NCBI GenBank assembly: GCA_023140385.1
Contig: JAGLLT010000002.1
Location: 24,295-88,294, forward strand
Length of the DNA stretch: 64,000 nucleotides
Source: Candidatus Omnitrophota bacterium
GTDB lineage: Bacteria > Omnitrophota > Gorgyraeia > JAGLLT01
Reading direction: 5' to 3'
Below are positions 1-64,000 of this stretch, in pieces. Under the pieces are notes generated by a model that made no database searches, was not told the origin of the DNA, and worked only from the letters and a program-made list of their open reading frames with translations. How positions within the stretch are numbered: the stretch's first letter is position 1; each line of letters starts with the position of its first letter. Position numbers and translations under genes: made by a program.

Positions 1-111
1 CTATTATGCACCTGGTTTTATTAAATTTTTTCAGACAGTCACTTTCTATGGTGATAAAGACGCTGGCTGTAAGCGGTGTAATTATATGCGCGGCGTTGTT
101 AATTTTTACTT

Positions 112-882
112 TTGGGCAAAAGAAGGCGCCGGAGTCAGATGAGAGACGTTAAGGATAAAATATCCATCATAATGCCCGCGTATAATGAAGGAGAGCATAT
201 AGTTTCAAGCATCAAGGAGACTATGCGCACCTTTAATGAGTTTGGCTGTGATTACGAAATAATTGTTATAGATGACGGTTCTAAGGACGACACCTATGAG
301 AAGATTAAAGAGCTGGCCGTTGATCATACCAATATCTGTGCCAAAAGAAACAGGGTGAACTTTGGAAAGGGCAGGGCGTTAAAAAAAGCCTTTCGCTATA
401 CGATAGGAGATTATATCGTGTTTCTGGACGCGGACTTAGACTTACATCCGGAGCAGGTTCAGCATTTGTTTAGCGCGATGAGAAAGCATAATTCAGATGT
501 TGTCATCGGGTCAAAGAGGCATCCTGATTCAGAGGTTAATTATCCTTTGAGCAGAAAGATTATGAGTAACGGCTATTATTATCTAATAAAGCTTTTATTT
601 GGCCTGCCGGTAAGAGATACACAGACCGGAATAAAACTTTTTAAGAGAAAAGTGTTAAAGGATACCTTCCCCAGGGTGCTTATAAAAAGATATGCTTTTG
701 ACCTGGAGCTTCTGGTAAATGCTCATCATTTAGGTTACAAGATAGTCGAAGCTCCCATAAAACTGCACTTTCAGAGAAGTTTTGGCAGGATAAAGATGAT
801 AGACGCCTGGCATACATGGCTTGATACACTGGCGGTTTTTTACCGCATGTACATCTTAAAATACTACGATAAGATTAAATGA
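112..882 (+). CDS. GT2 glycosyltransferase, DPM1/polyprenyl-phosphate sugar synthase-like (soluble, 256 aa)
   Basis: N-terminal 'ISIIMPAYNEGEHI' and 'VIDDGSKDDT' GT2 signatures, then 'LDADLDLHPEQV' (DxD region). No TM segments. The C-terminal 'DTLAVFYRMYILKYYD' is shared with the N-domain of the 3038-4762 protein. Start could be the internal ATG at 139 (MRDVKDK). Confidence 0.75.
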   Translation: MGKRRRRSQMRDVKDKISIIMPAYNEGEHIVSSIKETMRTFNEFGCDYEIIVIDDGSKDDTYEKIKELAVDHTNICAKRNRVNFGKGRALKKAFRYTIGDYIVFLDADLDLHPEQVQHLFSAMRKHNSDVVIGSKRHPDSEVNYPLSRKIMSNGYYYLIKLLFGLPVRDTQTGIKLFKRKVLKDTFPRVLIKRYAFDLELLVNAHHLGYKIVEAPIKLHFQRSFGRIKMIDAWHTWLDTLAVFYRMYILKYYDKIK

Positions 883-2003
883 AAATTCTTATACTGAACT
901 GGAGAGATATAAAAAATCCCAGGGCCGGCGGGGCAGAGGTTTTAACTCATGAAATGGCTAAAGGCTGTGTCCGGGCAGGACACAAAGTTACTTTTTTTGC
1001 CGCTTCATTTAAGGGCGCTAAACCGGAAGAAATCCTTGATGGAGTTAATATTATAAGAGCCGGTAATGCTATTACCGTTTACTGGCAGGCCTTTTTATAT
1101 TACAGGAGGCGCTTTAAAGGCAACGTCGATATAATAATTGATGAAATTAATACAATGCCTTTTTTCTCGAATTTATACGCGAAAGAAAAGGTTGTTTGTC
1201 ATATAAATCAGTTAGCCAGGGAAGTCTGGTTTTACGAATCAGTATTTCCAATTTCATTATTAGGTTATATCTTGGAGCCCTTTTTTCTTAAAAGCTACAG
1301 AAGTAACGATGTAATTACTATTTCCGAAAGCACAAAGAAAGATTTAATAAATTTAGGCTTTAAAGAAGATAAAATTAAAACAATACCTATGGGCATTGAC
1401 TTTAAGCCTTTGGATGCCCTGCCGAAAAAGGAAGAGACGCCAACTTTAATTTATGTAGGCAGATTAAAAAAATCTAAAAGAGTGGATCATATAATTGAGG
1501 CATATAAAAAGGCTAAAAATAAAGCAAAAAACCTTAATCTTTGGATAGTGGGGAATGGTGATTCTTCATATAAAAAGCATTTATATTCACTGGCTAAGGG
1601 TGAAAAAGGCATTAAGTTTTTTCATAATTTGAGCAATGAGGATAAGTTAAAACGGATGGCCCGTGTTCATTTAATTGTGGTAGCGTCTGTTCGGGAAGGC
1701 TGGGGCTTGATAGTGACTGAAGCCAATGCTATGGGTACGCCGGCTGTGGTGTATAATGTTACCGGACTTAGAGATTCTACCAAAGACGGCGTTACAGGTA
1801 TTATTGTCAAAGAAAATAATCCCAACTGTTTAGCGGAATCTATTTTAAGAATTCTTAGCGACGATGAGTTGAGAAATAAGCTTGCCGGTAACGCGCTGAT
1901 GTGGGCAAGGGAATTATCATGGGATAAGTCGGCTAGAGATGTTTTGGGATATATAGAAAAAGTGCTCAAGAAGCATAGAAATAGTTTAGCCAAAAGCAAT
2001 TAA
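879..2003 (+). CDS. GT4 (GT-B fold) glycosyltransferase
   Basis: C-terminal 'EGWGLIVTEANAMGTPAVV' is the classic GT4 E-x7-E region. N-terminal 'KILILNWRD...AGGAEV' is a Glyco_trans_4-like domain. There is a 4-nt overlap with the upstream gene. Confidence 0.85.
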   Translation: MKILILNWRDIKNPRAGGAEVLTHEMAKGCVRAGHKVTFFAASFKGAKPEEILDGVNIIRAGNAITVYWQAFLYYRRRFKGNVDIIIDEINTMPFFSNLYAKEKVVCHINQLAREVWFYESVFPISLLGYILEPFFLKSYRSNDVITISESTKKDLINLGFKEDKIKTIPMGIDFKPLDALPKKEETPTLIYVGRLKKSKRVDHIIEAYKKAKNKAKNLNLWIVGNGDSSYKKHLYSLAKGEKGIKFFHNLSNEDKLKRMARVHLIVVASVREGWGLIVTEANAMGTPAVVYNVTGLRDSTKDGVTGIIVKENNPNCLAESILRILSDDELRNKLAGNALMWARELSWDKSARDVLGYIEKVLKKHRNSLAKSN

Positions 2004-2025
2004 AAGAAAAATCGGTTTACCATAA

Positions 2026-3033
2026 ATGGGTACAGTTTCTGTTATTATAGCAAATTTCAATGGAAAAAAACATTTAGAGAAGTGCTTAGCTTCTTTAAAA
2101 AAACAGACATATTCCAATTGTGAGATTATTGTAGTAGATAATGGATCAACCGATGATTCTATAAGTTTTATTAAAGATAATTACCCGGATGTAGTAGTAA
2201 TTGAAAATAAAAAAAATCTTGGTTTTGCTGAAGCTAATAATATAGGGTATAAATCGGCTAAAGGTGATTACTTACTTTTTATTAATAATGATACTGAGGG
2301 AGAAAATTGTTTTATAGAAGAGTTAATAAAAACCCTTAAATCGGATAAAAAAATAGGCGTGTCATTCAGCAAATTGTTATTGATGGATGAACCTCAAAAA
2401 TATGATACATTTGGGTCATATTTTACAAAGACGGGTTTTATCTATCATGTAGGTTATCTTGAAGAAGATAAAGGCCAATATGATCACGTAAAAAAAGTTT
2501 TTTCTCCTAAAGGAGTTTCCTTCATGGTTAAAAGGGAGGTTGTCGCGAAAACCGGACTTTTTGATTCTGATTTCTTTTGCTATTTTGAAGAGACTGATTT
2601 TTTTTGGAGAGTCTGGCTGGCCGGGTATGAGATTTTGTTTTCCCCAAAGTCAGTAGTTTATCATAAAGGCAGCGGGACGTCATTAAAGCTTAATTCAGAT
2701 TTAATTGATTACCACTCTTTTAAAAATAGAATTTGCGCTCTTCTTAAAAATTTAGCCTTAGGCAGTATTATTCTAATTTTGCCTATACATATATTATTAT
2801 GTTTACTGATTAGCATGATGTTTCTTATTCTGGGAAAGTTGTCTAATGCCAAGGCTATAATAAAGGCGATTGGCTGGAACATAACTAATTTATCGTTAAC
2901 TTTAGAAAAAAGAAAAAAAGTACAAAAAAACATTAGAAAAATTGCTGATAGAGAATTATTTAAAGTTAATTTAAAAAAAATACCCTTTAATTACATCTGG
3001 AATTTTCTTAAAGCATATCTAAAAAGATGGTGA
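2026..3033 (+). CDS. GT2 glycosyltransferase with C-terminal membrane segment
   Basis: 'VSVIIANFNGKKHLEKCLASLKKQTYSNCEIIVVDNGSTDDS' is a GT2 Rossmann start. 'FEETDFFWRVWLAGYEI' is the GT2 C-region. A hydrophobic stretch 'LGSIILILPIHILLCLLISMMFLIL' lies near the C-terminus. Confidence 0.85.
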   Translation: MGTVSVIIANFNGKKHLEKCLASLKKQTYSNCEIIVVDNGSTDDSISFIKDNYPDVVVIENKKNLGFAEANNIGYKSAKGDYLLFINNDTEGENCFIEELIKTLKSDKKIGVSFSKLLLMDEPQKYDTFGSYFTKTGFIYHVGYLEEDKGQYDHVKKVFSPKGVSFMVKREVVAKTGLFDSDFFCYFEETDFFWRVWLAGYEILFSPKSVVYHKGSGTSLKLNSDLIDYHSFKNRICALLKNLALGSIILILPIHILLCLLISMMFLILGKLSNAKAIIKAIGWNITNLSLTLEKRKKVQKNIRKIADRELFKVNLKKIPFNYIWNFLKAYLKRW

Positions 3034-3037
3034 GGAC

Positions 3038-4762
3038 ATGAAAGAAAGTAAAATAAAAATCTCAATTATTATGCCCTTCTCTGTTGAAGGAAAACTGCTT
3101 TTATCTAAGATAAGTGAAATTATTGAAGTACTAAATGCGCTAGCTTATGAATATGAATTTATTGTTGTTACCAAAGAAGAACAGAACTTAAATTTAGGAA
3201 AGAGTGTGTCTGAACGCTTAATAGATTTAGACAAGATAAAAATAGTTAATTATGATCCGAAAATCGGAAAAGTTTTTACATTACTGAGGGGATTTCAATT
3301 TGCCTCGGGAAATTTGATTTTATTTATTGATCCGGCTTTAGATTTAAAACAAGCAGATATAAGAAAACTTATTGAAGGGCTTGATGAACAAGCCGCCGAT
3401 ATAATTGTAGCTTCAAAATTTCACCCGAAATCTAATGTTGTCTATCCAGCAGTTAGGCATTTGTTATCTAAGTTATATTATTGGGTTTTAAGGAAATTCT
3501 TTGATCTGAATATAAGAGATGTTAATACTGATTGTATGTTGTTTAAGAGAAACGCGTTAAAAAATATTGTAGAACGTATAATAACAAAAGAGTACGCTTT
3601 GAACCTCGAAATTTTTGTAGTGGCAAAGCACCTTAATTATAAAGTGAATGATATTCCGATAAAATTGGGAGCGCGCCAAAAATGGCAAATACTGAGATTA
3701 TTTCAGCTATATTATGTGTTGATTGATACACTTGCAATTTATTACCGCCTGCGTATTCTAAAATATTATGATCGTCTTAAGAAAAAACCTTCAAGATTTC
3801 CATTTGTTTCTATTATAATTCCGGTAAGCAGGATGAATGATTATTTAAAAGAGTCTATTAAGAAGTGCCTGCAATTAAATTATCCAAAATACGAAATAAT
3901 TGTTTTGCCTGATGAGAAATTTTCTTTCGATGAGGAACTGAGGGACGAAAAGATTAATATAGTGCCCACAGGTCAGATTACGCCTCCTGAAAAAAGAGAT
4001 ATTGGCATAAAACCGGCAAAGGGCGAAATTATTGCTTTTCTGGATGATGACACCCTGCCGACAAAAGACTGGATAATGAACGCGGTTGGTCACTTTGAGG
4101 ATGAGAGGGTCGCGGCTGTAGGCGGGCCGGCCGTAACTCCCGCGTCAGATAATATTAATCAAATTGCCAGCGGGGCCGTTTATTCTTCATGGTTAGTCGC
4201 GGGCATTAATACTTATAGATATATTCCTTATAAGGTCAGAGAAGTTGAGGATTACCCTACTTGTAATTTATTTGCCAGAAAAGAAGTGCTTGAGCAAATT
4301 AAAGGATTTAATACTAAATTTTGGCCGGGAGAAGATACCATTCTATGTTTAAAGATAAAGCTGCTAAATAAAAAAATTGTATATGATCCCGATGTAAAAG
4401 TTTATCATCATAGAAGAGAGTTGTTTAAGGCTCATTTAAATCAAATAAAAACCTACGCTCTGCATAGAGGGTATTTCGTAAAGAGGTATCCTGAAACTTC
4501 TTTTAAGATAAGCTATTTTATACCGTCCTTATTTGATATAGGACTCATCGCGGGCGGCTTTCTATCATATATTTTTCCATCTGTAAGAGGTTTTTATTTT
4601 GGTACAATAGCCTTTTATTTAAGCCTCTTGCTATTGAACAGCATTCCCGCAATGAAAATTAAATTGATGTACTTGGTTTTTTTTGGTATACTTTCGACGC
4701 ATATTATTTACGGTATTTATTTTATAAAGGGTTTATTCGCGAAAAAGTTAGCAGAGGAGTAA
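3038..4762 (+). CDS. Tandem double-GT2 fusion protein with C-terminal TM helices
   Basis: Domain 1 ('ISIIMPFSVEG...FIDPALDL...ASKFHPKS...LIDTLAIYYRLRILKYYD') is a paralog of gene 112-882. Domain 2 is 'VSIIIPVSRMNDYL...YPKYEIIVLPDEK...AFLDDDTLP'. Three hydrophobic helices lie at the C-terminus. Confidence 0.8.
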   Translation: MKESKIKISIIMPFSVEGKLLLSKISEIIEVLNALAYEYEFIVVTKEEQNLNLGKSVSERLIDLDKIKIVNYDPKIGKVFTLLRGFQFASGNLILFIDPALDLKQADIRKLIEGLDEQAADIIVASKFHPKSNVVYPAVRHLLSKLYYWVLRKFFDLNIRDVNTDCMLFKRNALKNIVERIITKEYALNLEIFVVAKHLNYKVNDIPIKLGARQKWQILRLFQLYYVLIDTLAIYYRLRILKYYDRLKKKPSRFPFVSIIIPVSRMNDYLKESIKKCLQLNYPKYEIIVLPDEKFSFDEELRDEKINIVPTGQITPPEKRDIGIKPAKGEIIAFLDDDTLPTKDWIMNAVGHFEDERVAAVGGPAVTPASDNINQIASGAVYSSWLVAGINTYRYIPYKVREVEDYPTCNLFARKEVLEQIKGFNTKFWPGEDTILCLKIKLLNKKIVYDPDVKVYHHRRELFKAHLNQIKTYALHRGYFVKRYPETSFKISYFIPSLFDIGLIAGGFLSYIFPSVRGFYFGTIAFYLSLLLLNSIPAMKIKLMYLVFFGILSTHIIYGIYFIKGLFAKKLAEE

Positions 4763-4773
4763 TCATATAAAAG

Positions 4774-6303
4774 GTGGCCATGACACTGCTATATAACATA
4801 TTTATTACTTTATTTATTGCCGGTATTGGTTTTTTAATACAGATATACCCCAGAATATATAATCGCTATTTTGGAGTTGATACATGGAAACTAATGGAAA
4901 TGGCTGATATTATTAGAAAGCACGGCAAACTCCCCAAGACAATGACCGACAAGTACTTAATTGATGGGCCCTTTGATTATCCGCCGGTGTTTTTATATAT
5001 ACTTTCTTTTTTTAAAAAAGATTTCCTGGAAAAAAATCAATGGTGGATTTCACCTTTTATAAGCGCCTTACACGGTATAATAGTTTTTGTTATTACCTAT
5101 TTTCTGACTCGTAATTTATTAATTGCTTCAATGGCTCAGTTGGTTTATTGTTTAACCCCAATAATTATTATCGAAAGTTCCCAACTTTCTGTTAGGACGT
5201 TTAGCCAGCTGATTTTTTCACTTACTCTTTTTACAATGCTTTTATCTGTCCATTATCAAAAACCATCACTTTTTTTATTAACCCTTTTTATGTCGGTTAT
5301 TTTAATATTATCTCATAAGTTTGCTTTGCAGGCTTTAATTTTCTTGTGCGTTGTTTTGTTCATTTGGAGTTTTAATTTTATATATATTAGCATACCTTTC
5401 TTGGCTGTTTTAATCGCGATTGTGATTTCAAAGGGATATTATTTAACCGTATTAAAGGGACATTTAGCTATATTAAATTTTTGGAGAGAAAATATAGATT
5501 ACAGGTTTGCTCATCAAATACGAGGAGTTAAAAGTAAGCAAAATAAAAACCCGGATTTTATAAATAAAGTTTGTAATTTACTGCAGAAAGTTCCTCTTCT
5601 ATCATTATTTGGTTCAAATCCATTTGTTTTTTTGCTGTTCTTAATGTTTCTTTTAATTGGAAAGACTACCGCTTTAGGTTTTGTTAATGTTTCCTCGACG
5701 GTTTATGATTTTCTTTTTGTGTGGTCCATTGGTCTTGTAGCAGCGGCAGTCTTTGTTAGTTTAATCAAACCCATAAGATTTCTTGGTGAAGCGGAAAGGT
5801 ATTTGGAATATTCAGCAGTTCCCACAGCGATTTTATTAGCTATTCTTTTTAATGGAGGTTTAAAAAGTCAAAATGGCTTAATTTATGGCGCGTTGTTTAT
5901 AGTTTGTGCGGTTGCTCTGGCGTATATACCGACTTTGTTAATTCAAAGGAGCCTGGTTTTAAAAGACGAGGAAAGGAGTATTCGTAAAGACCTATGGGAG
6001 ATGATGGATTATATTAATAACTTAGGTGAAAATGTGCGGATAGCTACTATACCGTTATATTTAATTTCGCCGGTATCATATTTTGTCAATTGTAAGATCC
6101 TTTCAACGGAGAGCGCTTTAGCTCACCCAGAGAAATTGAAAGACTTTTGTCCGATTTTAAGAAAACCGCTGGAGGACATTTTCGATAGCTATCAAATTAA
6201 TTATTTGCTTGTTAATAATCACTACGTATCAATAGAGGAGTTACCGCTGAAAAGAAAAAATATAGCCAAACATATAGGACAGTATTATTTACTTAAAGTA
6301 TAA
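4774..6303 (+). CDS. Polytopic membrane protein, putative GT-C (ArnT/PMT_2-like) glycosyltransferase; paralog of 14114-15640
   Basis: About 10-12 hydrophobic helices. The first loop 'YFGVDTWKLMEMADIIRK...GPFDYPPVF' resembles the ArnT/PMT_2 'DExRYAEI...KPP' region. 'AHQIRG' and 'GEAERYLEYSAVP' are shared with the paralog. The start is ambiguous (GTG 4774 or ATG 4780). Confidence 0.5.
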   Translation: MAMTLLYNIFITLFIAGIGFLIQIYPRIYNRYFGVDTWKLMEMADIIRKHGKLPKTMTDKYLIDGPFDYPPVFLYILSFFKKDFLEKNQWWISPFISALHGIIVFVITYFLTRNLLIASMAQLVYCLTPIIIIESSQLSVRTFSQLIFSLTLFTMLLSVHYQKPSLFLLTLFMSVILILSHKFALQALIFLCVVLFIWSFNFIYISIPFLAVLIAIVISKGYYLTVLKGHLAILNFWRENIDYRFAHQIRGVKSKQNKNPDFINKVCNLLQKVPLLSLFGSNPFVFLLFLMFLLIGKTTALGFVNVSSTVYDFLFVWSIGLVAAAVFVSLIKPIRFLGEAERYLEYSAVPTAILLAILFNGGLKSQNGLIYGALFIVCAVALAYIPTLLIQRSLVLKDEERSIRKDLWEMMDYINNLGENVRIATIPLYLISPVSYFVNCKILSTESALAHPEKLKDFCPILRKPLEDIFDSYQINYLLVNNHYVSIEELPLKRKNIAKHIGQYYLLKV

Positions 6304-6337
6304 CTTTATAATTGTACAAATAAGCTAAGGGGAAAAA

Positions 6338-7432
6338 ATGAGAATAGCGTATCCGGATTTATGTTTCGATGAGGTTTTAGATTTAAAGAAAGCCATTAAT
6401 TCAGGCTGGCTGACTAAGGGGCCGTATGTTGAAGAATTTGAAAATATGGCAAAGGATTATATAGGGGTTAAGTACGCGATTGCCGTGAATTCAGGCACGG
6501 CTGCTCTTCATTTAGCACTGATATCTCTAAATATATCAGATGGTGATGAGGTGATAGTGCCTGATTTTACTTTTGTGGCGACAGCCAACGCCGTTGAATA
6601 CACACGGGCAAAACCAGTATTCGCGGATATTGATTTAAAAACCTTTAATATAGATACAGAGGATATAAAGAGAAAAATAACGAATCGAACAAAGGCAATT
6701 ATGCCTGTTCATGGGCTTGGGCAGTCTGCCGATATGGATGAAATTAGAAAAATAGCAAGAGAGCGCAATCTATTTATTATTGAGGACGCTGCCTGCGCGA
6801 TGGGGGCAAAGTATAAAGGAGAATTTTGCGGGACTATGGGTGATTTGGGTTGTTTTAGTTTTCATCCGAGAAAAATAATTACCACCGCTGAGGGCGGCAT
6901 GATCATAACCAACAATGAGAAACATGCAAAAGCAATAGAGAGACTGCGTGATCACGGAAGCATAAAGAAGGACGGCAGAGTTTACTTTTACAATTGCGGT
7001 TACAATTATAGACTAAGTGAACTGCATTCAATCTTAGGAATCGCGCAGATGAAAAAATTAAAGAGTATAATAGCGCGAAGACAAGAAGCGGCAAAAAAAT
7101 TGAATACCTTGCTTTCAGGTATTGATTTTTTGCGGATTCCCGAAACGCGTAAGGATTGTGAACACATATTTCAATCATACGTTGTATTGCTCGACAGTGG
7201 ATCTGATAGAGATAAATTCATGACGTATTTAAAAAGCAAAAACATAGAAACAGTGGGTGGTAATCACGCGCTTCATAGCCAACCTTTTTATAAGAATAAA
7301 TACGGCTATAAGCCCGGCGAGGTTCCTAATTCATTTGAGGCAGGTGAAAGGAGCGCGGCTTTACCTCTTTATCCGCAAATGACCGATGAGGAAATAAATT
7401 TTCTTGCTCAGACGGTAAGAGGCGCTTTATAA
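6338..7432 (+). CDS. DegT/DnrJ/EryC1/StrS-family PLP-dependent sugar aminotransferase (ArnB-like)
   Basis: 'NSGWLTKGP', 'AIAVNSGTAALHLAL' and 'DLGCFSFHPRKIITTAEGGMIITNN' (Lys-containing PLP motif) are typical of UDP-4-keto-sugar aminotransferases. Confidence 0.9.
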   Translation: MRIAYPDLCFDEVLDLKKAINSGWLTKGPYVEEFENMAKDYIGVKYAIAVNSGTAALHLALISLNISDGDEVIVPDFTFVATANAVEYTRAKPVFADIDLKTFNIDTEDIKRKITNRTKAIMPVHGLGQSADMDEIRKIARERNLFIIEDAACAMGAKYKGEFCGTMGDLGCFSFHPRKIITTAEGGMIITNNEKHAKAIERLRDHGSIKKDGRVYFYNCGYNYRLSELHSILGIAQMKKLKSIIARRQEAAKKLNTLLSGIDFLRIPETRKDCEHIFQSYVVLLDSGSDRDKFMTYLKSKNIETVGGNHALHSQPFYKNKYGYKPGEVPNSFEAGERSAALPLYPQMTDEEINFLAQTVRGAL

Positions 7433-7446
7433 AGTGAAATAATGAA

Positions 7447-8430
7447 ATGGATAAGATAAGCTGTAATCTTTGTAATTCAAATAGATATACAAAAGTATAC
7501 GACATTAAGAACAGTGATACTAAAGAAACCTTTAATTTGGTAAAATGCTCTGATTGTCGATTAATTTATATTAATCCCCAGCCCTCACATGAGGAGTTAA
7601 GCAAATACTATTTTAGAGATGAATATTATTCATATGGAGAGGTCCTAAAAGAAGACCAAGGCCGGCTTAATTTCATTGAGAAAATTAAAAGAGTATTCAG
7701 AAAGCGGATATTTTTGACCTATGGAGTAAATAATCGTAGTGTTTTTCAAAAATTTAAGCAAATTCTTTTTTACCCTTTTAAAAGAAGATTCGGTGGAATT
7801 CCGGCATTTTTAAAAAATGGGAAAATATTGGATATTGGCTGTGGAGACGGCTTGTTTATAAGCCAGCTTAAAAGTATAGGTTGGCATGTTTGTGGTATAG
7901 AAATTGATCAAGAAGCCGTCAAAAGGGCGCAGAATCATGGTTTTGAGGTTTATCGCGGTAGATTTGAAGATTTTGATTTTAAGGATGAACGCTATGATGT
8001 CGCACGTTTATGGCATGTCTTGGAACATTTTAAAGACCCTTATTTTAATCTAAAAAAAATATATGGAATTTTAAAACCGGGGGGACGGGTAATATTAGGC
8101 GTACCCAATATGAATTCTTTATATAGCAAAATCTTTAAGCAAAATTGGACCGGACTCGATGTGCCGCGGCACTTATACCATTTTTCTCCACAAACAATAA
8201 AAGAAATATTAAAGCAAAGTGGTTTTTCAGAGATAAAGATATCGTATAATTCTGTGGGTACCGGTTTAGCCAGTTTGGTTTATGTGATGAATAGGAAAAT
8301 CAAAAATGAGGCGCTTGTAAATTTAGTTTTTAATAATGTTGTTTTTAGATTTGTTTCTATTTTTGTTGATGCTTTGCTTGACATGTTTAGAGTTGGTGGA
8401 TGTTTAGAAGTTAGAGCTATGAAAGAGTAA
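7447..8430 (+). CDS. Class I SAM-dependent methyltransferase with N-terminal Cys4 zinc ribbon
   Basis: 'CNLCNS...CSDCRL' is a zinc ribbon. 'ILDIGCGDGLF' is SAM motif I. 'LKPGGRVILGVPN' is the post-II region. Confidence 0.8.
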   Translation: MDKISCNLCNSNRYTKVYDIKNSDTKETFNLVKCSDCRLIYINPQPSHEELSKYYFRDEYYSYGEVLKEDQGRLNFIEKIKRVFRKRIFLTYGVNNRSVFQKFKQILFYPFKRRFGGIPAFLKNGKILDIGCGDGLFISQLKSIGWHVCGIEIDQEAVKRAQNHGFEVYRGRFEDFDFKDERYDVARLWHVLEHFKDPYFNLKKIYGILKPGGRVILGVPNMNSLYSKIFKQNWTGLDVPRHLYHFSPQTIKEILKQSGFSEIKISYNSVGTGLASLVYVMNRKIKNEALVNLVFNNVVFRFVSIFVDALLDMFRVGGCLEVRAMKE

Positions 8431-8436
8431 AATTAT

Positions 8437-11400
8437 ATGAATAGCAATATTGAAAAGAAAACCGATTTATTGCGGGATTTAGGTATAATTTTTTTATTAA
8501 GCCTTGTGCCCCTGATTTGGTTCAAAGGCGGAATAGCGGTGGCTGGTTCAGACGCTGTTTATCCGCTGTACAATCCCATCCAGTTTTATACAGCACGCTT
8601 TTTTATGTGGGATTCCCGCTATGGCGCCGGTATGCCATCTTCTATATACGCTACAAGTTTATTTTATTATTTGCCTCAGGTTATTTGCAATTTTTTCGGT
8701 ATGTCAGCAATCGCATCGCAAAAGATTCTTTTTGTTTTTTGGTTTTTTATGATGGGAGCGGCCATTTATTACATGGTTGCTGTTATTCAGGTAAAAGCGA
8801 ATCGCCTGCAAAGATTAATTGCTGTTTGTTTTTATACCTTTAATCCGCTGGTATTTAATATTTGGGAAGCGGGAAAAGCTGCCAATATTTCAGCTTATGT
8901 TGCTATGCCGGTAATATTAGCCTTTATAATTAAGGGATTAAGAAAAGATATAAGTTACTTTAAGGCTGCTATTTACATAGGACTATTTTCATTATTAGTG
9001 TCTGAAATGGGAGCCAGCCCTCCTATTTTTGCTATTCCTCTTTTGTTAATTACGTCTTACGCGATTTTCTATAGTATAAATAAACTGCTTTCAAAGAATG
9101 CGTTCAAAGACATAGGCAAAGCTATAAGCTTTTTTGTATTAATCATCTTGATTTTTGCGGGCCTAAACGCTTTTTGGTGGTTACCGTATTTGCGTGAAAT
9201 TTTTGTAAGGCTGATTGCCAGCGCGGAATCCGGGTTAGGGGCATTCAATTTGACTAACTGGCTTAAGGGTATAAGCACCCACACCTCTATTTTAAATGTT
9301 TCTCGTTTTCAGGGGGCGTGGGATTGGTACTATAATGCCAGAGATAATGTTCCTTATGTTCCTTATGCCAAAGTGTATTTTACTAATCCTTTTTTTATCT
9401 TTTGGAGCGTATTAATTCCCGCGACGGCTTATGCTGCGATTATTGTTAAAAAGAAATTTCATGAAGTTTTTTTTGTTGTTTTATGTGTAGTAGCCACGGT
9501 TTTAGGCTGCGGCGCTCATATGCCCACGGGTAAATTTTATTTGTGGATGACTGAAAATGTACCTTTTTTTCAGGTATTTAGAAGTCCGTACTATAAATTC
9601 GCGTTAATAATTTCCCTGGCATACGCGTATTTAATAAGTGTTACTTTGGCGTATGTGTATAAGAAAGTGAAAAACTCTTGCGAAAGAATCTTTTCGCGGC
9701 AAAAAAAGTATCTTATTAGGATAATACCCCCAACAGTAATAGTAATAATTTTATGCGGTAATTTTGTCTATAACTATCCAATGTTAAACGGACAGGTTAT
9801 TAGAATAAGAGAACCTGAAACATCTTTTTCTGTTGGCATAAAAGTTCCGGCTTATATAATTAATTTTGTCAAATACATGGATAGTCAAAAAAATGATTAT
9901 CGCGTTATCGCGTTGCCATCTTTACCGCTAAACGGATATAGATGGGGATATGTGGGGCCGCCGCATTTGCTCACCTTACTTTCATCAAGATCTATCCTGA
10001 GTGGTAGTGGTGGCGCTTCATATGCTGATAAGCTAAAAAATGTTTATTATAACGCGCTTTATGACAAAACTACACCATTAACTGCTCAAATATTAAAGGT
10101 TTTAAATGTAAAGTATATTTTAGTTCATAATGACGCCTGGTATGATTTCTTTAATTTCAAACTTTCTCCCGCTTTTCTGAAAAGTGCTTTATCTTATCAA
10201 GGAAAAATTGATTTATTAGGTAGTTTTGGAAAGTGGCAATTATATCAAAATCAGGATGATCCGGTTTATATTGGGGGAGCATTCGGTTTAGCTATGTTAG
10301 TCGGCGAGATGTCAGCTTTTGCTCCGTTAAGTTATATTAATGTTATGAATGACTTGCCCGTTATTTTATCCAGTCAAAAAATAAATCATGCTTTCATTAA
10401 AGAGGAACTTGATAGAGGAATTGAGAAAGTTTTCTTTTATAATGCTGATTTTTCTGATTTTGTATTTAATTTTATAGAGCCCGAACATAAAATTACTATA
10501 CTAAGTAACGATATACATAGTAATAACGGACTTATATTTAATTTTGAGGTAAGCATCGACGGTTTGTATCAAGTATGGATTGAACGGGATATATGCAGTA
10601 TATATAACCGCAATTTTAATGTAAAAATTGATGGACAAGCCGGGCAGGCCGGAAAGGATCTAATTCAGGACGATTTTTCTTTGAAATGGATTAACATCGC
10701 GAATTTTAATACAAAAAAAGGAAAACGCGTTATTGAACTAGGTTTAACCAATCAGGAAAAGAACTTGCTCGGAAATAAGGATATTAATTTAATTATATTG
10801 CCCAAATCTACTTTTGATACCTATAATGATTTATACCGTAATTTATTATTGACTTGCTTAAAAAGAAAAGGTAAAGGTTTGACATATTTTTTGTCATCAG
10901 AAAAAATGCAATCAGAGGTCAGATCCGAAGGTACTCAATGGAGCGGTGAATGCGATAGTCCAAAGTTAAGTAATGTTTTTAACTTTAAAAAAGATCCGGG
11001 AGAAGAGAAATGGAACTGGTTAATATTAGATAACGAAAAAACCATTAGTATAAGTAATAAAAGCAATGAAGAAGTTGTTACTAATGTTAAATTTGACGTA
11101 TTTTCATATGAAATAGATAGATATTTATATTACTATGTAAACGATATATATTTGTCAATGTGTTTTCTGCCGAAAGATAAGGCTCGTACAATAATTTTAA
11201 GGGGTATTAAATTAAAACCGGGTGATAATTATATTTCATTTTATTCTCCCGATAGAGGAAGTCGTAAATATGGAAGAAGTGTATCGTGCGCTTTTAAAGA
11301 TGTGGCTATAGGCAATGAATATTATAAAAGTGGCGTGTATATACCGAAATCGGGTGGTTACAATATTAGAATTTACCCTTATGATGACTTAGTTAGTGAA

Positions 11401-11952
11401 AACATTCAAACAAAGAATAAAAAGGTTTGTTTAGATGAAAAAGAAATATCATTTGGACTGAGAAATTTAAATGGTGTTAATTATTACGCGCATGAAAGCA
11501 TTTTTTTATCTGAAGGTTCGCATAATATTAACTTTAGGCAGATGAATATGGGTAAATGTTATCTTGAAATATCATCAAAAGTTAAGAATCAAGAATTTTT
11601 ACATCCTCTTAAGTACAAAAAAATTAATCAAACCAAATACAATGTTTCATGCGATAAAGATGAAATATCTTTTTTGTTTTTTCATGAAGCTTTTAACTCA
11701 CAATGGGAAGCACATATTATTAATCATGAATCAGGTAAAAAGTCTAAACTTAAACCCCATTTTATAATCGATGGCTACGCGAATGGATGGAAGGTTGACG
11801 GACCCGAGTATAAAAAAGGCTCAACTATAGTAATTAACTATAAGATACAAAACTTATTTTATTTAGGCCTATGTATTTCACTTGTTACTCTTGTTATATC
11901 TTTATCTTACCTATATTATAATTGCAAAAAGAAGGGACGTTGTAAAAAATGA
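8437..11952 (+). CDS. Giant (1171 aa) polytopic membrane protein, putative YfhO/GT-C-type extracytoplasmic glycosyltransferase (paralog family member 1)
   Basis: N-terminal ~13 TM helices with 'PLIWFK', 'SAIASQKILFVFWFF', 'NVSRFQGAWDWYY' and 'RSPYYKF'. A ~600-aa hydrophilic domain follows. The C-terminal 'FHEAFNSQWEA...DGYANGWKVDG' is followed by a final TM anchor. Four paralogs share these motifs. Confidence 0.55.
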   Translation: MNSNIEKKTDLLRDLGIIFLLSLVPLIWFKGGIAVAGSDAVYPLYNPIQFYTARFFMWDSRYGAGMPSSIYATSLFYYLPQVICNFFGMSAIASQKILFVFWFFMMGAAIYYMVAVIQVKANRLQRLIAVCFYTFNPLVFNIWEAGKAANISAYVAMPVILAFIIKGLRKDISYFKAAIYIGLFSLLVSEMGASPPIFAIPLLLITSYAIFYSINKLLSKNAFKDIGKAISFFVLIILIFAGLNAFWWLPYLREIFVRLIASAESGLGAFNLTNWLKGISTHTSILNVSRFQGAWDWYYNARDNVPYVPYAKVYFTNPFFIFWSVLIPATAYAAIIVKKKFHEVFFVVLCVVATVLGCGAHMPTGKFYLWMTENVPFFQVFRSPYYKFALIISLAYAYLISVTLAYVYKKVKNSCERIFSRQKKYLIRIIPPTVIVIILCGNFVYNYPMLNGQVIRIREPETSFSVGIKVPAYIINFVKYMDSQKNDYRVIALPSLPLNGYRWGYVGPPHLLTLLSSRSILSGSGGASYADKLKNVYYNALYDKTTPLTAQILKVLNVKYILVHNDAWYDFFNFKLSPAFLKSALSYQGKIDLLGSFGKWQLYQNQDDPVYIGGAFGLAMLVGEMSAFAPLSYINVMNDLPVILSSQKINHAFIKEELDRGIEKVFFYNADFSDFVFNFIEPEHKITILSNDIHSNNGLIFNFEVSIDGLYQVWIERDICSIYNRNFNVKIDGQAGQAGKDLIQDDFSLKWINIANFNTKKGKRVIELGLTNQEKNLLGNKDINLIILPKSTFDTYNDLYRNLLLTCLKRKGKGLTYFLSSEKMQSEVRSEGTQWSGECDSPKLSNVFNFKKDPGEEKWNWLILDNEKTISISNKSNEEVVTNVKFDVFSYEIDRYLYYYVNDIYLSMCFLPKDKARTIILRGIKLKPGDNYISFYSPDRGSRKYGRSVSCAFKDVAIGNEYYKSGVYIPKSGGYNIRIYPYDDLVSENIQTKNKKVCLDEKEISFGLRNLNGVNYYAHESIFLSEGSHNINFRQMNMGKCYLEISSKVKNQEFLHPLKYKKINQTKYNVSCDKDEISFLFFHEAFNSQWEAHIINHESGKKSKLKPHFIIDGYANGWKVDGPEYKKGSTIVINYKIQNLFYLGLCISLVTLVISLSYLYYNCKKKGRCKK

Positions 11953-13406
11953 AGATAATGATTTCATATCCGCCGATACCGAATGCTAAAGGAATACCTA
12001 TGCTTGGCCAGAACAGGCAGTTTCAATATTTTCACAATCCATCTTATATATACCCTATGGTACCCGCTTCCGCGGCTACTTTATTGCAGAGTCAAGGTTA
12101 TAAAGTTATCTGGAATGACTGTATTGCTAAAAGCATATCCTACGAACAGTTTATTGATATTTTTAAAAAGGAAAATTCCGATTTAATCGCGATTGAAACA
12201 AAGACACCGGTAGTAAAAAAGCATTACGCTATAGTAGATGAATTAAAAAAAATCAATCCAAAATGTATAGTTGTCCTGATGGGTGATCATATAACCGCGT
12301 TTCCGGATGAAGCTATGAACAGCTGTAGGGTTGATTACTGCATAACGGGTGGAGATTACGATTTTCTATTATTGAATATTTGCAAGTATATTGAAAATAA
12401 AAATTTACTTGAAAAGGGGATTTGGCATAGAGATGGAAAGCAAGTTGTTAATACAGGTAAATTTGAATTGAATCACGATTTGAATACATTACCCTTTATA
12501 GACAGGGAATTGACTCAGTGGAGTGATTATGGAGAGAAGCTTTATAAAGGAACCCCGTTTACCTATACAATGGTAGGCCGTGATTGCCCCTGGGCTAAAT
12601 GCACATTTTGTTCATGGACGACTCTTTTTCCGAAATTTAGGACACGTACTCCTAAAAGTCTTTTGGATGAAATTGGTTTTTTGATTGAACGTTACGGCAT
12701 AAAAGAGATATTTGATGATACCGGAACCTTTCCTTCGGGAAAATGGTTGGAAACTTTTGCTCAGGGTATGATTGAGAGAGGCTATAATAATAAAATATAT
12801 TTATCGTGTAATTTTAGATTTGATTATTTAACTCCGCAAAGAGCGGCACTAATGAAACAGGCGGGCTTTAGACTTATGAAGCTTGGGTTGGAGTCGGCGA
12901 GTGACGAAACTCTAAAACGCTTAAATAAAGGAAGCCGCGTTGATGATATAATAAATGGCTGCAAAATAGCCAAAAAAGCTGGCCTGACGGTTCATCTTAC
13001 TATGATGGTTGGCTATCCCTGGGAAACAAAGGAAGATATGTTAAAAACATTTAAATTAGCCAGGTATCTTATGCTAAACGGTTATGCCGATATGCTGCAG
13101 TCAACGACAGTAACAGCATATCCTGGTACTCCTTTATATGATCAGGCCTTGAAGAATGACTGGCTTAGGGTAGACCCGCGTGATTACGAAAGATTTGATA
13201 TGGGTGAGCCGGTATTCAAAAATCCAAATATCAAACCTGAAGAGATAACGCGAATTTGCAATCAAATATACAAGATTTTTTTGCATCCCAAATTTATATT
13301 TAATCATCTTAAAAAAGTTAGATCATTTGAAGATATTACCTATTTACTGAGAGGCGTAAAGCCGGTGCTGGGGCATATCAGAGATTTTATGAAAATAAGG
13401 AGATAA
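11949..13406 (+). CDS. B12-binding-domain radical SAM enzyme (class B), atypical Cx4Cx2C cluster motif
   Basis: N-terminal Rossmann-like B12-binding region ('YPMVPASAATLLQSQGYKVIWNDC'). The cluster motif is 'CPWAKCTFC'. The 'LGLESASDETL' region is radical SAM-like. There is a 4-nt overlap with the upstream giant gene. Confidence 0.75.
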   Translation: MKIMISYPPIPNAKGIPMLGQNRQFQYFHNPSYIYPMVPASAATLLQSQGYKVIWNDCIAKSISYEQFIDIFKKENSDLIAIETKTPVVKKHYAIVDELKKINPKCIVVLMGDHITAFPDEAMNSCRVDYCITGGDYDFLLLNICKYIENKNLLEKGIWHRDGKQVVNTGKFELNHDLNTLPFIDRELTQWSDYGEKLYKGTPFTYTMVGRDCPWAKCTFCSWTTLFPKFRTRTPKSLLDEIGFLIERYGIKEIFDDTGTFPSGKWLETFAQGMIERGYNNKIYLSCNFRFDYLTPQRAALMKQAGFRLMKLGLESASDETLKRLNKGSRVDDIINGCKIAKKAGLTVHLTMMVGYPWETKEDMLKTFKLARYLMLNGYADMLQSTTVTAYPGTPLYDQALKNDWLRVDPRDYERFDMGEPVFKNPNIKPEEITRICNQIYKIFLHPKFIFNHLKKVRSFEDITYLLRGVKPVLGHIRDFMKIRR

Positions 13407-13409
13407 TTT

Positions 13410-14102
13410 ATGCCGCGAATGAAATATTTGGATAATTTTGAAAAAACTGAACCCGACTTATTTCATAGTATTATCTTTGATTTTACTAAAGATCGCATAA
13501 AAGGTAAAAAAAGTTTAAATATCGGCTGTTGGACGGGAGGCTATGAGCAGATAGCAGATGAAAAAATAGATAATTTGTTTATGGCGAGTGTGGATATAGA
13601 TCATAAGGCTTTATGTACAGCCAAAGAAAATGTAAGAAATGTAAATTTTGTTGAAGCCGACACAGTAAGCTTACCGTTTAAAGATGAAACCTTTGATGTT
13701 GTTATGATGTTTTATGTAATTGAACACTTACCTTTAGAAAAAGAGAGAGAAATATTAAAGGAGATAAGTAGAGTAATTAAAACAGGCGGCGAATTTATAT
13801 GCGTAACCCATAATCATCAGTGGTTTGGCAATCTTTTTGATATTGCGTATTGGACGACAGGACATAGGCATTATAAAAAAAGTTATCTTGAAGAAATTTT
13901 AGAAAATTCAGGCATGAAAATTGACTTTTACGAACTGAGGGGAGGCATAATTTCTTCAATTTCTCCAATCTTTTTTTATCTCTTTAAGTACTGTTTTAAA
14001 AAAAACATATACAGGGATTCTAATTTTGTAAAAAGACTTTTAACTAATGAATTTAAGAAAAAAGGCTTTAGAGATATTTTTTTAATCGCGAAGAAAAAAT
14101 AA
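13410..14102 (+). CDS. Class I SAM-dependent methyltransferase
   Basis: 'LNIGCWTGGY' is motif I. 'FDVVMMFYVIEHL' and 'IKTGGEFICVTHN' follow. Confidence 0.8.
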   Translation: MPRMKYLDNFEKTEPDLFHSIIFDFTKDRIKGKKSLNIGCWTGGYEQIADEKIDNLFMASVDIDHKALCTAKENVRNVNFVEADTVSLPFKDETFDVVMMFYVIEHLPLEKEREILKEISRVIKTGGEFICVTHNHQWFGNLFDIAYWTTGHRHYKKSYLEEILENSGMKIDFYELRGGIISSISPIFFYLFKYCFKKNIYRDSNFVKRLLTNEFKKKGFRDIFLIAKKK

Positions 14103-14113
14103 AGGTTTAATTT

Positions 14114-15640
14114 ATGCTTAAAGATTATCTTATCGCGTTAGTTACCGCTTTGATCGGCCTATTTATACAAATAAGGCCCCGGCTTAGCAACCGGTATTTT
14201 GGTATTGATACATGGAGGCACTTATCGGTCGCTGACTATATAAGGAAGAATAAAAAATATCCAAAGTTAATGCCTGAACATTACCTTATTAATAAGCCTT
14301 CTGATTATCCTCCGTTTTTCCGTTTTTTATTAGCCTTGTTTCCAAAAAAAATGCTGGAAAAATATCAGTGGTTTGTTTCACCGCTCTTTGATTTCGCGCA
14401 CAATTTATTCCTTTTTAGTGTAGTTTATTGTTTTACGGGTAATTTTCTTATTTCGTTTTTTGCTCAAATAACCTATATGTTAAGTCCTATAGTTGTTATG
14501 GAAAATTCGAATCTGACAACTCGTTCCTTTGCTTCGCTGTTATTCAGCGGGTCTTTCTTTTCCCTTATCTGCTACACTACATTCGGAAATTATTTTTACT
14601 TGTTGATATCGGTTTTTCTCTTAACGATATTGTTATTGTCCCATCGGATGTCTATTCAGGCAATTTTTTTCCTTCTTGTAATTTTTTCACTAATTGAATA
14701 TAATTTCACATACATAGCCGTGTTAGCGGCTTCTATTATAATAGCCGCTCTTATCTCAAGAGGTTTTTATTTAAAAGTTCTTAAAGGGCACTTGGCTATG
14801 ATTAGATTCTGGTTCATGCATATTGATAATAGATACGCCCATCAGATAAGAGGATCTTTAGCAAAAGATCAAAAAAACCCCGATGCGGTCTTCAGAATAT
14901 ATCAGCTTGTCCAAAATATACCCTTCATAGCTGTTTTCGCCGCGAATCCTTTTATTATATTTGTTCTCGCGTATCTATATTTTGACAAAATCAAGTTTTA
15001 TAATTTAAATACATTCGGTATTCCGCAAATGCTATTTTCGAAATTTGTTATTTGGAGTATTTTGTTGTTTGTAATCGGTGTAATAGTCAGACAGATAAAA
15101 AAGTTAGGCTGTATTGGAGAAGGCGAGAGGTATCTGGAATATTCAGCGTTTCCCATAGCGATCGTTACGGCTGTATTTATTATAAATGGACTGACAAGAG
15201 GCCAATGGGGAATATTTTTAACGTTTTTGATTGTAGCTGTATTTGGAGCGCTGCTGCCAACGCTCTTTATACAACAGCAAGTTATAGTTAAAGATTCTAA
15301 GCGCTCTGTTAATAGCGATTTAAGAGGAATTTTCGATTATATAAATTGTATACAAGGTAAGGTGAACATTATGACGATACCTTTATATCTTGCTGATGCC
15401 GCGACATATTTTACTTCTGCCAGACTGCTTACAACCGACAATTCTATAGCCCACATAGTTGATTATAGCGATTTTTTTCCGGTTTTAAAAAAGCCCTTAA
15501 GTGAAGTTTTTAAAAGATATGATATAAATTATCTTTTTATTAATCAGGAGTATGTTAAACTATCTGAATTAAGTTTGCCTAAAAATAAAATAGTAAAAGA
15601 AAGTGGTTCCTATTGCTTAATTAAGGTACTATGTAAGTAG
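14114..15640 (+). CDS. Polytopic membrane protein, putative GT-C (ArnT/PMT_2-like) glycosyltransferase; paralog of 4774-6303
   Basis: Same architecture and motifs as 4774-6303 ('YFGIDTWRHLSVADYIRK...PSDYPPFF', 'AHQIRG', 'GEGERYLEYSAFP'). Confidence 0.5.
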   Translation: MLKDYLIALVTALIGLFIQIRPRLSNRYFGIDTWRHLSVADYIRKNKKYPKLMPEHYLINKPSDYPPFFRFLLALFPKKMLEKYQWFVSPLFDFAHNLFLFSVVYCFTGNFLISFFAQITYMLSPIVVMENSNLTTRSFASLLFSGSFFSLICYTTFGNYFYLLISVFLLTILLLSHRMSIQAIFFLLVIFSLIEYNFTYIAVLAASIIIAALISRGFYLKVLKGHLAMIRFWFMHIDNRYAHQIRGSLAKDQKNPDAVFRIYQLVQNIPFIAVFAANPFIIFVLAYLYFDKIKFYNLNTFGIPQMLFSKFVIWSILLFVIGVIVRQIKKLGCIGEGERYLEYSAFPIAIVTAVFIINGLTRGQWGIFLTFLIVAVFGALLPTLFIQQQVIVKDSKRSVNSDLRGIFDYINCIQGKVNIMTIPLYLADAATYFTSARLLTTDNSIAHIVDYSDFFPVLKKPLSEVFKRYDINYLFINQEYVKLSELSLPKNKIVKESGSYCLIKVLCK

Positions 15641-15672
15641 TTAAAATATAACAAGGCAGGCGGAGGAGTTAA

Positions 15673-16638
15673 ATGGCAAGAATATTGATTACAGGCGGAG
15701 CTGGTTTTTTAGGTTCATATTTGTGCGAAAAACTGTTAAAAAAAAGTAATAGTGTTATTGCCCTTGATATGTCAGACGGTTCAAAGGTAGAGCATCTTAT
15801 GGATAAGAAGGGTTTTCAATTCATTCAGGGCTCTGTTTTAGATAAAGACTTAATGGAAAGGGAGGTTTCTAAGGCAGATATGGTTTTTCATTTTGCGGCT
15901 ATTGCCGATCCAAAACGCTATATTCAGGAGCCATTAACCGTACTTGAGATAGATTTGCAGGCATCTTTAAATATTTTTAAAACGGCTGCCATGCATAAAA
16001 CAAAAGTTGTCTTTGCCTCAACCTCTGAATTATACGGGCGAAATCCCAATATACCCTGGAAAGAAGATGATGAGAGGGTTCTGGGTTCAACAGCTATAAA
16101 CAGATGGTGTTATTCTACGGCTAAGGCTGCTTCCGAGCATTACCTTTATGCTTACAATCAGCAAGAAGGTTTACCTTTTGTAGTGGTTAGGTTCTTTAAT
16201 GCTTACGGCCCCAGGTTGGATGATCTGGGCTCAGGACGTGTTATTCCTATATTCTTAAAGCAATTTTTAATGAATGAACCTATTACAATTCATGGAGACG
16301 GATCCCAGACCAGGACATTTATATATGTTGATGACGCGGTTGACGCGGTATTAAAAGTCGCGTTCTGTAAAAAGGCGGAGCAAGAAGCTTTTAATATTGG
16401 CTGTACGGATGAAATGTCCGTGTTAAATATTGCTAAGGTAATAAAAAAAGTAGGTAAATTTAATTCGAAATTCAAATTTATTCCGCATAAAAAAGTTTTT
16501 GGAAGTAAATATGAAGATATACCGCGAAGAGTGCCAAGCATAAATAAAATTAAAAGTTATTGCAATTGGCAGCCATCGACTTCTTTGGAAGACGGCTTAA
16601 TGAAGACTATTGAATATTATAGGAAAAAGGTTATTTAG
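15673..16638 (+). CDS. Extended SDR, ArnA C-terminal-domain/UXS-like UDP-glucuronate 4-oxidase/decarboxylase
   Basis: 'ILITGGAGFLGSYL' is the NAD motif. 'FHFAAIADPKRYIQEPL...VFASTSELYG' and 'RWCYSTAKAASE...RFFNAYGPRLDDL' closely parallel the ArnA dehydrogenase domain ('LVAIATPIEY...STSEVYG', 'RWIYSVSKQL...RPFNWMGPRLDNL'). Confidence 0.8.
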   Translation: MARILITGGAGFLGSYLCEKLLKKSNSVIALDMSDGSKVEHLMDKKGFQFIQGSVLDKDLMEREVSKADMVFHFAAIADPKRYIQEPLTVLEIDLQASLNIFKTAAMHKTKVVFASTSELYGRNPNIPWKEDDERVLGSTAINRWCYSTAKAASEHYLYAYNQQEGLPFVVVRFFNAYGPRLDDLGSGRVIPIFLKQFLMNEPITIHGDGSQTRTFIYVDDAVDAVLKVAFCKKAEQEAFNIGCTDEMSVLNIAKVIKKVGKFNSKFKFIPHKKVFGSKYEDIPRRVPSINKIKSYCNWQPSTSLEDGLMKTIEYYRKKVI

Positions 16639-16643
16639 GCGGC

Positions 16644-17654
16644 ATGAATATCGTCGAAATAGATAATTCAACTTTAAAAAAGCTCTCTCCGCTTTTAAAT
16701 AAATATAAGTTCAAAAATTTTTATAGTTGCGGGGAGATTTTGAACGAAGAGAAAGTAGATTATTTTCTGCGCAAGCTTTCAAAAATTAAAAAAAATGGCA
16801 GAATTATAGCCATAGAAATAAAAGATAAAATTCGAGCATTTGGGTGGATAGAACTTTCCGATTGGGACACCAGGCATTTTGGATTTAAAATGGCCAAGGC
16901 TGGTTTAGTTAGCCAATCGGGATATTCAGATGATAAGAAATATGCGTCTATTTTATTAAATGAAATAGAAATGTATTGTATTGGCCAACAAATAAAACAT
17001 ATTACTATACGTTTACCCTTAAATCAGATATCTTTGATACACGCGGCGGAGGAGAATGATTACTTATTAATGGCTCAAGCAAATGCTTATATCAAGAGTC
17101 TAAGGAATTATGCGATAGAAACTTGCAATTCAAGTATAAGGTTGAGATTTTGTCAGCCCGCAGATTTAAAAAAATTACGTGAAATTACAGAAAAGTCATT
17201 CCGGCCGCGAAGTGGATGGTTTGACAGGTTTCATAATGATCCCATGCTTTCAGATGAGAAAGCCGATCTTCTCTATAAAGAATGGATAAACAATTGCTAT
17301 AAAAATTATTTGAAAAAAGCGAATAATAAAATTATTGTTGCGACTTATAAAGCTAAAGTGGTTGGATATTTAAGCGGTGAATTAGATTCGGAAGCTACTA
17401 AGTCATTTGGGAAAAAAGTAGCATATATAACCTTAAATGCGGTTGATGAAGCATATCGCCGGCGTGGAATTTACGGTTTATTGGTTCAAGAAGTTCTTAA
17501 CTGGTTTAAGGAAAAAAATGTAGACTTAGTTCATATTCTTACTCAGAGCGGGACTATTGGAGTTCAAAAAGTATGGATAAAGCAAAAAGACGTATCTTCT
17601 GAAACGCAATGTGTCTATCATAAATATTTAGGAAAAACTAACCGAAAAATATAA
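16644..17654 (+). CDS. Putative GNAT-fold N-acyltransferase (duplicated domain), likely amino-sugar N-acetyltransferase
   Basis: C-terminal 'AYRRRGIYGLLVQEVLNWF' matches GNAT motif A (R/Q-x-x-G-x-G/A). At ~336 aa the protein could hold two acyl-CoA N-acyltransferase-like halves. Confidence 0.5.
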   Translation: MNIVEIDNSTLKKLSPLLNKYKFKNFYSCGEILNEEKVDYFLRKLSKIKKNGRIIAIEIKDKIRAFGWIELSDWDTRHFGFKMAKAGLVSQSGYSDDKKYASILLNEIEMYCIGQQIKHITIRLPLNQISLIHAAEENDYLLMAQANAYIKSLRNYAIETCNSSIRLRFCQPADLKKLREITEKSFRPRSGWFDRFHNDPMLSDEKADLLYKEWINNCYKNYLKKANNKIIVATYKAKVVGYLSGELDSEATKSFGKKVAYITLNAVDEAYRRRGIYGLLVQEVLNWFKEKNVDLVHILTQSGTIGVQKVWIKQKDVSSETQCVYHKYLGKTNRKI

Positions 17655-17716
17655 AGTTTATAACTGCAAAAGAAAAACCAGCCAAAATTGTAAAAATAGA
17701 AAATAGGGAGGCCTTT

Positions 17717-18664
17717 ATGACTAATAAACTTTATTTATCAGTGGTCATACCGGTATATAATGAGAAAGATAGCATTAGGCTGCTTTATGAGAAGTTGAAG
17801 AGTTCGCTATCAAATTTTAAGGATTACGAAATAATATTTATTGACGATGGCAGCAAAGATAACAGTTTTGAAGTAATAAAGCAAATAGCTATTAATGACA
17901 AAAGAGTAAAAGCTATTCAGCTAAAAAAGAATTTTGGCCAAACCATAGCTATTTCAGCCGGTTTTGATCATGCCGGAGGCAAAGTCATAGTTACTATGGA
18001 CGCGGATTTACAAAATGATCCGGAGGATATTCCAAAACTTATAACTAAATTGGAAGAGGGGTATGATGTTGTAAGTGGTTGGAGGAAAACTAGAAAAGAT
18101 CCGCTTAGTAAAAGAATGCCTTCCAGAGTAGCTAATAAAATTATTTCTTTAGTTACGGGAATTAAACTGCATGATTTTGGTTGTACATTAAAGGCGTATA
18201 GGAGTGAAATAATTAAAAATCTTAAGCTTTATGGAGAGATGCATAGATTCCTGCCGGCTTACGCGCAGTGGGCGGGAGCCAAAATCGCGGAAGTTGAAGT
18301 TAAACATCATCCTCGTTCATATGGACAAACAAAATATGGGCTTGCCAGAACCCCATCAGTAATTATCGATCTAATAACTACAAAGTTTTTAATCGCGTTT
18401 TCTACCAAGCCGAGTCATATTTTTGGTGCATTAGGCTTGATATTGATATTAACGGCAATGCTATTAAGTTTATTTATTACGATAAGGAAATTTTGTTTTG
18501 GCGGTGAATGGGTGAGTCCGCTTATATTTATTATAACCATATGCTTTATAACAGGAATTCAGTTCATCCTCATGGGGCTCTTGGGGGAGATATCCATTAG
18601 AACATATCATGAGTCTCAAAATAAATCTCCCTATTTAATTTCCCAATTTATTAATAAGGATTAA
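17717..18664 (+). CDS. GT2 polyprenyl-phosphate sugar synthase (GtrB/ArnC/CsbB-like) with C-terminal TM helices
   Basis: 'LSVVIPVYNEKDSI', 'IDDGSKDNS' and 'TMDADLQNDPEDI' are GT2 signatures. Two C-terminal TM helices are typical of the family. RBS 'agggagg' lies upstream. Confidence 0.85.
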   Translation: MTNKLYLSVVIPVYNEKDSIRLLYEKLKSSLSNFKDYEIIFIDDGSKDNSFEVIKQIAINDKRVKAIQLKKNFGQTIAISAGFDHAGGKVIVTMDADLQNDPEDIPKLITKLEEGYDVVSGWRKTRKDPLSKRMPSRVANKIISLVTGIKLHDFGCTLKAYRSEIIKNLKLYGEMHRFLPAYAQWAGAKIAEVEVKHHPRSYGQTKYGLARTPSVIIDLITTKFLIAFSTKPSHIFGALGLILILTAMLLSLFITIRKFCFGGEWVSPLIFIITICFITGIQFILMGLLGEISIRTYHESQNKSPYLISQFINKD

Positions 18665-18672
18665 ATAACACC

Positions 18673-20559
18673 ATGTGCGGAATTTCCGGTGTCGTTTATA
18701 GCCAGCCAAAAAGTCATTCAGATAAACAATTGCTAAAAAGCATGAGCGATTCCTTGTTGCATAGGGGGCCGGACGATGAAGGTATTTACGAGGATCAACT
18801 GGCAGGCTTATCTTTTAGAAGACTTAGCATAATTAGTTTAGATAATGGTCATCAGCCTCTTCATAATGAAGACGAAACTATCTGGGCAATATGTAACGGT
18901 GAAATTTATAATTATAGAGACCTGAAAAAAGATTTATCAAAAAGAAACCATAAATTTTATAGTGATTCAGATTGCGAAGTTATACCGCATTTATATGAAG
19001 AGTACGGAGAAAATTTCGTTGAGAAGTTAAACGGAATGTTTGCCCTGGCTATATGGGATAAGAAAGCTGGAAAATTAATTTTGGCCAGAGATAGAATGGG
19101 CCAAAAACCTCTTTATTACTCTTGTTTTAATGGGAAAATAATGTTCGCGTCTGAACTAAAAGCTTTGCTAAGATGCCCTGAAATCGGTAAGGAAATAAAT
19201 TTTGATTCATTGAATAAATATCTCACCTTTGAATATATACCAGCTCCAAATACCATATTTAAACAAATTAAGAAAATTTTGCCGGCTGAATTATTGATAT
19301 ATGAAAACGGCAGAATTAGTTTGAAAAATTACTGGCGGATTAATTACTCTTCAAAGAGTAAAATTTCAGAGCAAGAAGCTATCGTTGAAGTTAGAAGCAA
19401 ATTGATAGAAGCGGTAAGCAGAAGATTGATAAGCGACGCGCCCTTAGGCGCTTTTTTAAGCGGGGGTATAGATTCCGGTCTTATTGTTTCTTTGATGACG
19501 CAACTGAGTAATGAAAAAGTTAAATGTTTTAGTATTGGTTTTGATGAAAGGTCTTTTAATGAACTTGAATATGCCAAAATACTTTCAAAAAAGCTTAATG
19601 TTGAGCACTTGTACTTGAATATTAAAGCCAAAGATATGCTTGAATTGATACCGCAGATAACGTCCTTTCTGGATGAGCCGTTAGCTGACGCGTCAATCAT
19701 CCCCACGTATTTATTATCAAAATTTACCAGAAGACATGTCAAAGTGGCACTTTCAGGAGATGGGGGAGACGAATTATTCGCGGGCTATCCAACGTATAAC
19801 GCTCACAAGATAGCAAGATATTATAAACTTTGTCCTAAAAAAATTAGGAAGAACGTAATAGATAGATTGATAAATAAATTACCTGTTTCAACATCAAATA
19901 TAAGCCTGGATTTTAAACTCAAAAAGTTTATTTCAGTTATGGATTATGATCAGTATAAAAGGCACTATCTATGGTTGGGATCTTTTCAACCGCCGGAAAA
20001 AGATAAGCTGCTAAGCGATGGAGTAAAAAATGAGATAAATAATAAAAACGAATTTGAAGAAATTGATATGTATTTACGAGATTTCAAAAGCCCAAACCCA
20101 TTAGAAAATATTCTCTATCTGGATAGTAAATTGTATTTACAGGATGATATTTTAACAAAGGTTGATAGGGCAAGCATGGCCAACTCTTTAGAGGTTAGGT
20201 CACCATTCTTGGATCATACATTTGTTGAGTATGTAACTTCTTTACCTATGAGTTTGAAGTTAAAGGGCTACACCAATAAATATATATTAAAGAAAATGGC
20301 AGGGGAATATCTGCCAAAATGTATAATCAATAGGCCCAAAAAGGGATTTGGCCTTCCATTAGCTATGTGGTTCAAAAATGATTTAAAAAGTTTTGTATTA
20401 GATGTTTTAAGGCCGTCTAAAATTAATAGCCAAGGTTATTTTAACGCGAATTATGTACAGGAGTTACTAAACCAACACTTTAGCGGCAAAAAAGATAATC
20501 GTAAATTAATTTGGACATTGCTAGTTTTTCAGATGTGGTTTGATAAATACCTAAACTAA
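18673..20559 (+). CDS. Asparagine synthetase B-family glutamine amidotransferase (Ntn Cys2; PP-loop 'SGGIDS')
   Basis: N-terminal 'MCGISGV' is the Ntn nucleophile. 'FLSGGIDSGLIVSLM' is the ATP pyrophosphatase motif. Confidence 0.85.
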   Translation: MCGISGVVYSQPKSHSDKQLLKSMSDSLLHRGPDDEGIYEDQLAGLSFRRLSIISLDNGHQPLHNEDETIWAICNGEIYNYRDLKKDLSKRNHKFYSDSDCEVIPHLYEEYGENFVEKLNGMFALAIWDKKAGKLILARDRMGQKPLYYSCFNGKIMFASELKALLRCPEIGKEINFDSLNKYLTFEYIPAPNTIFKQIKKILPAELLIYENGRISLKNYWRINYSSKSKISEQEAIVEVRSKLIEAVSRRLISDAPLGAFLSGGIDSGLIVSLMTQLSNEKVKCFSIGFDERSFNELEYAKILSKKLNVEHLYLNIKAKDMLELIPQITSFLDEPLADASIIPTYLLSKFTRRHVKVALSGDGGDELFAGYPTYNAHKIARYYKLCPKKIRKNVIDRLINKLPVSTSNISLDFKLKKFISVMDYDQYKRHYLWLGSFQPPEKDKLLSDGVKNEINNKNEFEEIDMYLRDFKSPNPLENILYLDSKLYLQDDILTKVDRASMANSLEVRSPFLDHTFVEYVTSLPMSLKLKGYTNKYILKKMAGEYLPKCIINRPKKGFGLPLAMWFKNDLKSFVLDVLRPSKINSQGYFNANYVQELLNQHFSGKKDNRKLIWTLLVFQMWFDKYLN

Positions 20560-20570
20560 GAAAGGCAGAA

Positions 20571-21995
20571 TTGAAAGTAATTCTTATTAATCCTCCAAGA
20601 CTCCAAGAGAGGCCGTCTTTTTTGTCGGTACAGATGCCTCTTAACATTGCTTATATAGCGGCGTATTTAATACGCGGCGGTTTTGATGTTGAAATATGGG
20701 ATTTTGAAGTAGAGGAGTATAGTGATTCACTGTTAATTAAAAGGGTGGAGAATACCCAGCCATGTATTATTGGATTGAGCGCGTTCACCTCCACAGTATT
20801 ATGCGCCGATCGCTTAGCAGGGGTTGTAAAGAATAATTTTCCACACATTAGAATAGCTGTAGGCGGCGTTCATGTTTCCGCCTTGCCTCATCAAAGCTTA
20901 AAGGAGTTTGAAAGCTTTGATTGTGTAGTTGTCGGTGAAGGAGAGAGGACGTTTTTAGAGTTTTGTCAAAATACAAGAGACGGAAAGCCGGTTGATAATA
21001 TTGACGGTTTGCTTATTCGAGGTAAAGATGATTTTACCCCAAGAAAACCGATTGAGGATTTGGACGAATTGCCTTTTCCCGCAAGGGATTTGTTGAATCG
21101 TAAGCTATATACGGGGACCGTTCATAAGGGGTTTTCAAGGGATTATTTAAATATCTTAGAAGTTTTTACGGCGCGCGGTTGTCCTTATGAGTGCATATTT
21201 TGCGCTTCAAATGTAACCCTGGGACGCAAAGTGAGATTTAGAAGCATAAGCAATATTTGTGACGAAATTTCAGAAGAGATTAGAAAATGTAAGATAAATC
21301 ATGTGACATTTTTAGATGATACATTAACTCTCAAGCCGGAAAGAATAAAGAAGCTATGCGGATACTTAAAAAGTAACAACCTTACCTGGAACGCTACGGG
21401 CACGAGAGTTAATACCGTTACTAAAGAACTGCTTCAGGAGATGTCAGAATGCGGCTGCATAGGTATTGCTTTTGGCGTTGAGTCAGGGAGCCAGCGCATG
21501 CTTGATCTTATGAAGAAGGGGATTACTTTGAAACAAGTTAGGGATGCTTTTAAATGGGCCAAAGAGGCTAAAGTAAGAAGCATCGAGGCGGATTTTATAA
21601 TCGGCGCGCATCCTGATGAAACGGTTGAAGATTTAGAGTTAACGCGGAAACTTATAAAGGAATTGAAGCCTGATATTTTGTCGGTAGCCTACATTACGCC
21701 TTATCCAAAAACAGAGGTTAGCCGACTTATGAAAGAGAGAAACCTTATTGCGAATTCCAATGATTGGGGCAATTTCATGCTTTTTAGCAGCAAAAAGCCA
21801 TCTTGGAGAACTGTTAATTTTTCTTCCGATGATTTATTTAATACGCAAAGGCGCATGCTGAGAAACTACTATTACACTCCCGGTTACATTCTGAGAAAAA
21901 TAAGTAAAATGAAGAACTTAAATGAGTTTTTTTACTGGGCAAAATCAGCCATAGATTTTGCTAAGATAAGTATTTTTAGTTCTAATAGAAATTGA
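20571..21995 (+). CDS. B12-binding-domain radical SAM enzyme (class B)
   Basis: TTG start with RBS 'aaggcag'. N-terminal B12-like domain ('NIAYIAAYLIRGGFDVEIWD'). 'CPYECIFC' is the canonical CxxxCxxC motif. 'GVESGSQRML' follows. Confidence 0.8.
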   Translation: MKVILINPPRLQERPSFLSVQMPLNIAYIAAYLIRGGFDVEIWDFEVEEYSDSLLIKRVENTQPCIIGLSAFTSTVLCADRLAGVVKNNFPHIRIAVGGVHVSALPHQSLKEFESFDCVVVGEGERTFLEFCQNTRDGKPVDNIDGLLIRGKDDFTPRKPIEDLDELPFPARDLLNRKLYTGTVHKGFSRDYLNILEVFTARGCPYECIFCASNVTLGRKVRFRSISNICDEISEEIRKCKINHVTFLDDTLTLKPERIKKLCGYLKSNNLTWNATGTRVNTVTKELLQEMSECGCIGIAFGVESGSQRMLDLMKKGITLKQVRDAFKWAKEAKVRSIEADFIIGAHPDETVEDLELTRKLIKELKPDILSVAYITPYPKTEVSRLMKERNLIANSNDWGNFMLFSSKKPSWRTVNFSSDDLFNTQRRMLRNYYYTPGYILRKISKMKNLNEFFYWAKSAIDFAKISIFSSNRN

Positions 21996-22010
21996 AATCA
22001 ATATTTTAAA

Positions 22011-22742
22011 ATGGAAAAAAACCAGCGGCATTTAGAAGAAAAAGAGCATTTTCGAAGAAAGGCAGAGGCCTGCGGCCATTCTTGGTGGGGGCAGGCTACA
22101 ATAGCCGGCAGGGGACGCCTAAAAAGGAAGCAAAGAATTTTAAGTGATTTTTTAAAGAAAGGAAACTTAAAGACAGTTATACTGGAAATAGGCTGCGGCG
22201 CCGGAGAACTTACCTCGTCAGTTAAGAAGCATATACGGGTTGTGGGAATGGATCTCTCCCTGGATTTGCTTAGATTCGCAAAGGAAGCAAATAAGGGCGT
22301 TGAATATATTCAAGCAGACGCGTTAGCTATTCCATTTGAGGATCAGACATTTGATTTTGTTGTTGGTGATGGCATTCTTCATCATCTTGATCTGATAGCC
22401 GCTCTTAATGAAATCAAGAGAGTTTTAAAAGACAACGGCTCTATTTTATTTTTTGAGCCTAATATGCTTAATCCACAGATTTTTTTGGAAAGAAAGATTA
22501 GCTTTATTAGAAAGATTAACCAAACTCAGAATGAAACTGCTTTTTACAGGTGGAACCTCAAGAATATTTTGAAGCGGGATTGGCAAAATGCTGAAGTCAA
22601 GTCATTTGATTTTCTTCATCCTGCTACGCCTAAGTGTTTAATCTCGATAGTTGAATGTATCGGATTCGGGCTCGAGAAGGTGCCATTAATAAAAGAGTTT
22701 GCAGGTTCCATTTACATAGAAGCCGAGAAACGGAAAATATAG
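22011..22742 (+). CDS. Class I SAM-dependent methyltransferase
   Basis: 'LEIGCGAGEL' is motif I. 'FDFVVGDGILHHL' and 'LKDNGSILFFEPN' follow. Confidence 0.8.
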   Translation: MEKNQRHLEEKEHFRRKAEACGHSWWGQATIAGRGRLKRKQRILSDFLKKGNLKTVILEIGCGAGELTSSVKKHIRVVGMDLSLDLLRFAKEANKGVEYIQADALAIPFEDQTFDFVVGDGILHHLDLIAALNEIKRVLKDNGSILFFEPNMLNPQIFLERKISFIRKINQTQNETAFYRWNLKNILKRDWQNAEVKSFDFLHPATPKCLISIVECIGFGLEKVPLIKEFAGSIYIEAEKRKI

Positions 22743-22753
22743 GTACGATATAT

Positions 22754-25700
22754 ATGTTGAAAAGAAAAAAACTAATATACAATTTTATTTTAATCGTTTT
22801 CGGCTTAACACCTCTTTTGTGGTTTAAACCTCAAATGATGCTAAAGACTTCTGATTTACGCTTGCCTGTGAGTTGGGAGCAATGGAATAATTTGCTCTAT
22901 GTTTGGAATCATACGCTCGCGGCCGGCGCGAGCCGTTTGTTGGATACTTCTTTAATTCTATTTTGGACTCCGTCAGCTATTCTTAGCAAGTTCGGCGTTT
23001 CGTTGATTGCTACTCAAAGGATAATTTTTACCTTTTGGTTTATGCTTACAGCTTTTTGCTCATACTACATGTTTAGAAAGCTGCTTACCGGGAAGTGGCG
23101 TTTATTGGCGGCTCTTACCGCGACTAGTTTTTATCTATATAATCTTTGGCCTGAGTCTTATTGGGTTGGGTTTAAGCCGCCGCTTGTTGCCGGATACGCA
23201 GTGTTACCTGTTATTATTGCGCTTATTATTGCTACTTTCAATAAAGAGATAAATTACAAAAAGTCCGCTATGTATATCGCGCTCGTTTCTTTAGTTGCTT
23301 CAAGTATTGGTAATAATCCATCTGAATTTATCGGGCTAATTGCCCCTGTCGTTATTTTGTTTTTCTATTTTTTTACCAGAAAAAAATGCTGGAAAGAAAA
23401 AAAAGAGTTTCTTTTCTTTGCTAAGTTCAGCGGTTTAACACTTTTATTATTCATAATCTGTAATTCTTATTGGCTCGGATTACAAGCAAGCATGCTTTGG
23501 CAGAATATATCCAGCGGCGTGTATGCTTCAAGCGTGCCCACATCGCTTAATTGGTTAAGAGGTATTTCTACGCAGACAAGTTTTTTAAATGTAATGCGCT
23601 TGCAGGCTGATTGGTCATGGTATGGGGGATGCGTCGATCCCTATAGAAGTTACAGCGCTTTCTATAGATCAAATTTTATTTTCTTAGGCTTAAGCTATAT
23701 CGCGCCGCTCTTAGCTTGTTTGGGGGCCATTATTTCAAAGAACAAGAATAAGTTGTATTTTATTATCCTGGGGCTAATTGGAATTGTTCTGAGCATGGGC
23801 GCGCACTTTCCTTTTGAGGGATCTTACATATGGTTAGTTAGAAATATTCCGCTATTTTGGATTATCAGAAGCCCTTATTTCAAATTTGGACTGTTAATTT
23901 GCCTGGCGTATTCATTTTTAATTGGAGTAGCGTGTCAAAAAATGTGTCAATGGTTAGAGAGGATAAAAATATATAGAGCGCCATATTTTTTCGCGGCTAT
24001 TATTATCATAATAAACATAACTTACGCGTTTCCGGTAAGCCTCGGAAAAATGTTTCATGACGAAGAAATCAGATCGTTTTTAGCTGCTGATCATGTATCG
24101 GTCCCGGATTACGTTTTAGATACGGCAAACTGGTTAAATTCGAAGGAGGGATTCTTCAGAGTATATACGGTTCCCGGTGACAGTCCGTGGATAACGAGCT
24201 GGAATTATGTGGGCTATGGTTCAATAATTCAGAATTACATACGCATGCCGGTTGTTTTTAAATATACCTCTGATTACATACTATATTCTCAAGGCGCGGA
24301 AAATCAAAGCCGGCCGATAGTTGAAGCTCTGGAAAAAAGTATTTTTGGACAGTCTAATTATGATGTTGCAAAAATGTTAGCATTGCTTAACATTAAATAT
24401 GTAGTGCAGGAAAATGACGTACGCTTTGATTTTTATAAAGGTCCGGGTTTTGTTGAAGGGGATAGTCCCGAATTTATGAAAAATAAATTGAATAGCCTCA
24501 AAGACATTGAGTTTGAGAGAAGTTTTGGAAAATGGGATGTTTATAAGGTCAACAAAGAGATTCCATATATCTATTCGGCGTCAAAGATTAATCTGATAGT
24601 TGGAAAATTAAACAACCTTACTCCGAAATTATCTTCAGAGTTTCTTGATAAACCGGCGTTGCTTTTCACAGATAAAATTAACGATGACCATATAGAGTTA
24701 CTAAAAAATAATTTAGTAGAAAATTTAATTATTAACGGAAACGCTGAAAGCGCGGCAAGAGCATTGGAGAACGCGCGGGAAGTACTAAAAAAGAATAGCT
24801 TTCAATATCTGATTCATTCTTCAGACATCGTACCCACGTTGATAGATGAGCCGAATATTGCGTTAAATTTAGAAGGATTTAGCAAGCCTGAAGCTTTGTT
24901 TCAAAATCAAACGTGGCGATGGATAACAGCGTCCAACTTAGAGCCGAATATAATTTTAAATAATTCTACAAGCGAAAATAAATATGTCAACTTAAAATTT
25001 TTAGTTTATTCGTATAAGCGCAAGAGAACATTGCATCTATATTTAAACGAAGAAGCGCTCAAGATAGTTTATGTACCAAGGGATGAAGCCACCGAAGTTA
25101 TGATTGAGGGAATCAAACTAAAACCGGGAAAGAATATCATTGCCCATTATTCTCCCGACCAATGTGACGTAAGGAATGAGCGTAAAGTTCGTTTTGCTTT
25201 ATCGGATATTTCGTTTAAAGGCCGTAAGTTTACGAGCAAAATTATTATACCAAAAGATGGTAACTATTTAATTAGAGCCTCGTGGTTGATGGCTCCGGCC
25301 GCGCGGGTTAGTCGATTAGTCGCAATTGACGGCAAGGAATTAAAAACAAGTTTAAATAATGATGGAAAGGCGCTTGTCGCGCCAAAAAGTCATCTCAGTA
25401 AAGGCACCTATAATATAGAAGTAAAACAAAGCAATCAGCAAGACTATTATATTGAAATTATACCTATTTCTTGTCAAAAAGGCGAGATCCAAATTCAACC
25501 GCTGGAGTTTACCATGATAAATCCGACGAAGTATAAAATTAATAGCAGCATCAAGTATCCACTGATTTTCTTTAATGAATCTTATGGCGCGGCATGGCAG
25601 TTATATAGTAAAGGCGCTGATAAAAATGTGTACAAACATTTTGAAACTAACGGATTTTCTAATGGATGGTATGTTGATAAATCATTTGAGATATCGGACG

Positions 25701-25834
25701 AACATGATATAATAATATCTTATTTTCCGCAGAGACTTTTTATAATTTTAGCTTTGGTTTCATTATTGGCATGCCTTGGGTGTTTTTTTACATTATTTAT
25801 ATTGGGCAGGCGCTCTAAGTTTGCAAAAAGTTAA
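22754..25834 (+). CDS. Giant (~1026 aa) polytopic membrane protein, putative YfhO/GT-C-type glycosyltransferase (paralog family member 2)
   Basis: Motifs 'PLLWFK', 'SLIATQRIIFTFWF', 'NVMRLQADWSWYG', 'RSPYFKF' and C-terminal 'FNESYGAAWQLY...NGFSNGWYVDK' plus a terminal TM. The ORF track extends to 22655, but the ATG at 22754 (MLKRKK) avoids overlap with the upstream MT. Confidence 0.55.
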   Translation: MLKRKKLIYNFILIVFGLTPLLWFKPQMMLKTSDLRLPVSWEQWNNLLYVWNHTLAAGASRLLDTSLILFWTPSAILSKFGVSLIATQRIIFTFWFMLTAFCSYYMFRKLLTGKWRLLAALTATSFYLYNLWPESYWVGFKPPLVAGYAVLPVIIALIIATFNKEINYKKSAMYIALVSLVASSIGNNPSEFIGLIAPVVILFFYFFTRKKCWKEKKEFLFFAKFSGLTLLLFIICNSYWLGLQASMLWQNISSGVYASSVPTSLNWLRGISTQTSFLNVMRLQADWSWYGGCVDPYRSYSAFYRSNFIFLGLSYIAPLLACLGAIISKNKNKLYFIILGLIGIVLSMGAHFPFEGSYIWLVRNIPLFWIIRSPYFKFGLLICLAYSFLIGVACQKMCQWLERIKIYRAPYFFAAIIIIINITYAFPVSLGKMFHDEEIRSFLAADHVSVPDYVLDTANWLNSKEGFFRVYTVPGDSPWITSWNYVGYGSIIQNYIRMPVVFKYTSDYILYSQGAENQSRPIVEALEKSIFGQSNYDVAKMLALLNIKYVVQENDVRFDFYKGPGFVEGDSPEFMKNKLNSLKDIEFERSFGKWDVYKVNKEIPYIYSASKINLIVGKLNNLTPKLSSEFLDKPALLFTDKINDDHIELLKNNLVENLIINGNAESAARALENAREVLKKNSFQYLIHSSDIVPTLIDEPNIALNLEGFSKPEALFQNQTWRWITASNLEPNIILNNSTSENKYVNLKFLVYSYKRKRTLHLYLNEEALKIVYVPRDEATEVMIEGIKLKPGKNIIAHYSPDQCDVRNERKVRFALSDISFKGRKFTSKIIIPKDGNYLIRASWLMAPAARVSRLVAIDGKELKTSLNNDGKALVAPKSHLSKGTYNIEVKQSNQQDYYIEIIPISCQKGEIQIQPLEFTMINPTKYKINSSIKYPLIFFNESYGAAWQLYSKGADKNVYKHFETNGFSNGWYVDKSFEISDEHDIIISYFPQRLFIILALVSLLACLGCFFTLFILGRRSKFAKS

Positions 25835-25839
25835 ACCCG

Positions 25840-25856
25840 AAGGCGGTTGCGGCCTT
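25840..25856 (+). terminator. Weak hairpin (AAGGC-GGTTGCG-GCCTT) just after the stop of the giant gene; no T-tract
   Basis: A perfect 5-bp stem with a 7-nt loop lies 6 nt after the stop codon. No U-run follows, so at most it is a partial terminator or attenuator. Confidence 0.25.
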
Positions 25857-25913
25857 GAAATGGATAGTCTTACTTATAGCATCATTTATGGGAAATTTAG
25901 GTTTTTTTGCCCA

Positions 25914-25941
25914 TTGAAATATATTGTTGCAAAACTATAAA
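25914..25941 (+). promoter_or_regulatory. Sigma70-like promoter (-35 TTGAAA, 16-nt spacer, -10 TATAAA) upstream of the carbamoyltransferase
   Basis: The elements lie in the only >100-bp intergenic gap of the 52-kb array. RBS 'aaagggga' precedes the ATG at 25956. Confidence 0.4.
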
Positions 25942-25955
25942 TAAAGGGGATATTA

Positions 25956-27608
25956 ATGTATATTTTAGGCATTACAGCACCAATTTCCTGGAATAGCGCC
26001 GCCTGTTTGATTAAAGATGGAGAATTAATAGCGGCAGCGGAAGAAGAAAGGTTTACCCGCATTAAACACGCGCCTCGGATACCTCCCGTGAAAGCAACTA
26101 AATATTGCCTGAACGAAGCGGGTATAAATATGAATCAGGTTGATTATATTGCTGTAGGCTTTAGCTCACCCTTAGTATATGGCCTAAAGAACCTTATTGA
26201 TGAAACCAAAGAATTGAATTTTGATAGATATCTTCAGCAGATTGGCTCTGTATTTGAATATAAGATAATAATGTATAAATTAAAAGTTACCTTTAAAGAA
26301 ATTGATCCCAATATCGCGAATAAAAAGTTTGTTTTTTTCCCCCACCATGTTTCGCACGCGGCCAGTGCCTATAGAGTTAGTGGATTTGATAAAGCAAATA
26401 TTATAACTCTTGATGGAAGTGGCGAAGATGATTCCGGCATGTTAGCAGTAGGTGAAGGTAAAGATATGCGAATATTAAATAAAATCAAACTTAGAGACTC
26501 TCTTGGCGGTCTTTATAGTAATACCACGGATTTATTGGGTTTCGTTCGTCATAGTCAAGAAGGAAAAATAATGGGGCTTGCGGCTTATGGGAAGTTAATA
26601 CCGAAATTAGAAAAAAGTATACTTAGACAAAAAAATGATATGTATTATTTAAAAAAATGGTATTACAAATATCTTTGGAAAGAATTTGGCCCTCGTAGAA
26701 AGGAAAACGAAGAATTAACGGAGTTGCACAAGAACATAGCTTGTACCGTTCAGGATATTGTAGAAAAAGCGGGTATAATAGCCGCGAAGAAATTAAATAA
26801 AGAATCTAATGTAGATAAATTTTGTCTTTCCGGCGGCGTAGTTCTAAATTGCGATATGAACGCGAAAATATTAAATTTACCGTTTATTAAGGACATTTTT
26901 ATTCAACCGGCGGCTCATGATGCCAGTTCTGCTCTTGGAGCCGCCTTTGAGCTTTACGCAAGGCTTGGCGGTAAATCCAAGTTCGAAATGTCTCATGCGT
27001 ATTGGGGTCCTGAATATTCAAACGAAGGTATTTTGAAGGTTTTAAAAGAGGCGAAAACGAAGCACAAATATCATGAGAATATCGAAGAGGAAACGGCCCG
27101 CCTTATCGCGGAGGGTAATTTGATTGGTTGGTTTCAGGGCAGAATGGAATGGGGCCCGCGCGCGCTGGGAAATCGATCTATTCTTGCTCATCCGGCAAAA
27201 GAAGGTATAAAGGATAAAGTAAATCGCGAAGTTAAACATAGAGAAATGTGGCGTCCTTTTGCTCCCTCTATACTTGAAGAAGATGCTCCAAGGTACGTTG
27301 AAAATTACTACCCTTCTCCATTTATGCTGTTGACATTTAATGTTAAGCCGGAAATGAGAAAATATTTATCTCAAGCAATGCATGTAGATAATACTGTGCG
27401 ATTGCAAACCGTCAATAAACAAACGAATTCAAGATATCACGAATTAATTACCCAGTTTAAAAAGATGACTAATATACCGGCCTTATTGAATACCTCGTTT
27501 AATGATAGGGGAGAACCGTTAGTCGAGAGTCCTAAAGATGCTCTTAGAACATTTTATTCTACCGGTTTGGATTATTTAGTTCTCGGTAATTATATAATAG
27601 GAAAATAA
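25956..27608 (+). CDS. NodU/CmcH-family carbamoyltransferase
   Basis: 'MYILGI...SWNSAACLIKDG', 'FFPHHVSHAASAY' and the C-terminal Carbam_trans_C-like region ('WRPFAPSIL', 'NTSFN') fit the family. Confidence 0.85.
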   Translation: MYILGITAPISWNSAACLIKDGELIAAAEEERFTRIKHAPRIPPVKATKYCLNEAGINMNQVDYIAVGFSSPLVYGLKNLIDETKELNFDRYLQQIGSVFEYKIIMYKLKVTFKEIDPNIANKKFVFFPHHVSHAASAYRVSGFDKANIITLDGSGEDDSGMLAVGEGKDMRILNKIKLRDSLGGLYSNTTDLLGFVRHSQEGKIMGLAAYGKLIPKLEKSILRQKNDMYYLKKWYYKYLWKEFGPRRKENEELTELHKNIACTVQDIVEKAGIIAAKKLNKESNVDKFCLSGGVVLNCDMNAKILNLPFIKDIFIQPAAHDASSALGAAFELYARLGGKSKFEMSHAYWGPEYSNEGILKVLKEAKTKHKYHENIEEETARLIAEGNLIGWFQGRMEWGPRALGNRSILAHPAKEGIKDKVNREVKHREMWRPFAPSILEEDAPRYVENYYPSPFMLLTFNVKPEMRKYLSQAMHVDNTVRLQTVNKQTNSRYHELITQFKKMTNIPALLNTSFNDRGEPLVESPKDALRTFYSTGLDYLVLGNYIIGK

Positions 27609-30600
27609 TGGATAAATCAAATAAAAAGTACCTTCTATTATGTTTATTAATAATTTTCATATGGGGCTTGGTGCCCTTGCTGTGGTTTAATAAGGGCATG
27701 ATTATAACCTCGGATGATATGAGGTTACCTTTAACAATTAAACAATTTAACTTATCTTGGTATAGTTGGAATAGCCTGTATAATACAGGCCTAAATTATA
27801 ATGTTCAGTTTGCCGCTTTAACCTTTTTTATCCCACAGGCCTTTCTTAGATTATTTAATTTATCTGTTATTTCTATACAAAAAATTCAATTTATAATTTG
27901 GTTTATACTCCCCGGTTTTTCAATGTTTTATATGATGACCCAGTTATTAAAATGTAAAGCTAAGTATATTGCCTCTTTAGCGGCAGTTAGTTTTTATATG
28001 TTCAATCTATATTTAGATCCCATTTGGTTAGGATTTAATATGGCTAATATTGCTCTATATAGCGTTCTTCCTTTTGTAGTCGTAGTGTTTTTTAAAGGCT
28101 TAGAAGGGAAGTATAGCATTATAAAAGCGGCTGCTTTAATAGCTTTAGCCTCTCTCGCAGGTTCGGCCAGCGGAGCTAACCCGCCGTTATTATTAGCCGT
28201 CATACCAATACTTTTTTTATCTTTTTTTATTTATTACCTATACGCCGTCAAAACTAAAACTATTTCTATGTCCAAGGGCCTAAAATTCTTTTTTAGATAT
28301 CTATGCCTTGTAATACTCCCTGTGATTTTAATTAATTCATTTTGGTTGATACCAAGAATAGGTGAAGTGTTTTATAGTGTTTCTGATAGTGGTTTTTCCT
28401 TTCTCTCCAAGGATGACGCTTTGCAGTGGTTACAAGGCATAAGCGCTAATTCTTCTATATGGAATGTGGCGCGTCTTCAAGGTATGTGGACTTGGTATCA
28501 GGGGTGGAAAGAGCCTTATTGTCCTTATGCCAGTATTTTTAGGGAAAATATATTCTTTCTTGCCCTTAGCTGCCTTTTACCTTTAATGGTACTTATTGGT
28601 ATAGTCACCTGCAAAAATCGTTATAAGGTTTTTTTCGCGCCTCTTACCGTTTTAGCTTTAATTTTTAGTATGGGTGTTCACGCTCCTTTCGCGAATGTAT
28701 ATTTGTGGTGTGTTAAATACGTGCCTTTCTTCTGGATAATAAGAAGTCCCTGGTATAAGTTTACATTACTTACTTGCTTGGGATACGCGTTTTTTATTGG
28801 TGTAGCCGCCGTGAATATATATAAATTTATAAATAATAGAAAGTGGCGTCTGGTAATTTTTGCGAGGCGGGCTCTAATCGCCGGGTTCATTATTTTTAAT
28901 ATGGTTTATGCTTATCCGGTAGTATTCGGCAAATTTTTTGTTTCTCCCGAAGAGAGAAAATATTTGCCCCCAAACCATGCTGTTATACCCGACTATGTAC
29001 TTGAGTTTAGTAAGTATATAAATAGCAAAGATGAATACTTCAGAATTATGGATTTACCGGATAGTCAATATTGGGCTTATAATTGGGGCCTTTCGGGGGC
29101 AACACCTTTTGTAACTCAGATTTCTCTTAAACCGGTTCTGTTTAATATTTATACGCAATTAGCCGGAAGTGAAAGCAAGGATGTTACCACTGCTTTTTAT
29201 GACGTTTTGTATAATAAAGGATTTCCGGCGGTTAAACTGCTTAATATCCTCAATGCAAGTTATGTATTACAAGAAAATGATGTTAATTATATAATTCCGG
29301 ATAATGGAATCGATTCTCCGGAATTTGTTAAGGAGAGATTAAGCAGGCAGAGGGAAATCAAACTCGAGAAAAAATTTGGAAATTGGGATTTATATAAAGC
29401 TGATGTTGATTTACCTTATATATATATTAAAAACAAGGCGACTTTAATTAAAGGTGGATTGGGGGTTTTAGCCGCGTTAACTAATACAAATTTATTAGAT
29501 CAGCCTCTCTTAATATTTGAGGAGCGGCTCAACAAAGAACTTCGTAAAGAATTTTTTGAAAATAGTATGTTTAGCGAGGTTGTTTTTTATAATTACGATT
29601 TTGAAACTGGAGATAACAGTTTTATTGATATTCAAGAAAATTCGTTAAATTACTTTATATTTTTGGATAGTTCCCGGATGAATGTTGGTTTTGTAAACAA
29701 AACAGAAGGCAGGCAAAAACAGATAACAATTAAGTATAATACAGGTTTTTTTGATGAGACCGTAACCTTTGATGATGAGAATGCCTGGTATGTTTTGAGT
29801 GAAAATAATAAAGAGCATATTATTATAAACAATACGTCAGTCTCACCTCAAAAGATAAATTTGGCTTTTAACGCTCATGCTTTTGGTAGAGATAGAAATC
29901 TTTATGTTTATATTAATAATGAGTATATTAATTTTTTTCCTGTAGTAAATGAAGAAAGCAAGCAAATCATTTTAGAAAATATGTTACTTCAGCCCGGTGA
30001 AAATATCCTTTCTTTTGCTAATGTTGCCGCAAGCGATAATTATGACGGCAAACTAGTTAGCTTTGCCATAAAAGATGACGCCGCGTTAGGAAAATTTACC
30101 TTTAATAAGCCAATAGATTTAGCGGAAGAAGGTGAATATTCTATAAGGTTATATCCCTATCCTCTTGAAACTTACGATACGCTGCCTGAGCAATATGAAA
30201 TCTCTATCAATGGTGACTCTATAAAATTAGAAAAACATAGAAAAGACAATACAATTGTATATTCTAAAAAAACTAATTTAAAAAGCGGTATACAAGTAGT
30301 AAAAATAGAACAGGTGAATTCCGGCGAAAATTATGTAATAAGTATTTGCCCGCTTGATAATAAAAGAGATAATTCCCGCGTTTCAAAGGTGAATTTTGAA
30401 AAAATTAATCCTACGGAGCACAAAGTATTTGTTGATAAACCTGACTCATATTTTCTAGTATTTAATGAATCATATCATTCCCAATGGCGCGCTATTGAGG
30501 CTTCCGGTGATGAATTAACCAATCATTTTGTTGTTAATGGTTACGCGAACGGCTGGTATGTAGATAAAATAAAGAGTCAAGAGCTAACGATTCAATATAA

Positions 30601-30712
30601 GCCTCAAATTCTTTTTATAATAGGCTGCATTATATCTATTATAACCTTTTGTACTTTGCTTTGTTTGCCGATGATAATATCTAAGGTTGAGCGAGGGCAT
30701 GAGTCTAATTAA
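27608..30712 (+). CDS. Giant (1034 aa) polytopic membrane protein, putative YfhO/GT-C-type glycosyltransferase (paralog family member 3)
   Basis: Motifs 'PLLWFNKG', 'SVISIQKIQFIIWF', 'NVARLQGMWTWYQ', 'RSPWYKF' and C-terminal 'FNESYHSQWRAIE...NGYANGWYVDK' plus a terminal TM. The ATG overlaps the stop of the upstream gene. Confidence 0.55.
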   Translation: MDKSNKKYLLLCLLIIFIWGLVPLLWFNKGMIITSDDMRLPLTIKQFNLSWYSWNSLYNTGLNYNVQFAALTFFIPQAFLRLFNLSVISIQKIQFIIWFILPGFSMFYMMTQLLKCKAKYIASLAAVSFYMFNLYLDPIWLGFNMANIALYSVLPFVVVVFFKGLEGKYSIIKAAALIALASLAGSASGANPPLLLAVIPILFLSFFIYYLYAVKTKTISMSKGLKFFFRYLCLVILPVILINSFWLIPRIGEVFYSVSDSGFSFLSKDDALQWLQGISANSSIWNVARLQGMWTWYQGWKEPYCPYASIFRENIFFLALSCLLPLMVLIGIVTCKNRYKVFFAPLTVLALIFSMGVHAPFANVYLWCVKYVPFFWIIRSPWYKFTLLTCLGYAFFIGVAAVNIYKFINNRKWRLVIFARRALIAGFIIFNMVYAYPVVFGKFFVSPEERKYLPPNHAVIPDYVLEFSKYINSKDEYFRIMDLPDSQYWAYNWGLSGATPFVTQISLKPVLFNIYTQLAGSESKDVTTAFYDVLYNKGFPAVKLLNILNASYVLQENDVNYIIPDNGIDSPEFVKERLSRQREIKLEKKFGNWDLYKADVDLPYIYIKNKATLIKGGLGVLAALTNTNLLDQPLLIFEERLNKELRKEFFENSMFSEVVFYNYDFETGDNSFIDIQENSLNYFIFLDSSRMNVGFVNKTEGRQKQITIKYNTGFFDETVTFDDENAWYVLSENNKEHIIINNTSVSPQKINLAFNAHAFGRDRNLYVYINNEYINFFPVVNEESKQIILENMLLQPGENILSFANVAASDNYDGKLVSFAIKDDAALGKFTFNKPIDLAEEGEYSIRLYPYPLETYDTLPEQYEISINGDSIKLEKHRKDNTIVYSKKTNLKSGIQVVKIEQVNSGENYVISICPLDNKRDNSRVSKVNFEKINPTEHKVFVDKPDSYFLVFNESYHSQWRAIEASGDELTNHFVVNGYANGWYVDKIKSQELTIQYKPQILFIIGCIISIITFCTLLCLPMIISKVERGHESN

Positions 30713-33700
30713 GCGCGGATCAACTATAAATTCACTGATAATAGTAATTCTTGGATTATGTCCATTACTATGGTTTAAGAATGGTTATCTTATTAAAACC
30801 GAAGATATAGGGATTCCTTTAAGCTATAGCGAGTGGACTAATTATTTGTTTTCCTGGTTTAATCAAAGAGCTGCCGGCACATATCCCGTAGATAACTTCG
30901 CGGCCATATTTTTCCTTTCACTGCCAGCTGTATTGCAAAAAGCGGGGCTTTCCATAATTGCCTCGCAGAAAATACAATTTATTTTCTGGTTTATGCTCTC
31001 AGGTTTTTCCATATACTATCTGATAGTTGCCCTCAATAAGGGTAAGCACCCCAACTCTTTAATAGTCTTACCGGCTGTTATCTTTTATATGTTTAATTTA
31101 TATCTTGAGCCGGTTTGGCTGGGATTTAACATTGCAAATTTATCCGCGTACGCGGGTATACCTTTTTTGGCCGGTTTTGTAATTAATGCTATAAATTCAA
31201 AAAGGTATTTTAAGTATTTATCCCTTGCGGGCCTTCTTGGAATTATCTTATCGGGAGTAGGTGTTAATCCGCCCATTATGTATGTAGCTGTTTTGTTTAT
31301 GGTGCTTTGGCTGGCCTATTGTTTTATCGTACATGTCATTAAAATAAAAACAGTTACGTCCGCGAGATTTATCACTTTTGTTCTATCTTTGGTTTTAATA
31401 GTTACTTTGGTTAACGCGTTTTGGATTTATCCTCAGGCGAAGAGGCTCTTGCATTCAACTGAGTTAAAACCGCTTACGGAATATAAGGAAACTGTGGAGG
31501 AGGGGATAAAGGAGCGATCCAAGCATACCAGCCTTCTTAATGTCTCAAGATTTCAGGCGGCGTGGACCTGGTACGAGGATTATGAGGACGATCCTTATGT
31601 GCTGTATAGCGAGTTTTATAAGAAAAATAAGTTTTTTATCTTATTAAGTATTATCCCGGTTATAATAGTTTTTCTATCTTGTTTTAATTTAAAGGGGCAG
31701 GTTTATTTACCTTTTTATATTCTGCTTAGTTTGATGGGTATTATTTTTGCTACCGGTATACATGCTCCATTTTCAACTTTAAACACGTTTTTAGTAAAAT
31801 ATATACCAGGATTTTGGATGATAAGAAGCCCCTGGTATAAGTGGTCTCTTTTTACGGTATTGGGTTTCTCGGTATGTATATATTATTTGGCGAAAAAGGT
31901 TTTTAGGCTCTGGCCAAAGCAAAAGCTAACTTTTGGTTTTTTAAGTGTTTTTGTTTCTGCGTTGTTTCTTATTTATGCCTTTCCGATTGCAAGCGGCCGC
32001 ATGTTTACCTCTGAAGAGGAGCGCCATTACATACCTCCGCAGCATATAAAAATTCCCGCCTATGTTTTTGAAGCAGCTCAATGGTTTAACAATCAAAAAG
32101 ATTTTTGTAGAATTATGCTCCTGCATTCAAACGCGCGGCGCATAACTGATTGGGGATATTCCGGATATGAACCGGTTTTATCTTACTTCACACATAAACC
32201 GCTTATTGTTCCAATTGCAGCCGATTCATACGGTTCACCATACTCAATTCCTAATTTTAAAAATCTTCTTTATAGGTGGCTGTACATAAATAAAGAAGGC
32301 AAAAATGAGCGTGAGTCGTTAGTTAATGTTAAGAAACAAAATTCAGACAAAGTGGCAATATCTATTTTGCCCATGTTCAATGTTAAATATTTACTCTATG
32401 AAGGCGATATAAGATGGAGTTTTTATGACCATTATGAATCACCCGAATTCATAGAAGCTAAACTCGCTCTGCAGAAAGGGGTTAATCTTGTTAAGAAGTT
32501 TGGTAGATGGAAAATATATGAAATTGACAAGAAGCTCGATCATATCTATGCCGCGAGTAAGATAAATATTCTTGATGGTGATTTAGAAATGCTTGAAGCC
32601 CTAAGCCGGACAAATTTATTAAATTATAACAATGTATTTGCCCATGATATTGATGACTCTTTTTTTGCTTATATCAAAAAGCATAATTTAATAGACAAAA
32701 CCTTCTTTTATAACAGAGTTAATTTTGACAATGAGACGCGAAAAAATTCTTACATGCTATTATCCACTAAGGATGCTGATATTTTTTCAATTAAAGATGT
32801 GCCGGACGCGGCCGCCGGTAGAAATATTGAAATGAAGTTTAATAAAGATACTTATGAATCATACCAAATTAACGAAAGAAACTATTATTCTTTTAAAGCT
32901 GACGGCTCAGCCCTGGAAGCGGAAATTGTGAATAATGGCAATTCAGGAATGCTGATTAACATAAGGCTGAATTGCCTTAACGGTTCAGATAAATTTATTG
33001 ATGTTCATTTAAACGATCGTTTAATAAAAAGGTCTTTTGTAGAAAAGGGTGAAAATAAGTACATAAAGTTAGAATCATTAAATATTAAACCAGGGCATAA
33101 TTATATAACCTTTTCCGCGCCGCGCTCAGAAGACAATTCTATTACAGCTTTTTCTTCAAATGTTGGCTATTATTGTCATGAGTTTATAACTTCGCTGAAT
33201 TTTGCAAAAAATGGAAATTATTTAGTTGAGCTTTACGTCTTTCCCGTCAATCAAGTAGAAGATCTTAATAAGTCTAAAGATTTTTATATAAATGATGATG
33301 CTTTGCGTCTTGATTATAATGAATCGAATACCGCGTATACTTCTGCAGAAAACGCTAAATTTTTTGAAGGTAAGAATGTGATTAGATTCTTACGTCAAAA
33401 ACAAGAGGATTATTATGTTTTGATTAAACCATTGTCTTCACCTCAGGATAATGAGTTTTTTGAACTGAAATTTAATTTTTTAAATCCGGTTCAATATGAA
33501 GTTGAATTTGATGGAATAGACACCGAATGTTTATTTTTATTTTTCAACGAGGCTTATGATAGTAATTGGATAGCAGCCGAGAGGCAAACGAATAAGGTTA
33601 TTACTAATCATTTTACGGCCAATGGATATGCTAATGGATGGTTGCTCAGTGAGTTGCAAAACAATGGACAAACAAAATGCGTTATGTTAAAATATGAAAT

Positions 33701-33815
33701 TCAAGGTCAATTTTACGCGGGACTTATAATAAGTGGCTCCATTGTACTAATTTGTTTGATTCCAATAGTTGTAATAATTTTTAGTGGTTTGAATAATAAA
33801 AGGAAACGATTTTGA
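30699..33815 (+). CDS. Giant (~1038 aa) polytopic membrane protein, putative YfhO/GT-C-type glycosyltransferase (paralog family member 4)
   Basis: Motifs 'PLLWFKNG', 'SIIASQKIQFIFWF', 'NVSRFQAAWTWYE', 'RSPWYKW' and C-terminal 'FNEAYDSNWIAAE...NGYANGWLLSE' plus a terminal TM. The start is ATG 30699 or TTG 30687; either overlaps the upstream paralog by 14-26 nt. Confidence 0.55.
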   Translation: MSLIKRGSTINSLIIVILGLCPLLWFKNGYLIKTEDIGIPLSYSEWTNYLFSWFNQRAAGTYPVDNFAAIFFLSLPAVLQKAGLSIIASQKIQFIFWFMLSGFSIYYLIVALNKGKHPNSLIVLPAVIFYMFNLYLEPVWLGFNIANLSAYAGIPFLAGFVINAINSKRYFKYLSLAGLLGIILSGVGVNPPIMYVAVLFMVLWLAYCFIVHVIKIKTVTSARFITFVLSLVLIVTLVNAFWIYPQAKRLLHSTELKPLTEYKETVEEGIKERSKHTSLLNVSRFQAAWTWYEDYEDDPYVLYSEFYKKNKFFILLSIIPVIIVFLSCFNLKGQVYLPFYILLSLMGIIFATGIHAPFSTLNTFLVKYIPGFWMIRSPWYKWSLFTVLGFSVCIYYLAKKVFRLWPKQKLTFGFLSVFVSALFLIYAFPIASGRMFTSEEERHYIPPQHIKIPAYVFEAAQWFNNQKDFCRIMLLHSNARRITDWGYSGYEPVLSYFTHKPLIVPIAADSYGSPYSIPNFKNLLYRWLYINKEGKNERESLVNVKKQNSDKVAISILPMFNVKYLLYEGDIRWSFYDHYESPEFIEAKLALQKGVNLVKKFGRWKIYEIDKKLDHIYAASKINILDGDLEMLEALSRTNLLNYNNVFAHDIDDSFFAYIKKHNLIDKTFFYNRVNFDNETRKNSYMLLSTKDADIFSIKDVPDAAAGRNIEMKFNKDTYESYQINERNYYSFKADGSALEAEIVNNGNSGMLINIRLNCLNGSDKFIDVHLNDRLIKRSFVEKGENKYIKLESLNIKPGHNYITFSAPRSEDNSITAFSSNVGYYCHEFITSLNFAKNGNYLVELYVFPVNQVEDLNKSKDFYINDDALRLDYNESNTAYTSAENAKFFEGKNVIRFLRQKQEDYYVLIKPLSSPQDNEFFELKFNFLNPVQYEVEFDGIDTECLFLFFNEAYDSNWIAAERQTNKVITNHFTANGYANGWLLSELQNNGQTKCVMLKYEIQGQFYAGLIISGSIVLICLIPIVVIIFSGLNNKRKRF

Positions 33816-34915
33816 TGGGGAAAATGACTAAAATTACTATTTATATCATAGGCGCCTTATTAGTAGGTTTTTTACTTTCATTTTATTATCAAACCATAGT
33901 AGATTCAAATATAGACCCTTTTAGTATAAAGTATTCTTTTTTTTCCGTTGGAGGTAATAAGCAAGATAGTTTTTTGCTGCTTAAGGGCTGGCAATCAAGA
34001 AAAGTTGGCAATGATTATTACTCCTCAATGAAGGGTGAGCGAGCTTTACTTATAGTTGATGTTCCAAGCAAAAATGGTGTTTGCTTCGAGTTTAAATATA
34101 GGACAAGCGACCCGGATCAAGTAATACAAGTGTATTGTAAGCAGAAAATGGTGGGTATTTTAAAGGGAGGTAGAAATAAAAATTGGGAGTATGGATATAT
34201 AACGGTAAATAGCTCTTTAATAGATATAGGGTTAAATAAAGTCCATCTTATAAAATCGAAAGCCTCTGAACCTGATTTTGCTGATTTGACTATTTCGAAT
34301 TATAAAAACAAAAAGCTGATATTTATGCGAGCTTATGTAGTATGGGAATCAACCAAGTGGTTTAATAAAAGGGGGGATATCTCTGTTAATTGGAACAGGT
34401 GTTTTTATACTGCCTTAAGTTTTTTATGCGCCTGGTTAATTTATTCCGGCTTTTTCTGGTTATTTACTAAAAAGGGGTATCTTTTCATTGCTTACATGGA
34501 TTTATATTCATACTTACCCGCGATAATTTATTTCTCCATCTTGTTTGTAATTTCAAAAATTATTTCTTCTTATACTTTCTTTTATTATAAAATTGATTTT
34601 ATTTTAGCTTTTGTATTCCTTACGTCAATAGGTAAAATTTATCAGATTATTCATTATGGAAAAAAAGATATGCTTGTTTCGCGTTATCATCAGTTTCGCA
34701 GTTTCTTAAAAAATAAATATGACGCGATTGGTAATATTTTCATAGTAATCTACATTTTAACTATGATAACTTGCGCGATATTACTGATGTTTGATAATCG
34801 TGTAATCGCGGAAATGTTTTGTGATTATGGTTTTTTTGTACTGATAGCGGGTGTGGCGCTTAAGGTTATTAAATTTTTTAGGAGTAAAGAATATCTTGTG
34901 GAGGATAAGAATTGA
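33812..34915 (+). CDS. Hypothetical membrane protein (N-terminal TM, ~170-aa extracytoplasmic domain, C-terminal 4-5 TM)
   Basis: Only a hydrophobicity pattern and no recognisable catalytic motif. There is a 4-nt overlap with the upstream gene. Confidence 0.45.
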   Translation: MMGKMTKITIYIIGALLVGFLLSFYYQTIVDSNIDPFSIKYSFFSVGGNKQDSFLLLKGWQSRKVGNDYYSSMKGERALLIVDVPSKNGVCFEFKYRTSDPDQVIQVYCKQKMVGILKGGRNKNWEYGYITVNSSLIDIGLNKVHLIKSKASEPDFADLTISNYKNKKLIFMRAYVVWESTKWFNKRGDISVNWNRCFYTALSFLCAWLIYSGFFWLFTKKGYLFIAYMDLYSYLPAIIYFSILFVISKIISSYTFFYYKIDFILAFVFLTSIGKIYQIIHYGKKDMLVSRYHQFRSFLKNKYDAIGNIFIVIYILTMITCAILLMFDNRVIAEMFCDYGFFVLIAGVALKVIKFFRSKEYLVEDKN

Positions 34916-35838
34916 AGAGATTAATAACAAGAATTATTCTAGCGTCGTTAATTTCGACAGCTATAATTGTTTTTTCTATTTTGATATGGATTAATTTACC
35001 GTTGGATAATTATGATGCCCGGATTGATTTTAGCAAACACTGGTTATTTATGGGCTGCGATATTGCCGCGAAGGATGCGAGTCTAATTGATGAGGTTGTT
35101 AATCTTAAATTTAAAAACGAATATATAGTGAATGCCTGGTGGCGCCGCCGGATTATTAAATTTGTTAGCGGAAGATTGTTGCCATTGAGAATTAATTTTT
35201 ACCTTGACCCCGTGGATAATGGCAAGGATTTCGTATATACGATTGCTATACAATCTTCAAAAGTACAGCGTGCTTGCCAAATTTATATCCTTGGATGGAA
35301 AAAGACCCCATACTTTAAAAAGAATTATAGAATGCAATGCAAAAACGGGTGGCAGTTAATAAAACCCGCGAATTCATCCACAGAAAAAAGGTCTTTAGCG
35401 TCTTTCAAGGATTTATTAGTTTTTTCTAATGATATTGAAGGATTTGAAGCTGCTATAGATGACTTATCTTTAAAAGCCGCTAAAATAGAAGTTAGGCCTT
35501 GTTATACTATTCACGCTCAAGTGACAGATGATATAGGAATGCTGAATCATTATGTAGATAAAATTAAAGATGACGCTTCATATGATTTATTTCCTACTAT
35601 ATCAGATATTTCGCGAGTTAAATTATATTTGAATTATGATAACGAAAAGTCAGTACATAAAGGCTGTATTTCATTTAAAGTCGCGGATAATTGTAATGTG
35701 TCAAAGGTTAAGCGCGATATTAGATTTCTTATGCAATTTTTTAAAAGAGTAGCGGATGCTAATGGTTATAAAATAGAAAACCGGATGGAAGTTGATAAAA
35801 ATGCTATATTGGCTAAATTCAATGTATCAAAAAATTAA
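34912..35838 (+). CDS. Hypothetical membrane-anchored protein (single N-terminal TM, ~270-aa soluble domain)
   Basis: N-terminal 'IILASLISTAIIVFSILIWI' is a signal anchor. No recognisable motifs. Confidence 0.45.
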   Translation: MKRLITRIILASLISTAIIVFSILIWINLPLDNYDARIDFSKHWLFMGCDIAAKDASLIDEVVNLKFKNEYIVNAWWRRRIIKFVSGRLLPLRINFYLDPVDNGKDFVYTIAIQSSKVQRACQIYILGWKKTPYFKKNYRMQCKNGWQLIKPANSSTEKRSLASFKDLLVFSNDIEGFEAAIDDLSLKAAKIEVRPCYTIHAQVTDDIGMLNHYVDKIKDDASYDLFPTISDISRVKLYLNYDNEKSVHKGCISFKVADNCNVSKVKRDIRFLMQFFKRVADANGYKIENRMEVDKNAILAKFNVSKN

Positions 35839-35850
35839 GGAGGGTAAGCT

Positions 35851-37014
35851 GTGCCAAGATTGAGAATATTAAATTACATTTTTCTTATTTGTCTACAATT
35901 TTTAGGATTTTTGTACGTAACTTCAAATTGTGTTTTCGCGGCAACGGATGAGTTTAGTTTTATCGCGCGGGATGCCGATGTAATATTATCTGTTAGAAAT
36001 GACGCTGATGATGAAGGTTTAAGTTATGTAACTAACTTATGGCGAGACAGGTTTGATATAAGAGAAACAACCGTTAAGAACGATGCCATTACTAAATTGT
36101 ACAGTGAATTACCATCCACTACCATTGTTGGAGCGGTTTATTTACCTCAGGAAGCATTTGATAAAAAAGGTGATCCTGTATATCCTGATTTTGTAATTAT
36201 AATTAAAATTGAAGAAAGTGATAAAGTTGTCGCTGAAGCCATTGAAACACTTATTAAAAAAAGAAAACCTCTCAAAGAAGTAAAGTATAAGGGTTTTAGT
36301 ATTGTCTATCGTGATAAAAAGCTTGAACCATATCACGGTCAAAAAGATTTAGCGGCTTACGTAAAAATTGATAATTATTTCATAATCGCCATGAGTCCGG
36401 ATAAGCTCTACAAATCTATAGATTGTTTCAAGGGCAGCATAAAGAAATTTGATACAAAAAAAATTCTTCCATTTGTAAAAACATTTAAAAGCGATGTCTA
36501 TTTATACGCGAATAATAGATCAGGCCTTTTTTCTAAAAATTTAAAGAGATGGGAGGAAAATGAGGGCATAAGAGTACTACTGTCTTCCGCGTCTATTTCA
36601 TCAATATTTTTCTCATTAAACATAGCTACCGGTGACGCGATTAATGGCGAAATAATTTTTACACCCAGATATGAAAAGAACATTATAGATATTGAAGACG
36701 ATGCTTATTTCTTTCAAGAAGTAATTAGCCGCTCATTTATAAAACAAGATATTAATTGGATTAGTGATGTTAGAATTGAGGAGAAAAATGTTATCCTTGA
36801 TTTTAAAGGAACCGGCTTTGAAAAAATATGGGAAGAAGCGCTTCTTAGCAAAAAAATAGCTTTTTTAGAAAAGGAATCTAAAGAGGAAGAAAAAGATCAG
36901 GAAAATGATACTGATTTTAGTACATCTTCCGGTAGAATGGTTAAGATAATATTTATGACTCTTGTAATGCTTATAGTTATTGGAGTCATTACGTTCATCA
37001 AAAGGAAGAAGTAA
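35851..37014 (+). CDS. Hypothetical exported protein with cleavable-type signal peptide and C-terminal TM anchor
   Basis: 'LICLQFLGFLYVTSNCVFAATDEF' is signal-peptide-like. 'IIFMTLVMLIVIGVITFIKRKK' is a C-terminal anchor. An acidic linker lies before it. Confidence 0.45.
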   Translation: MPRLRILNYIFLICLQFLGFLYVTSNCVFAATDEFSFIARDADVILSVRNDADDEGLSYVTNLWRDRFDIRETTVKNDAITKLYSELPSTTIVGAVYLPQEAFDKKGDPVYPDFVIIIKIEESDKVVAEAIETLIKKRKPLKEVKYKGFSIVYRDKKLEPYHGQKDLAAYVKIDNYFIIAMSPDKLYKSIDCFKGSIKKFDTKKILPFVKTFKSDVYLYANNRSGLFSKNLKRWEENEGIRVLLSSASISSIFFSLNIATGDAINGEIIFTPRYEKNIIDIEDDAYFFQEVISRSFIKQDINWISDVRIEEKNVILDFKGTGFEKIWEEALLSKKIAFLEKESKEEEKDQENDTDFSTSSGRMVKIIFMTLVMLIVIGVITFIKRKK

Positions 37015-37016
37015 GC

Positions 37017-38798
37017 GTGAATTTATTTAATAAGTTTAAATTTGAAGCTGTTATATTTATATTATTTTTTATCCTTGCTTCTATATTTACATTCCCATTA
37101 ATTCTAAATATGCATACTTCTATCTATGATTATCAGGGGGATTTAATGGAGACGCTGTGGTACGCCTGGTGGGTAAAATACGCCTGGCAGCATGATTTGG
37201 ATTGTCAGTTTGTCTCTATTGTAGCCTGTCCTTACGGCATTGATTTATCAAGGGATATCGCAAAGAATATAGGCCTGCAATTTGCTAATTACCCGCTTTT
37301 ACTTCTGACTCTCATGCAGAATGAAATCTTTGCTTACAATTTTATAATGCTGGTTACTTTTCCAATAGCCGGCTTGGCCATGTACTTATTGGCTGTTTAT
37401 CTCACAAGAAACAAGTGGGCGTCGTTTGTAGCCGGCCTCGCCTATGCTTTTTGCCCTTATCACTTTGCCCACGCCAGCCATATAACTTTAGCTAATATTC
37501 AATGGATGCCGCTCTTTATATTATTTCTTTTTAAGCTTCACAAAGAAAGAACTTATTCTAATGCCGTATTATGCGGTTTATTTTTTGCTTTGACATTACT
37601 ATCCGATACTTATTACGGATATTTTATGTTGGTAGCGGCGGCCACGTTTTTTATATTCATGTTGGCAAGGAAGTTTTTCAGGAAGATTAAAAAGCTCCAT
37701 GAGATAAATTTTACGCCGCAGGTAGGCATAATAAAAAACATTAGTTTATTATGCGTTACAGTTTTTACCGCCTGTGTTGTTTGTTTCCCTTATATATTTC
37801 CCATACTTAATTCGTATTTATCCAATGATGGAAAACTGTCTATTTTAAAAAGTTACGAGAGAAATATAAAAGAGTTAAAAGAACCCTCAGCAACAGTTTT
37901 GAACTATCTTTTGCCTTCACCGAATCATCCCTTATTTGGAGCATTTACGTCTAGCTTTGAGGGCTCACTATTTTACGGAGAAAATTATCAGGAATATAAT
38001 CTTTTTTTAGGTTTTTTTGTAATTATCATGTCTATCTATACGCATCGGCTTTGGAGAAATTCTAAAAAAGCTGAGATTGCCGACGCGAAGAAGTCTGAGG
38101 AAATGGATTTTTCGATCAAGTTCTTTATTGCTTTAGCTGTAGTTGCTTTTTCGTTTTCTTTGTATCCGGTCTATAATCTTTTTGGAATGGAAATACATTT
38201 GCCTTCAAGTTTTATTTATAACATCGTACCTTTTTTTAGATCAATAGGGCGCTTCGGAATAGTTTTAATGCTGGCTTTATCAGTTTTAACAGCTTTTGGT
38301 ATTAGGTTTTTATTAGAAATTGACCGAATAGCTAAATTAAAAAAAGTTTTAGTCATTATGTTTTCGGTAATAATTTTATTTGAGTTTTTGTATATTCCGC
38401 CTAATAAAATAGCTAACACCGCGCCTACTGAAGAAGTATATTTTTGGCTTAAGGAGCAGCCGGCTGAAACCTTAATAGTTGAATACCCGATAGAGGAAGA
38501 TGACACAGTAATTTACTTATTTAACCAAAGGGTGCATCAGAAGAAATTAGTTAATGGTGCCCCAAAGGGCACTGAAGCTTATTCAACTAATGAAAAGATA
38601 AGGGATATTTTAAATCCTCAAACTAAAAATATTCTTAATAAATTGGATGTTTCATATGTGGTGATTCACTTTTCCAAGTATTCTCAGCAATCGGAAAGGG
38701 AAAATGTAAAAGCCATGTTGTTAAAATCACCCGAATCTTATAGCTTAATTGAAGAAAAAGATTTCGGGGACACAAAAGTGTACAGGATTAAAAAATGA
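37017..38798 (+). CDS. Polytopic membrane protein (593 aa), possible GT-C-like glycosyltransferase/polymerase
   Basis: About 11 N-terminal TM helices with a Trp/Tyr-rich first loop ('LWYAWWVKYAWQHD'). The C-terminal ~130 aa are hydrophilic. The architecture resembles GT-C enzymes, but no firm motif is present. Confidence 0.35.
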   Translation: MNLFNKFKFEAVIFILFFILASIFTFPLILNMHTSIYDYQGDLMETLWYAWWVKYAWQHDLDCQFVSIVACPYGIDLSRDIAKNIGLQFANYPLLLLTLMQNEIFAYNFIMLVTFPIAGLAMYLLAVYLTRNKWASFVAGLAYAFCPYHFAHASHITLANIQWMPLFILFLFKLHKERTYSNAVLCGLFFALTLLSDTYYGYFMLVAAATFFIFMLARKFFRKIKKLHEINFTPQVGIIKNISLLCVTVFTACVVCFPYIFPILNSYLSNDGKLSILKSYERNIKELKEPSATVLNYLLPSPNHPLFGAFTSSFEGSLFYGENYQEYNLFLGFFVIIMSIYTHRLWRNSKKAEIADAKKSEEMDFSIKFFIALAVVAFSFSLYPVYNLFGMEIHLPSSFIYNIVPFFRSIGRFGIVLMLALSVLTAFGIRFLLEIDRIAKLKKVLVIMFSVIILFEFLYIPPNKIANTAPTEEVYFWLKEQPAETLIVEYPIEEDDTVIYLFNQRVHQKKLVNGAPKGTEAYSTNEKIRDILNPQTKNILNKLDVSYVVIHFSKYSQQSERENVKAMLLKSPESYSLIEEKDFGDTKVYRIKK

Positions 38799-39601
38799 AA
38801 AAATTAATATCAAGGTTGTTCATAATTTTTTTAATTGTGTTTATTTCTGGTTATGCTTTTTATCAACTTTTCGGCTGGCAGCTTGCCGTTCGTCAGTATA
38901 AAAAACATGTCATCTCTGAATTAAAGGTTAACTCAACAACTGGAATACAAGCGCCCGAGAAACTTGTTTATACTCTTAGATATATGGGGCTTCCTTCGGG
39001 TAAGGCTATCTTAAGGGTTGATGATATTGGTGATTATGAAGGGAAAGAGGTTTGTTTTTTAAGCGGTAATGCCAGGACATCTGATTTTATATCGGTATTT
39101 TTTGAAATTGAAGGCTGGGTTAAATCAATACTTGATAAAAAAAAGCTGAATTCATTATATTTCCAGGAACATTCGCAGGCAACAGGCCATAGGCAGAACG
39201 ATAAAGTCGTTGTCTATAATCAGGATAAGCACTATCTGAAGGTTGATGGTGAGCAATTTAGGATATTGCCTGATACAGTTGATCCCCTGGGCAGCTTTTA
39301 TGTTATCAGATTAATTGATTTTGAGCTTCTTAAAGGCGGTTACAGCCTTAATGTTAAAAGCAGAAAAAGAGACAGGACACTCTATGTTAAGTATGAAGGT
39401 ACTGAAATATTAGATTCTCCTTTTGGTAAAATAGAAACTTATAAGATATATATGCATTTAAAGAGAGTTAAGGCGACTTCAAAGCATGAAATTAGCGGCA
39501 ATATGTGGGTTACGGCTGATGAGAAAAGAATACCTGTGAGTATTGATATTAACACCAAGGCCGGGCCGGTGAGCGTCAGACTACTTGACTTAGATTTGTA
39601 A
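38795..39601 (+). CDS. Hypothetical exported/anchored protein (possibly DUF3108-like beta-rich domain)
   Basis: N-terminal signal anchor 'LFIIFLIVFISGYAFY' followed by a beta-strand-rich ~230-aa domain. The assignment is weak. Confidence 0.35.
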   Translation: MKKLISRLFIIFLIVFISGYAFYQLFGWQLAVRQYKKHVISELKVNSTTGIQAPEKLVYTLRYMGLPSGKAILRVDDIGDYEGKEVCFLSGNARTSDFISVFFEIEGWVKSILDKKKLNSLYFQEHSQATGHRQNDKVVVYNQDKHYLKVDGEQFRILPDTVDPLGSFYVIRLIDFELLKGGYSLNVKSRKRDRTLYVKYEGTEILDSPFGKIETYKIYMHLKRVKATSKHEISGNMWVTADEKRIPVSIDINTKAGPVSVRLLDLDL

Positions 39602-39617
39602 TATAAAGGGCGCCTGT

Positions 39618-40490
39618 ATGAAGATTGCTTTAGTTTTTAACAAGGATCGGCCGGATACGACCGGTATATATTTTGAGAAGGCCTTAAAAGAATCTCAGGT
39701 AGATTTTGACCATTATCCGGTTGAAGGTTCCAAGAAACTAATTAACAAGAAATACGATTTATTTTTAAGGATAGACCACGGTGATTATAAGTTTGATTTG
39801 GATAAAAGCTTTAGGCCTTTAGCCTTTTTAGCAATCGATACCCACCTCAAGAAACCGTTTAAAAAGATTTGCCGCCAAATGAAGCATTGCGACTTTCTTT
39901 TTGCCGCTCAAAAAGAAGGCGCGAAAAGCCTCGCGAAGGTTTTAAGGCGTTCCGTCTATTGGATACCTCTGGCCTGTAATCCGGAAATTCATAAAAAACA
40001 GGATATTCCCAAAGTCTATGATGTTGGCTTTGTTGGTTCTTGCGGGGGAGAAGGCAGTTTAAGGCAGGAGACACTGCTTTATATTAAGAGTAAAATTAAG
40101 GATAGCTTTATAGGTAACGCGCCTTATAATGAAATGAGCCGCATATATTCAGCATCAAAAATTGGAATAAATTTTTCATTGAATAATGATATTAATATGC
40201 GTATTTTTGAAATTTTAAGCTGTGGGGCTATGTTAATAACCAGCCATGTTGAAAACAACGGTTTTAACGAACTCTTTATTGAGGGTAAGCATCTGGTGAC
40301 TTATAAAGATAAAGAGGAATTAGCCTCAAAGATAGAGTATTTTTTATTGCACGCGGATGAGCGTAAGCGTATTGCCCAAGAGGGCTACGAGTTGGCTGTG
40401 AATAAGCACACATATAAAAACCGTTTAGAGAAGATGTTTTCAATCATAAAAGGAAGCGCAGAAGGGCGGCTTGCGGGCCTTAAACTATGA
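39618..40490 (+). CDS. CgeB-family (DUF3880 + Glyco_trans_1_2) glycosyltransferase-like protein
   Basis: The C-terminal 'MRIFEILSCGAMLITSHV...LFIEGKHLVTYKDKEELASKIEYFLLHADERKRIAQEGYELAVNKHTY' matches the Glyco_trans_1_2 consensus. Confidence 0.6.
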   Translation: MKIALVFNKDRPDTTGIYFEKALKESQVDFDHYPVEGSKKLINKKYDLFLRIDHGDYKFDLDKSFRPLAFLAIDTHLKKPFKKICRQMKHCDFLFAAQKEGAKSLAKVLRRSVYWIPLACNPEIHKKQDIPKVYDVGFVGSCGGEGSLRQETLLYIKSKIKDSFIGNAPYNEMSRIYSASKIGINFSLNNDINMRIFEILSCGAMLITSHVENNGFNELFIEGKHLVTYKDKEELASKIEYFLLHADERKRIAQEGYELAVNKHTYKNRLEKMFSIIKGSAEGRLAGLKL

Positions 40491-41518
40491 GTTGCGATAT
40501 AATTATTGTCGTCTGGAATCAGGCTAAAATTACGCGCAGGTGCCTTGAAAGCGTTGTCAATAAGACAGAGGCGGGCTGCCACCTTATTTTAATTGATAAT
40601 GCCAGCAATGATGAAACAAGCAAGTATCTGGAAGATTTTACGAATGCCGCCGGCGATAAAGTAGTTTTATTAAAAAATAAGACTAATCTGGGTTTTCTAA
40701 AGGCCGCTAATCAGGGCCTGACGAAATCTACAGCTAAATTTACCTGTTTATTAAATAATGATACGGTTGTAACCAGGGGTTGGCTGCGGGAGCTTATGAG
40801 TGTGGCTGAAAGCAATCCGAGATTAGGTATACTTAATCCGTCGAGTACAACCTTAGGCCAAAAGGTGCCCTTAAAGGACATAGATAAATATGCCGGTGAA
40901 GTGAAAAAATATCAGGGTGAATATGTTGAAATGGCTCAGGCCAGCGGTTTTTGTATGTTTATAAAAAGGGAGGTTATTGATAAAATAGGCTTACTTGATG
41001 AACGTTATGGACAGGGCTACTTTGAGGATACAGATTATTCACGCAGGGCCAAGGATGCCGGTTTTATCATTGCCAAGGCTTGCGGCAGTTACGTTTATCA
41101 CCAGGAAAACGTTAGTTTTCTCAGGCTAAAGAAAAGAAACGATCTCTTTAATAGAAATAGAAAGATTTTCGAAGAGCGCTGGGGCAGGCCAAAAAGAGTC
41201 TTTGTTGAGTCTAAAGAAGGGTTGAACAAGAGAGAAAATGAGTTGTTTTTAATTGTTGCAAATAAGGCCAACTGGGTTATAATAGCAAGAAATAAGCATG
41301 CCGCGGGAGAGTTAAGGCATTCAAACATAAAATTTCTCTCCTATCCGGCATGGATGTTTTACGTGCTTGTTTTTTTTAAGATACTAAAGCGCGTCAAAAA
41401 AAAGTATGACATCTTAATAATCCGCTCCCGGCGGCTTAAGAATGTGCTTGAATTTTTTAAGTTTATACATAAAGCAAAGGTTGTTGCTTTTAGGCAGGCG
41501 GAAGAGGCGCTGAAATGA
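40487..41518 (+). CDS. GT2 glycosyltransferase
   Basis: 'CDIIIVVWNQAKITRRCLESV', 'LILIDNASNDETSKYL', 'LLNNDTVVTRGWL' and 'GYFEDTDYSRRA' are GT2 signatures. Confidence 0.8.
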   Translation: MSCDIIIVVWNQAKITRRCLESVVNKTEAGCHLILIDNASNDETSKYLEDFTNAAGDKVVLLKNKTNLGFLKAANQGLTKSTAKFTCLLNNDTVVTRGWLRELMSVAESNPRLGILNPSSTTLGQKVPLKDIDKYAGEVKKYQGEYVEMAQASGFCMFIKREVIDKIGLLDERYGQGYFEDTDYSRRAKDAGFIIAKACGSYVYHQENVSFLRLKKRNDLFNRNRKIFEERWGRPKRVFVESKEGLNKRENELFLIVANKANWVIIARNKHAAGELRHSNIKFLSYPAWMFYVLVFFKILKRVKKKYDILIIRSRRLKNVLEFFKFIHKAKVVAFRQAEEALK

Positions 41519-42333
41519 GTCAGGATAAAAAAATTCCTTTATCGGTTGTGATTGCGGCTAAGAACGAAGAAGATAATATCGGTGAATGCCTAAAATCAGT
41601 TAAAGAATGGGCGGATGAGCTTATAGTCATTGATGATGAAAGCACTGATAAAACGGCCATTATTGCCGCGGGAATAGCTGATAAGGTAGTTGTTAAAAAA
41701 ATGGAAGTTGAAGGAACCCACCGTAATTACGCGTACAATCTTGCGCGGAACGAGTGGGTATTGAGCCTGGATGCCGATGAGACGGTTACAGAGGAGCTTA
41801 AACGAGAAATAAGCGGGGAACTTGCTAAAGATGATAAATATGCCGCTTACAGTGTTCCCTTAAGGAATTATATCGGTAATTACTGGGTTAAATACGGCGG
41901 CTGGTATCCGGCGGCCAAGGTGCGGCTTTTTATGAAAAGTAAGTTTAAATATGAAGATGCCGGCGTGCACCCGAAGATATTTTTAGATGGGGAATGCGGA
42001 CATTTAAAACGTGATATTATTCACAAAGGTTACCCTGATATAGCGCACTTTTTAGGAAGCCTGAATTATCAGACAACAAAGGAAGCTGAAAAGTGGGCTG
42101 ATGATAAAAGGAAAATGTCTCTATTCAGGGCCCTACGTAAAACCGTAGATAGATTTTTCAGGGCTTATGTTTTGAAGAAAGGTTTTCGTGATGGGTTTAT
42201 CGGCTTAGTGACGGCCGTTTTCGCGGGGCTTTATCAGTTTTTAAGTTATGCTAAATACAGGCAATTAAAAATAGAAGCGGCCGCGGAAAAAGTGCCGGAC
42301 GCCGGGGCCAATGAAGATAAAAAAAGAGGTTGA
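41515..42333 (+). CDS. GT2 glycosyltransferase (WaaE/KdtX-like LPS-core type)
   Basis: 'LSVVIAAKNEEDNIGECLKSV...ADELIVIDDESTDKT'. 'SLDADETV' is the DxD region. Confidence 0.8.
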   Translation: MSQDKKIPLSVVIAAKNEEDNIGECLKSVKEWADELIVIDDESTDKTAIIAAGIADKVVVKKMEVEGTHRNYAYNLARNEWVLSLDADETVTEELKREISGELAKDDKYAAYSVPLRNYIGNYWVKYGGWYPAAKVRLFMKSKFKYEDAGVHPKIFLDGECGHLKRDIIHKGYPDIAHFLGSLNYQTTKEAEKWADDKRKMSLFRALRKTVDRFFRAYVLKKGFRDGFIGLVTAVFAGLYQFLSYAKYRQLKIEAAAEKVPDAGANEDKKRG

Positions 42334-43144
42334 CAGCGGCATATATCAACGCGGCTATTACGTAAAGGCCTTTGATGGTAAGGTGGAGAAGTATTTAGAG
42401 TCGCTCAGGGCCGGTGAAACGGGCAACCGCTTTGACGAGGTCTTTCGCAGGGCAGGGTTAAAGGAAGGCGAAAGGGTACTTGATGTCGGCTGCGGCAGAG
42501 GTGAGTTGATATATTTTTCCATACTCAGGGGAGCTTCGCGCGCCGTTGGAGTGGATTACAGCAAAGATGCTTTGGCTATTGCCGAAAAGGCTATCGGGCT
42601 TTTGCCGCCGGAGACGCGAAAAAGGGCGCTTCTTTTATGTAGTAATGTATCAAATTTAGGGCTTGATGAGCAGTTTGACTGCTGTTTTCTGACCGATATC
42701 GTTGAACATCTAACCGATGAACAGTTATCCGGGCTTTTTTTAGAACTCAAAAAGCGCCTGAGTGATAAAGGCAGGCTGATAATCCATACGGCGCCCAATG
42801 TTAACTGGATAAGGTTTGAGTATCCCATAAAGCGTTTTTTGACTATACCGTCAACGGTTATAAAAAGGCTGAGAGGTAAAAAGCCGTACAAAGCCCCCGA
42901 AGGCGCGGGTTTTTTCAGGAAAGTCCTTAATTTTCTGGATATGTATTACGCGCGTGATTATTACAGCTACAGCCTTGATATGCACATAAACGAGCAGTCG
43001 CCGGCTTCGCTAAAGAGGCATCTGCGCTGCGCCGGTTTTGATTATAAACTCTGGTGTGAGGATGGTTCCAGTAATATAATTTCGATAATATGTAAAAGAT
43101 TCTGGGGGCCGGATATCTGGGCGGTCGCCCGGAAGAAAAATTAG
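42311..43144 (+). CDS. Class I SAM-dependent methyltransferase
   Basis: 'VLDVGCGRGEL' is motif I. 'CFLTDIVEHL' and 'LSDKGRLIIHTAPN' follow. There is a 23-nt overlap with the upstream GT2. Confidence 0.75.
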   Translation: MKIKKEVDSGIYQRGYYVKAFDGKVEKYLESLRAGETGNRFDEVFRRAGLKEGERVLDVGCGRGELIYFSILRGASRAVGVDYSKDALAIAEKAIGLLPPETRKRALLLCSNVSNLGLDEQFDCCFLTDIVEHLTDEQLSGLFLELKKRLSDKGRLIIHTAPNVNWIRFEYPIKRFLTIPSTVIKRLRGKKPYKAPEGAGFFRKVLNFLDMYYARDYYSYSLDMHINEQSPASLKRHLRCAGFDYKLWCEDGSSNIISIICKRFWGPDIWAVARKKN

Positions 43145-43166
43145 CGATATATAACGGGGAGAAAAA

Positions 43167-44186
43167 ATGAGCGTAAAAAAAATAGTTAATACCGCGGTTA
43201 TAGGAGTAGGTAATTGGGGTAAGAATTTAGTTAGAAATTTCGCGGAGCTTTCGAACTCTAACTTAATAGCTTGCTGTGATTTAGATGAAAAGAAACTTGA
43301 GAAAATAAAAAAATCTTTTCCAAAAGTTTCAGTCACAAAAAACGTGAACGATGTTTTACGCGATCCGGAAATAGACGCGATTATTGTGGCAACTTCAGCG
43401 TCAACGCATTTTAAGATGGCGAAGAAATGTCTTTTAAGCGGTAAGCACGTGTTTGTAGAAAAACCTTTATGTTTACATGTAAAAGATGTAAATGAACTAA
43501 ATAAAATTGCAAAAGAGAAAAACAAAAAAATTATGGTTGGGCACTTGTTAGAATATCATCCCGCGGTAAATTACCTCAAAGACTTCATTAAATCCGGCAA
43601 GCTCGGAGACATTTATTATATATATTCACAAAGAGTGAATTTGGGTAAAATTAGGGATGATGAAAACGCGCTTTGGAGTTTGGCGCCGCACGATATTTCT
43701 GTTATTTTGTATTTGCTTAATGAAGAACCGGTCTCGGTTGCCGCCCGCGGAGAGTATTATTTACAAAAAGATTTGGAAGATGTGGTTTTTTTAAATTTAC
43801 AGTTTAAGGATAAAAAAATGGCTAACATTCATCTAAGTTGGCTTGACCCGCATAAAATTAGAAAGATAACGGTTGTCGGCAATAAAAAAATGGTGGTATT
43901 TGATGACATGGAAGCAACTGAAAAAATAAAAATTTATGATAAAGGCGCGGATCCAAAAGGCAAGTATGTATCGTACGAGGAGTCTATTACATTAAGAAAT
44001 GGTGACATATTAATTCCCAGTTTTACGTTAAAAGAGCCTCTTAAGTTAGAATGTCAGCATTTTTTAGACTGCATTATAAAAAATAAGAAACCGCTTAGCG
44101 ATGGATATGATGGATTAAGGGTAGTTCGTGTCTTAGAGGCTGCCAGGAAGTCTTTGAAGAAGAATGGTGTTCCCGTTAGATTGTAA
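43167..44186 (+). CDS. Gfo/Idh/MocA-family NAD(P) oxidoreductase (WbpB/WlbA-like UDP-sugar 3-dehydrogenase)
   Basis: 'NTAVIGVGNWGKNL' is the Rossmann motif. 'HVFVEKPL' is the Gfo/Idh/MocA signature (EKP). Context: followed by an LbH acetyltransferase and a DegT. Confidence 0.85.
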   Translation: MSVKKIVNTAVIGVGNWGKNLVRNFAELSNSNLIACCDLDEKKLEKIKKSFPKVSVTKNVNDVLRDPEIDAIIVATSASTHFKMAKKCLLSGKHVFVEKPLCLHVKDVNELNKIAKEKNKKIMVGHLLEYHPAVNYLKDFIKSGKLGDIYYIYSQRVNLGKIRDDENALWSLAPHDISVILYLLNEEPVSVAARGEYYLQKDLEDVVFLNLQFKDKKMANIHLSWLDPHKIRKITVVGNKKMVVFDDMEATEKIKIYDKGADPKGKYVSYEESITLRNGDILIPSFTLKEPLKLECQHFLDCIIKNKKPLSDGYDGLRVVRVLEAARKSLKKNGVPVRL

Positions 44187-44199
44187 TGGAGATTGAAAA

Positions 44200-44784
44200 A
44201 TGAAGAAAAAATATTATGCCCACCCATCAGCCTTTATAGACGCGGGAGTCAATATTGGGGTGGAAACGCAAATATGGCATTGCTCGCATATTTTTAAAGG
44301 AGCTCATATAGGAAAAAAGTGTAAAATTGGCCAAAATGTAGTTATTCATGGAAGCGTTGTAGTCGGAGACAATGTTAAAATACAAAATAATGTTTCCGTA
44401 TATGATGGCGTAATTTTGGAAAATGATGTTTTTTGCGGGCCCTCAATGGTCTTTACGAATATTATCAATCCGCGTTCCGCGTATCCTAGAAATACATCCG
44501 ACTCCTATATGAAAACTTTAGTTAAGGAGGGCGCGTCTATAGGAGCTAATGCTACCATTATTTGCGGTAATACCATAGGGAAATATGCTTTTGTCGGAGC
44601 CGGCAGCGTAGTTACTAAAGATGTGCCGGATTATGCTTTAGTCTTTGGATCTCCCGCCGGAATAAAAGGATGGATGTGCCGGTGCGGTGAAAAATTACAT
44701 TTTAAAAAAAATATCGCGCACTGTAAAATATGCGAAAAGAGTTTTGTTCTTAAAAATAGAATTAAATGCGAGGAGACAAAGTGA
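44200..44784 (+). CDS. Hexapeptide-repeat (left-handed beta-helix) acetyltransferase, WbpD/WlbB-like, with C-terminal Cys4 zinc-ribbon tail
   Basis: Hexapeptide repeats 'IGKKCKIGQNVVIHGSVVVGDNVKIQNNVSVYDGVILE'. The C-terminal tail is 'CRCGEKLHF...CKICEKS'. Confidence 0.8.
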   Translation: MKKKYYAHPSAFIDAGVNIGVETQIWHCSHIFKGAHIGKKCKIGQNVVIHGSVVVGDNVKIQNNVSVYDGVILENDVFCGPSMVFTNIINPRSAYPRNTSDSYMKTLVKEGASIGANATIICGNTIGKYAFVGAGSVVTKDVPDYALVFGSPAGIKGWMCRCGEKLHFKKNIAHCKICEKSFVLKNRIKCEETK

Positions 44785-45902
44785 AATCTATACCATTGCT
44801 TGATTTACAAAAACAATATTTGAGTATAAAAAAAGAAATTAAAGGCTCAATTGATGAAGTGTTTAATAAGGGTAGATTTATTTTAGGTGATAATGTATGT
44901 AAGTTGGAGGAAGAAATAGCGCGCTATTGCGGCGCGAAACACGCGGTTGGTGTCGCTTCCGGAACAGACGCTTTAGAACTGTCATTAGCAGCATTGAATA
45001 TAGGCAGGGGAGATGAAGTTATAACGACACCCTATACTTTTGTGGCAACAACCGAATCAATTTGCAAAGTTGGCGCAAGACCCGTTTTTGTAGATATTGA
45101 CGAAAAAACATACAATATTGACCCGCGTAAAGTTGAAAAAAAAATAAATAAAAAAACAAAAGCCATAATACCGGTTCATTTATATGGACAAACCTGCGAT
45201 ATGGCCCCAATAATGAAATTAGCAAGAAAATATAATTTAAGAGTTATAGAAGACACCGCTCAATCAATGGGAGCTGAATATAAAGGAAAAAAAGCCGGCT
45301 CTTTTGGGGACACCGGAACCTTTAGCTTTTTTCCAAGCAAAAATTTAGGCGGTTATGGAGATGGAGGCATGATAATAACTAACAATAGAAAGATTTATAA
45401 TACACTTCGTAATCTCAGATCGCACGGATGCAAAAAGAAATACTACCATCTTATCAATGGATATAATAGCCGTTTGGACGAAATTCAGGCGGCTGTATTA
45501 AGGGTAAAGCTGCGATATTTAGGTGATTGGAACGATGCTCGAGAGAAAAATGCTCAGTATTATAACTTACTTTTTAAAGATTTGACTGATAAATGTATAA
45601 TTCCTTTTAAACCTGAAGAAAATAAGCATGTTTATTGCCTATATACAATCCGAGCTTCCTTGAGAAATAAATTGAGCGTTTATCTTAAAACGAAAAGTAT
45701 TTCAAGCGCGATATATTACCCCATTCCGCTGCATTTGCAAAAAGTTTATAAATATTTAGATTACAAAAAAGGCAGCATGCCTGTAAGTGAAAAGGTTTCA
45801 AGGGATATTTTATCTTTACCTATGTATCCTGAATTGACTAAAAGCGAACAAGAAAGAGTTGTAACAGAAATAGCTAATTTTTACAGAAAGGCAGCCAAAT
45901 GA
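44781..45902 (+). CDS. DegT/DnrJ/EryC1-family PLP-dependent sugar aminotransferase (WbpE/WlbC-like)
   Basis: 'IPLLDLQKQY', 'AVGVASGTDALELSL' and 'FSFFPSKNLGGYGDGGMIITNN'. The likely start is GTG 44781 (RBS 'aggag' 6 nt upstream). The ORF track ATG at 44766 would overlap the acetyltransferase. Confidence 0.9.
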   Translation: MKSIPLLDLQKQYLSIKKEIKGSIDEVFNKGRFILGDNVCKLEEEIARYCGAKHAVGVASGTDALELSLAALNIGRGDEVITTPYTFVATTESICKVGARPVFVDIDEKTYNIDPRKVEKKINKKTKAIIPVHLYGQTCDMAPIMKLARKYNLRVIEDTAQSMGAEYKGKKAGSFGDTGTFSFFPSKNLGGYGDGGMIITNNRKIYNTLRNLRSHGCKKKYYHLINGYNSRLDEIQAAVLRVKLRYLGDWNDAREKNAQYYNLLFKDLTDKCIIPFKPEENKHVYCLYTIRASLRNKLSVYLKTKSISSAIYYPIPLHLQKVYKYLDYKKGSMPVSEKVSRDILSLPMYPELTKSEQERVVTEIANFYRKAAK

Positions 45903-46867
45903 CAGTAAAAAATAAAATAATATTTATTAGTGGAGGCGCCGGTTTTATAGGCACACACTTGACTCAACGACTGGCCAGTAATAACAAGATTATTATATAT
46001 GATAATTTCCATAGAGATGCTCTATCCAAATCCAGCATTTTTTCACATAAAAATGTTGAAATTATCAACGGTGATATTTTAGATCTGGAATTATTGAAAA
46101 AATCATTGCCTAAAGCTGATTATATTATACACCTGGCCGCTATTGCCGGCATAGACTCTGTTGTAAAAGATCCGGTTAAAACAATTGAAATAAATGCTAT
46201 CGGAACATATTATATGCTTGAAGCGGCAAAAAGATTGAAATGTTTAAAAAGATTTCTATATTTTTCAACGAGTGAAGTATTTGGATCAAAAGCGTATCAG
46301 GTCACAGAGGACGATGATGCCGTTTTGGGCAAAGTAGGTGAACCAAGATGGGTATATGCTACAGGAAAATTCTTTAGTGAACATATGATAGCGGCCTACG
46401 CCAAAAAGTATAAAATGCCCTATTCCATTATAAGGCCCTTTAATGTTTACGGCCCGCAGCAGGTTGGTGAGGGGGCTGTCCAGGTATTTATTAAAAAGGC
46501 TTTGCGCGATGAAAATATAAAAATTATCGGTGATGGCGGCCAAATACGGACATGGACATATATAGATGATTTATTAGAAGGTGTTTTTTTGTGCCTAACA
46601 AAAAAGACATCTAAAAACCAGGTATTTAATATAGCTAACGCTCAATCTCAAATTACTATTTTGAATTTAGCTAAAAAAATCATAAGCTTAGCGCGTTCAA
46701 AATCGAAAACTATACATCTTCCGCAAAAAGAAGTAGATGTTTATTTAAGAGTGCCTAAAATAGATAAGGCAATAAAGCTACTGGGCTTTAAACCTAAGGT
46801 TGACTTAGAGGATGGCCTGGCGCGGACAATTAAATGGTTTAGAAAAAACGCGAAACAATTTGTGTAA
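45899..46867 (+). CDS. Extended SDR NAD-dependent epimerase/dehydratase (UXS/ArnA-DH-like)
   Basis: 'IIFISGGAGFIGTHL', 'FSTSEVFG', 'PRWVYATGKFFSE' (YxxxK) and 'RPFNVYGP'. Confidence 0.8.
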   Translation: MTVKNKIIFISGGAGFIGTHLTQRLASNNKIIIYDNFHRDALSKSSIFSHKNVEIINGDILDLELLKKSLPKADYIIHLAAIAGIDSVVKDPVKTIEINAIGTYYMLEAAKRLKCLKRFLYFSTSEVFGSKAYQVTEDDDAVLGKVGEPRWVYATGKFFSEHMIAAYAKKYKMPYSIIRPFNVYGPQQVGEGAVQVFIKKALRDENIKIIGDGGQIRTWTYIDDLLEGVFLCLTKKTSKNQVFNIANAQSQITILNLAKKIISLARSKSKTIHLPQKEVDVYLRVPKIDKAIKLLGFKPKVDLEDGLARTIKWFRKNAKQFV

Positions 46868-46884
46868 GGAGGATAATAATAAAT

Positions 46885-47655
46885 ATGAAGAAAATATCTG
46901 ATTATTGGGACAAAAAAGCTAAGCAATTAAAGCAGGACCCCGCGGCTACAATGGGCGATGTTTGCTTGCGGGAATTAGAAATTAATTCGATTGTAAGACA
47001 ATTAAAAAAGACCGATGAAGTGCTTGATGTTGGCTGCGGTAACGGATTTACGACTGCTATATGCGCGGAAAAAGTAAAGAGTATAATCGGTATTGATTTT
47101 TCAGAAGAGATGATTAATCAGTCAAATCAAGTAATGAATTCTCTAAAAAAGAAGTTAAAGAACATAAAATTTCGCCAAATGGATATATTAAATCTTGAAT
47201 TTGAAAAAAATAGTTTTGATGCCGCGATAAGCGAAAGGTGTCTAATTAATGTCCAAAGTTGGCAAAACCAAAAAAAAGCTTTACTGCAGTTAAAGAAGGT
47301 CATTAAACCAAAAGGATTTCTTTTAATGATAGAAGGTACAACGCAGGGCTTAGCATGCTTGAATAAAGCCAGAAAAAAAATTGGTTTACACGAAATAAAA
47401 AAACATTGGCACAATGTTTTATTTGATAAAAAATTATTTAACAGATTCATTAAACGACACTTTAAAGTAATTGATATTCAATCTTTTGGATCTTATTATT
47501 TCATTTCCCGAATAGTTCATCCATTATTAGTCATGCCAAAAGAACCGCGATTTAAAGCGAAAATTAATCAAATAGCACGGAAGATAGCTTTGGAGATGCC
47601 CGCTTTTAATGATATTTCTATCAATAATCTTTACATACTACAACCAAAAAAATAA
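46885..47655 (+). CDS. Class I SAM-dependent methyltransferase
   Basis: 'VLDVGCGNGFTT' is motif I. 'FDAAISERCLINV' and 'IKPKGFLLMIEG' follow. Confidence 0.75.
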   Translation: MKKISDYWDKKAKQLKQDPAATMGDVCLRELEINSIVRQLKKTDEVLDVGCGNGFTTAICAEKVKSIIGIDFSEEMINQSNQVMNSLKKKLKNIKFRQMDILNLEFEKNSFDAAISERCLINVQSWQNQKKALLQLKKVIKPKGFLLMIEGTTQGLACLNKARKKIGLHEIKKHWHNVLFDKKLFNRFIKRHFKVIDIQSFGSYYFISRIVHPLLVMPKEPRFKAKINQIARKIALEMPAFNDISINNLYILQPKK

Positions 47656-47676
47656 TTTATTCCGGATAATATAGCT

Positions 47677-48222
47677 ATGAAACTTATTTTTTTAGACAGG
47701 GACGGTGTAATAAATAAAGATACCCAGGGTTACGTGGCAAGCTGTGAAGAGTTTGAATTTATTCCCGGCTCTCTTGAAGCCATATTAAAGCTTAACACGA
47801 GCGGATATGAGATAAATATTATTTCTAATCAGGCAGGCATAGCCAAGGGCATCTATTCGGTAGAGGATCTCGAAAAAGTTAATAATAAAATGATGCGCGA
47901 GATCGAGAAGGTAGGTGGAAAAATAAATTCAGCTCAATATTGTATCCACGAGGACGAAGATAACTGCTTATGCCGTAAGCCGGCAACGGGTATGTTTAAA
48001 AAAGCGGTTAAAGGGCGCGATGTTGAATTTATGAAGTGTTACTTTATCGGGGATAAGATAAGCGATATTGCGGCCGGCAGGGCGATAGGCTGTAAGACGA
48101 TTTTGGTTTTATCAGGTAAGACAAAAAAAGAGGACGTTGCCTGCTGGAAAATTAAACCGGACTACATAAAAGAAAACCTGAAAGAGTCGGTTGACTGGAT
48201 ACTGCGTAAGGAAAAGAAATGA
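47677..48222 (+). CDS. HAD-IIIA phosphatase, GmhB (D,D-heptose-1,7-bisphosphate phosphatase)-like
   Basis: 'IFLDRDGVIN' is the DxDGT-type motif I. The zinc-binding 'C...HEDEDNCLCRKP' is typical of GmhB/HisB-N. 'IGDKISDIAAGRAIGC' is motif III. Confidence 0.75.
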   Translation: MKLIFLDRDGVINKDTQGYVASCEEFEFIPGSLEAILKLNTSGYEINIISNQAGIAKGIYSVEDLEKVNNKMMREIEKVGGKINSAQYCIHEDEDNCLCRKPATGMFKKAVKGRDVEFMKCYFIGDKISDIAAGRAIGCKTILVLSGKTKKEDVACWKIKPDYIKENLKESVDWILRKEKK

Positions 48223-49349
48223 AAATTTTAATTGTCTATGCTTCTGCCGGGGTTGGCCACAAGAAAGCGGCTGAGGCGGCCTATGAAGCCTTTAGCAAGG
48301 ATAAAGCCGGTTGTGAAGTTAAATTAGCCGATATACTGGACTACACTAATTCGGTAGTAAAGCGCGCCTATCCGGCTCTTTATCTTTTTACCATAAAGTA
48401 TATTCCCTCTGTCTGGGGGCTTATCTTTAAAATTACCAATAACAGAAAGTTTTACAAAATAATAATACCGCTAAAACTCCTGCTTGAGAGGCTGAACAGC
48501 CCGCGTTTTCAGGAGTATCTAAAAAAGGAAAAATTTGATGTTATTATATCTACCCATTTTTACTCATCGGCTATAGCAGGGATTTTAAAAAGAGTTAAAG
48601 CTATTAATAGTAAACTGATTACCGTTGTAACCGATTACCTGGTGCACTCATTCTGGCTGACGGCCGAAAATGACTATTTTGTTGTAGCTTCATCTAAAGC
48701 CCGGGAAGAGCTTTTAAGGGATGGGATAGCCGATGAAAAGATAAAGGTTCTGGGTATTCCTGTCGGAGGGAAGTTTCTGCTTAAGAAGGATAGCGCCCGG
48801 ATAAAAGATAAGCTTAACCTGCGGCCGAAAAAAATAACCATGCTGATTATGGGAGGCGGTTTTGGTGTAGGGCCCTACGAATATCTTTTGAAAGAGCTTT
48901 CACCTTTTAGTGAAAAGGTGGAGTTAATCTTTGTCTGCGGCTATAACGAAGGGCTTTATAAGAAGCTTAAGCTTCTTTCGGCCGCGCTCAAGACTGATGC
49001 CAAAATATTTAAGTACGTTGACAATATAGATGAGCTGATGGAGGCAAGCGACATACTTGTTAGCAAAGCCGGCGGCATAACTGTGAGTGAAGCCTTGGTT
49101 AAAGGAGTTCCTATACTGGCTATCAGGCCTATACCGGGGCAGGAAGAGTCAAATGCCAGGCTTATGCAGGAGCTAAAGGTTTTAAAAAACACCTCCAATA
49201 AGGAGGAAGCTCTCAGCTTTTTAAAAAACGTAATTGAAGAGCCGGATATCCTGGAAAAGATGAAAGAAAACGCCGGCCGGGCAGCCCGGCCAAAAGCGGC
49301 AGAGGAGTTGGTTAATCTTGCGGGAAGAATTGAGCGGGACTATAAATAA
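48219..49349 (+). CDS. GT28-family glycosyltransferase (MGDG synthase/UgtP/MurG-like)
   Basis: N-terminal 'KILIVYASAGVGHKKAAEAAYEAF' is the MGDG_synth-type G-loop. The C-terminal GT-B half is 'LIMGGGFGVGP...VSKAGGITVSEALVKGVPIL'. Confidence 0.7.
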   Translation: MKILIVYASAGVGHKKAAEAAYEAFSKDKAGCEVKLADILDYTNSVVKRAYPALYLFTIKYIPSVWGLIFKITNNRKFYKIIIPLKLLLERLNSPRFQEYLKKEKFDVIISTHFYSSAIAGILKRVKAINSKLITVVTDYLVHSFWLTAENDYFVVASSKAREELLRDGIADEKIKVLGIPVGGKFLLKKDSARIKDKLNLRPKKITMLIMGGGFGVGPYEYLLKELSPFSEKVELIFVCGYNEGLYKKLKLLSAALKTDAKIFKYVDNIDELMEASDILVSKAGGITVSEALVKGVPILAIRPIPGQEESNARLMQELKVLKNTSNKEEALSFLKNVIEEPDILEKMKENAGRAARPKAAEELVNLAGRIERDYK

Positions 49350-50007
49350 GATAAAGCTATTGATTGAGACTGATGTTAATCTGGGTATAGATGAGTATTA
49401 TCTTATGGATAATGATTCAAGAGCTCTTAAGGTACGGCGGCTTGAGGAGTTGAGGGGCGAGGTCTTGAAGTGCCGGAAGTGCGCCCTTTCTAAAACCAGG
49501 AATAACGTGGTTTTTGGTGAAGGTGATCCGGATGCTGACTTACTCTTTGTCGGAGAGGCTCCCGGTAGGGACGAGGATTTGGCGGGCCGGCCCTTTGTCG
49601 GCCGCGCGGGAAAGCTTCTCACTAAAATTATAAATGCTATGGGGCTTACCAGAGAAAAGGTTTTTATTGCCAACATCTTAAAGGACAGGCCTCCCGCTAA
49701 CAGAAATCCCAAAGAGGAGGAGATTGACGCCTGCCGGGGATATCTGTTACGCCAAATTGAAATCATTGAACCAAAAGTAATCTGTGCTCTGGGAACTTTT
49801 GCCGCTCAGGTATTACTGAAGGTGGATACTCCAATCTCAAGGCTCAGAGGCAAATTCTACGATTACCATAATATCAAATTTATGCCCACCTATCATCCAG
49901 CTTATCTGCTTCGTAACTCTGAAGGTAAAAAGCCGGTCTGGGAAGATATGAAAAAGATAATGAACGAACTCGGCCTTAAAAACAATGATAGCTCAAGTTG
50001 TAGTTAA
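49318..50007 (+). CDS. Family 4 uracil-DNA glycosylase (Fe-S type)
   Basis: 'CRKCALSKTRNNVVFGEGDPDADLLFVGEAPGRDEDLAGRPFVGRAGKLL' carries the family-4 motifs A and B. 'HPAYLLRN' is present. The annotated start overlaps the GT28 gene by 32 nt; the true start may be further downstream (for example the ATG at 49405). Confidence 0.85.
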   Translation: MREELSGTINKIKLLIETDVNLGIDEYYLMDNDSRALKVRRLEELRGEVLKCRKCALSKTRNNVVFGEGDPDADLLFVGEAPGRDEDLAGRPFVGRAGKLLTKIINAMGLTREKVFIANILKDRPPANRNPKEEEIDACRGYLLRQIEIIEPKVICALGTFAAQVLLKVDTPISRLRGKFYDYHNIKFMPTYHPAYLLRNSEGKKPVWEDMKKIMNELGLKNNDSSSCS

Positions 50008-51982
50008 CAGGCCATTAAGAAAAGTCTTTGATTATGAAGTTCCCGCGGAGTTTCTTAATCTCTTAAAAATAGGCCATAGAGTTGAGATTATTTTCGCCGG
50101 TGTCCGCTTGGCCGGTTATGTAGTGGGTTTAAAGAAAGAGAGCCGGATAAAAAATTTAAGAAAAATTGAAAAGATTATTGACGAGGATCATCCTTTTAAC
50201 TCCAGACTGCTTACTGTCACCAGAGAAGTTGCCCGCTATTATCTTTGCGGCTGGGGAGAGGTGCTGGAGGCGGCTCGAGGCGTATGTTACAGCGGCAAAA
50301 AAATTAAATTAAAACCGGATGAACCGTTTCATAGGCAGGCCGGTCTTCATAAAAAACTTAAGACCACGGATTTAAAAGACACGCATAAAAAAGAACGCGA
50401 AGATATAATAGGCAAAATATCCGGGGGAGAATTTGAAGCCTTCCTTTACCAGCCGTCAAACCCGAAAGAAAAGATAGATTTTTATCTTCGGTTAATTCGC
50501 GAAATTTTAAGGTTGAAGAAAAGCATTATGCTTTTGGTGCCGGAGATTATGGCGGCAGACAGTATGCTTAAAAGACTGGAGCTAATTTGCCCCGAAGAGA
50601 CGGTGATGCTCCATAGCCGGCTTACGCAAAGGGAAAAAGATTATAATCTGCGCTTATTAAAAGAGCAAAAGGCGCGCCTTGTTATCGGTACGCGCTCGGC
50701 CATATTTGCTCCGCTAAACAATTTAGGCCTGATAATCGTTGATGAAGAAGAGTCAGGGCTTTTTAAAAAGCCTGACGCGCCCAAATTCAACGCTCAAAAA
50801 GCCGCCTTAATAAGGGCGGAGGTTGAATGTTGCCCCATTGTTCTATCCAGCCTGACGCCTTCCGTAGAGTCGTATTACTACGCCGCGAAGAAAAAATATA
50901 TTTTTATCGGAGAAAAAGAAAAAGCGCCTGTTTCTTCAAAGAGGGCGGTTATCGTAAACTTAAGAGATGAAGAGGATATCTACCGGAAAAAGAACCTTCT
51001 CTCATTTACTCTGAGAGAAAAGATTGAGAAGTCGTTAAAAAATAAAAAGAGTGTTGTTCTTTTATATAATCGCCGGGGTTTTTCAACCTTTGTCAGATGT
51101 AGTAAGTGCGGTTATAGCGCCGCTTGTCCCAAGTGCCGGATGAACTTGATTTATCATTACGACAAGAAAAAACTTCTCTGCCATTATTGCGGTTATAAGG
51201 CGGAGCCTCCAAAGCTATGTCCGGAGTGCAAAGGTTCTTACATTAAATATTCAGGCTTTGGCACGGAGAAGTTTGAGAGCGTTTTAAGACGTCTATATCC
51301 GGCGAGCAGAGTAGAGCGCCTTGATGTTGATACCGCCCGCCCAAAAGGCCGGAGGCAGAAAATTTTATCCAGCTACAATAAAGGGGATATTGATATTCTT
51401 ATCGGAACCAGGATTTTATCAAGAGGGGTTGATTTCAAAAATACCGGCCTGATAGGAATAATATCGGCTGATACTTTTATGCAGACAACTGATTTCAGGG
51501 GGCAGGAAAAGCTATTCAGACTTCTTTTTATGATAATAAATCGGGCTGCTTCTATGAAAGAAATTGAGATAGTTGTTCAGACTTTTTTGCCGACTCATTT
51601 TGTTATAAGGGACGCCGTTAAAATGGACCGCGCGGGATTTTACGAGCGAGAGTTAAGAGAAAGAGAGGAGCTGGAACTTCCTCCTTTTTATCACTTTAAT
51701 TGTATAAACCTACGCGGCAAAGATGAAGAGAAACTTATCAGGAAAATTAAAGAATTAAATAAGATTATCCTGCAGGAGGTGAAGAATTACAAAAACCTGA
51801 GTGTGATTGAAGCTGATCCGCTTAATATTATAAAGCAAAGAGGAAGTTACAGGCAGAATATAATTTTAAAAGGGAAAAAATTAACCGATATCTACGAAGT
51901 GATTAACAAAGGCCTTAAACTTTTTAAAAAGGGTTCTGATATTTTTGTAACTGTGGATATTGACAGCTTGGAGTACGCTTGA
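49985..51982 (+). CDS. priA: Primosomal protein N' (PriA) homolog with degenerate Walker A and DExH motifs
   Basis: N-terminal 3'-end-binding-like region. The helicase core is aligned by 'LLVPEI' and 'VIGTRSAIF'. The Cys-rich Zn domain is 'CSKCGYSAACPKCRMNLIYHYDKKKLLCHYCGYKAEPPKLCPEC'. In place of GxGKT the sequence is 'YQPSNPKEK'. In place of DEEH it is 'DEEES'. Confidence 0.8.
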   Translation: MIAQVVVNRPLRKVFDYEVPAEFLNLLKIGHRVEIIFAGVRLAGYVVGLKKESRIKNLRKIEKIIDEDHPFNSRLLTVTREVARYYLCGWGEVLEAARGVCYSGKKIKLKPDEPFHRQAGLHKKLKTTDLKDTHKKEREDIIGKISGGEFEAFLYQPSNPKEKIDFYLRLIREILRLKKSIMLLVPEIMAADSMLKRLELICPEETVMLHSRLTQREKDYNLRLLKEQKARLVIGTRSAIFAPLNNLGLIIVDEEESGLFKKPDAPKFNAQKAALIRAEVECCPIVLSSLTPSVESYYYAAKKKYIFIGEKEKAPVSSKRAVIVNLRDEEDIYRKKNLLSFTLREKIEKSLKNKKSVVLLYNRRGFSTFVRCSKCGYSAACPKCRMNLIYHYDKKKLLCHYCGYKAEPPKLCPECKGSYIKYSGFGTEKFESVLRRLYPASRVERLDVDTARPKGRRQKILSSYNKGDIDILIGTRILSRGVDFKNTGLIGIISADTFMQTTDFRGQEKLFRLLFMIINRAASMKEIEIVVQTFLPTHFVIRDAVKMDRAGFYERELREREELELPPFYHFNCINLRGKDEEKLIRKIKELNKIILQEVKNYKNLSVIEADPLNIIKQRGSYRQNIILKGKKLTDIYEVINKGLKLFKKGSDIFVTVDIDSLEYA

Positions 51983-52017
51983 TGAGGTCTGGCGGCAGAA
52001 CAGCCGCGGGAGGCCAT

Positions 52018-53427
52018 TTAGTGTTTCTCTTTATTGCGATAGGCCTGTTCGATTTTTTGAGATACGTCTTTATAGTTTATGTCGACTTCGTAGATTTTCT
52101 TAAACTCATTTATAGCTTCAGAAAATTGCTCCATCGTTTCATAGGCGCATCCCAGATTATAAATTATATCTTTGGTTTTATCCGAAATCTCAGGAGTCAG
52201 GGAAAGAGCCTTTTTAAACTGGGTAATGGCCAAATCAAGCATATTCTTTTCTTTGAAGCACAGCCCCAGCATATTTAGCGAAGCACTTCTGCGGCCGGGG
52301 TCTTTTACAGATTCCTGAAACTGGCCGATGGCTTCATCAAACACACCTTTTTCTTTAAGTAAAAGCCCGTATTTGTAGCGAAGAGACATATCATTGGGTA
52401 GCTTTGCAACGCTTTCTTTTATTCGTTCAAAGTGGATATCGTTTTTACATTTTTCCAGCTCGTCAATTTTTTCCTTAAATGCCCGGTTTTCAGGGTCATC
52501 GGCTTGATTTTGCTTAAGGCGTGAGAGCTCTTTTTCAATTTTTTTTATTTTAAGACTTTCAATATTCCTTAAGGCTACTTCATTATTAGGTTTAAAAGAG
52601 AGAATTTTTGTATATAGTTCATTAGCTTCATCAAAAAACTTTTTAACTTTATAGTAGTCCGCCAATCTGAATAACATAGAGGTATTTTCAGGGTCGCCTT
52701 TCAGTTTTTCTTTGAGGTTTTGAATAAGGTAATCAATGTCTTCATCGCTCTTAGCTATTCTTGCTTCTTTTTCGAGTTTACTTGCTTCATCTTTATCCTG
52801 AATTTTGCTTCTGAAGGTATCCTGATCCGCCCAGCCGTCTTTTTCTATCGTTTTTAAAGCTGCCAGGTCCTTTAAGCCTTTTTGAACATCCGCGTCATTA
52901 GAAGATAGTTGGTGTGCTCTTAAGTAGTAACTTTGTGATTTATTAAAATCTTCCTTATCTTTATACAGCATGCCTAACTTTTTGAGCGCTTCAAGGTTGT
53001 TTTCATCCAGGCTCAAGCCTTCCTGATAGGTTTTTAGGGCGCTTTCTTTCATTTCCAGATTTAAGAATACTGCCCCCAGCTTAATGAATATTTTGGCGTT
53101 TAGCGGGTCAAAACTTAGAGCTTTTTCGTACTCTTCGAGGGCTTCATTCATCTTGCCGCGCAGCTCTAACTTTTTCGCGTTTAGCATATAGGTTTGCGCT
53201 TTTACTTTGTTCGCGCCGGCGCTAAGAAAGGAGGGAGGATTTTCCTGGAATTTTTTCATCTTGGTCAGGTGGAGGAAGTGGCGAGTATCAGCCAGTTTTA
53301 CGTCTAACAAGAGAGCATGGCTGAAGAGTTCAACGGCGTAATCGTAATTACGCCTTCTAAAAGCCTCCTCGCCCTTTTTTACGTATTGTTCTATCTCTTT
53401 TGGCAGTGCCTTTTCATTTTCACTCAT
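52018..53427 (-). CDS. Tetratricopeptide-repeat (TPR) protein
   Basis: Multiple 34-aa repeats with the W-LG-Y / A-F-A-P pattern ('AIGQFQESVKDP...', 'ALEEYEKALSFDPLNAKIF'). It is convergent with priA. Confidence 0.8.
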   Translation of the reverse strand: MSENEKALPKEIEQYVKKGEEAFRRRNYDYAVELFSHALLLDVKLADTRHFLHLTKMKKFQENPPSFLSAGANKVKAQTYMLNAKKLELRGKMNEALEEYEKALSFDPLNAKIFIKLGAVFLNLEMKESALKTYQEGLSLDENNLEALKKLGMLYKDKEDFNKSQSYYLRAHQLSSNDADVQKGLKDLAALKTIEKDGWADQDTFRSKIQDKDEASKLEKEARIAKSDEDIDYLIQNLKEKLKGDPENTSMLFRLADYYKVKKFFDEANELYTKILSFKPNNEVALRNIESLKIKKIEKELSRLKQNQADDPENRAFKEKIDELEKCKNDIHFERIKESVAKLPNDMSLRYKYGLLLKEKGVFDEAIGQFQESVKDPGRRSASLNMLGLCFKEKNMLDLAITQFKKALSLTPEISDKTKDIIYNLGCAYETMEQFSEAINEFKKIYEVDINYKDVSQKIEQAYRNKEKH

Positions 53428-53516
53428 TCCAAAACTCCCTTTTTCTTAGGCTGACCATATTATAAATTACCACCCGCCCTTTGTCAATAAAAGAAAAAAA
53501 GAGGCGGATTTATTTT

Positions 53517-53545
53517 TTGACTTTAGGGTTTATTCTTGATATACT
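53517..53545 (+). promoter_or_regulatory. Sigma70-like promoter for fmt (-35 TTGACT, 17-nt spacer, -10 TATACT)
   Basis: It sits in the divergent 166-bp intergenic region, about 50 nt upstream of the fmt ATG. Confidence 0.5.
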
Positions 53546-53593
53546 CATCCTGAACGGGAAAAGCGTAAAGTGTAAAAATTCCCCCCTTGGAGA

Positions 53594-54538
53594 GTGGATA
53601 TGAAAGTGGTTTTTTTTGGTACCTCGGTGTTTGCTCTTAAAACAGCTGATTATCTAAAAAACTCAGACTATGAGCTATTAGCTGTGGTAACACAGCCTGA
53701 CCGGCACGGAGGTCGTAGTATGCGTGTTGTCCAGTCTCCGATTAAGGAGTGGGCGCTTGAAAACAAAGTGGTTTTGCATCAGTTTGAAGACTTAAATGAA
53801 GCCGGGCCGCTGTTAAGAAGCCTGGTGGCGGACGTGTTTGTGGTGGCGGCTTACGGGACATTTCTGCCGGTTAGTATTATAAATATTCCAAGTCTACTTT
53901 CGATAAACGTACATCCTTCTCTCTTGCCTGAATATAGAGGGGCGGCGCCGGTAAACAGGGCTATTATCGACGGCAGAACGGAAACGGGAGTGACAATTTT
54001 TAAGATAAGTGAACAAATGGATGCCGGTGATATAATATGCCGGCAAAAGGTAAAAATTGATGAGGGGGAGACCAGCTTAATGCTGGACAAAAGGCTTTCA
54101 GATATTGGCGGCCGGATGGTTATTGAAGCCCTGGACATGATTCGGGATAACAGGTTAAAGCTTATTTCTCAAGACAACTCTCTGGCTACTTTTGCTCCAA
54201 AGCTGAAGAAAGAGGACGGGCGCATAGACTGGATGAGAGACGCGGGGGACATTTACAATCATATAAGAGGAGTCTCCGGCTGGCCGGGCGCTTTTTGCGG
54301 GCATAAAGGCAGGCTTCTTAAAATATACGAGAGCAAACCGGTGACAGGTGAAGGAGTTGAGAAGGGCGGCAAGCCGGGTGAAGTTGTATCTTTAGAAAAA
54401 GGTAAGGCTATTACGGTTAAGGCCGCTAATGGCTATCTCAGAATTCTTAAGCTTCAGCTGGAAGGAAAAAAAGTCCTTAACTCAGAGCAGTTCATCATCG
54501 GCTATGATATGAAGGAAGGTGATGTGCTAACCTCTTGA
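53594..54538 (+). CDS. fmt: Methionyl-tRNA formyltransferase
   Basis: 'KVVFFGTSVFA', 'VVTQPDRHGGRSMRVVQSPIK' and 'INVHPSLLPEYRGAAPVNRAI' are Fmt signatures. A C-terminal beta-barrel domain is present. Confidence 0.9.
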   Translation: MDMKVVFFGTSVFALKTADYLKNSDYELLAVVTQPDRHGGRSMRVVQSPIKEWALENKVVLHQFEDLNEAGPLLRSLVADVFVVAAYGTFLPVSIINIPSLLSINVHPSLLPEYRGAAPVNRAIIDGRTETGVTIFKISEQMDAGDIICRQKVKIDEGETSLMLDKRLSDIGGRMVIEALDMIRDNRLKLISQDNSLATFAPKLKKEDGRIDWMRDAGDIYNHIRGVSGWPGAFCGHKGRLLKIYESKPVTGEGVEKGGKPGEVVSLEKGKAITVKAANGYLRILKLQLEGKKVLNSEQFIIGYDMKEGDVLTS

Positions 54539-54567
54539 TTTAAAAGAGGTTATCTATTGTTGGGTAT

Positions 54568-54596
54568 AAGCCCGAAGCTCGCGGAAGGCTTTTTTA
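54568..54596 (+). terminator. Rho-independent terminator candidate after fmt (AAGCC...GGCTT stem + TTTTTT)
   Basis: A 5-bp GC-containing stem with a long loop is followed immediately by a 6-T run. Confidence 0.4.
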
Positions 54597-54606
54597 GTAA
54601 ATTTAG

Positions 54607-56881
<2,275 letters not shown>

Positions 56882-56892
56882 GGATATTAAAT

Positions 56893-57666
56893 ATGCCGAG
56901 ACGCTTACTTATCGCGGGTAACTGGAAGATGAACAAGACGGCCACTGAGGCTATCCAGTTGGCAGCGGAAATAAAACGCGAACTTTTTGATGTAGACGGG
57001 CTTGATATTCTGGTTTGTCCGCCGTTTACAGCTTTAGTGGCGGTACAGGATGTATTAGGCAGTTCAATAATAGAGCTGGGCGGCCAGAACATGCACTTTG
57101 AAGAAAAAGGCGCTTATACCGGCGAGATATCAGGGCCTATGCTTAAAGATGCCGGCTGTAAGTATGTTATTCTGGGGCATTCGGAAAGAAGGCATGTCTT
57201 TGGTGAGTTGGATGAGGAGATAAATAAGAAGGTAAAAACGGCCATTTCCGACAGGCTGATACCGATACTGTGTGTCGGTGAAAAATTAGAAGAGCGGGAG
57301 GCCGATAGGACTTCTGATGTGGTCCGCGGCCAGCTTGAGGCCGGTTTGATTGACATTGATTTAACGGATAGCGCGAAGCTTGTGATTGCCTATGAACCTG
57401 TCTGGGCTATAGGAACCGGAAAGACGGCTACCAGCCAACAGGCTCAGGAGGTTCATCTGTTTATCAGAGGTTTATTGAATGATAGGTATGGTGTTGATAT
57501 ATCACAGGGTATCCGTATTCTCTACGGCGGCAGTATAAAGCCCGCCAATATCGAGGAGCTGATAAAGGAGCCCGATGTTGACGGCGGTTTGATAGGAGGA
57601 GCAAGTTTGGAGGCCGGCTCTTTTTGTGAGATAGTGAAAAAATCCAATACGGCCCCTAATATCTAA
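56893..57666 (+). CDS. tpiA: Triosephosphate isomerase
   Basis: 'IAGNWKMN', 'ILGHSERR', 'AYEPVWAIGTG' and 'YGGS'. Confidence 0.95.
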   Translation: MPRRLLIAGNWKMNKTATEAIQLAAEIKRELFDVDGLDILVCPPFTALVAVQDVLGSSIIELGGQNMHFEEKGAYTGEISGPMLKDAGCKYVILGHSERRHVFGELDEEINKKVKTAISDRLIPILCVGEKLEEREADRTSDVVRGQLEAGLIDIDLTDSAKLVIAYEPVWAIGTGKTATSQQAQEVHLFIRGLLNDRYGVDISQGIRILYGGSIKPANIEELIKEPDVDGGLIGGASLEAGSFCEIVKKSNTAPNI

Positions 57667-57714
57667 AGTTTACACATAAGGTTCAACCTTGTGTGTAGGG
57701 TTAGAGGAGGTAAG

Positions 57715-58044
57715 ATGTTTACAGTTCTTATAATAGTACATGTTATTGTTAGCCTTATTTTAATTGCCTTGGTTTTATTACAGCCGGGTGAGGGGAAGGG
57801 GCTTTCTGAGACTTTTGGCGGGGGAGTTGCCGAGTCAATCCTGGGTTCAAAAGCAAATAGCTTTTTAATTAAGGCTACCGGAGTGATGGCCGCTGTTTTT
57901 TTCGTTATCTGTGTAACTCTAACGATTATGACTGCCGGTAGAAGCAGGTCACTGCTTGAAAATGAAAGTATTGTGACTGAAGAGTCTCAGAAAATACAGG
58001 CAGCTGAACCTGAACCTTCTCAAGATGAACCGACTCAAAAGTAA
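57715..58044 (+). CDS. secG: Preprotein translocase subunit SecG
   Basis: 'LILIALVLLQPGEGKGLSETFGGG' is the SecG signature (LLQ-GKG...FGGG). RBS 'ggagg' lies 5 nt upstream of the ATG at 57715. The ORF track start at 57691 adds 8 unlikely residues. Confidence 0.75.
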   Translation: MFTVLIIVHVIVSLILIALVLLQPGEGKGLSETFGGGVAESILGSKANSFLIKATGVMAAVFFVICVTLTIMTAGRSRSLLENESIVTEESQKIQAAEPEPSQDEPTQK

Positions 58045-59668
58045 AGCGTCTGTTTATCTAAATAGATTAATTAAAAAAAAGGCACTGTTTATCACAACAG
58101 TGTCTTTTTTTATTTTTAGCGTTCCTCTAGCCGGCGCCCAGGAGATACTCAGCTACGGAGATGCCTATGTATCCGGCTCTATCGCCGATGCCATAACCCT
58201 TATCCCGTTTTTAGCTACTGACAGTACATCGGGCAATATTAACTCGATGATTTTTAACGGCCTCACCAAGGTAGACAAAGATTTAAATATAACCGGCGAC
58301 CTGGCGGAAAGCTATGATGTCTCGGATGATAAGCTGACCATAACTTTTCATTTAAGAAAAAACGTCTTATGGCAGGATGGTGTTAAGTTTACCGCTGACG
58401 ATGTTAAGTTTACCTTTGACATTATCCTTGACCCGCGAAACGCGGCTCCCTATGCCGCGAACTTTCAGGACATAGAGGAGATTAAGGTTGTTGATAAGTA
58501 TACCGTCCAATTTAAGTACAGGAAGCCTTATGCCCCGGCTCTGTTAAAATTAGGTACCGCGATTATACCCAAACATCTTTTAAAAAATATAGATATTAAA
58601 AATTGTAATTTTGCCAGAGACCCCGTTGGTACAGGCCCTTATAAATTAGCCGAGTGGAAAACAGACCAGCATATAATATTAGACTCTTTTTACAATTATT
58701 TTGAAGGGCGGCCTTTCATTGACAAGTACGTTGAACGTGTTATTCCTAATCAGGCGGTTCAATTTTTAGAGCTGATTACAGGAGGCATAGACTCTATGGG
58801 CCTTACTCCATACCAATATAAATACCGCACAGACACAAAAAAGTTTAAAGAGCGATTTGTTAAGTATAAATATTTAAGCCGTTCCTATACCTACATCGGC
58901 TATAATCTTAAAGACCCCCTATTTGAGGACAAAAGGGTCAGGCAGGCCTTGTCATACGCGGTAGATAGGAAAGCTATAATAGATGGTGTTTTAATGGGGA
59001 TGGGAGAGGAGTGCACCGGCCCTTTTATAAAAGGTACGTATGCCTACAATGAAGAGGTTAGGAAGTATCCTTATAATCCCCAAAAAGCAAAGGAACTATT
59101 GAAGGAAGCCGGCTGGATTGATAGGAATAACGACGGTATTTTGGAAAAGGATGGGCTGAAGTTTTCTTTTAAATTAATTACTAATCAGGGCAATAAACAA
59201 AGGGAGGACGTAGCTACCATTATCCAGCAGAACTGGCGGGAGATAGGGGTTGAAGTTGAGATACAGGCTATCGCCTGGGCGGCTTTTATAACCGAGTTTG
59301 TAGATAAAAGGAACTTTCAAGCCTTGATTTTAGGCTGGACTATGCCCATAGACCCGGATAACTATAACGTCTGGCATTCAGACTCAATGAAAGACGGCGG
59401 GCTTAATTTTATCAGCTACCGGAATAAAGAGGTTGACTCTCTAATTGAGAGGGGAAGAGAGACTTATAATCAAGACGAAAGGCAGAGGATATACCGCAAA
59501 ATTCACGAGATAACGGCTGAAGAACAGCCCTACACCTTTTTATATTTTCCCTATGCCCTGCCCGCGGTTTCAAAAAGGTTTAAAGGTATAGAGCCGGCGC
59601 CGGCAGGTATCAGTTACAACTTTATTAAATGGTATGTTCCCGAAGTTGAACAAAAATATACCCGTTAA
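58025..59668 (+). CDS. ABC transporter substrate-binding protein, family 5 (oligopeptide/dipeptide/nickel type)
   Basis: N-terminal signal peptide. Length and motifs ('GTGPYKL', 'W..D', 'ILGWTMPIDPD') fit SBP_bac_5. Confidence 0.85.
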   Translation: MNRLKSKASVYLNRLIKKKALFITTVSFFIFSVPLAGAQEILSYGDAYVSGSIADAITLIPFLATDSTSGNINSMIFNGLTKVDKDLNITGDLAESYDVSDDKLTITFHLRKNVLWQDGVKFTADDVKFTFDIILDPRNAAPYAANFQDIEEIKVVDKYTVQFKYRKPYAPALLKLGTAIIPKHLLKNIDIKNCNFARDPVGTGPYKLAEWKTDQHIILDSFYNYFEGRPFIDKYVERVIPNQAVQFLELITGGIDSMGLTPYQYKYRTDTKKFKERFVKYKYLSRSYTYIGYNLKDPLFEDKRVRQALSYAVDRKAIIDGVLMGMGEECTGPFIKGTYAYNEEVRKYPYNPQKAKELLKEAGWIDRNNDGILEKDGLKFSFKLITNQGNKQREDVATIIQQNWREIGVEVEIQAIAWAAFITEFVDKRNFQALILGWTMPIDPDNYNVWHSDSMKDGGLNFISYRNKEVDSLIERGRETYNQDERQRIYRKIHEITAEEQPYTFLYFPYALPAVSKRFKGIEPAPAGISYNFIKWYVPEVEQKYTR

Positions 59669-59677
59669 GGGGCAGAT

Positions 59678-60649
59678 ATGTTTAAATACATAGTTAAAAG
59701 ATTATTTTTGATACCCCCCATGCTTATGGGCATCTCCCTGATTGCGCTTCTGGCTATGCACCTTACTCCGGGCGATCCGGCAAGTATGCGCTACGGGCTT
59801 AATCCTGAAGTCTCGGGTTCGGCGAGGGCGCATCTAAAGGAGCTTTACGGCCTGGATAAGCCGGTTATTGTTCAGTATGGAGGATGGCTTAAAAGAATAG
59901 TAACCCTGGACTTTGGAGATTCATTCATTGACGACCGGCCTGTGATAGAGAAAATAAAAGAGCGCCTGCCGGCTACACTTATCCTGCAAATTTCGGCGCT
60001 TATCCTTATTTTTTCAATTGCTCTGCCCATCGGTGTAATGTCGGCCGTCAAACAAAACTCGTTTTTTGATAAGGCGACCACCTTTTTAGTTTTTGTAGGT
60101 TTTGCCACACCGACCTTCTGGCTGGCACTGCTATTGATGAGGTTTTTTGGTTTTCAACTGGAGTGGCTGCCGATTTCAGGGATGAGCCCCTGGTATGCTC
60201 AGGATTACTCCTTGCCGCATAGAATTCTGGATTTATTATGGCATCTAATTTTACCGCTTTTCACCCTGGCCTTTACCGGCCTGGCCGGCATATCACGCTA
60301 TACGCGTTACAGTATGCTGGAGGTTATCAGGCAGGATTATATCAGGACCGCCCGGGCTAAAGGGTTAAAAGAAAACAAAATTATATACCATCACGCCTTA
60401 AAAAACGCGCTCCTGCCGGTTATAACAATTCTGGGATTGACCTTGCCGGCTTTAATCGGCGGAAGTTTTATCTTTGAAACGATATTTGCCTGGCCCGGCA
60501 TGGGAAGGCTGATGTATACGGCTATTTTGCAGTACGACTATCCGGTGGTTATGGGGGTAGGCATAATAAGTGTTTTTCTGACATTAACCGGAATTTTAAT
60601 CTCCGATATTTTGTATGCCGTAGTAGATCCAAGGATTAGATATGAATAA
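59678..60649 (+). CDS. ABC transporter permease (DppB/OppB-like)
   Basis: Six TM helices. The BPD_transp_1 EAA-like loop is 'RTARAKGLKE'. Confidence 0.85.
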   Translation: MFKYIVKRLFLIPPMLMGISLIALLAMHLTPGDPASMRYGLNPEVSGSARAHLKELYGLDKPVIVQYGGWLKRIVTLDFGDSFIDDRPVIEKIKERLPATLILQISALILIFSIALPIGVMSAVKQNSFFDKATTFLVFVGFATPTFWLALLLMRFFGFQLEWLPISGMSPWYAQDYSLPHRILDLLWHLILPLFTLAFTGLAGISRYTRYSMLEVIRQDYIRTARAKGLKENKIIYHHALKNALLPVITILGLTLPALIGGSFIFETIFAWPGMGRLMYTAILQYDYPVVMGVGIISVFLTLTGILISDILYAVVDPRIRYE

Positions 60650-61487
60650 GAAGAAAAGAGACTGGAGAAAAAGATACGCCTTTGTCGGATTGAGCGTCAT
60701 TATCGTGATGTTTGCCGCGGCAATCTTTGCCGGTTTTATTACGGCCTATTCGCCGAATGAGACAAACCTTGCTCCTGAGGCAAAGTTACAGCCTCCCTCA
60801 AGAGAGCATCTTTTGGGTACAGATGACCTGGGGCGCGATGTCTTTTCGCGTATGGTTTACGGCGCCAGAATTTCTTTGAGTGTAGGTTTTGTGGCGGTTA
60901 TCATTTCCGTCGTAATAGGGGTGGTTCTGGGAGCGATCTCCGGTTATTACGGCGGCTGGGTTGACATTCTCATTATGCGTGTAGTGGAAATCGTTATGTG
61001 TTTTCCGCGAATATTTTTAATATTAATGTTTCTGGCTTTTTTAGGGCCGAGCATTATTACGGTGATGGTGATTATTGGAGTAACCGGCTGGACAGGACTA
61101 GCGAGGCTGGTGAGGGCGGAATTTCTTTCCTTAAAAGAAAGGGACTATGTGCAGGCGGCCAGGGCGCTGGGGGCTTCGGACTTCAGGATAATTTTCAGGC
61201 ATATACTGCCTAATGCTCTCTCGCCCGTCTATGTCAGCGCGATTTTAGGTGTTGGCGGGGCCATACTAATTGAGTCTGCGCTTAGCTTTTTAGGGCTGGG
61301 AGTTCAGATTCCAATGGCTAGCTGGGGCAATATTTTGACATCGGGTATGCACTACATTGAAAGCGCCTGGTGGCTGATGCTCTTTCCGGGACTGGCAATA
61401 CTGATTACCGTTTTAAGCTATAACATTTTAGGAGAGGCCCTGAGAGATTTGCTTGACCCGAGGCTTAAAGGGTACGGACAAAAATAA
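60642..61487 (+). CDS. ABC transporter permease (DppC/OppC-like)
   Basis: TM topology. 'QAARALGASDFRIIFRHILPN' is the EAA motif. Confidence 0.85.
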   Translation: MNKKKRDWRKRYAFVGLSVIIVMFAAAIFAGFITAYSPNETNLAPEAKLQPPSREHLLGTDDLGRDVFSRMVYGARISLSVGFVAVIISVVIGVVLGAISGYYGGWVDILIMRVVEIVMCFPRIFLILMFLAFLGPSIITVMVIIGVTGWTGLARLVRAEFLSLKERDYVQAARALGASDFRIIFRHILPNALSPVYVSAILGVGGAILIESALSFLGLGVQIPMASWGNILTSGMHYIESAWWLMLFPGLAILITVLSYNILGEALRDLLDPRLKGYGQK

Positions 61488-61488
61488 G

Positions 61489-62439
61489 ATGCTTAAAGTC
61501 AGAAACTTAAAAACCTATTTTTATACCCAGCGCGGTACGGTTAAGGCGTGTGACGATATCAGCTTTGACATTGACCACGGCAGAAACCTCGGGCTAGTGG
61601 GTGAGTCCGGCTGCGGCAAGAGTATGTGCTGTCTTTCTATATTAAAACTAATACCGCCTGAAGGAAATATTGTATCGGGTGAGGTTTTATATAAGGGTAG
61701 AGATATCCTTTCTATGGATAATAAAGAGCTGAGAAAGATAAGAGGCAATAAGATATCAATGATTTTTCAGGAGCCGATGACTTCTTTAAATCCGGTTCTA
61801 AGTATTGGGGAGCAGATGACAGAGGCTGTTCTTGCTCACAAAGATATAAATTATAAGGAAGCAAAGGCCTTATCAATTGAACTGTTAAGTAAGGTAAAAA
61901 TAGACAGGCCCAAAAGCCGCTTCAGCGAATACCCGCATAATTTAAGCGGCGGGATGAGGCAGAGGGTGATGATTGCTATGGCAATATCCTGCCGGCCGGA
62001 TATCCTGATTGCCGATGAGCCGACAACGGCGCTTGATGTGACTATACAGGCGGGAATTCTCGAACTGCTCGATGAACTGCAGAATGAATATAATATGTCG
62101 GTTTTGATAGTCAGCCATGACTTTGGAGTAATCGCACGCCTGGCAGACAGGGTGGCGGTAATGTATGCCGGAGAAATTGTTGAGTACGCCGGCGCGGAGG
62201 ATCTCTTTAAAAATCCGCTTCATCTTTACACAAAGGGGTTGTTATCTTCCATTAAACAGATAGACAAGAGAGACAAAAGATTGTCCACCCTTAAAGGGGC
62301 TGTATGCGAATTGGATAATCTGCCGAAAGGATGCAGATTTTCACCCCGCTGTGATTTGGCCTCTTCAGAGTGCCGGGAGGCTTTGCCCGAACTAAAAGAG
62401 ATTAGCGCGGGGCATTTTGTCAGATGTGTAAAAAGTTAG
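61489..62439 (+). CDS. ABC transporter ATP-binding protein (DppD/OppD-like)
   Basis: 'GLVGESGCGKS' is Walker A. 'LSGGMRQRV' is the ABC signature. 'LIADEPTTALD' is Walker B. It ends in the oligopeptide_C Cys-rich tail. The likely start is ATG 61489, abutting the upstream stop. Confidence 0.9.
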   Translation: MLKVRNLKTYFYTQRGTVKACDDISFDIDHGRNLGLVGESGCGKSMCCLSILKLIPPEGNIVSGEVLYKGRDILSMDNKELRKIRGNKISMIFQEPMTSLNPVLSIGEQMTEAVLAHKDINYKEAKALSIELLSKVKIDRPKSRFSEYPHNLSGGMRQRVMIAMAISCRPDILIADEPTTALDVTIQAGILELLDELQNEYNMSVLIVSHDFGVIARLADRVAVMYAGEIVEYAGAEDLFKNPLHLYTKGLLSSIKQIDKRDKRLSTLKGAVCELDNLPKGCRFSPRCDLASSECREALPELKEISAGHFVRCVKS

Positions 62440-62449
62440 GAATTTAGAT

Positions 62450-63358
62450 ATGAAGGTTATTGTTGAGGTAAAAGGCTTAAAAAAACAGTACTTCGCGGGT
62501 AGAGGCCTGTTCAGGAAGGAAGCGGATATTATAAGGGCCGTTGACGGCCTGGACTTGACCTTATATAAAGGCAAAAACCTTGGGCTGGTGGGTGAGTCCG
62601 GCTGCGGCAAGACTACGGCGGGCAAACTTATTCTGGGGCTTATAAGGCCTGATAGCGGCAGTGTGAAGATAAACGGTACTGATGTCTTTGATAAGTGTAA
62701 AAAGAAGCGGCTTTTGTTAAAGAAGTCGGCCCAGATAATATTTCAGGATCCCTATGGTTCGCTTAACCCCCGAATGAAAATTGGAGATATTGTATTAGAG
62801 GGTGTTGATATATTCAGACTGGCAAAAAAAGAGGGTAGAGAGAAAAGGTTAAAAAAACTACTTGGGCTTGTCGGACTGCCTTATTTTGCTAAAGACAAAT
62901 ATCCCCATCAGTTTTCAGGCGGGGAACGCCAGAGAATAGCTATTGCCAGGGCGCTTTCAACCGAGCCGGAGTTTATCGTTTGCGATGAGGCGGTTTCCTC
63001 CCTTGATATGTCAATCAGGGCGCAGATTTTAAATCTTCTCAAAGACCTTCAGGACAACCTCGGCCTGAGCTATCTCTTTATCAGCCACGACTTAAATGTT
63101 GTTAAATATATCTCTGACCAAGTGGCGGTGATGTACAGGGGAAGGATAGTAGAGTACGCGGAAAGCAGCCTTCTCTACCAAAACCCCCGCCATCCATACA
63201 CAAAACTTCTATTATCAGCCAACCTCTCTGCCAATCCGGATGAGAGAAAAAGAAAGTTTATCCTGCCCGAACTGGATGATAAATTAACAAAAGAGTACAA
63301 AGAAACACCCCCACCCTTAGAAGAGGTAGAACCCAACCACTTTGTCCAACCCTGTTAA
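62450..63358 (+). CDS. ABC transporter ATP-binding protein (DppF/OppF-like)
   Basis: 'GLVGESGCGKTT' is Walker A. 'FSGGERQRIAIARAL' is the ABC signature. 'FIVCDEAVSSLD' is Walker B. Confidence 0.9.
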   Translation: MKVIVEVKGLKKQYFAGRGLFRKEADIIRAVDGLDLTLYKGKNLGLVGESGCGKTTAGKLILGLIRPDSGSVKINGTDVFDKCKKKRLLLKKSAQIIFQDPYGSLNPRMKIGDIVLEGVDIFRLAKKEGREKRLKKLLGLVGLPYFAKDKYPHQFSGGERQRIAIARALSTEPEFIVCDEAVSSLDMSIRAQILNLLKDLQDNLGLSYLFISHDLNVVKYISDQVAVMYRGRIVEYAESSLLYQNPRHPYTKLLLSANLSANPDERKRKFILPELDDKLTKEYKETPPPLEEVEPNHFVQPC

Positions 63359-63369
63359 AAATAGTAGTA

Positions 63370-63393
63370 CGTATCGCGTCGCGCGTATCGCGC
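63370..63393. repeat. GC-rich direct repeat / hairpin element (CGTATCGCG-TCGCG-CGTATCGCG), possible bidirectional terminator between convergent genes
   Basis: A two-copy 9-mer with internal GCGCG-TAT-CGCGC and CGCG-TCG-CGCG stem options. It is a GC island in an AT-rich intergenic region. An A-run follows on the plus strand, which is a T-run for the minus-strand gene. Confidence 0.35.
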
Positions 63394-63420
63394 AGGAAAG
63401 AAAAAATGAGTGAAATTAGG

Positions 63421-63876
63421 TCAGGCGGATTGGGTTGATATATCGATTTTCCTTATAAAAAAAACATATATCAAGCTTAGAACATAAATAGCGGCTACCC
63501 ACCAGTAGGGATATGAAGTGATTTTGAACGTTATTGCGGCGTTATCATTTTGCATCATAATCTGAGCTTCTTTTATTAATTTTATATATTGTTCTGTGTT
63601 GGGATCAATCTTCCATAACGCTACAGATAGGGTAATTCCCAAATATCCAGATAGCGCCCATTTTGCCTTAGGCGAGTTTCTAAAAAAGAAAATAGCAGCT
63701 ATTATCCCCATTAAAAAAAGCAATATTATCCTAAGGGTAATCAGGAGGAAGGGGATTCCAGTATAATAGTTAAATGTAGTCTCGTAAATAACTGCGTCGA
63801 AAAAGAATAATAGAAGAAAGAGCAGCTCCATAGTTATTAAGTATGCTATAATTCTATCTACGATTTTATACTTCAT
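63421..63876 (-). CDS. Hypothetical small membrane protein (4 predicted TM helices)
   Basis: A 151-aa ORF with good RBS 'aggagcg' upstream on the minus strand. Four hydrophobic helices. No recognisable motifs. Confidence 0.5.
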   Translation of the reverse strand: MKYKIVDRIIAYLITMELLFLLLFFFDAVIYETTFNYYTGIPFLLITLRIILLFLMGIIAAIFFFRNSPKAKWALSGYLGITLSVALWKIDPNTEQYIKLIKEAQIMMQNDNAAITFKITSYPYWWVAAIYVLSLIYVFFIRKIDISTQSA

Positions 63877-63904
63877 TTATCGCTCCTAAATGTTGATGCA
63901 ATTA

Positions 63905-64000
63905 CTCTCCATAATGAGTTTTAGTCCTGTGAACATAAATTATCTTTTTCTTCTCATCTACGGAATAAATAATCCTATCTTTATATGTAAGCCTGATGGA
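63905..64000 (-). CDS. C-terminal fragment of a RelE/ParE/YoeB-superfamily type II toxin (gene continues beyond window end)
   Basis: Minus-strand translation of the last 96 nt gives '...SIRLTYKDRIIYSVDEKKKIIYVHRTKTHYGE*'. This matches the C-terminal R-x-IY-x-VD...(V/I)-x-I-x-(V/I)-x-HR-x-x-x-Y pattern of RelE/ParE toxins. The stop is at 63902-63904. Confidence 0.4.

Follow-up and report, generated by a model that had tools for sequence, protein, structure and literature searches.

A candidate PriA pseudohelicase from Candidatus Omnitrophota that has lost its ATP-site motifs and is maintained by purifying selection

Bacterial replication restart is initiated mainly by PriA, whose helicase motifs are, to our knowledge, commonly described as almost universally conserved. 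In E. coli, a review of the subject describes the K230R (priA300) and K230A/D proteins as dead for ATPase, helicase and translocase activity and still able to assemble the primosome, in cells that are much like wild type and show defects in the PriA-PriC pathway, in Mu transposition and in other contexts. A naturally helicase-dead PriA is already known from Deinococcus radiodurans, where the protein has no ATPase or helicase activity, binds ssDNA and forks, and interacts with DnaB (Lopper, Boone & Morrow 2015, PMC4504706). The same work described the Deinococcus-Thermus PriAs as having non-consensus Walker A and B motifs, with Arg in place of the GKT lysine and sequences that match motifs I and II poorly (PMC4504706). 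E. coli priA300 genetics and this one Deinococcus biochemical study indicate that the motor is dispensable for primosome assembly. The PriA analysed here adds to them a natural case of independent origin, with the ATP site erased in its entirety and the remainder of the protein under purifying selection. In the library searched, looking for a prior description of a motor-dead PriA in Omnitrophota gave only a nomenclature list.

The gene is an uninterrupted ORF of 665 aa at positions 49985..51982 of the window, by which we mean the whole stretch of 64,000 nucleotides analysed (forward strand, as for all features below unless stated otherwise). Its product, matched by exact sequence, is deposited as NCBI MCK5305578.1, from a Candidatus Omnitrophota MAG, and we read it as a PriA pseudohelicase. 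TIGR00595 scores the protein at 443.4 bits against a cutoff of 230.35, the lineage-specific equivalog models of PRK05580 score under their cutoffs, and the domains recognised by Pfam are 3'BD, CRR, Helicase_C and PriA_C, with DEAD under its cutoff. The AF2 model (pLDDT 88, pTM 0.88) matches E. coli PriA at TM 0.81/0.84 (8fak_H) and 0.73/0.76 (6dcr_A), the next structural family being Mfd at TM < 0.4, and together with Pfam it predicts the fold of a PriA, with two RecA-like lobes and the PriA C-terminal domain. Rfam at gathering thresholds gave no matches over the whole 64-kb window, so it holds no rRNA or tRNA. Judged from sequence, the gene is very probably the organism's orthologous, full-length and folded priA turned pseudohelicase, with the site for ATP binding and hydrolysis gone.

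The original prediction had placed YQPSNPKEK where the Walker A P-loop is expected and DEEESG where DEEHD is expected, and both losses hold in a gap-free phmmer alignment against PDB chains and in a MAFFT alignment of 120 homologs, 112 of which carry GxTxSGKT, DEE[H/Q] and QxxGRxGR. In the former, 'flyqpsnpkekidfyl' pairs with 'wllagvtgsgktevyl' of E. coli PriA and 'vdeeesglfkk' with 'ideehdssykq', without gaps over motifs I-II. The placement of the motif therefore stands, but its start, given as 50450, carried a 3-nt offset, since YQPSNPKEK spans aa 155-163 and nt 50447-50473. The degenerate motif I (50453..50476) reads PSNPKEKI for G(V/I)TGSGKT, with the loop length unchanged and the Lys position alone kept; G157, S161, G162, K163 and T164 are 100% conserved in the 113 proteins whose motifs I and VI are intact, and the window protein keeps just one of the five and has no GxxGxGK[ST]. 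In the AF2 model this region is predicted as a strand (152-156), a 3-residue loop and a helix (160-176). Motif II, or Walker B (50741..50752), is DEEE for DEE(H/Q), within DEEESG at aa 253-258 (nt 50741-50758): the acidic residues stay and the His is gone, at a position where 91% of the intact set has H and the usual alternative is Q.

The extent of the loss had been under-reported, as it also takes in the Q-motif glutamine, the tail of motif Ia and motifs III and VI. The glutamine position associated with adenine recognition (50384..50386) is His134 (Q134H); it is 100% conserved as Q in the 113 intact proteins and is H, H, N and G in the four members of the clade. The motif Ia tail LTPQ (aa 190-193, nt 50552-50563) has become AADS, motif III (50846..50863) is SSLTPS for GSATPS (G288S, A290L), and motif VI (51530..51553) is MIINRAAS for QVAGRAGR, with no QxxGRxGR left and the arginine finger gone. 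When the 113 intact proteins were taken as the conservation reference (125 columns at least 90% conserved), 30 columns were lost across the whole clade and 65 were fully kept, and the losses clustered at the ATP site, with 16/27 columns in the Q/I/II/III/VI windows vs 14/98 elsewhere (Fisher p=7e-6). From these replacements we infer that the window PriA would be inactive as an ATPase and helicase.

The rest of the protein presents a different balance, and the expectation that the 3'-binding N-terminus and the Cys-rich zinc domain are intact is borne out. The 3'-end-binding domain (aa 1-98; 49985..50278) is recognised by PF17764 over aa 4-97 (E=4.9e-22) and keeps the FDY pocket F15-D16-Y17, which matches E. 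coli F16-D17-Y18 ('tfdyllp'), as well as Y17, P20, G30, V33, G44 and Y86. The Cys-rich region (51098..51229; PF18319, 28.3 bits vs a cutoff of 26), an insert in helicase lobe 2, has two predicted zinc sites, with C372, C375, C381, C384, C399, C402, C412 and C415 plus H391 and H400, and none of these Cys and His residues varies in a 74-sequence alignment. Also retained, of the motifs that contact nucleic acid, are the motif Ia core LVPEI (50534..50548, in LLVPEI at nt 50531-50548), motif Ib GTRSAIF (50687..50707, in VIGTRSAIF at nt 50681-50707), whose R237, S238 and F241 are invariant in all sequences aligned, and motif IV NRRGF (51068..51082), whose N362, R364 and G365 are invariant in 74/74 aligned sequences. 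Motif V (51404..51436) is partly retained, GTRILSRGVDF vs GTQMIAKGLDF, with G474, T475, G481 and F484 kept and M477I and K480R substituted, and the PriA C-terminal domain (51683..51964) is found by PF18074 over aa 567-660 (E=2.6e-10, 41.4 bits). Between the 3'-end-binding domain and the helicase lobes, the linker (aa 99-133; 50279..50383) is short, of low confidence (pLDDT 55-61) and without secondary structure, and the winged-helix domain of E. coli PriA (residues 109-181) is missing. The linker measures 34 aa, and its counterparts span 26-44 aa among the short intact PriAs (37 proteins) and 95-315 aa among the long ones (76 proteins), which have the winged-helix domain at this place; that domain is also absent in 37/37 of the short motif-intact proteins, and is thus not family-defining.

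The window gene has the domain order of the canonical PriAs of E. coli and Klebsiella pneumoniae (8fak, 6dcr, 6dgd, 4nl4), with the 3'BD ahead of two RecA-like lobes, the Cys-rich two-zinc insert and the C-terminal domain, at about 25% identity to E. coli PriA and TM 0.81 to 8fak_H. Unlike these proteins, it has neither the ATP-site motifs nor the winged-helix domain, and the engineered E. coli delta-WH PriA, 6dcr, is its closest structural analogue in domain content. It also resembles the short motif-intact PriAs of other Omnitrophota (about 660-670 aa; for example P0003 and P0024), with which it shares length class, missing winged-helix domain and locus at 35-39% identity; however, those proteins keep GITGSGKT, DEEH and QVAGRAGR and the window PriA does not.

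The gene order HAD-MGDG_synth-UDG-priA-...-fmt, in which MGDG_synth is a glycosyltransferase, is common to the loci with a dead priA (the window, L001, L085 and L086) and to those with an intact one (L088, L089). Since the same locus holds an intact priA in other Omnitrophota, the window gene is a positional ortholog. Directly upstream, a gene of the uracil-DNA glycosylase superfamily (49318..50007; PF03167 E=9.7e-40) overlaps the start of priA by 23 nt, and this adjacency is conserved in Omnitrophota, being found in all five of the other loci. Between priA and fmt lies a TPR-repeat gene (52018..53427, reverse strand) that is present in 4/4 pseudohelicase loci and absent at the 2/2 intact-priA Omnitrophota loci examined.

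Whether relatives share the loss was a question raised together with the original prediction, and they do: it is common to orthologs at 88% (P0001), 51% (P0002) and 37% identity (P0020) and to P0137. The MAG that carries the 51%-identical ortholog is GCA_964554835.1. The residues that replace Walker A vary by lineage (PSNPKEKI, AKSEQSKT, ARNQEDKI, LENSYEKF), and the 88% ortholog has substitutions of its own (PSDSKEKI). A profile search of 1.84 billion representatives gave at least 24 further 50%-identity clusters without both Walker A and motif VI, each with different replacement residues, and those named to phylum are from Omnitrophota, plus one separate Atribacterota lineage. There are apparent intermediates, in which Walker A is kept with motif VI lost or the reverse, several dead PriAs have an intact PriA, and not another dead one, as their closest relative, and a rough NJ/Fitch estimate requires at least 6 changes of motif state. 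The dead PriA arose independently in Omnitrophota, and its loss of motifs seems to recur in the phylum. The PriA of the Atribacterota (Candidatus Infernicultor aquiphilus; P0099 cluster, 70 members) is like the window PriA in that motifs I, II and VI are lost (SNDFTRRV, DREN and EVISSFKK) and the eight Cys and full length are kept. Nevertheless, it belongs to a separate lineage, whose nearest intact relatives are 820-aa PriAs and not those of Omnitrophota, and, unlike the window PriA, it has also lost the PE core of motif Ia (LAPTE).

A second possibility put forward with the original prediction was that the gene is degenerating, with priA being lost from a reduced genome and the ORF a pseudogene awaiting disruption. 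Omnitrophota genomes are indeed small (0.86-3.20 Mb), the branches of the dead clade are long (its mean distance to the short intact PriAs is 1.33, vs 0.88 among the intact ones), and in one relative, L085, priA is split into 121-aa and 535-aa ORFs at an A7 run. Measured against the syntenic 88%-identical ortholog, however, dN/dS is 0.186 for the whole of priA, with 0.11-0.21 in three neighbouring genes, and it is 0.159 even in helicase lobe 1, where motifs were lost (3'BD, 0.145; linker, 0.45, the least constrained part). Because a value of 0.19 is similar to that of its neighbours, the gene is not decaying, and it is selectively maintained. Orthologs at 88%, 37% and other identities retain a full-length ORF, the eight zinc cysteines are all among the 65/125 family-conserved columns that are fully kept, and losses cluster at the ATP site instead of being evenly spread. 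As for L085, its split falls in the unconstrained linker and could be a homopolymer error, and a split PriA is described in the review as nearly fully functional in E. coli. Decay is therefore very unlikely, and with a state shared down to 37% identity this part of the prediction is not upheld. It is harder still to believe that an error of sequencing, assembly, frame or alignment conceals an intact P-loop, even though the source is a metagenome assembly, since 7 contigs, from several samples and different assemblers, encode exactly the same 665-aa protein, which rules out assembly error. The 88% ortholog is in the same state with substitutions of its own, the alignment to E. coli PriA needs no gap over motifs I-II, and three further motifs, at distant points of the gene, have gone too. 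A hidden P-loop or frameshift was looked for and rejected: across 50300-50900 both of the remaining forward frames are crowded with stops, and GxxxxGK[ST] is absent from the PriA protein and from all six-frame ORFs overlapping the gene. Neither of the two findings that would have spoken against the original prediction, an intact GxGKT elsewhere or a frameshift or sequencing error, came up.

Two other readings take the gene to be sound and give it a different function. In one, the protein is still an enzyme, with a non-canonical nucleotide site or an ATP pocket repurposed for another ligand or partner. The K163 position, the acidic DEE of Walker B and the 'IIN' of the former motif VI are conserved in the window protein, P0001, P0002 and P0137, lobe 1 is under purifying selection, and the review refers to reports of a weaker second nucleotide site in E. 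coli PriA, its location not given. Yet everything with which SF2 helicases hold ATP, from the Q-motif Gln and the Gly-rich P-loop with its Ser/Thr to the motif VI arginines, is gone together, when a single K230R in E. coli PriA already abolishes activity. Differing replacement residues between lineages are expected under relaxed rather than redirected selection, and differing residues are what these lineages have. We consider a retained or repurposed activity improbable. In the other, a canonical priA lies elsewhere in the genome and the window copy is a specialised paralog with a non-restart role. Genome inspection covered 64 kb, and a scan of the GTDB genome collection with the GLIIVDEE pattern gave no close relative among the matches listed, the best locus among them being 34% identical, in an Omnitrophota MAG. 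Against a paralog stand the phmmer search of all six-frame ORFs of the window, which found one PriA-like ORF only when queried with the window PriA and with a pair of intact PriAs, the position of the gene, exactly where related Omnitrophota have an intact priA, and the mutual synteny of the four dead loci (the window, L001, L085 and L086), which are therefore orthologs and not scattered duplicates. From the locus and the 64 kb inspected, a specialised paralog is unlikely, if a shade less so than a surviving enzyme.

The reading we prefer is that the window PriA probably serves as an ATP-independent scaffold for fork recognition and helicase loading, and the sequence, structure-prediction, synteny and selection evidence all fit the original suggestion of an ATPase/helicase-dead PriA kept for primosome loading. 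Abandoned forks would be recognised via the 3'BD pocket, which would hold the nascent leading-strand 3' end, with contributions from surfaces of the helicase core, the CRR and the CTD. The protein would then act as an ATP-independent platform that returns DnaB, directly or via a loader, onto the lagging-strand template, without 3'-5' translocation and without peeling of the nascent lagging strand. Since it would have no motor, we propose that a fork lacking an ssDNA gap would depend on a different helicase or a nuclease, or stay unrestarted. Fork recognition may also differ from the E. coli model, given the missing winged-helix domain.

This proposed role has precedents in both of the described systems. 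Loading of the primosome without a motor would be as in E. coli K230R (priA300), but the K230 mutants each have one engineered substitution in a motor that is otherwise intact and work with PriB, DnaT and DnaC, whereas the window PriA is a natural loss of several motifs fixed in a lineage. As in D. radiodurans, the genome retains a PriA ortholog whose Walker A and B motifs depart from the consensus, its catalytic residues replaced as in a pseudohelicase, and the same functional logic may apply. Nonetheless, the window PriA is from a different phylum and has an independent origin, because intact positional orthologs exist within Omnitrophota. It falls outside the Deinococcus-Thermus PriA clade, its nearest intact relatives and its synteny being those of Omnitrophota, where Deinococcus is compared by the description in the paper. 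Unlike the Deinococcus-Thermus PriAs so described, it has the entire glycine-rich loop, the Q motif and motifs III and VI erased, and, unlike D. radiodurans PriA, it is without a winged-helix domain.

Annotation pipelines name all such proteins 'primosomal protein N' / replication restart helicase', and activity is overstated as a result. Sister lineages keep an active-type priA at the same locus, and these matched pairs of intact and dead orthologs offer a way of asking what the helicase activity does. Together with the window protein, the many motif-less PriAs suggest that in some bacteria the core function under selection is that of a loading scaffold and not that of a motor. We lean towards the view that the PriA motor has been lost repeatedly in evolution, above all in the small-genome Omnitrophota and also in Atribacterota, and that its loss is no mere Deinococcus oddity. 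If this is true, the conserved and selectable function of PriA in these bacteria would be ATP-independent fork recognition and helicase loading, and these lineages would amount to a natural experiment on when the motor is dispensable.

The window priA gene (49985..51982, + strand) is one unbroken ORF of 665 aa. Its product scored 443 bits against TIGR00595, the NCBIfam model for the replication restart helicase PriA (cutoff 230), and Pfam recognised the 3'-DNA-binding domain (3'BD; E=4.9e-22), the PriA Cys-rich zinc ribbon, Helicase_C and the PriA C-terminal domain (CTD), with the DEAD/helicase ATP-binding domain below its cutoff. A phmmer search of PDB chains matched the protein full-length to E. 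coli and Klebsiella PriA (E ~1e-70). Foldseek placed an AlphaFold2 model (input alignment of 74 sequences, mean pLDDT 88.1, pTM 0.88) on E. coli PriA 8fak_H (TM 0.81/0.84) and on the winged-helix-deletion construct 6dcr_A (TM 0.73/0.76); the next family, Mfd, reached TM <0.4. An identical entry exists at NCBI, MCK5305578.1, which is assigned to a Candidatus Omnitrophota MAG and bears the annotation primosomal protein N'.

The original prediction held that this PriA lacks the Walker A P-loop and the DExH histidine. All the strings it quoted are present on the + strand, with YQPSNPKEK (aa 155-163, nt 50447-50473, its start having been placed 3 nt too late) at the Walker A position, DEEESG (aa 253-258, nt 50741-50758) at the motif II position, and LLVPEI and VIGTRSAIF at nt 50531-50548 and 50681-50707. 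Two alignments agree on both losses. HMMER aligns this region with E. coli PriA without gaps, 'flyqpsnpkekidfyl' on 'wllagvtgsgktevyl' and 'vdeeesg' on 'ideehds', and in a MAFFT alignment with 120 database homologues, a check proposed at the outset, 112 carry GxTxSGKT, DEE[H/Q] and QxxGRxGR where the window PriA has PSNPKEKI, DEEE and MIINRAA(S). The extent of the loss had been understated, however. At 125 columns conserved in at least 90% of 113 proteins whose motifs I and VI are intact, the window PriA departs from consensus at 42, including the Q-motif glutamine (Q134H), motif I (G157P, T159N, S161K, G162E, T164I), the LTPQ tail of motif Ia, motif II (H256E), motif III (G288S, A290L) and motif VI throughout. 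The clade of the four closest P-loop-less proteins fully keeps 65 of these columns, partly keeps 30 and has lost 30, with losses clustered in the Q/I/II/III/VI windows (16/27 vs 14/98 elsewhere; odds ratio 8.7, Fisher p=7e-6). As had been supposed, the 3'BD and the zinc region are intact: the former keeps its FDY pocket motif among other positions, and the latter, the Cys-rich region (CRR), keeps 8/8 Cys and two His. Also kept are the motif Ia core PE, motif Ib TRSAxF, motif IV NRRG, motif V GT...G..F and a series of lobe-2 and CTD positions. In SF2 helicases, the elements lost here bind adenine, phosphates and Mg2+ and sense the gamma-phosphate, whereas those retained mostly contact nucleic acid or are structural. 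From this division we infer that the window protein is a folded, DNA-binding, ATP-blind PriA.

The absence of a winged-helix (WH) domain is a separate matter from motor loss. Between 3'BD and helicase core the model shows a linker (window 50279-50383; residues 101-133 at pLDDT 55-61) and nothing folded. The window PriA has a spacer of 34 aa, compared with 26-44 aa among 37 PriAs that are short and motif-intact; in 76 long PriAs it measures 95-315 aa. Since short motif-intact PriAs share it, the whole short (650-690-aa) Omnitrophota-type class, which spans P0003-P0030 and others, is without the WH domain, a natural parallel to the delta-WH version of E. coli PriA that was engineered (PDB 6dcr).

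Could the missing motifs reflect an artefact or a dying gene? At 50300-50900 stop codons crowd the two remaining forward frames, and GxxxxGK[ST] is absent from the PriA protein and from every six-frame ORF overlapping priA. The identical 665-aa protein was recovered on 7 contigs that come from different samples and assemblies (longest 116,645 bp), which rules against an artefact and leaves it barely conceivable. These checks turned up neither an intact GxGKT elsewhere nor a frameshift or sequencing error. An 88%-identical protein, P0001, lies on a fully syntenic contig of another sample (L001). Gene decay, originally raised as the alternative, was rejected on the Nei-Gojobori dN/dS against the P0001 gene: priA gave 0.186, and 0.159 in helicase lobe 1, which bears the dead motifs, close to the neighbouring glycosyltransferase (0.180), UDG (0.108) and TPR gene (0.208). 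Only the 45-residue linker is relaxed (0.45), and a pseudogene is highly improbable.

Another explanation is that this is a specialised paralog, with an intact copy elsewhere in the genome. The order HAD phosphatase, MGDG-synthase-like glycosyltransferase, uracil-DNA glycosylase (UDG), priA, then fmt is shared by four P-loop-less loci, namely the window, L001, L085 (P0002, 51% identity; GCA_964554835.1) and L086 (P0020, 37% identity), and by two Omnitrophota loci with motif-intact priA, L088 (P0003) and L089 (P0024; GCA_023818895.1). The loss is therefore common to relatives, and the window priA is a positional ortholog of intact priA. An opposite-strand TPR-repeat gene of ~465 aa between priA and fmt (469 aa in the window, 52018-53427, - strand) is present at 4/4 dead loci and 0/2 intact loci, a marker independent of PriA sequence that unites the former; the intact loci carry def or nothing there. 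Shared order and TPR marker together indicate that the motor was lost inside Omnitrophota, in the resident priA, and grouping down to 37% identity that the motor-less state persisted through divergence. A specialised paralog is accordingly improbable.

The family-4-type UDG gene (window 49318-50007) overlaps the priA start by 23 nt, and UDG immediately precedes priA at all the Omnitrophota loci we examined, whether their priA is dead or intact, so that a base-excision repair gene and a replication restart gene form a conserved pair. At L085 4436-6398 (contig CAZKQD010000018.1), gene calling divides priA into two ORFs, one for the 3'BD (121 aa) and one for the helicase core/CRR/CTD (535 aa). 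They overlap within the unconstrained linker at an A7 run, where a 1-nt indel would join them; either a homopolymer error in the assembly or a genuine split could explain the pattern. E. coli PriA split with a new start at residue 157 is reported to be almost fully functional (Windgassen et al. review).

Elsewhere in the window, GC steps near 48 kb from ~30-38% (1-48000) to ~40-45% (48000-64000). The low-GC stretch forms a long glycan-biosynthesis cluster, nearly all of it co-directional, with GT2 glycosyltransferases, asparagine synthase and carbamoyltransferase and, judging from syntenic L001, DegT aminotransferase, epimerase and methyltransferases. Four + strand paralogues of 1034-1171 aa (8437-11952, 22655-25834, 27608-30712, 30687-33815; 27-32% mutual identity) each have multiple hydrophobic segments and are probably large membrane GT-C glycosyltransferases; Pfam gave a weak GT-C_AftD (arabinofuranosyltransferase-like) match in the first and no match at all in the other three. 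On the downstream side of priA the window carries fmt, gap, pgk, tpiA, secG and an oligopeptide ABC transporter. An Rfam scan of all 64 kb gave nothing at or above the gathering scores, hence no tRNA, rRNA or riboswitch.

A PriA of this kind has been described in D. radiodurans, with poor motif I and II matches (Arg for the GKT lysine) and no measurable ATPase or helicase activity; named a pseudohelicase, it binds ssDNA (Kd ~215 nM) and fork DNA (~109 nM) and interacts with DnaB (Lopper, Boone and Morrow 2015, PMC4504706). By sequence, the window protein would fit the same functional class, but it belongs to another phylum, has an independent origin and has lost more of the ATP site. The E. 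coli precedent originally invoked, priA300 (K230R), agrees with the literature: the mutant protein has lost its ATPase, helicase and translocase activities but still supports restart in vitro, and cells are much like wild type, with defects in particular pathways only (Windgassen et al. review). Within the library searched, nothing beyond a nomenclature list connects PriA to Omnitrophota.

The domain content, motif states, selection and orthology of the window PriA support a motor-dead protein kept for primosome loading, and we consider a pseudohelicase scaffold the probable reading; a residual or repurposed ligand site is improbable. Such a scaffold would use its 3'BD pocket, together with surfaces of the helicase core, CRR and CTD, to recognise abandoned forks, and would nucleate DnaB reloading without ATP use, either directly, as has been suggested for Deinococcus, or with the help of a loader. 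It could not clear the nascent lagging strand, and restart would then be limited to forks already exposing lagging-template ssDNA or would need another helicase or nuclease.

Loss of the motor motifs is not confined to this clade. When a profile of its four members was run against 1.84 billion representative proteins, at least 24 further 50%-identity clusters among the best 150 matches lacked both Walker A and motif VI, each with different replacement residues. Members with a named phylum (the P0137 cluster, P0163, P0167, P0276) are all Omnitrophota. Some proteins have lost motif VI but keep Walker A (P0168, P0177, P0179), and others the reverse (P0152, P0199); these apparent intermediates could show in what order the motifs decay, or could still be working enzymes whose motifs are unusual. 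A second, unrelated lineage is the 70-member cluster P0077/P0078/P0098/P0099 of Candidatus Infernicultor aquiphilus (Atribacterota), a full-length PriA without motifs I, II and VI (SNDFTRRV / DREN / EVISSFKK) or the motif Ia PE core. It occurs on many contigs, one member alone on 37, and its closest intact relatives are long PriAs (~820 aa). In a rough NJ tree of 264 PriAs the dead proteins fell into 11 maximal all-dead clades, Fitch parsimony required at least 6 state changes, and several of the dead proteins lay nearer an intact PriA than any dead one; the tree is crude and prone to long-branch attraction, so we take it only as evidence of more than one loss. These results hint that loss of the PriA motor is recurrent in small-genome uncultured bacteria, and the window PriA would add an independent, more extreme and lineage-wide case to the known pseudohelicase class.
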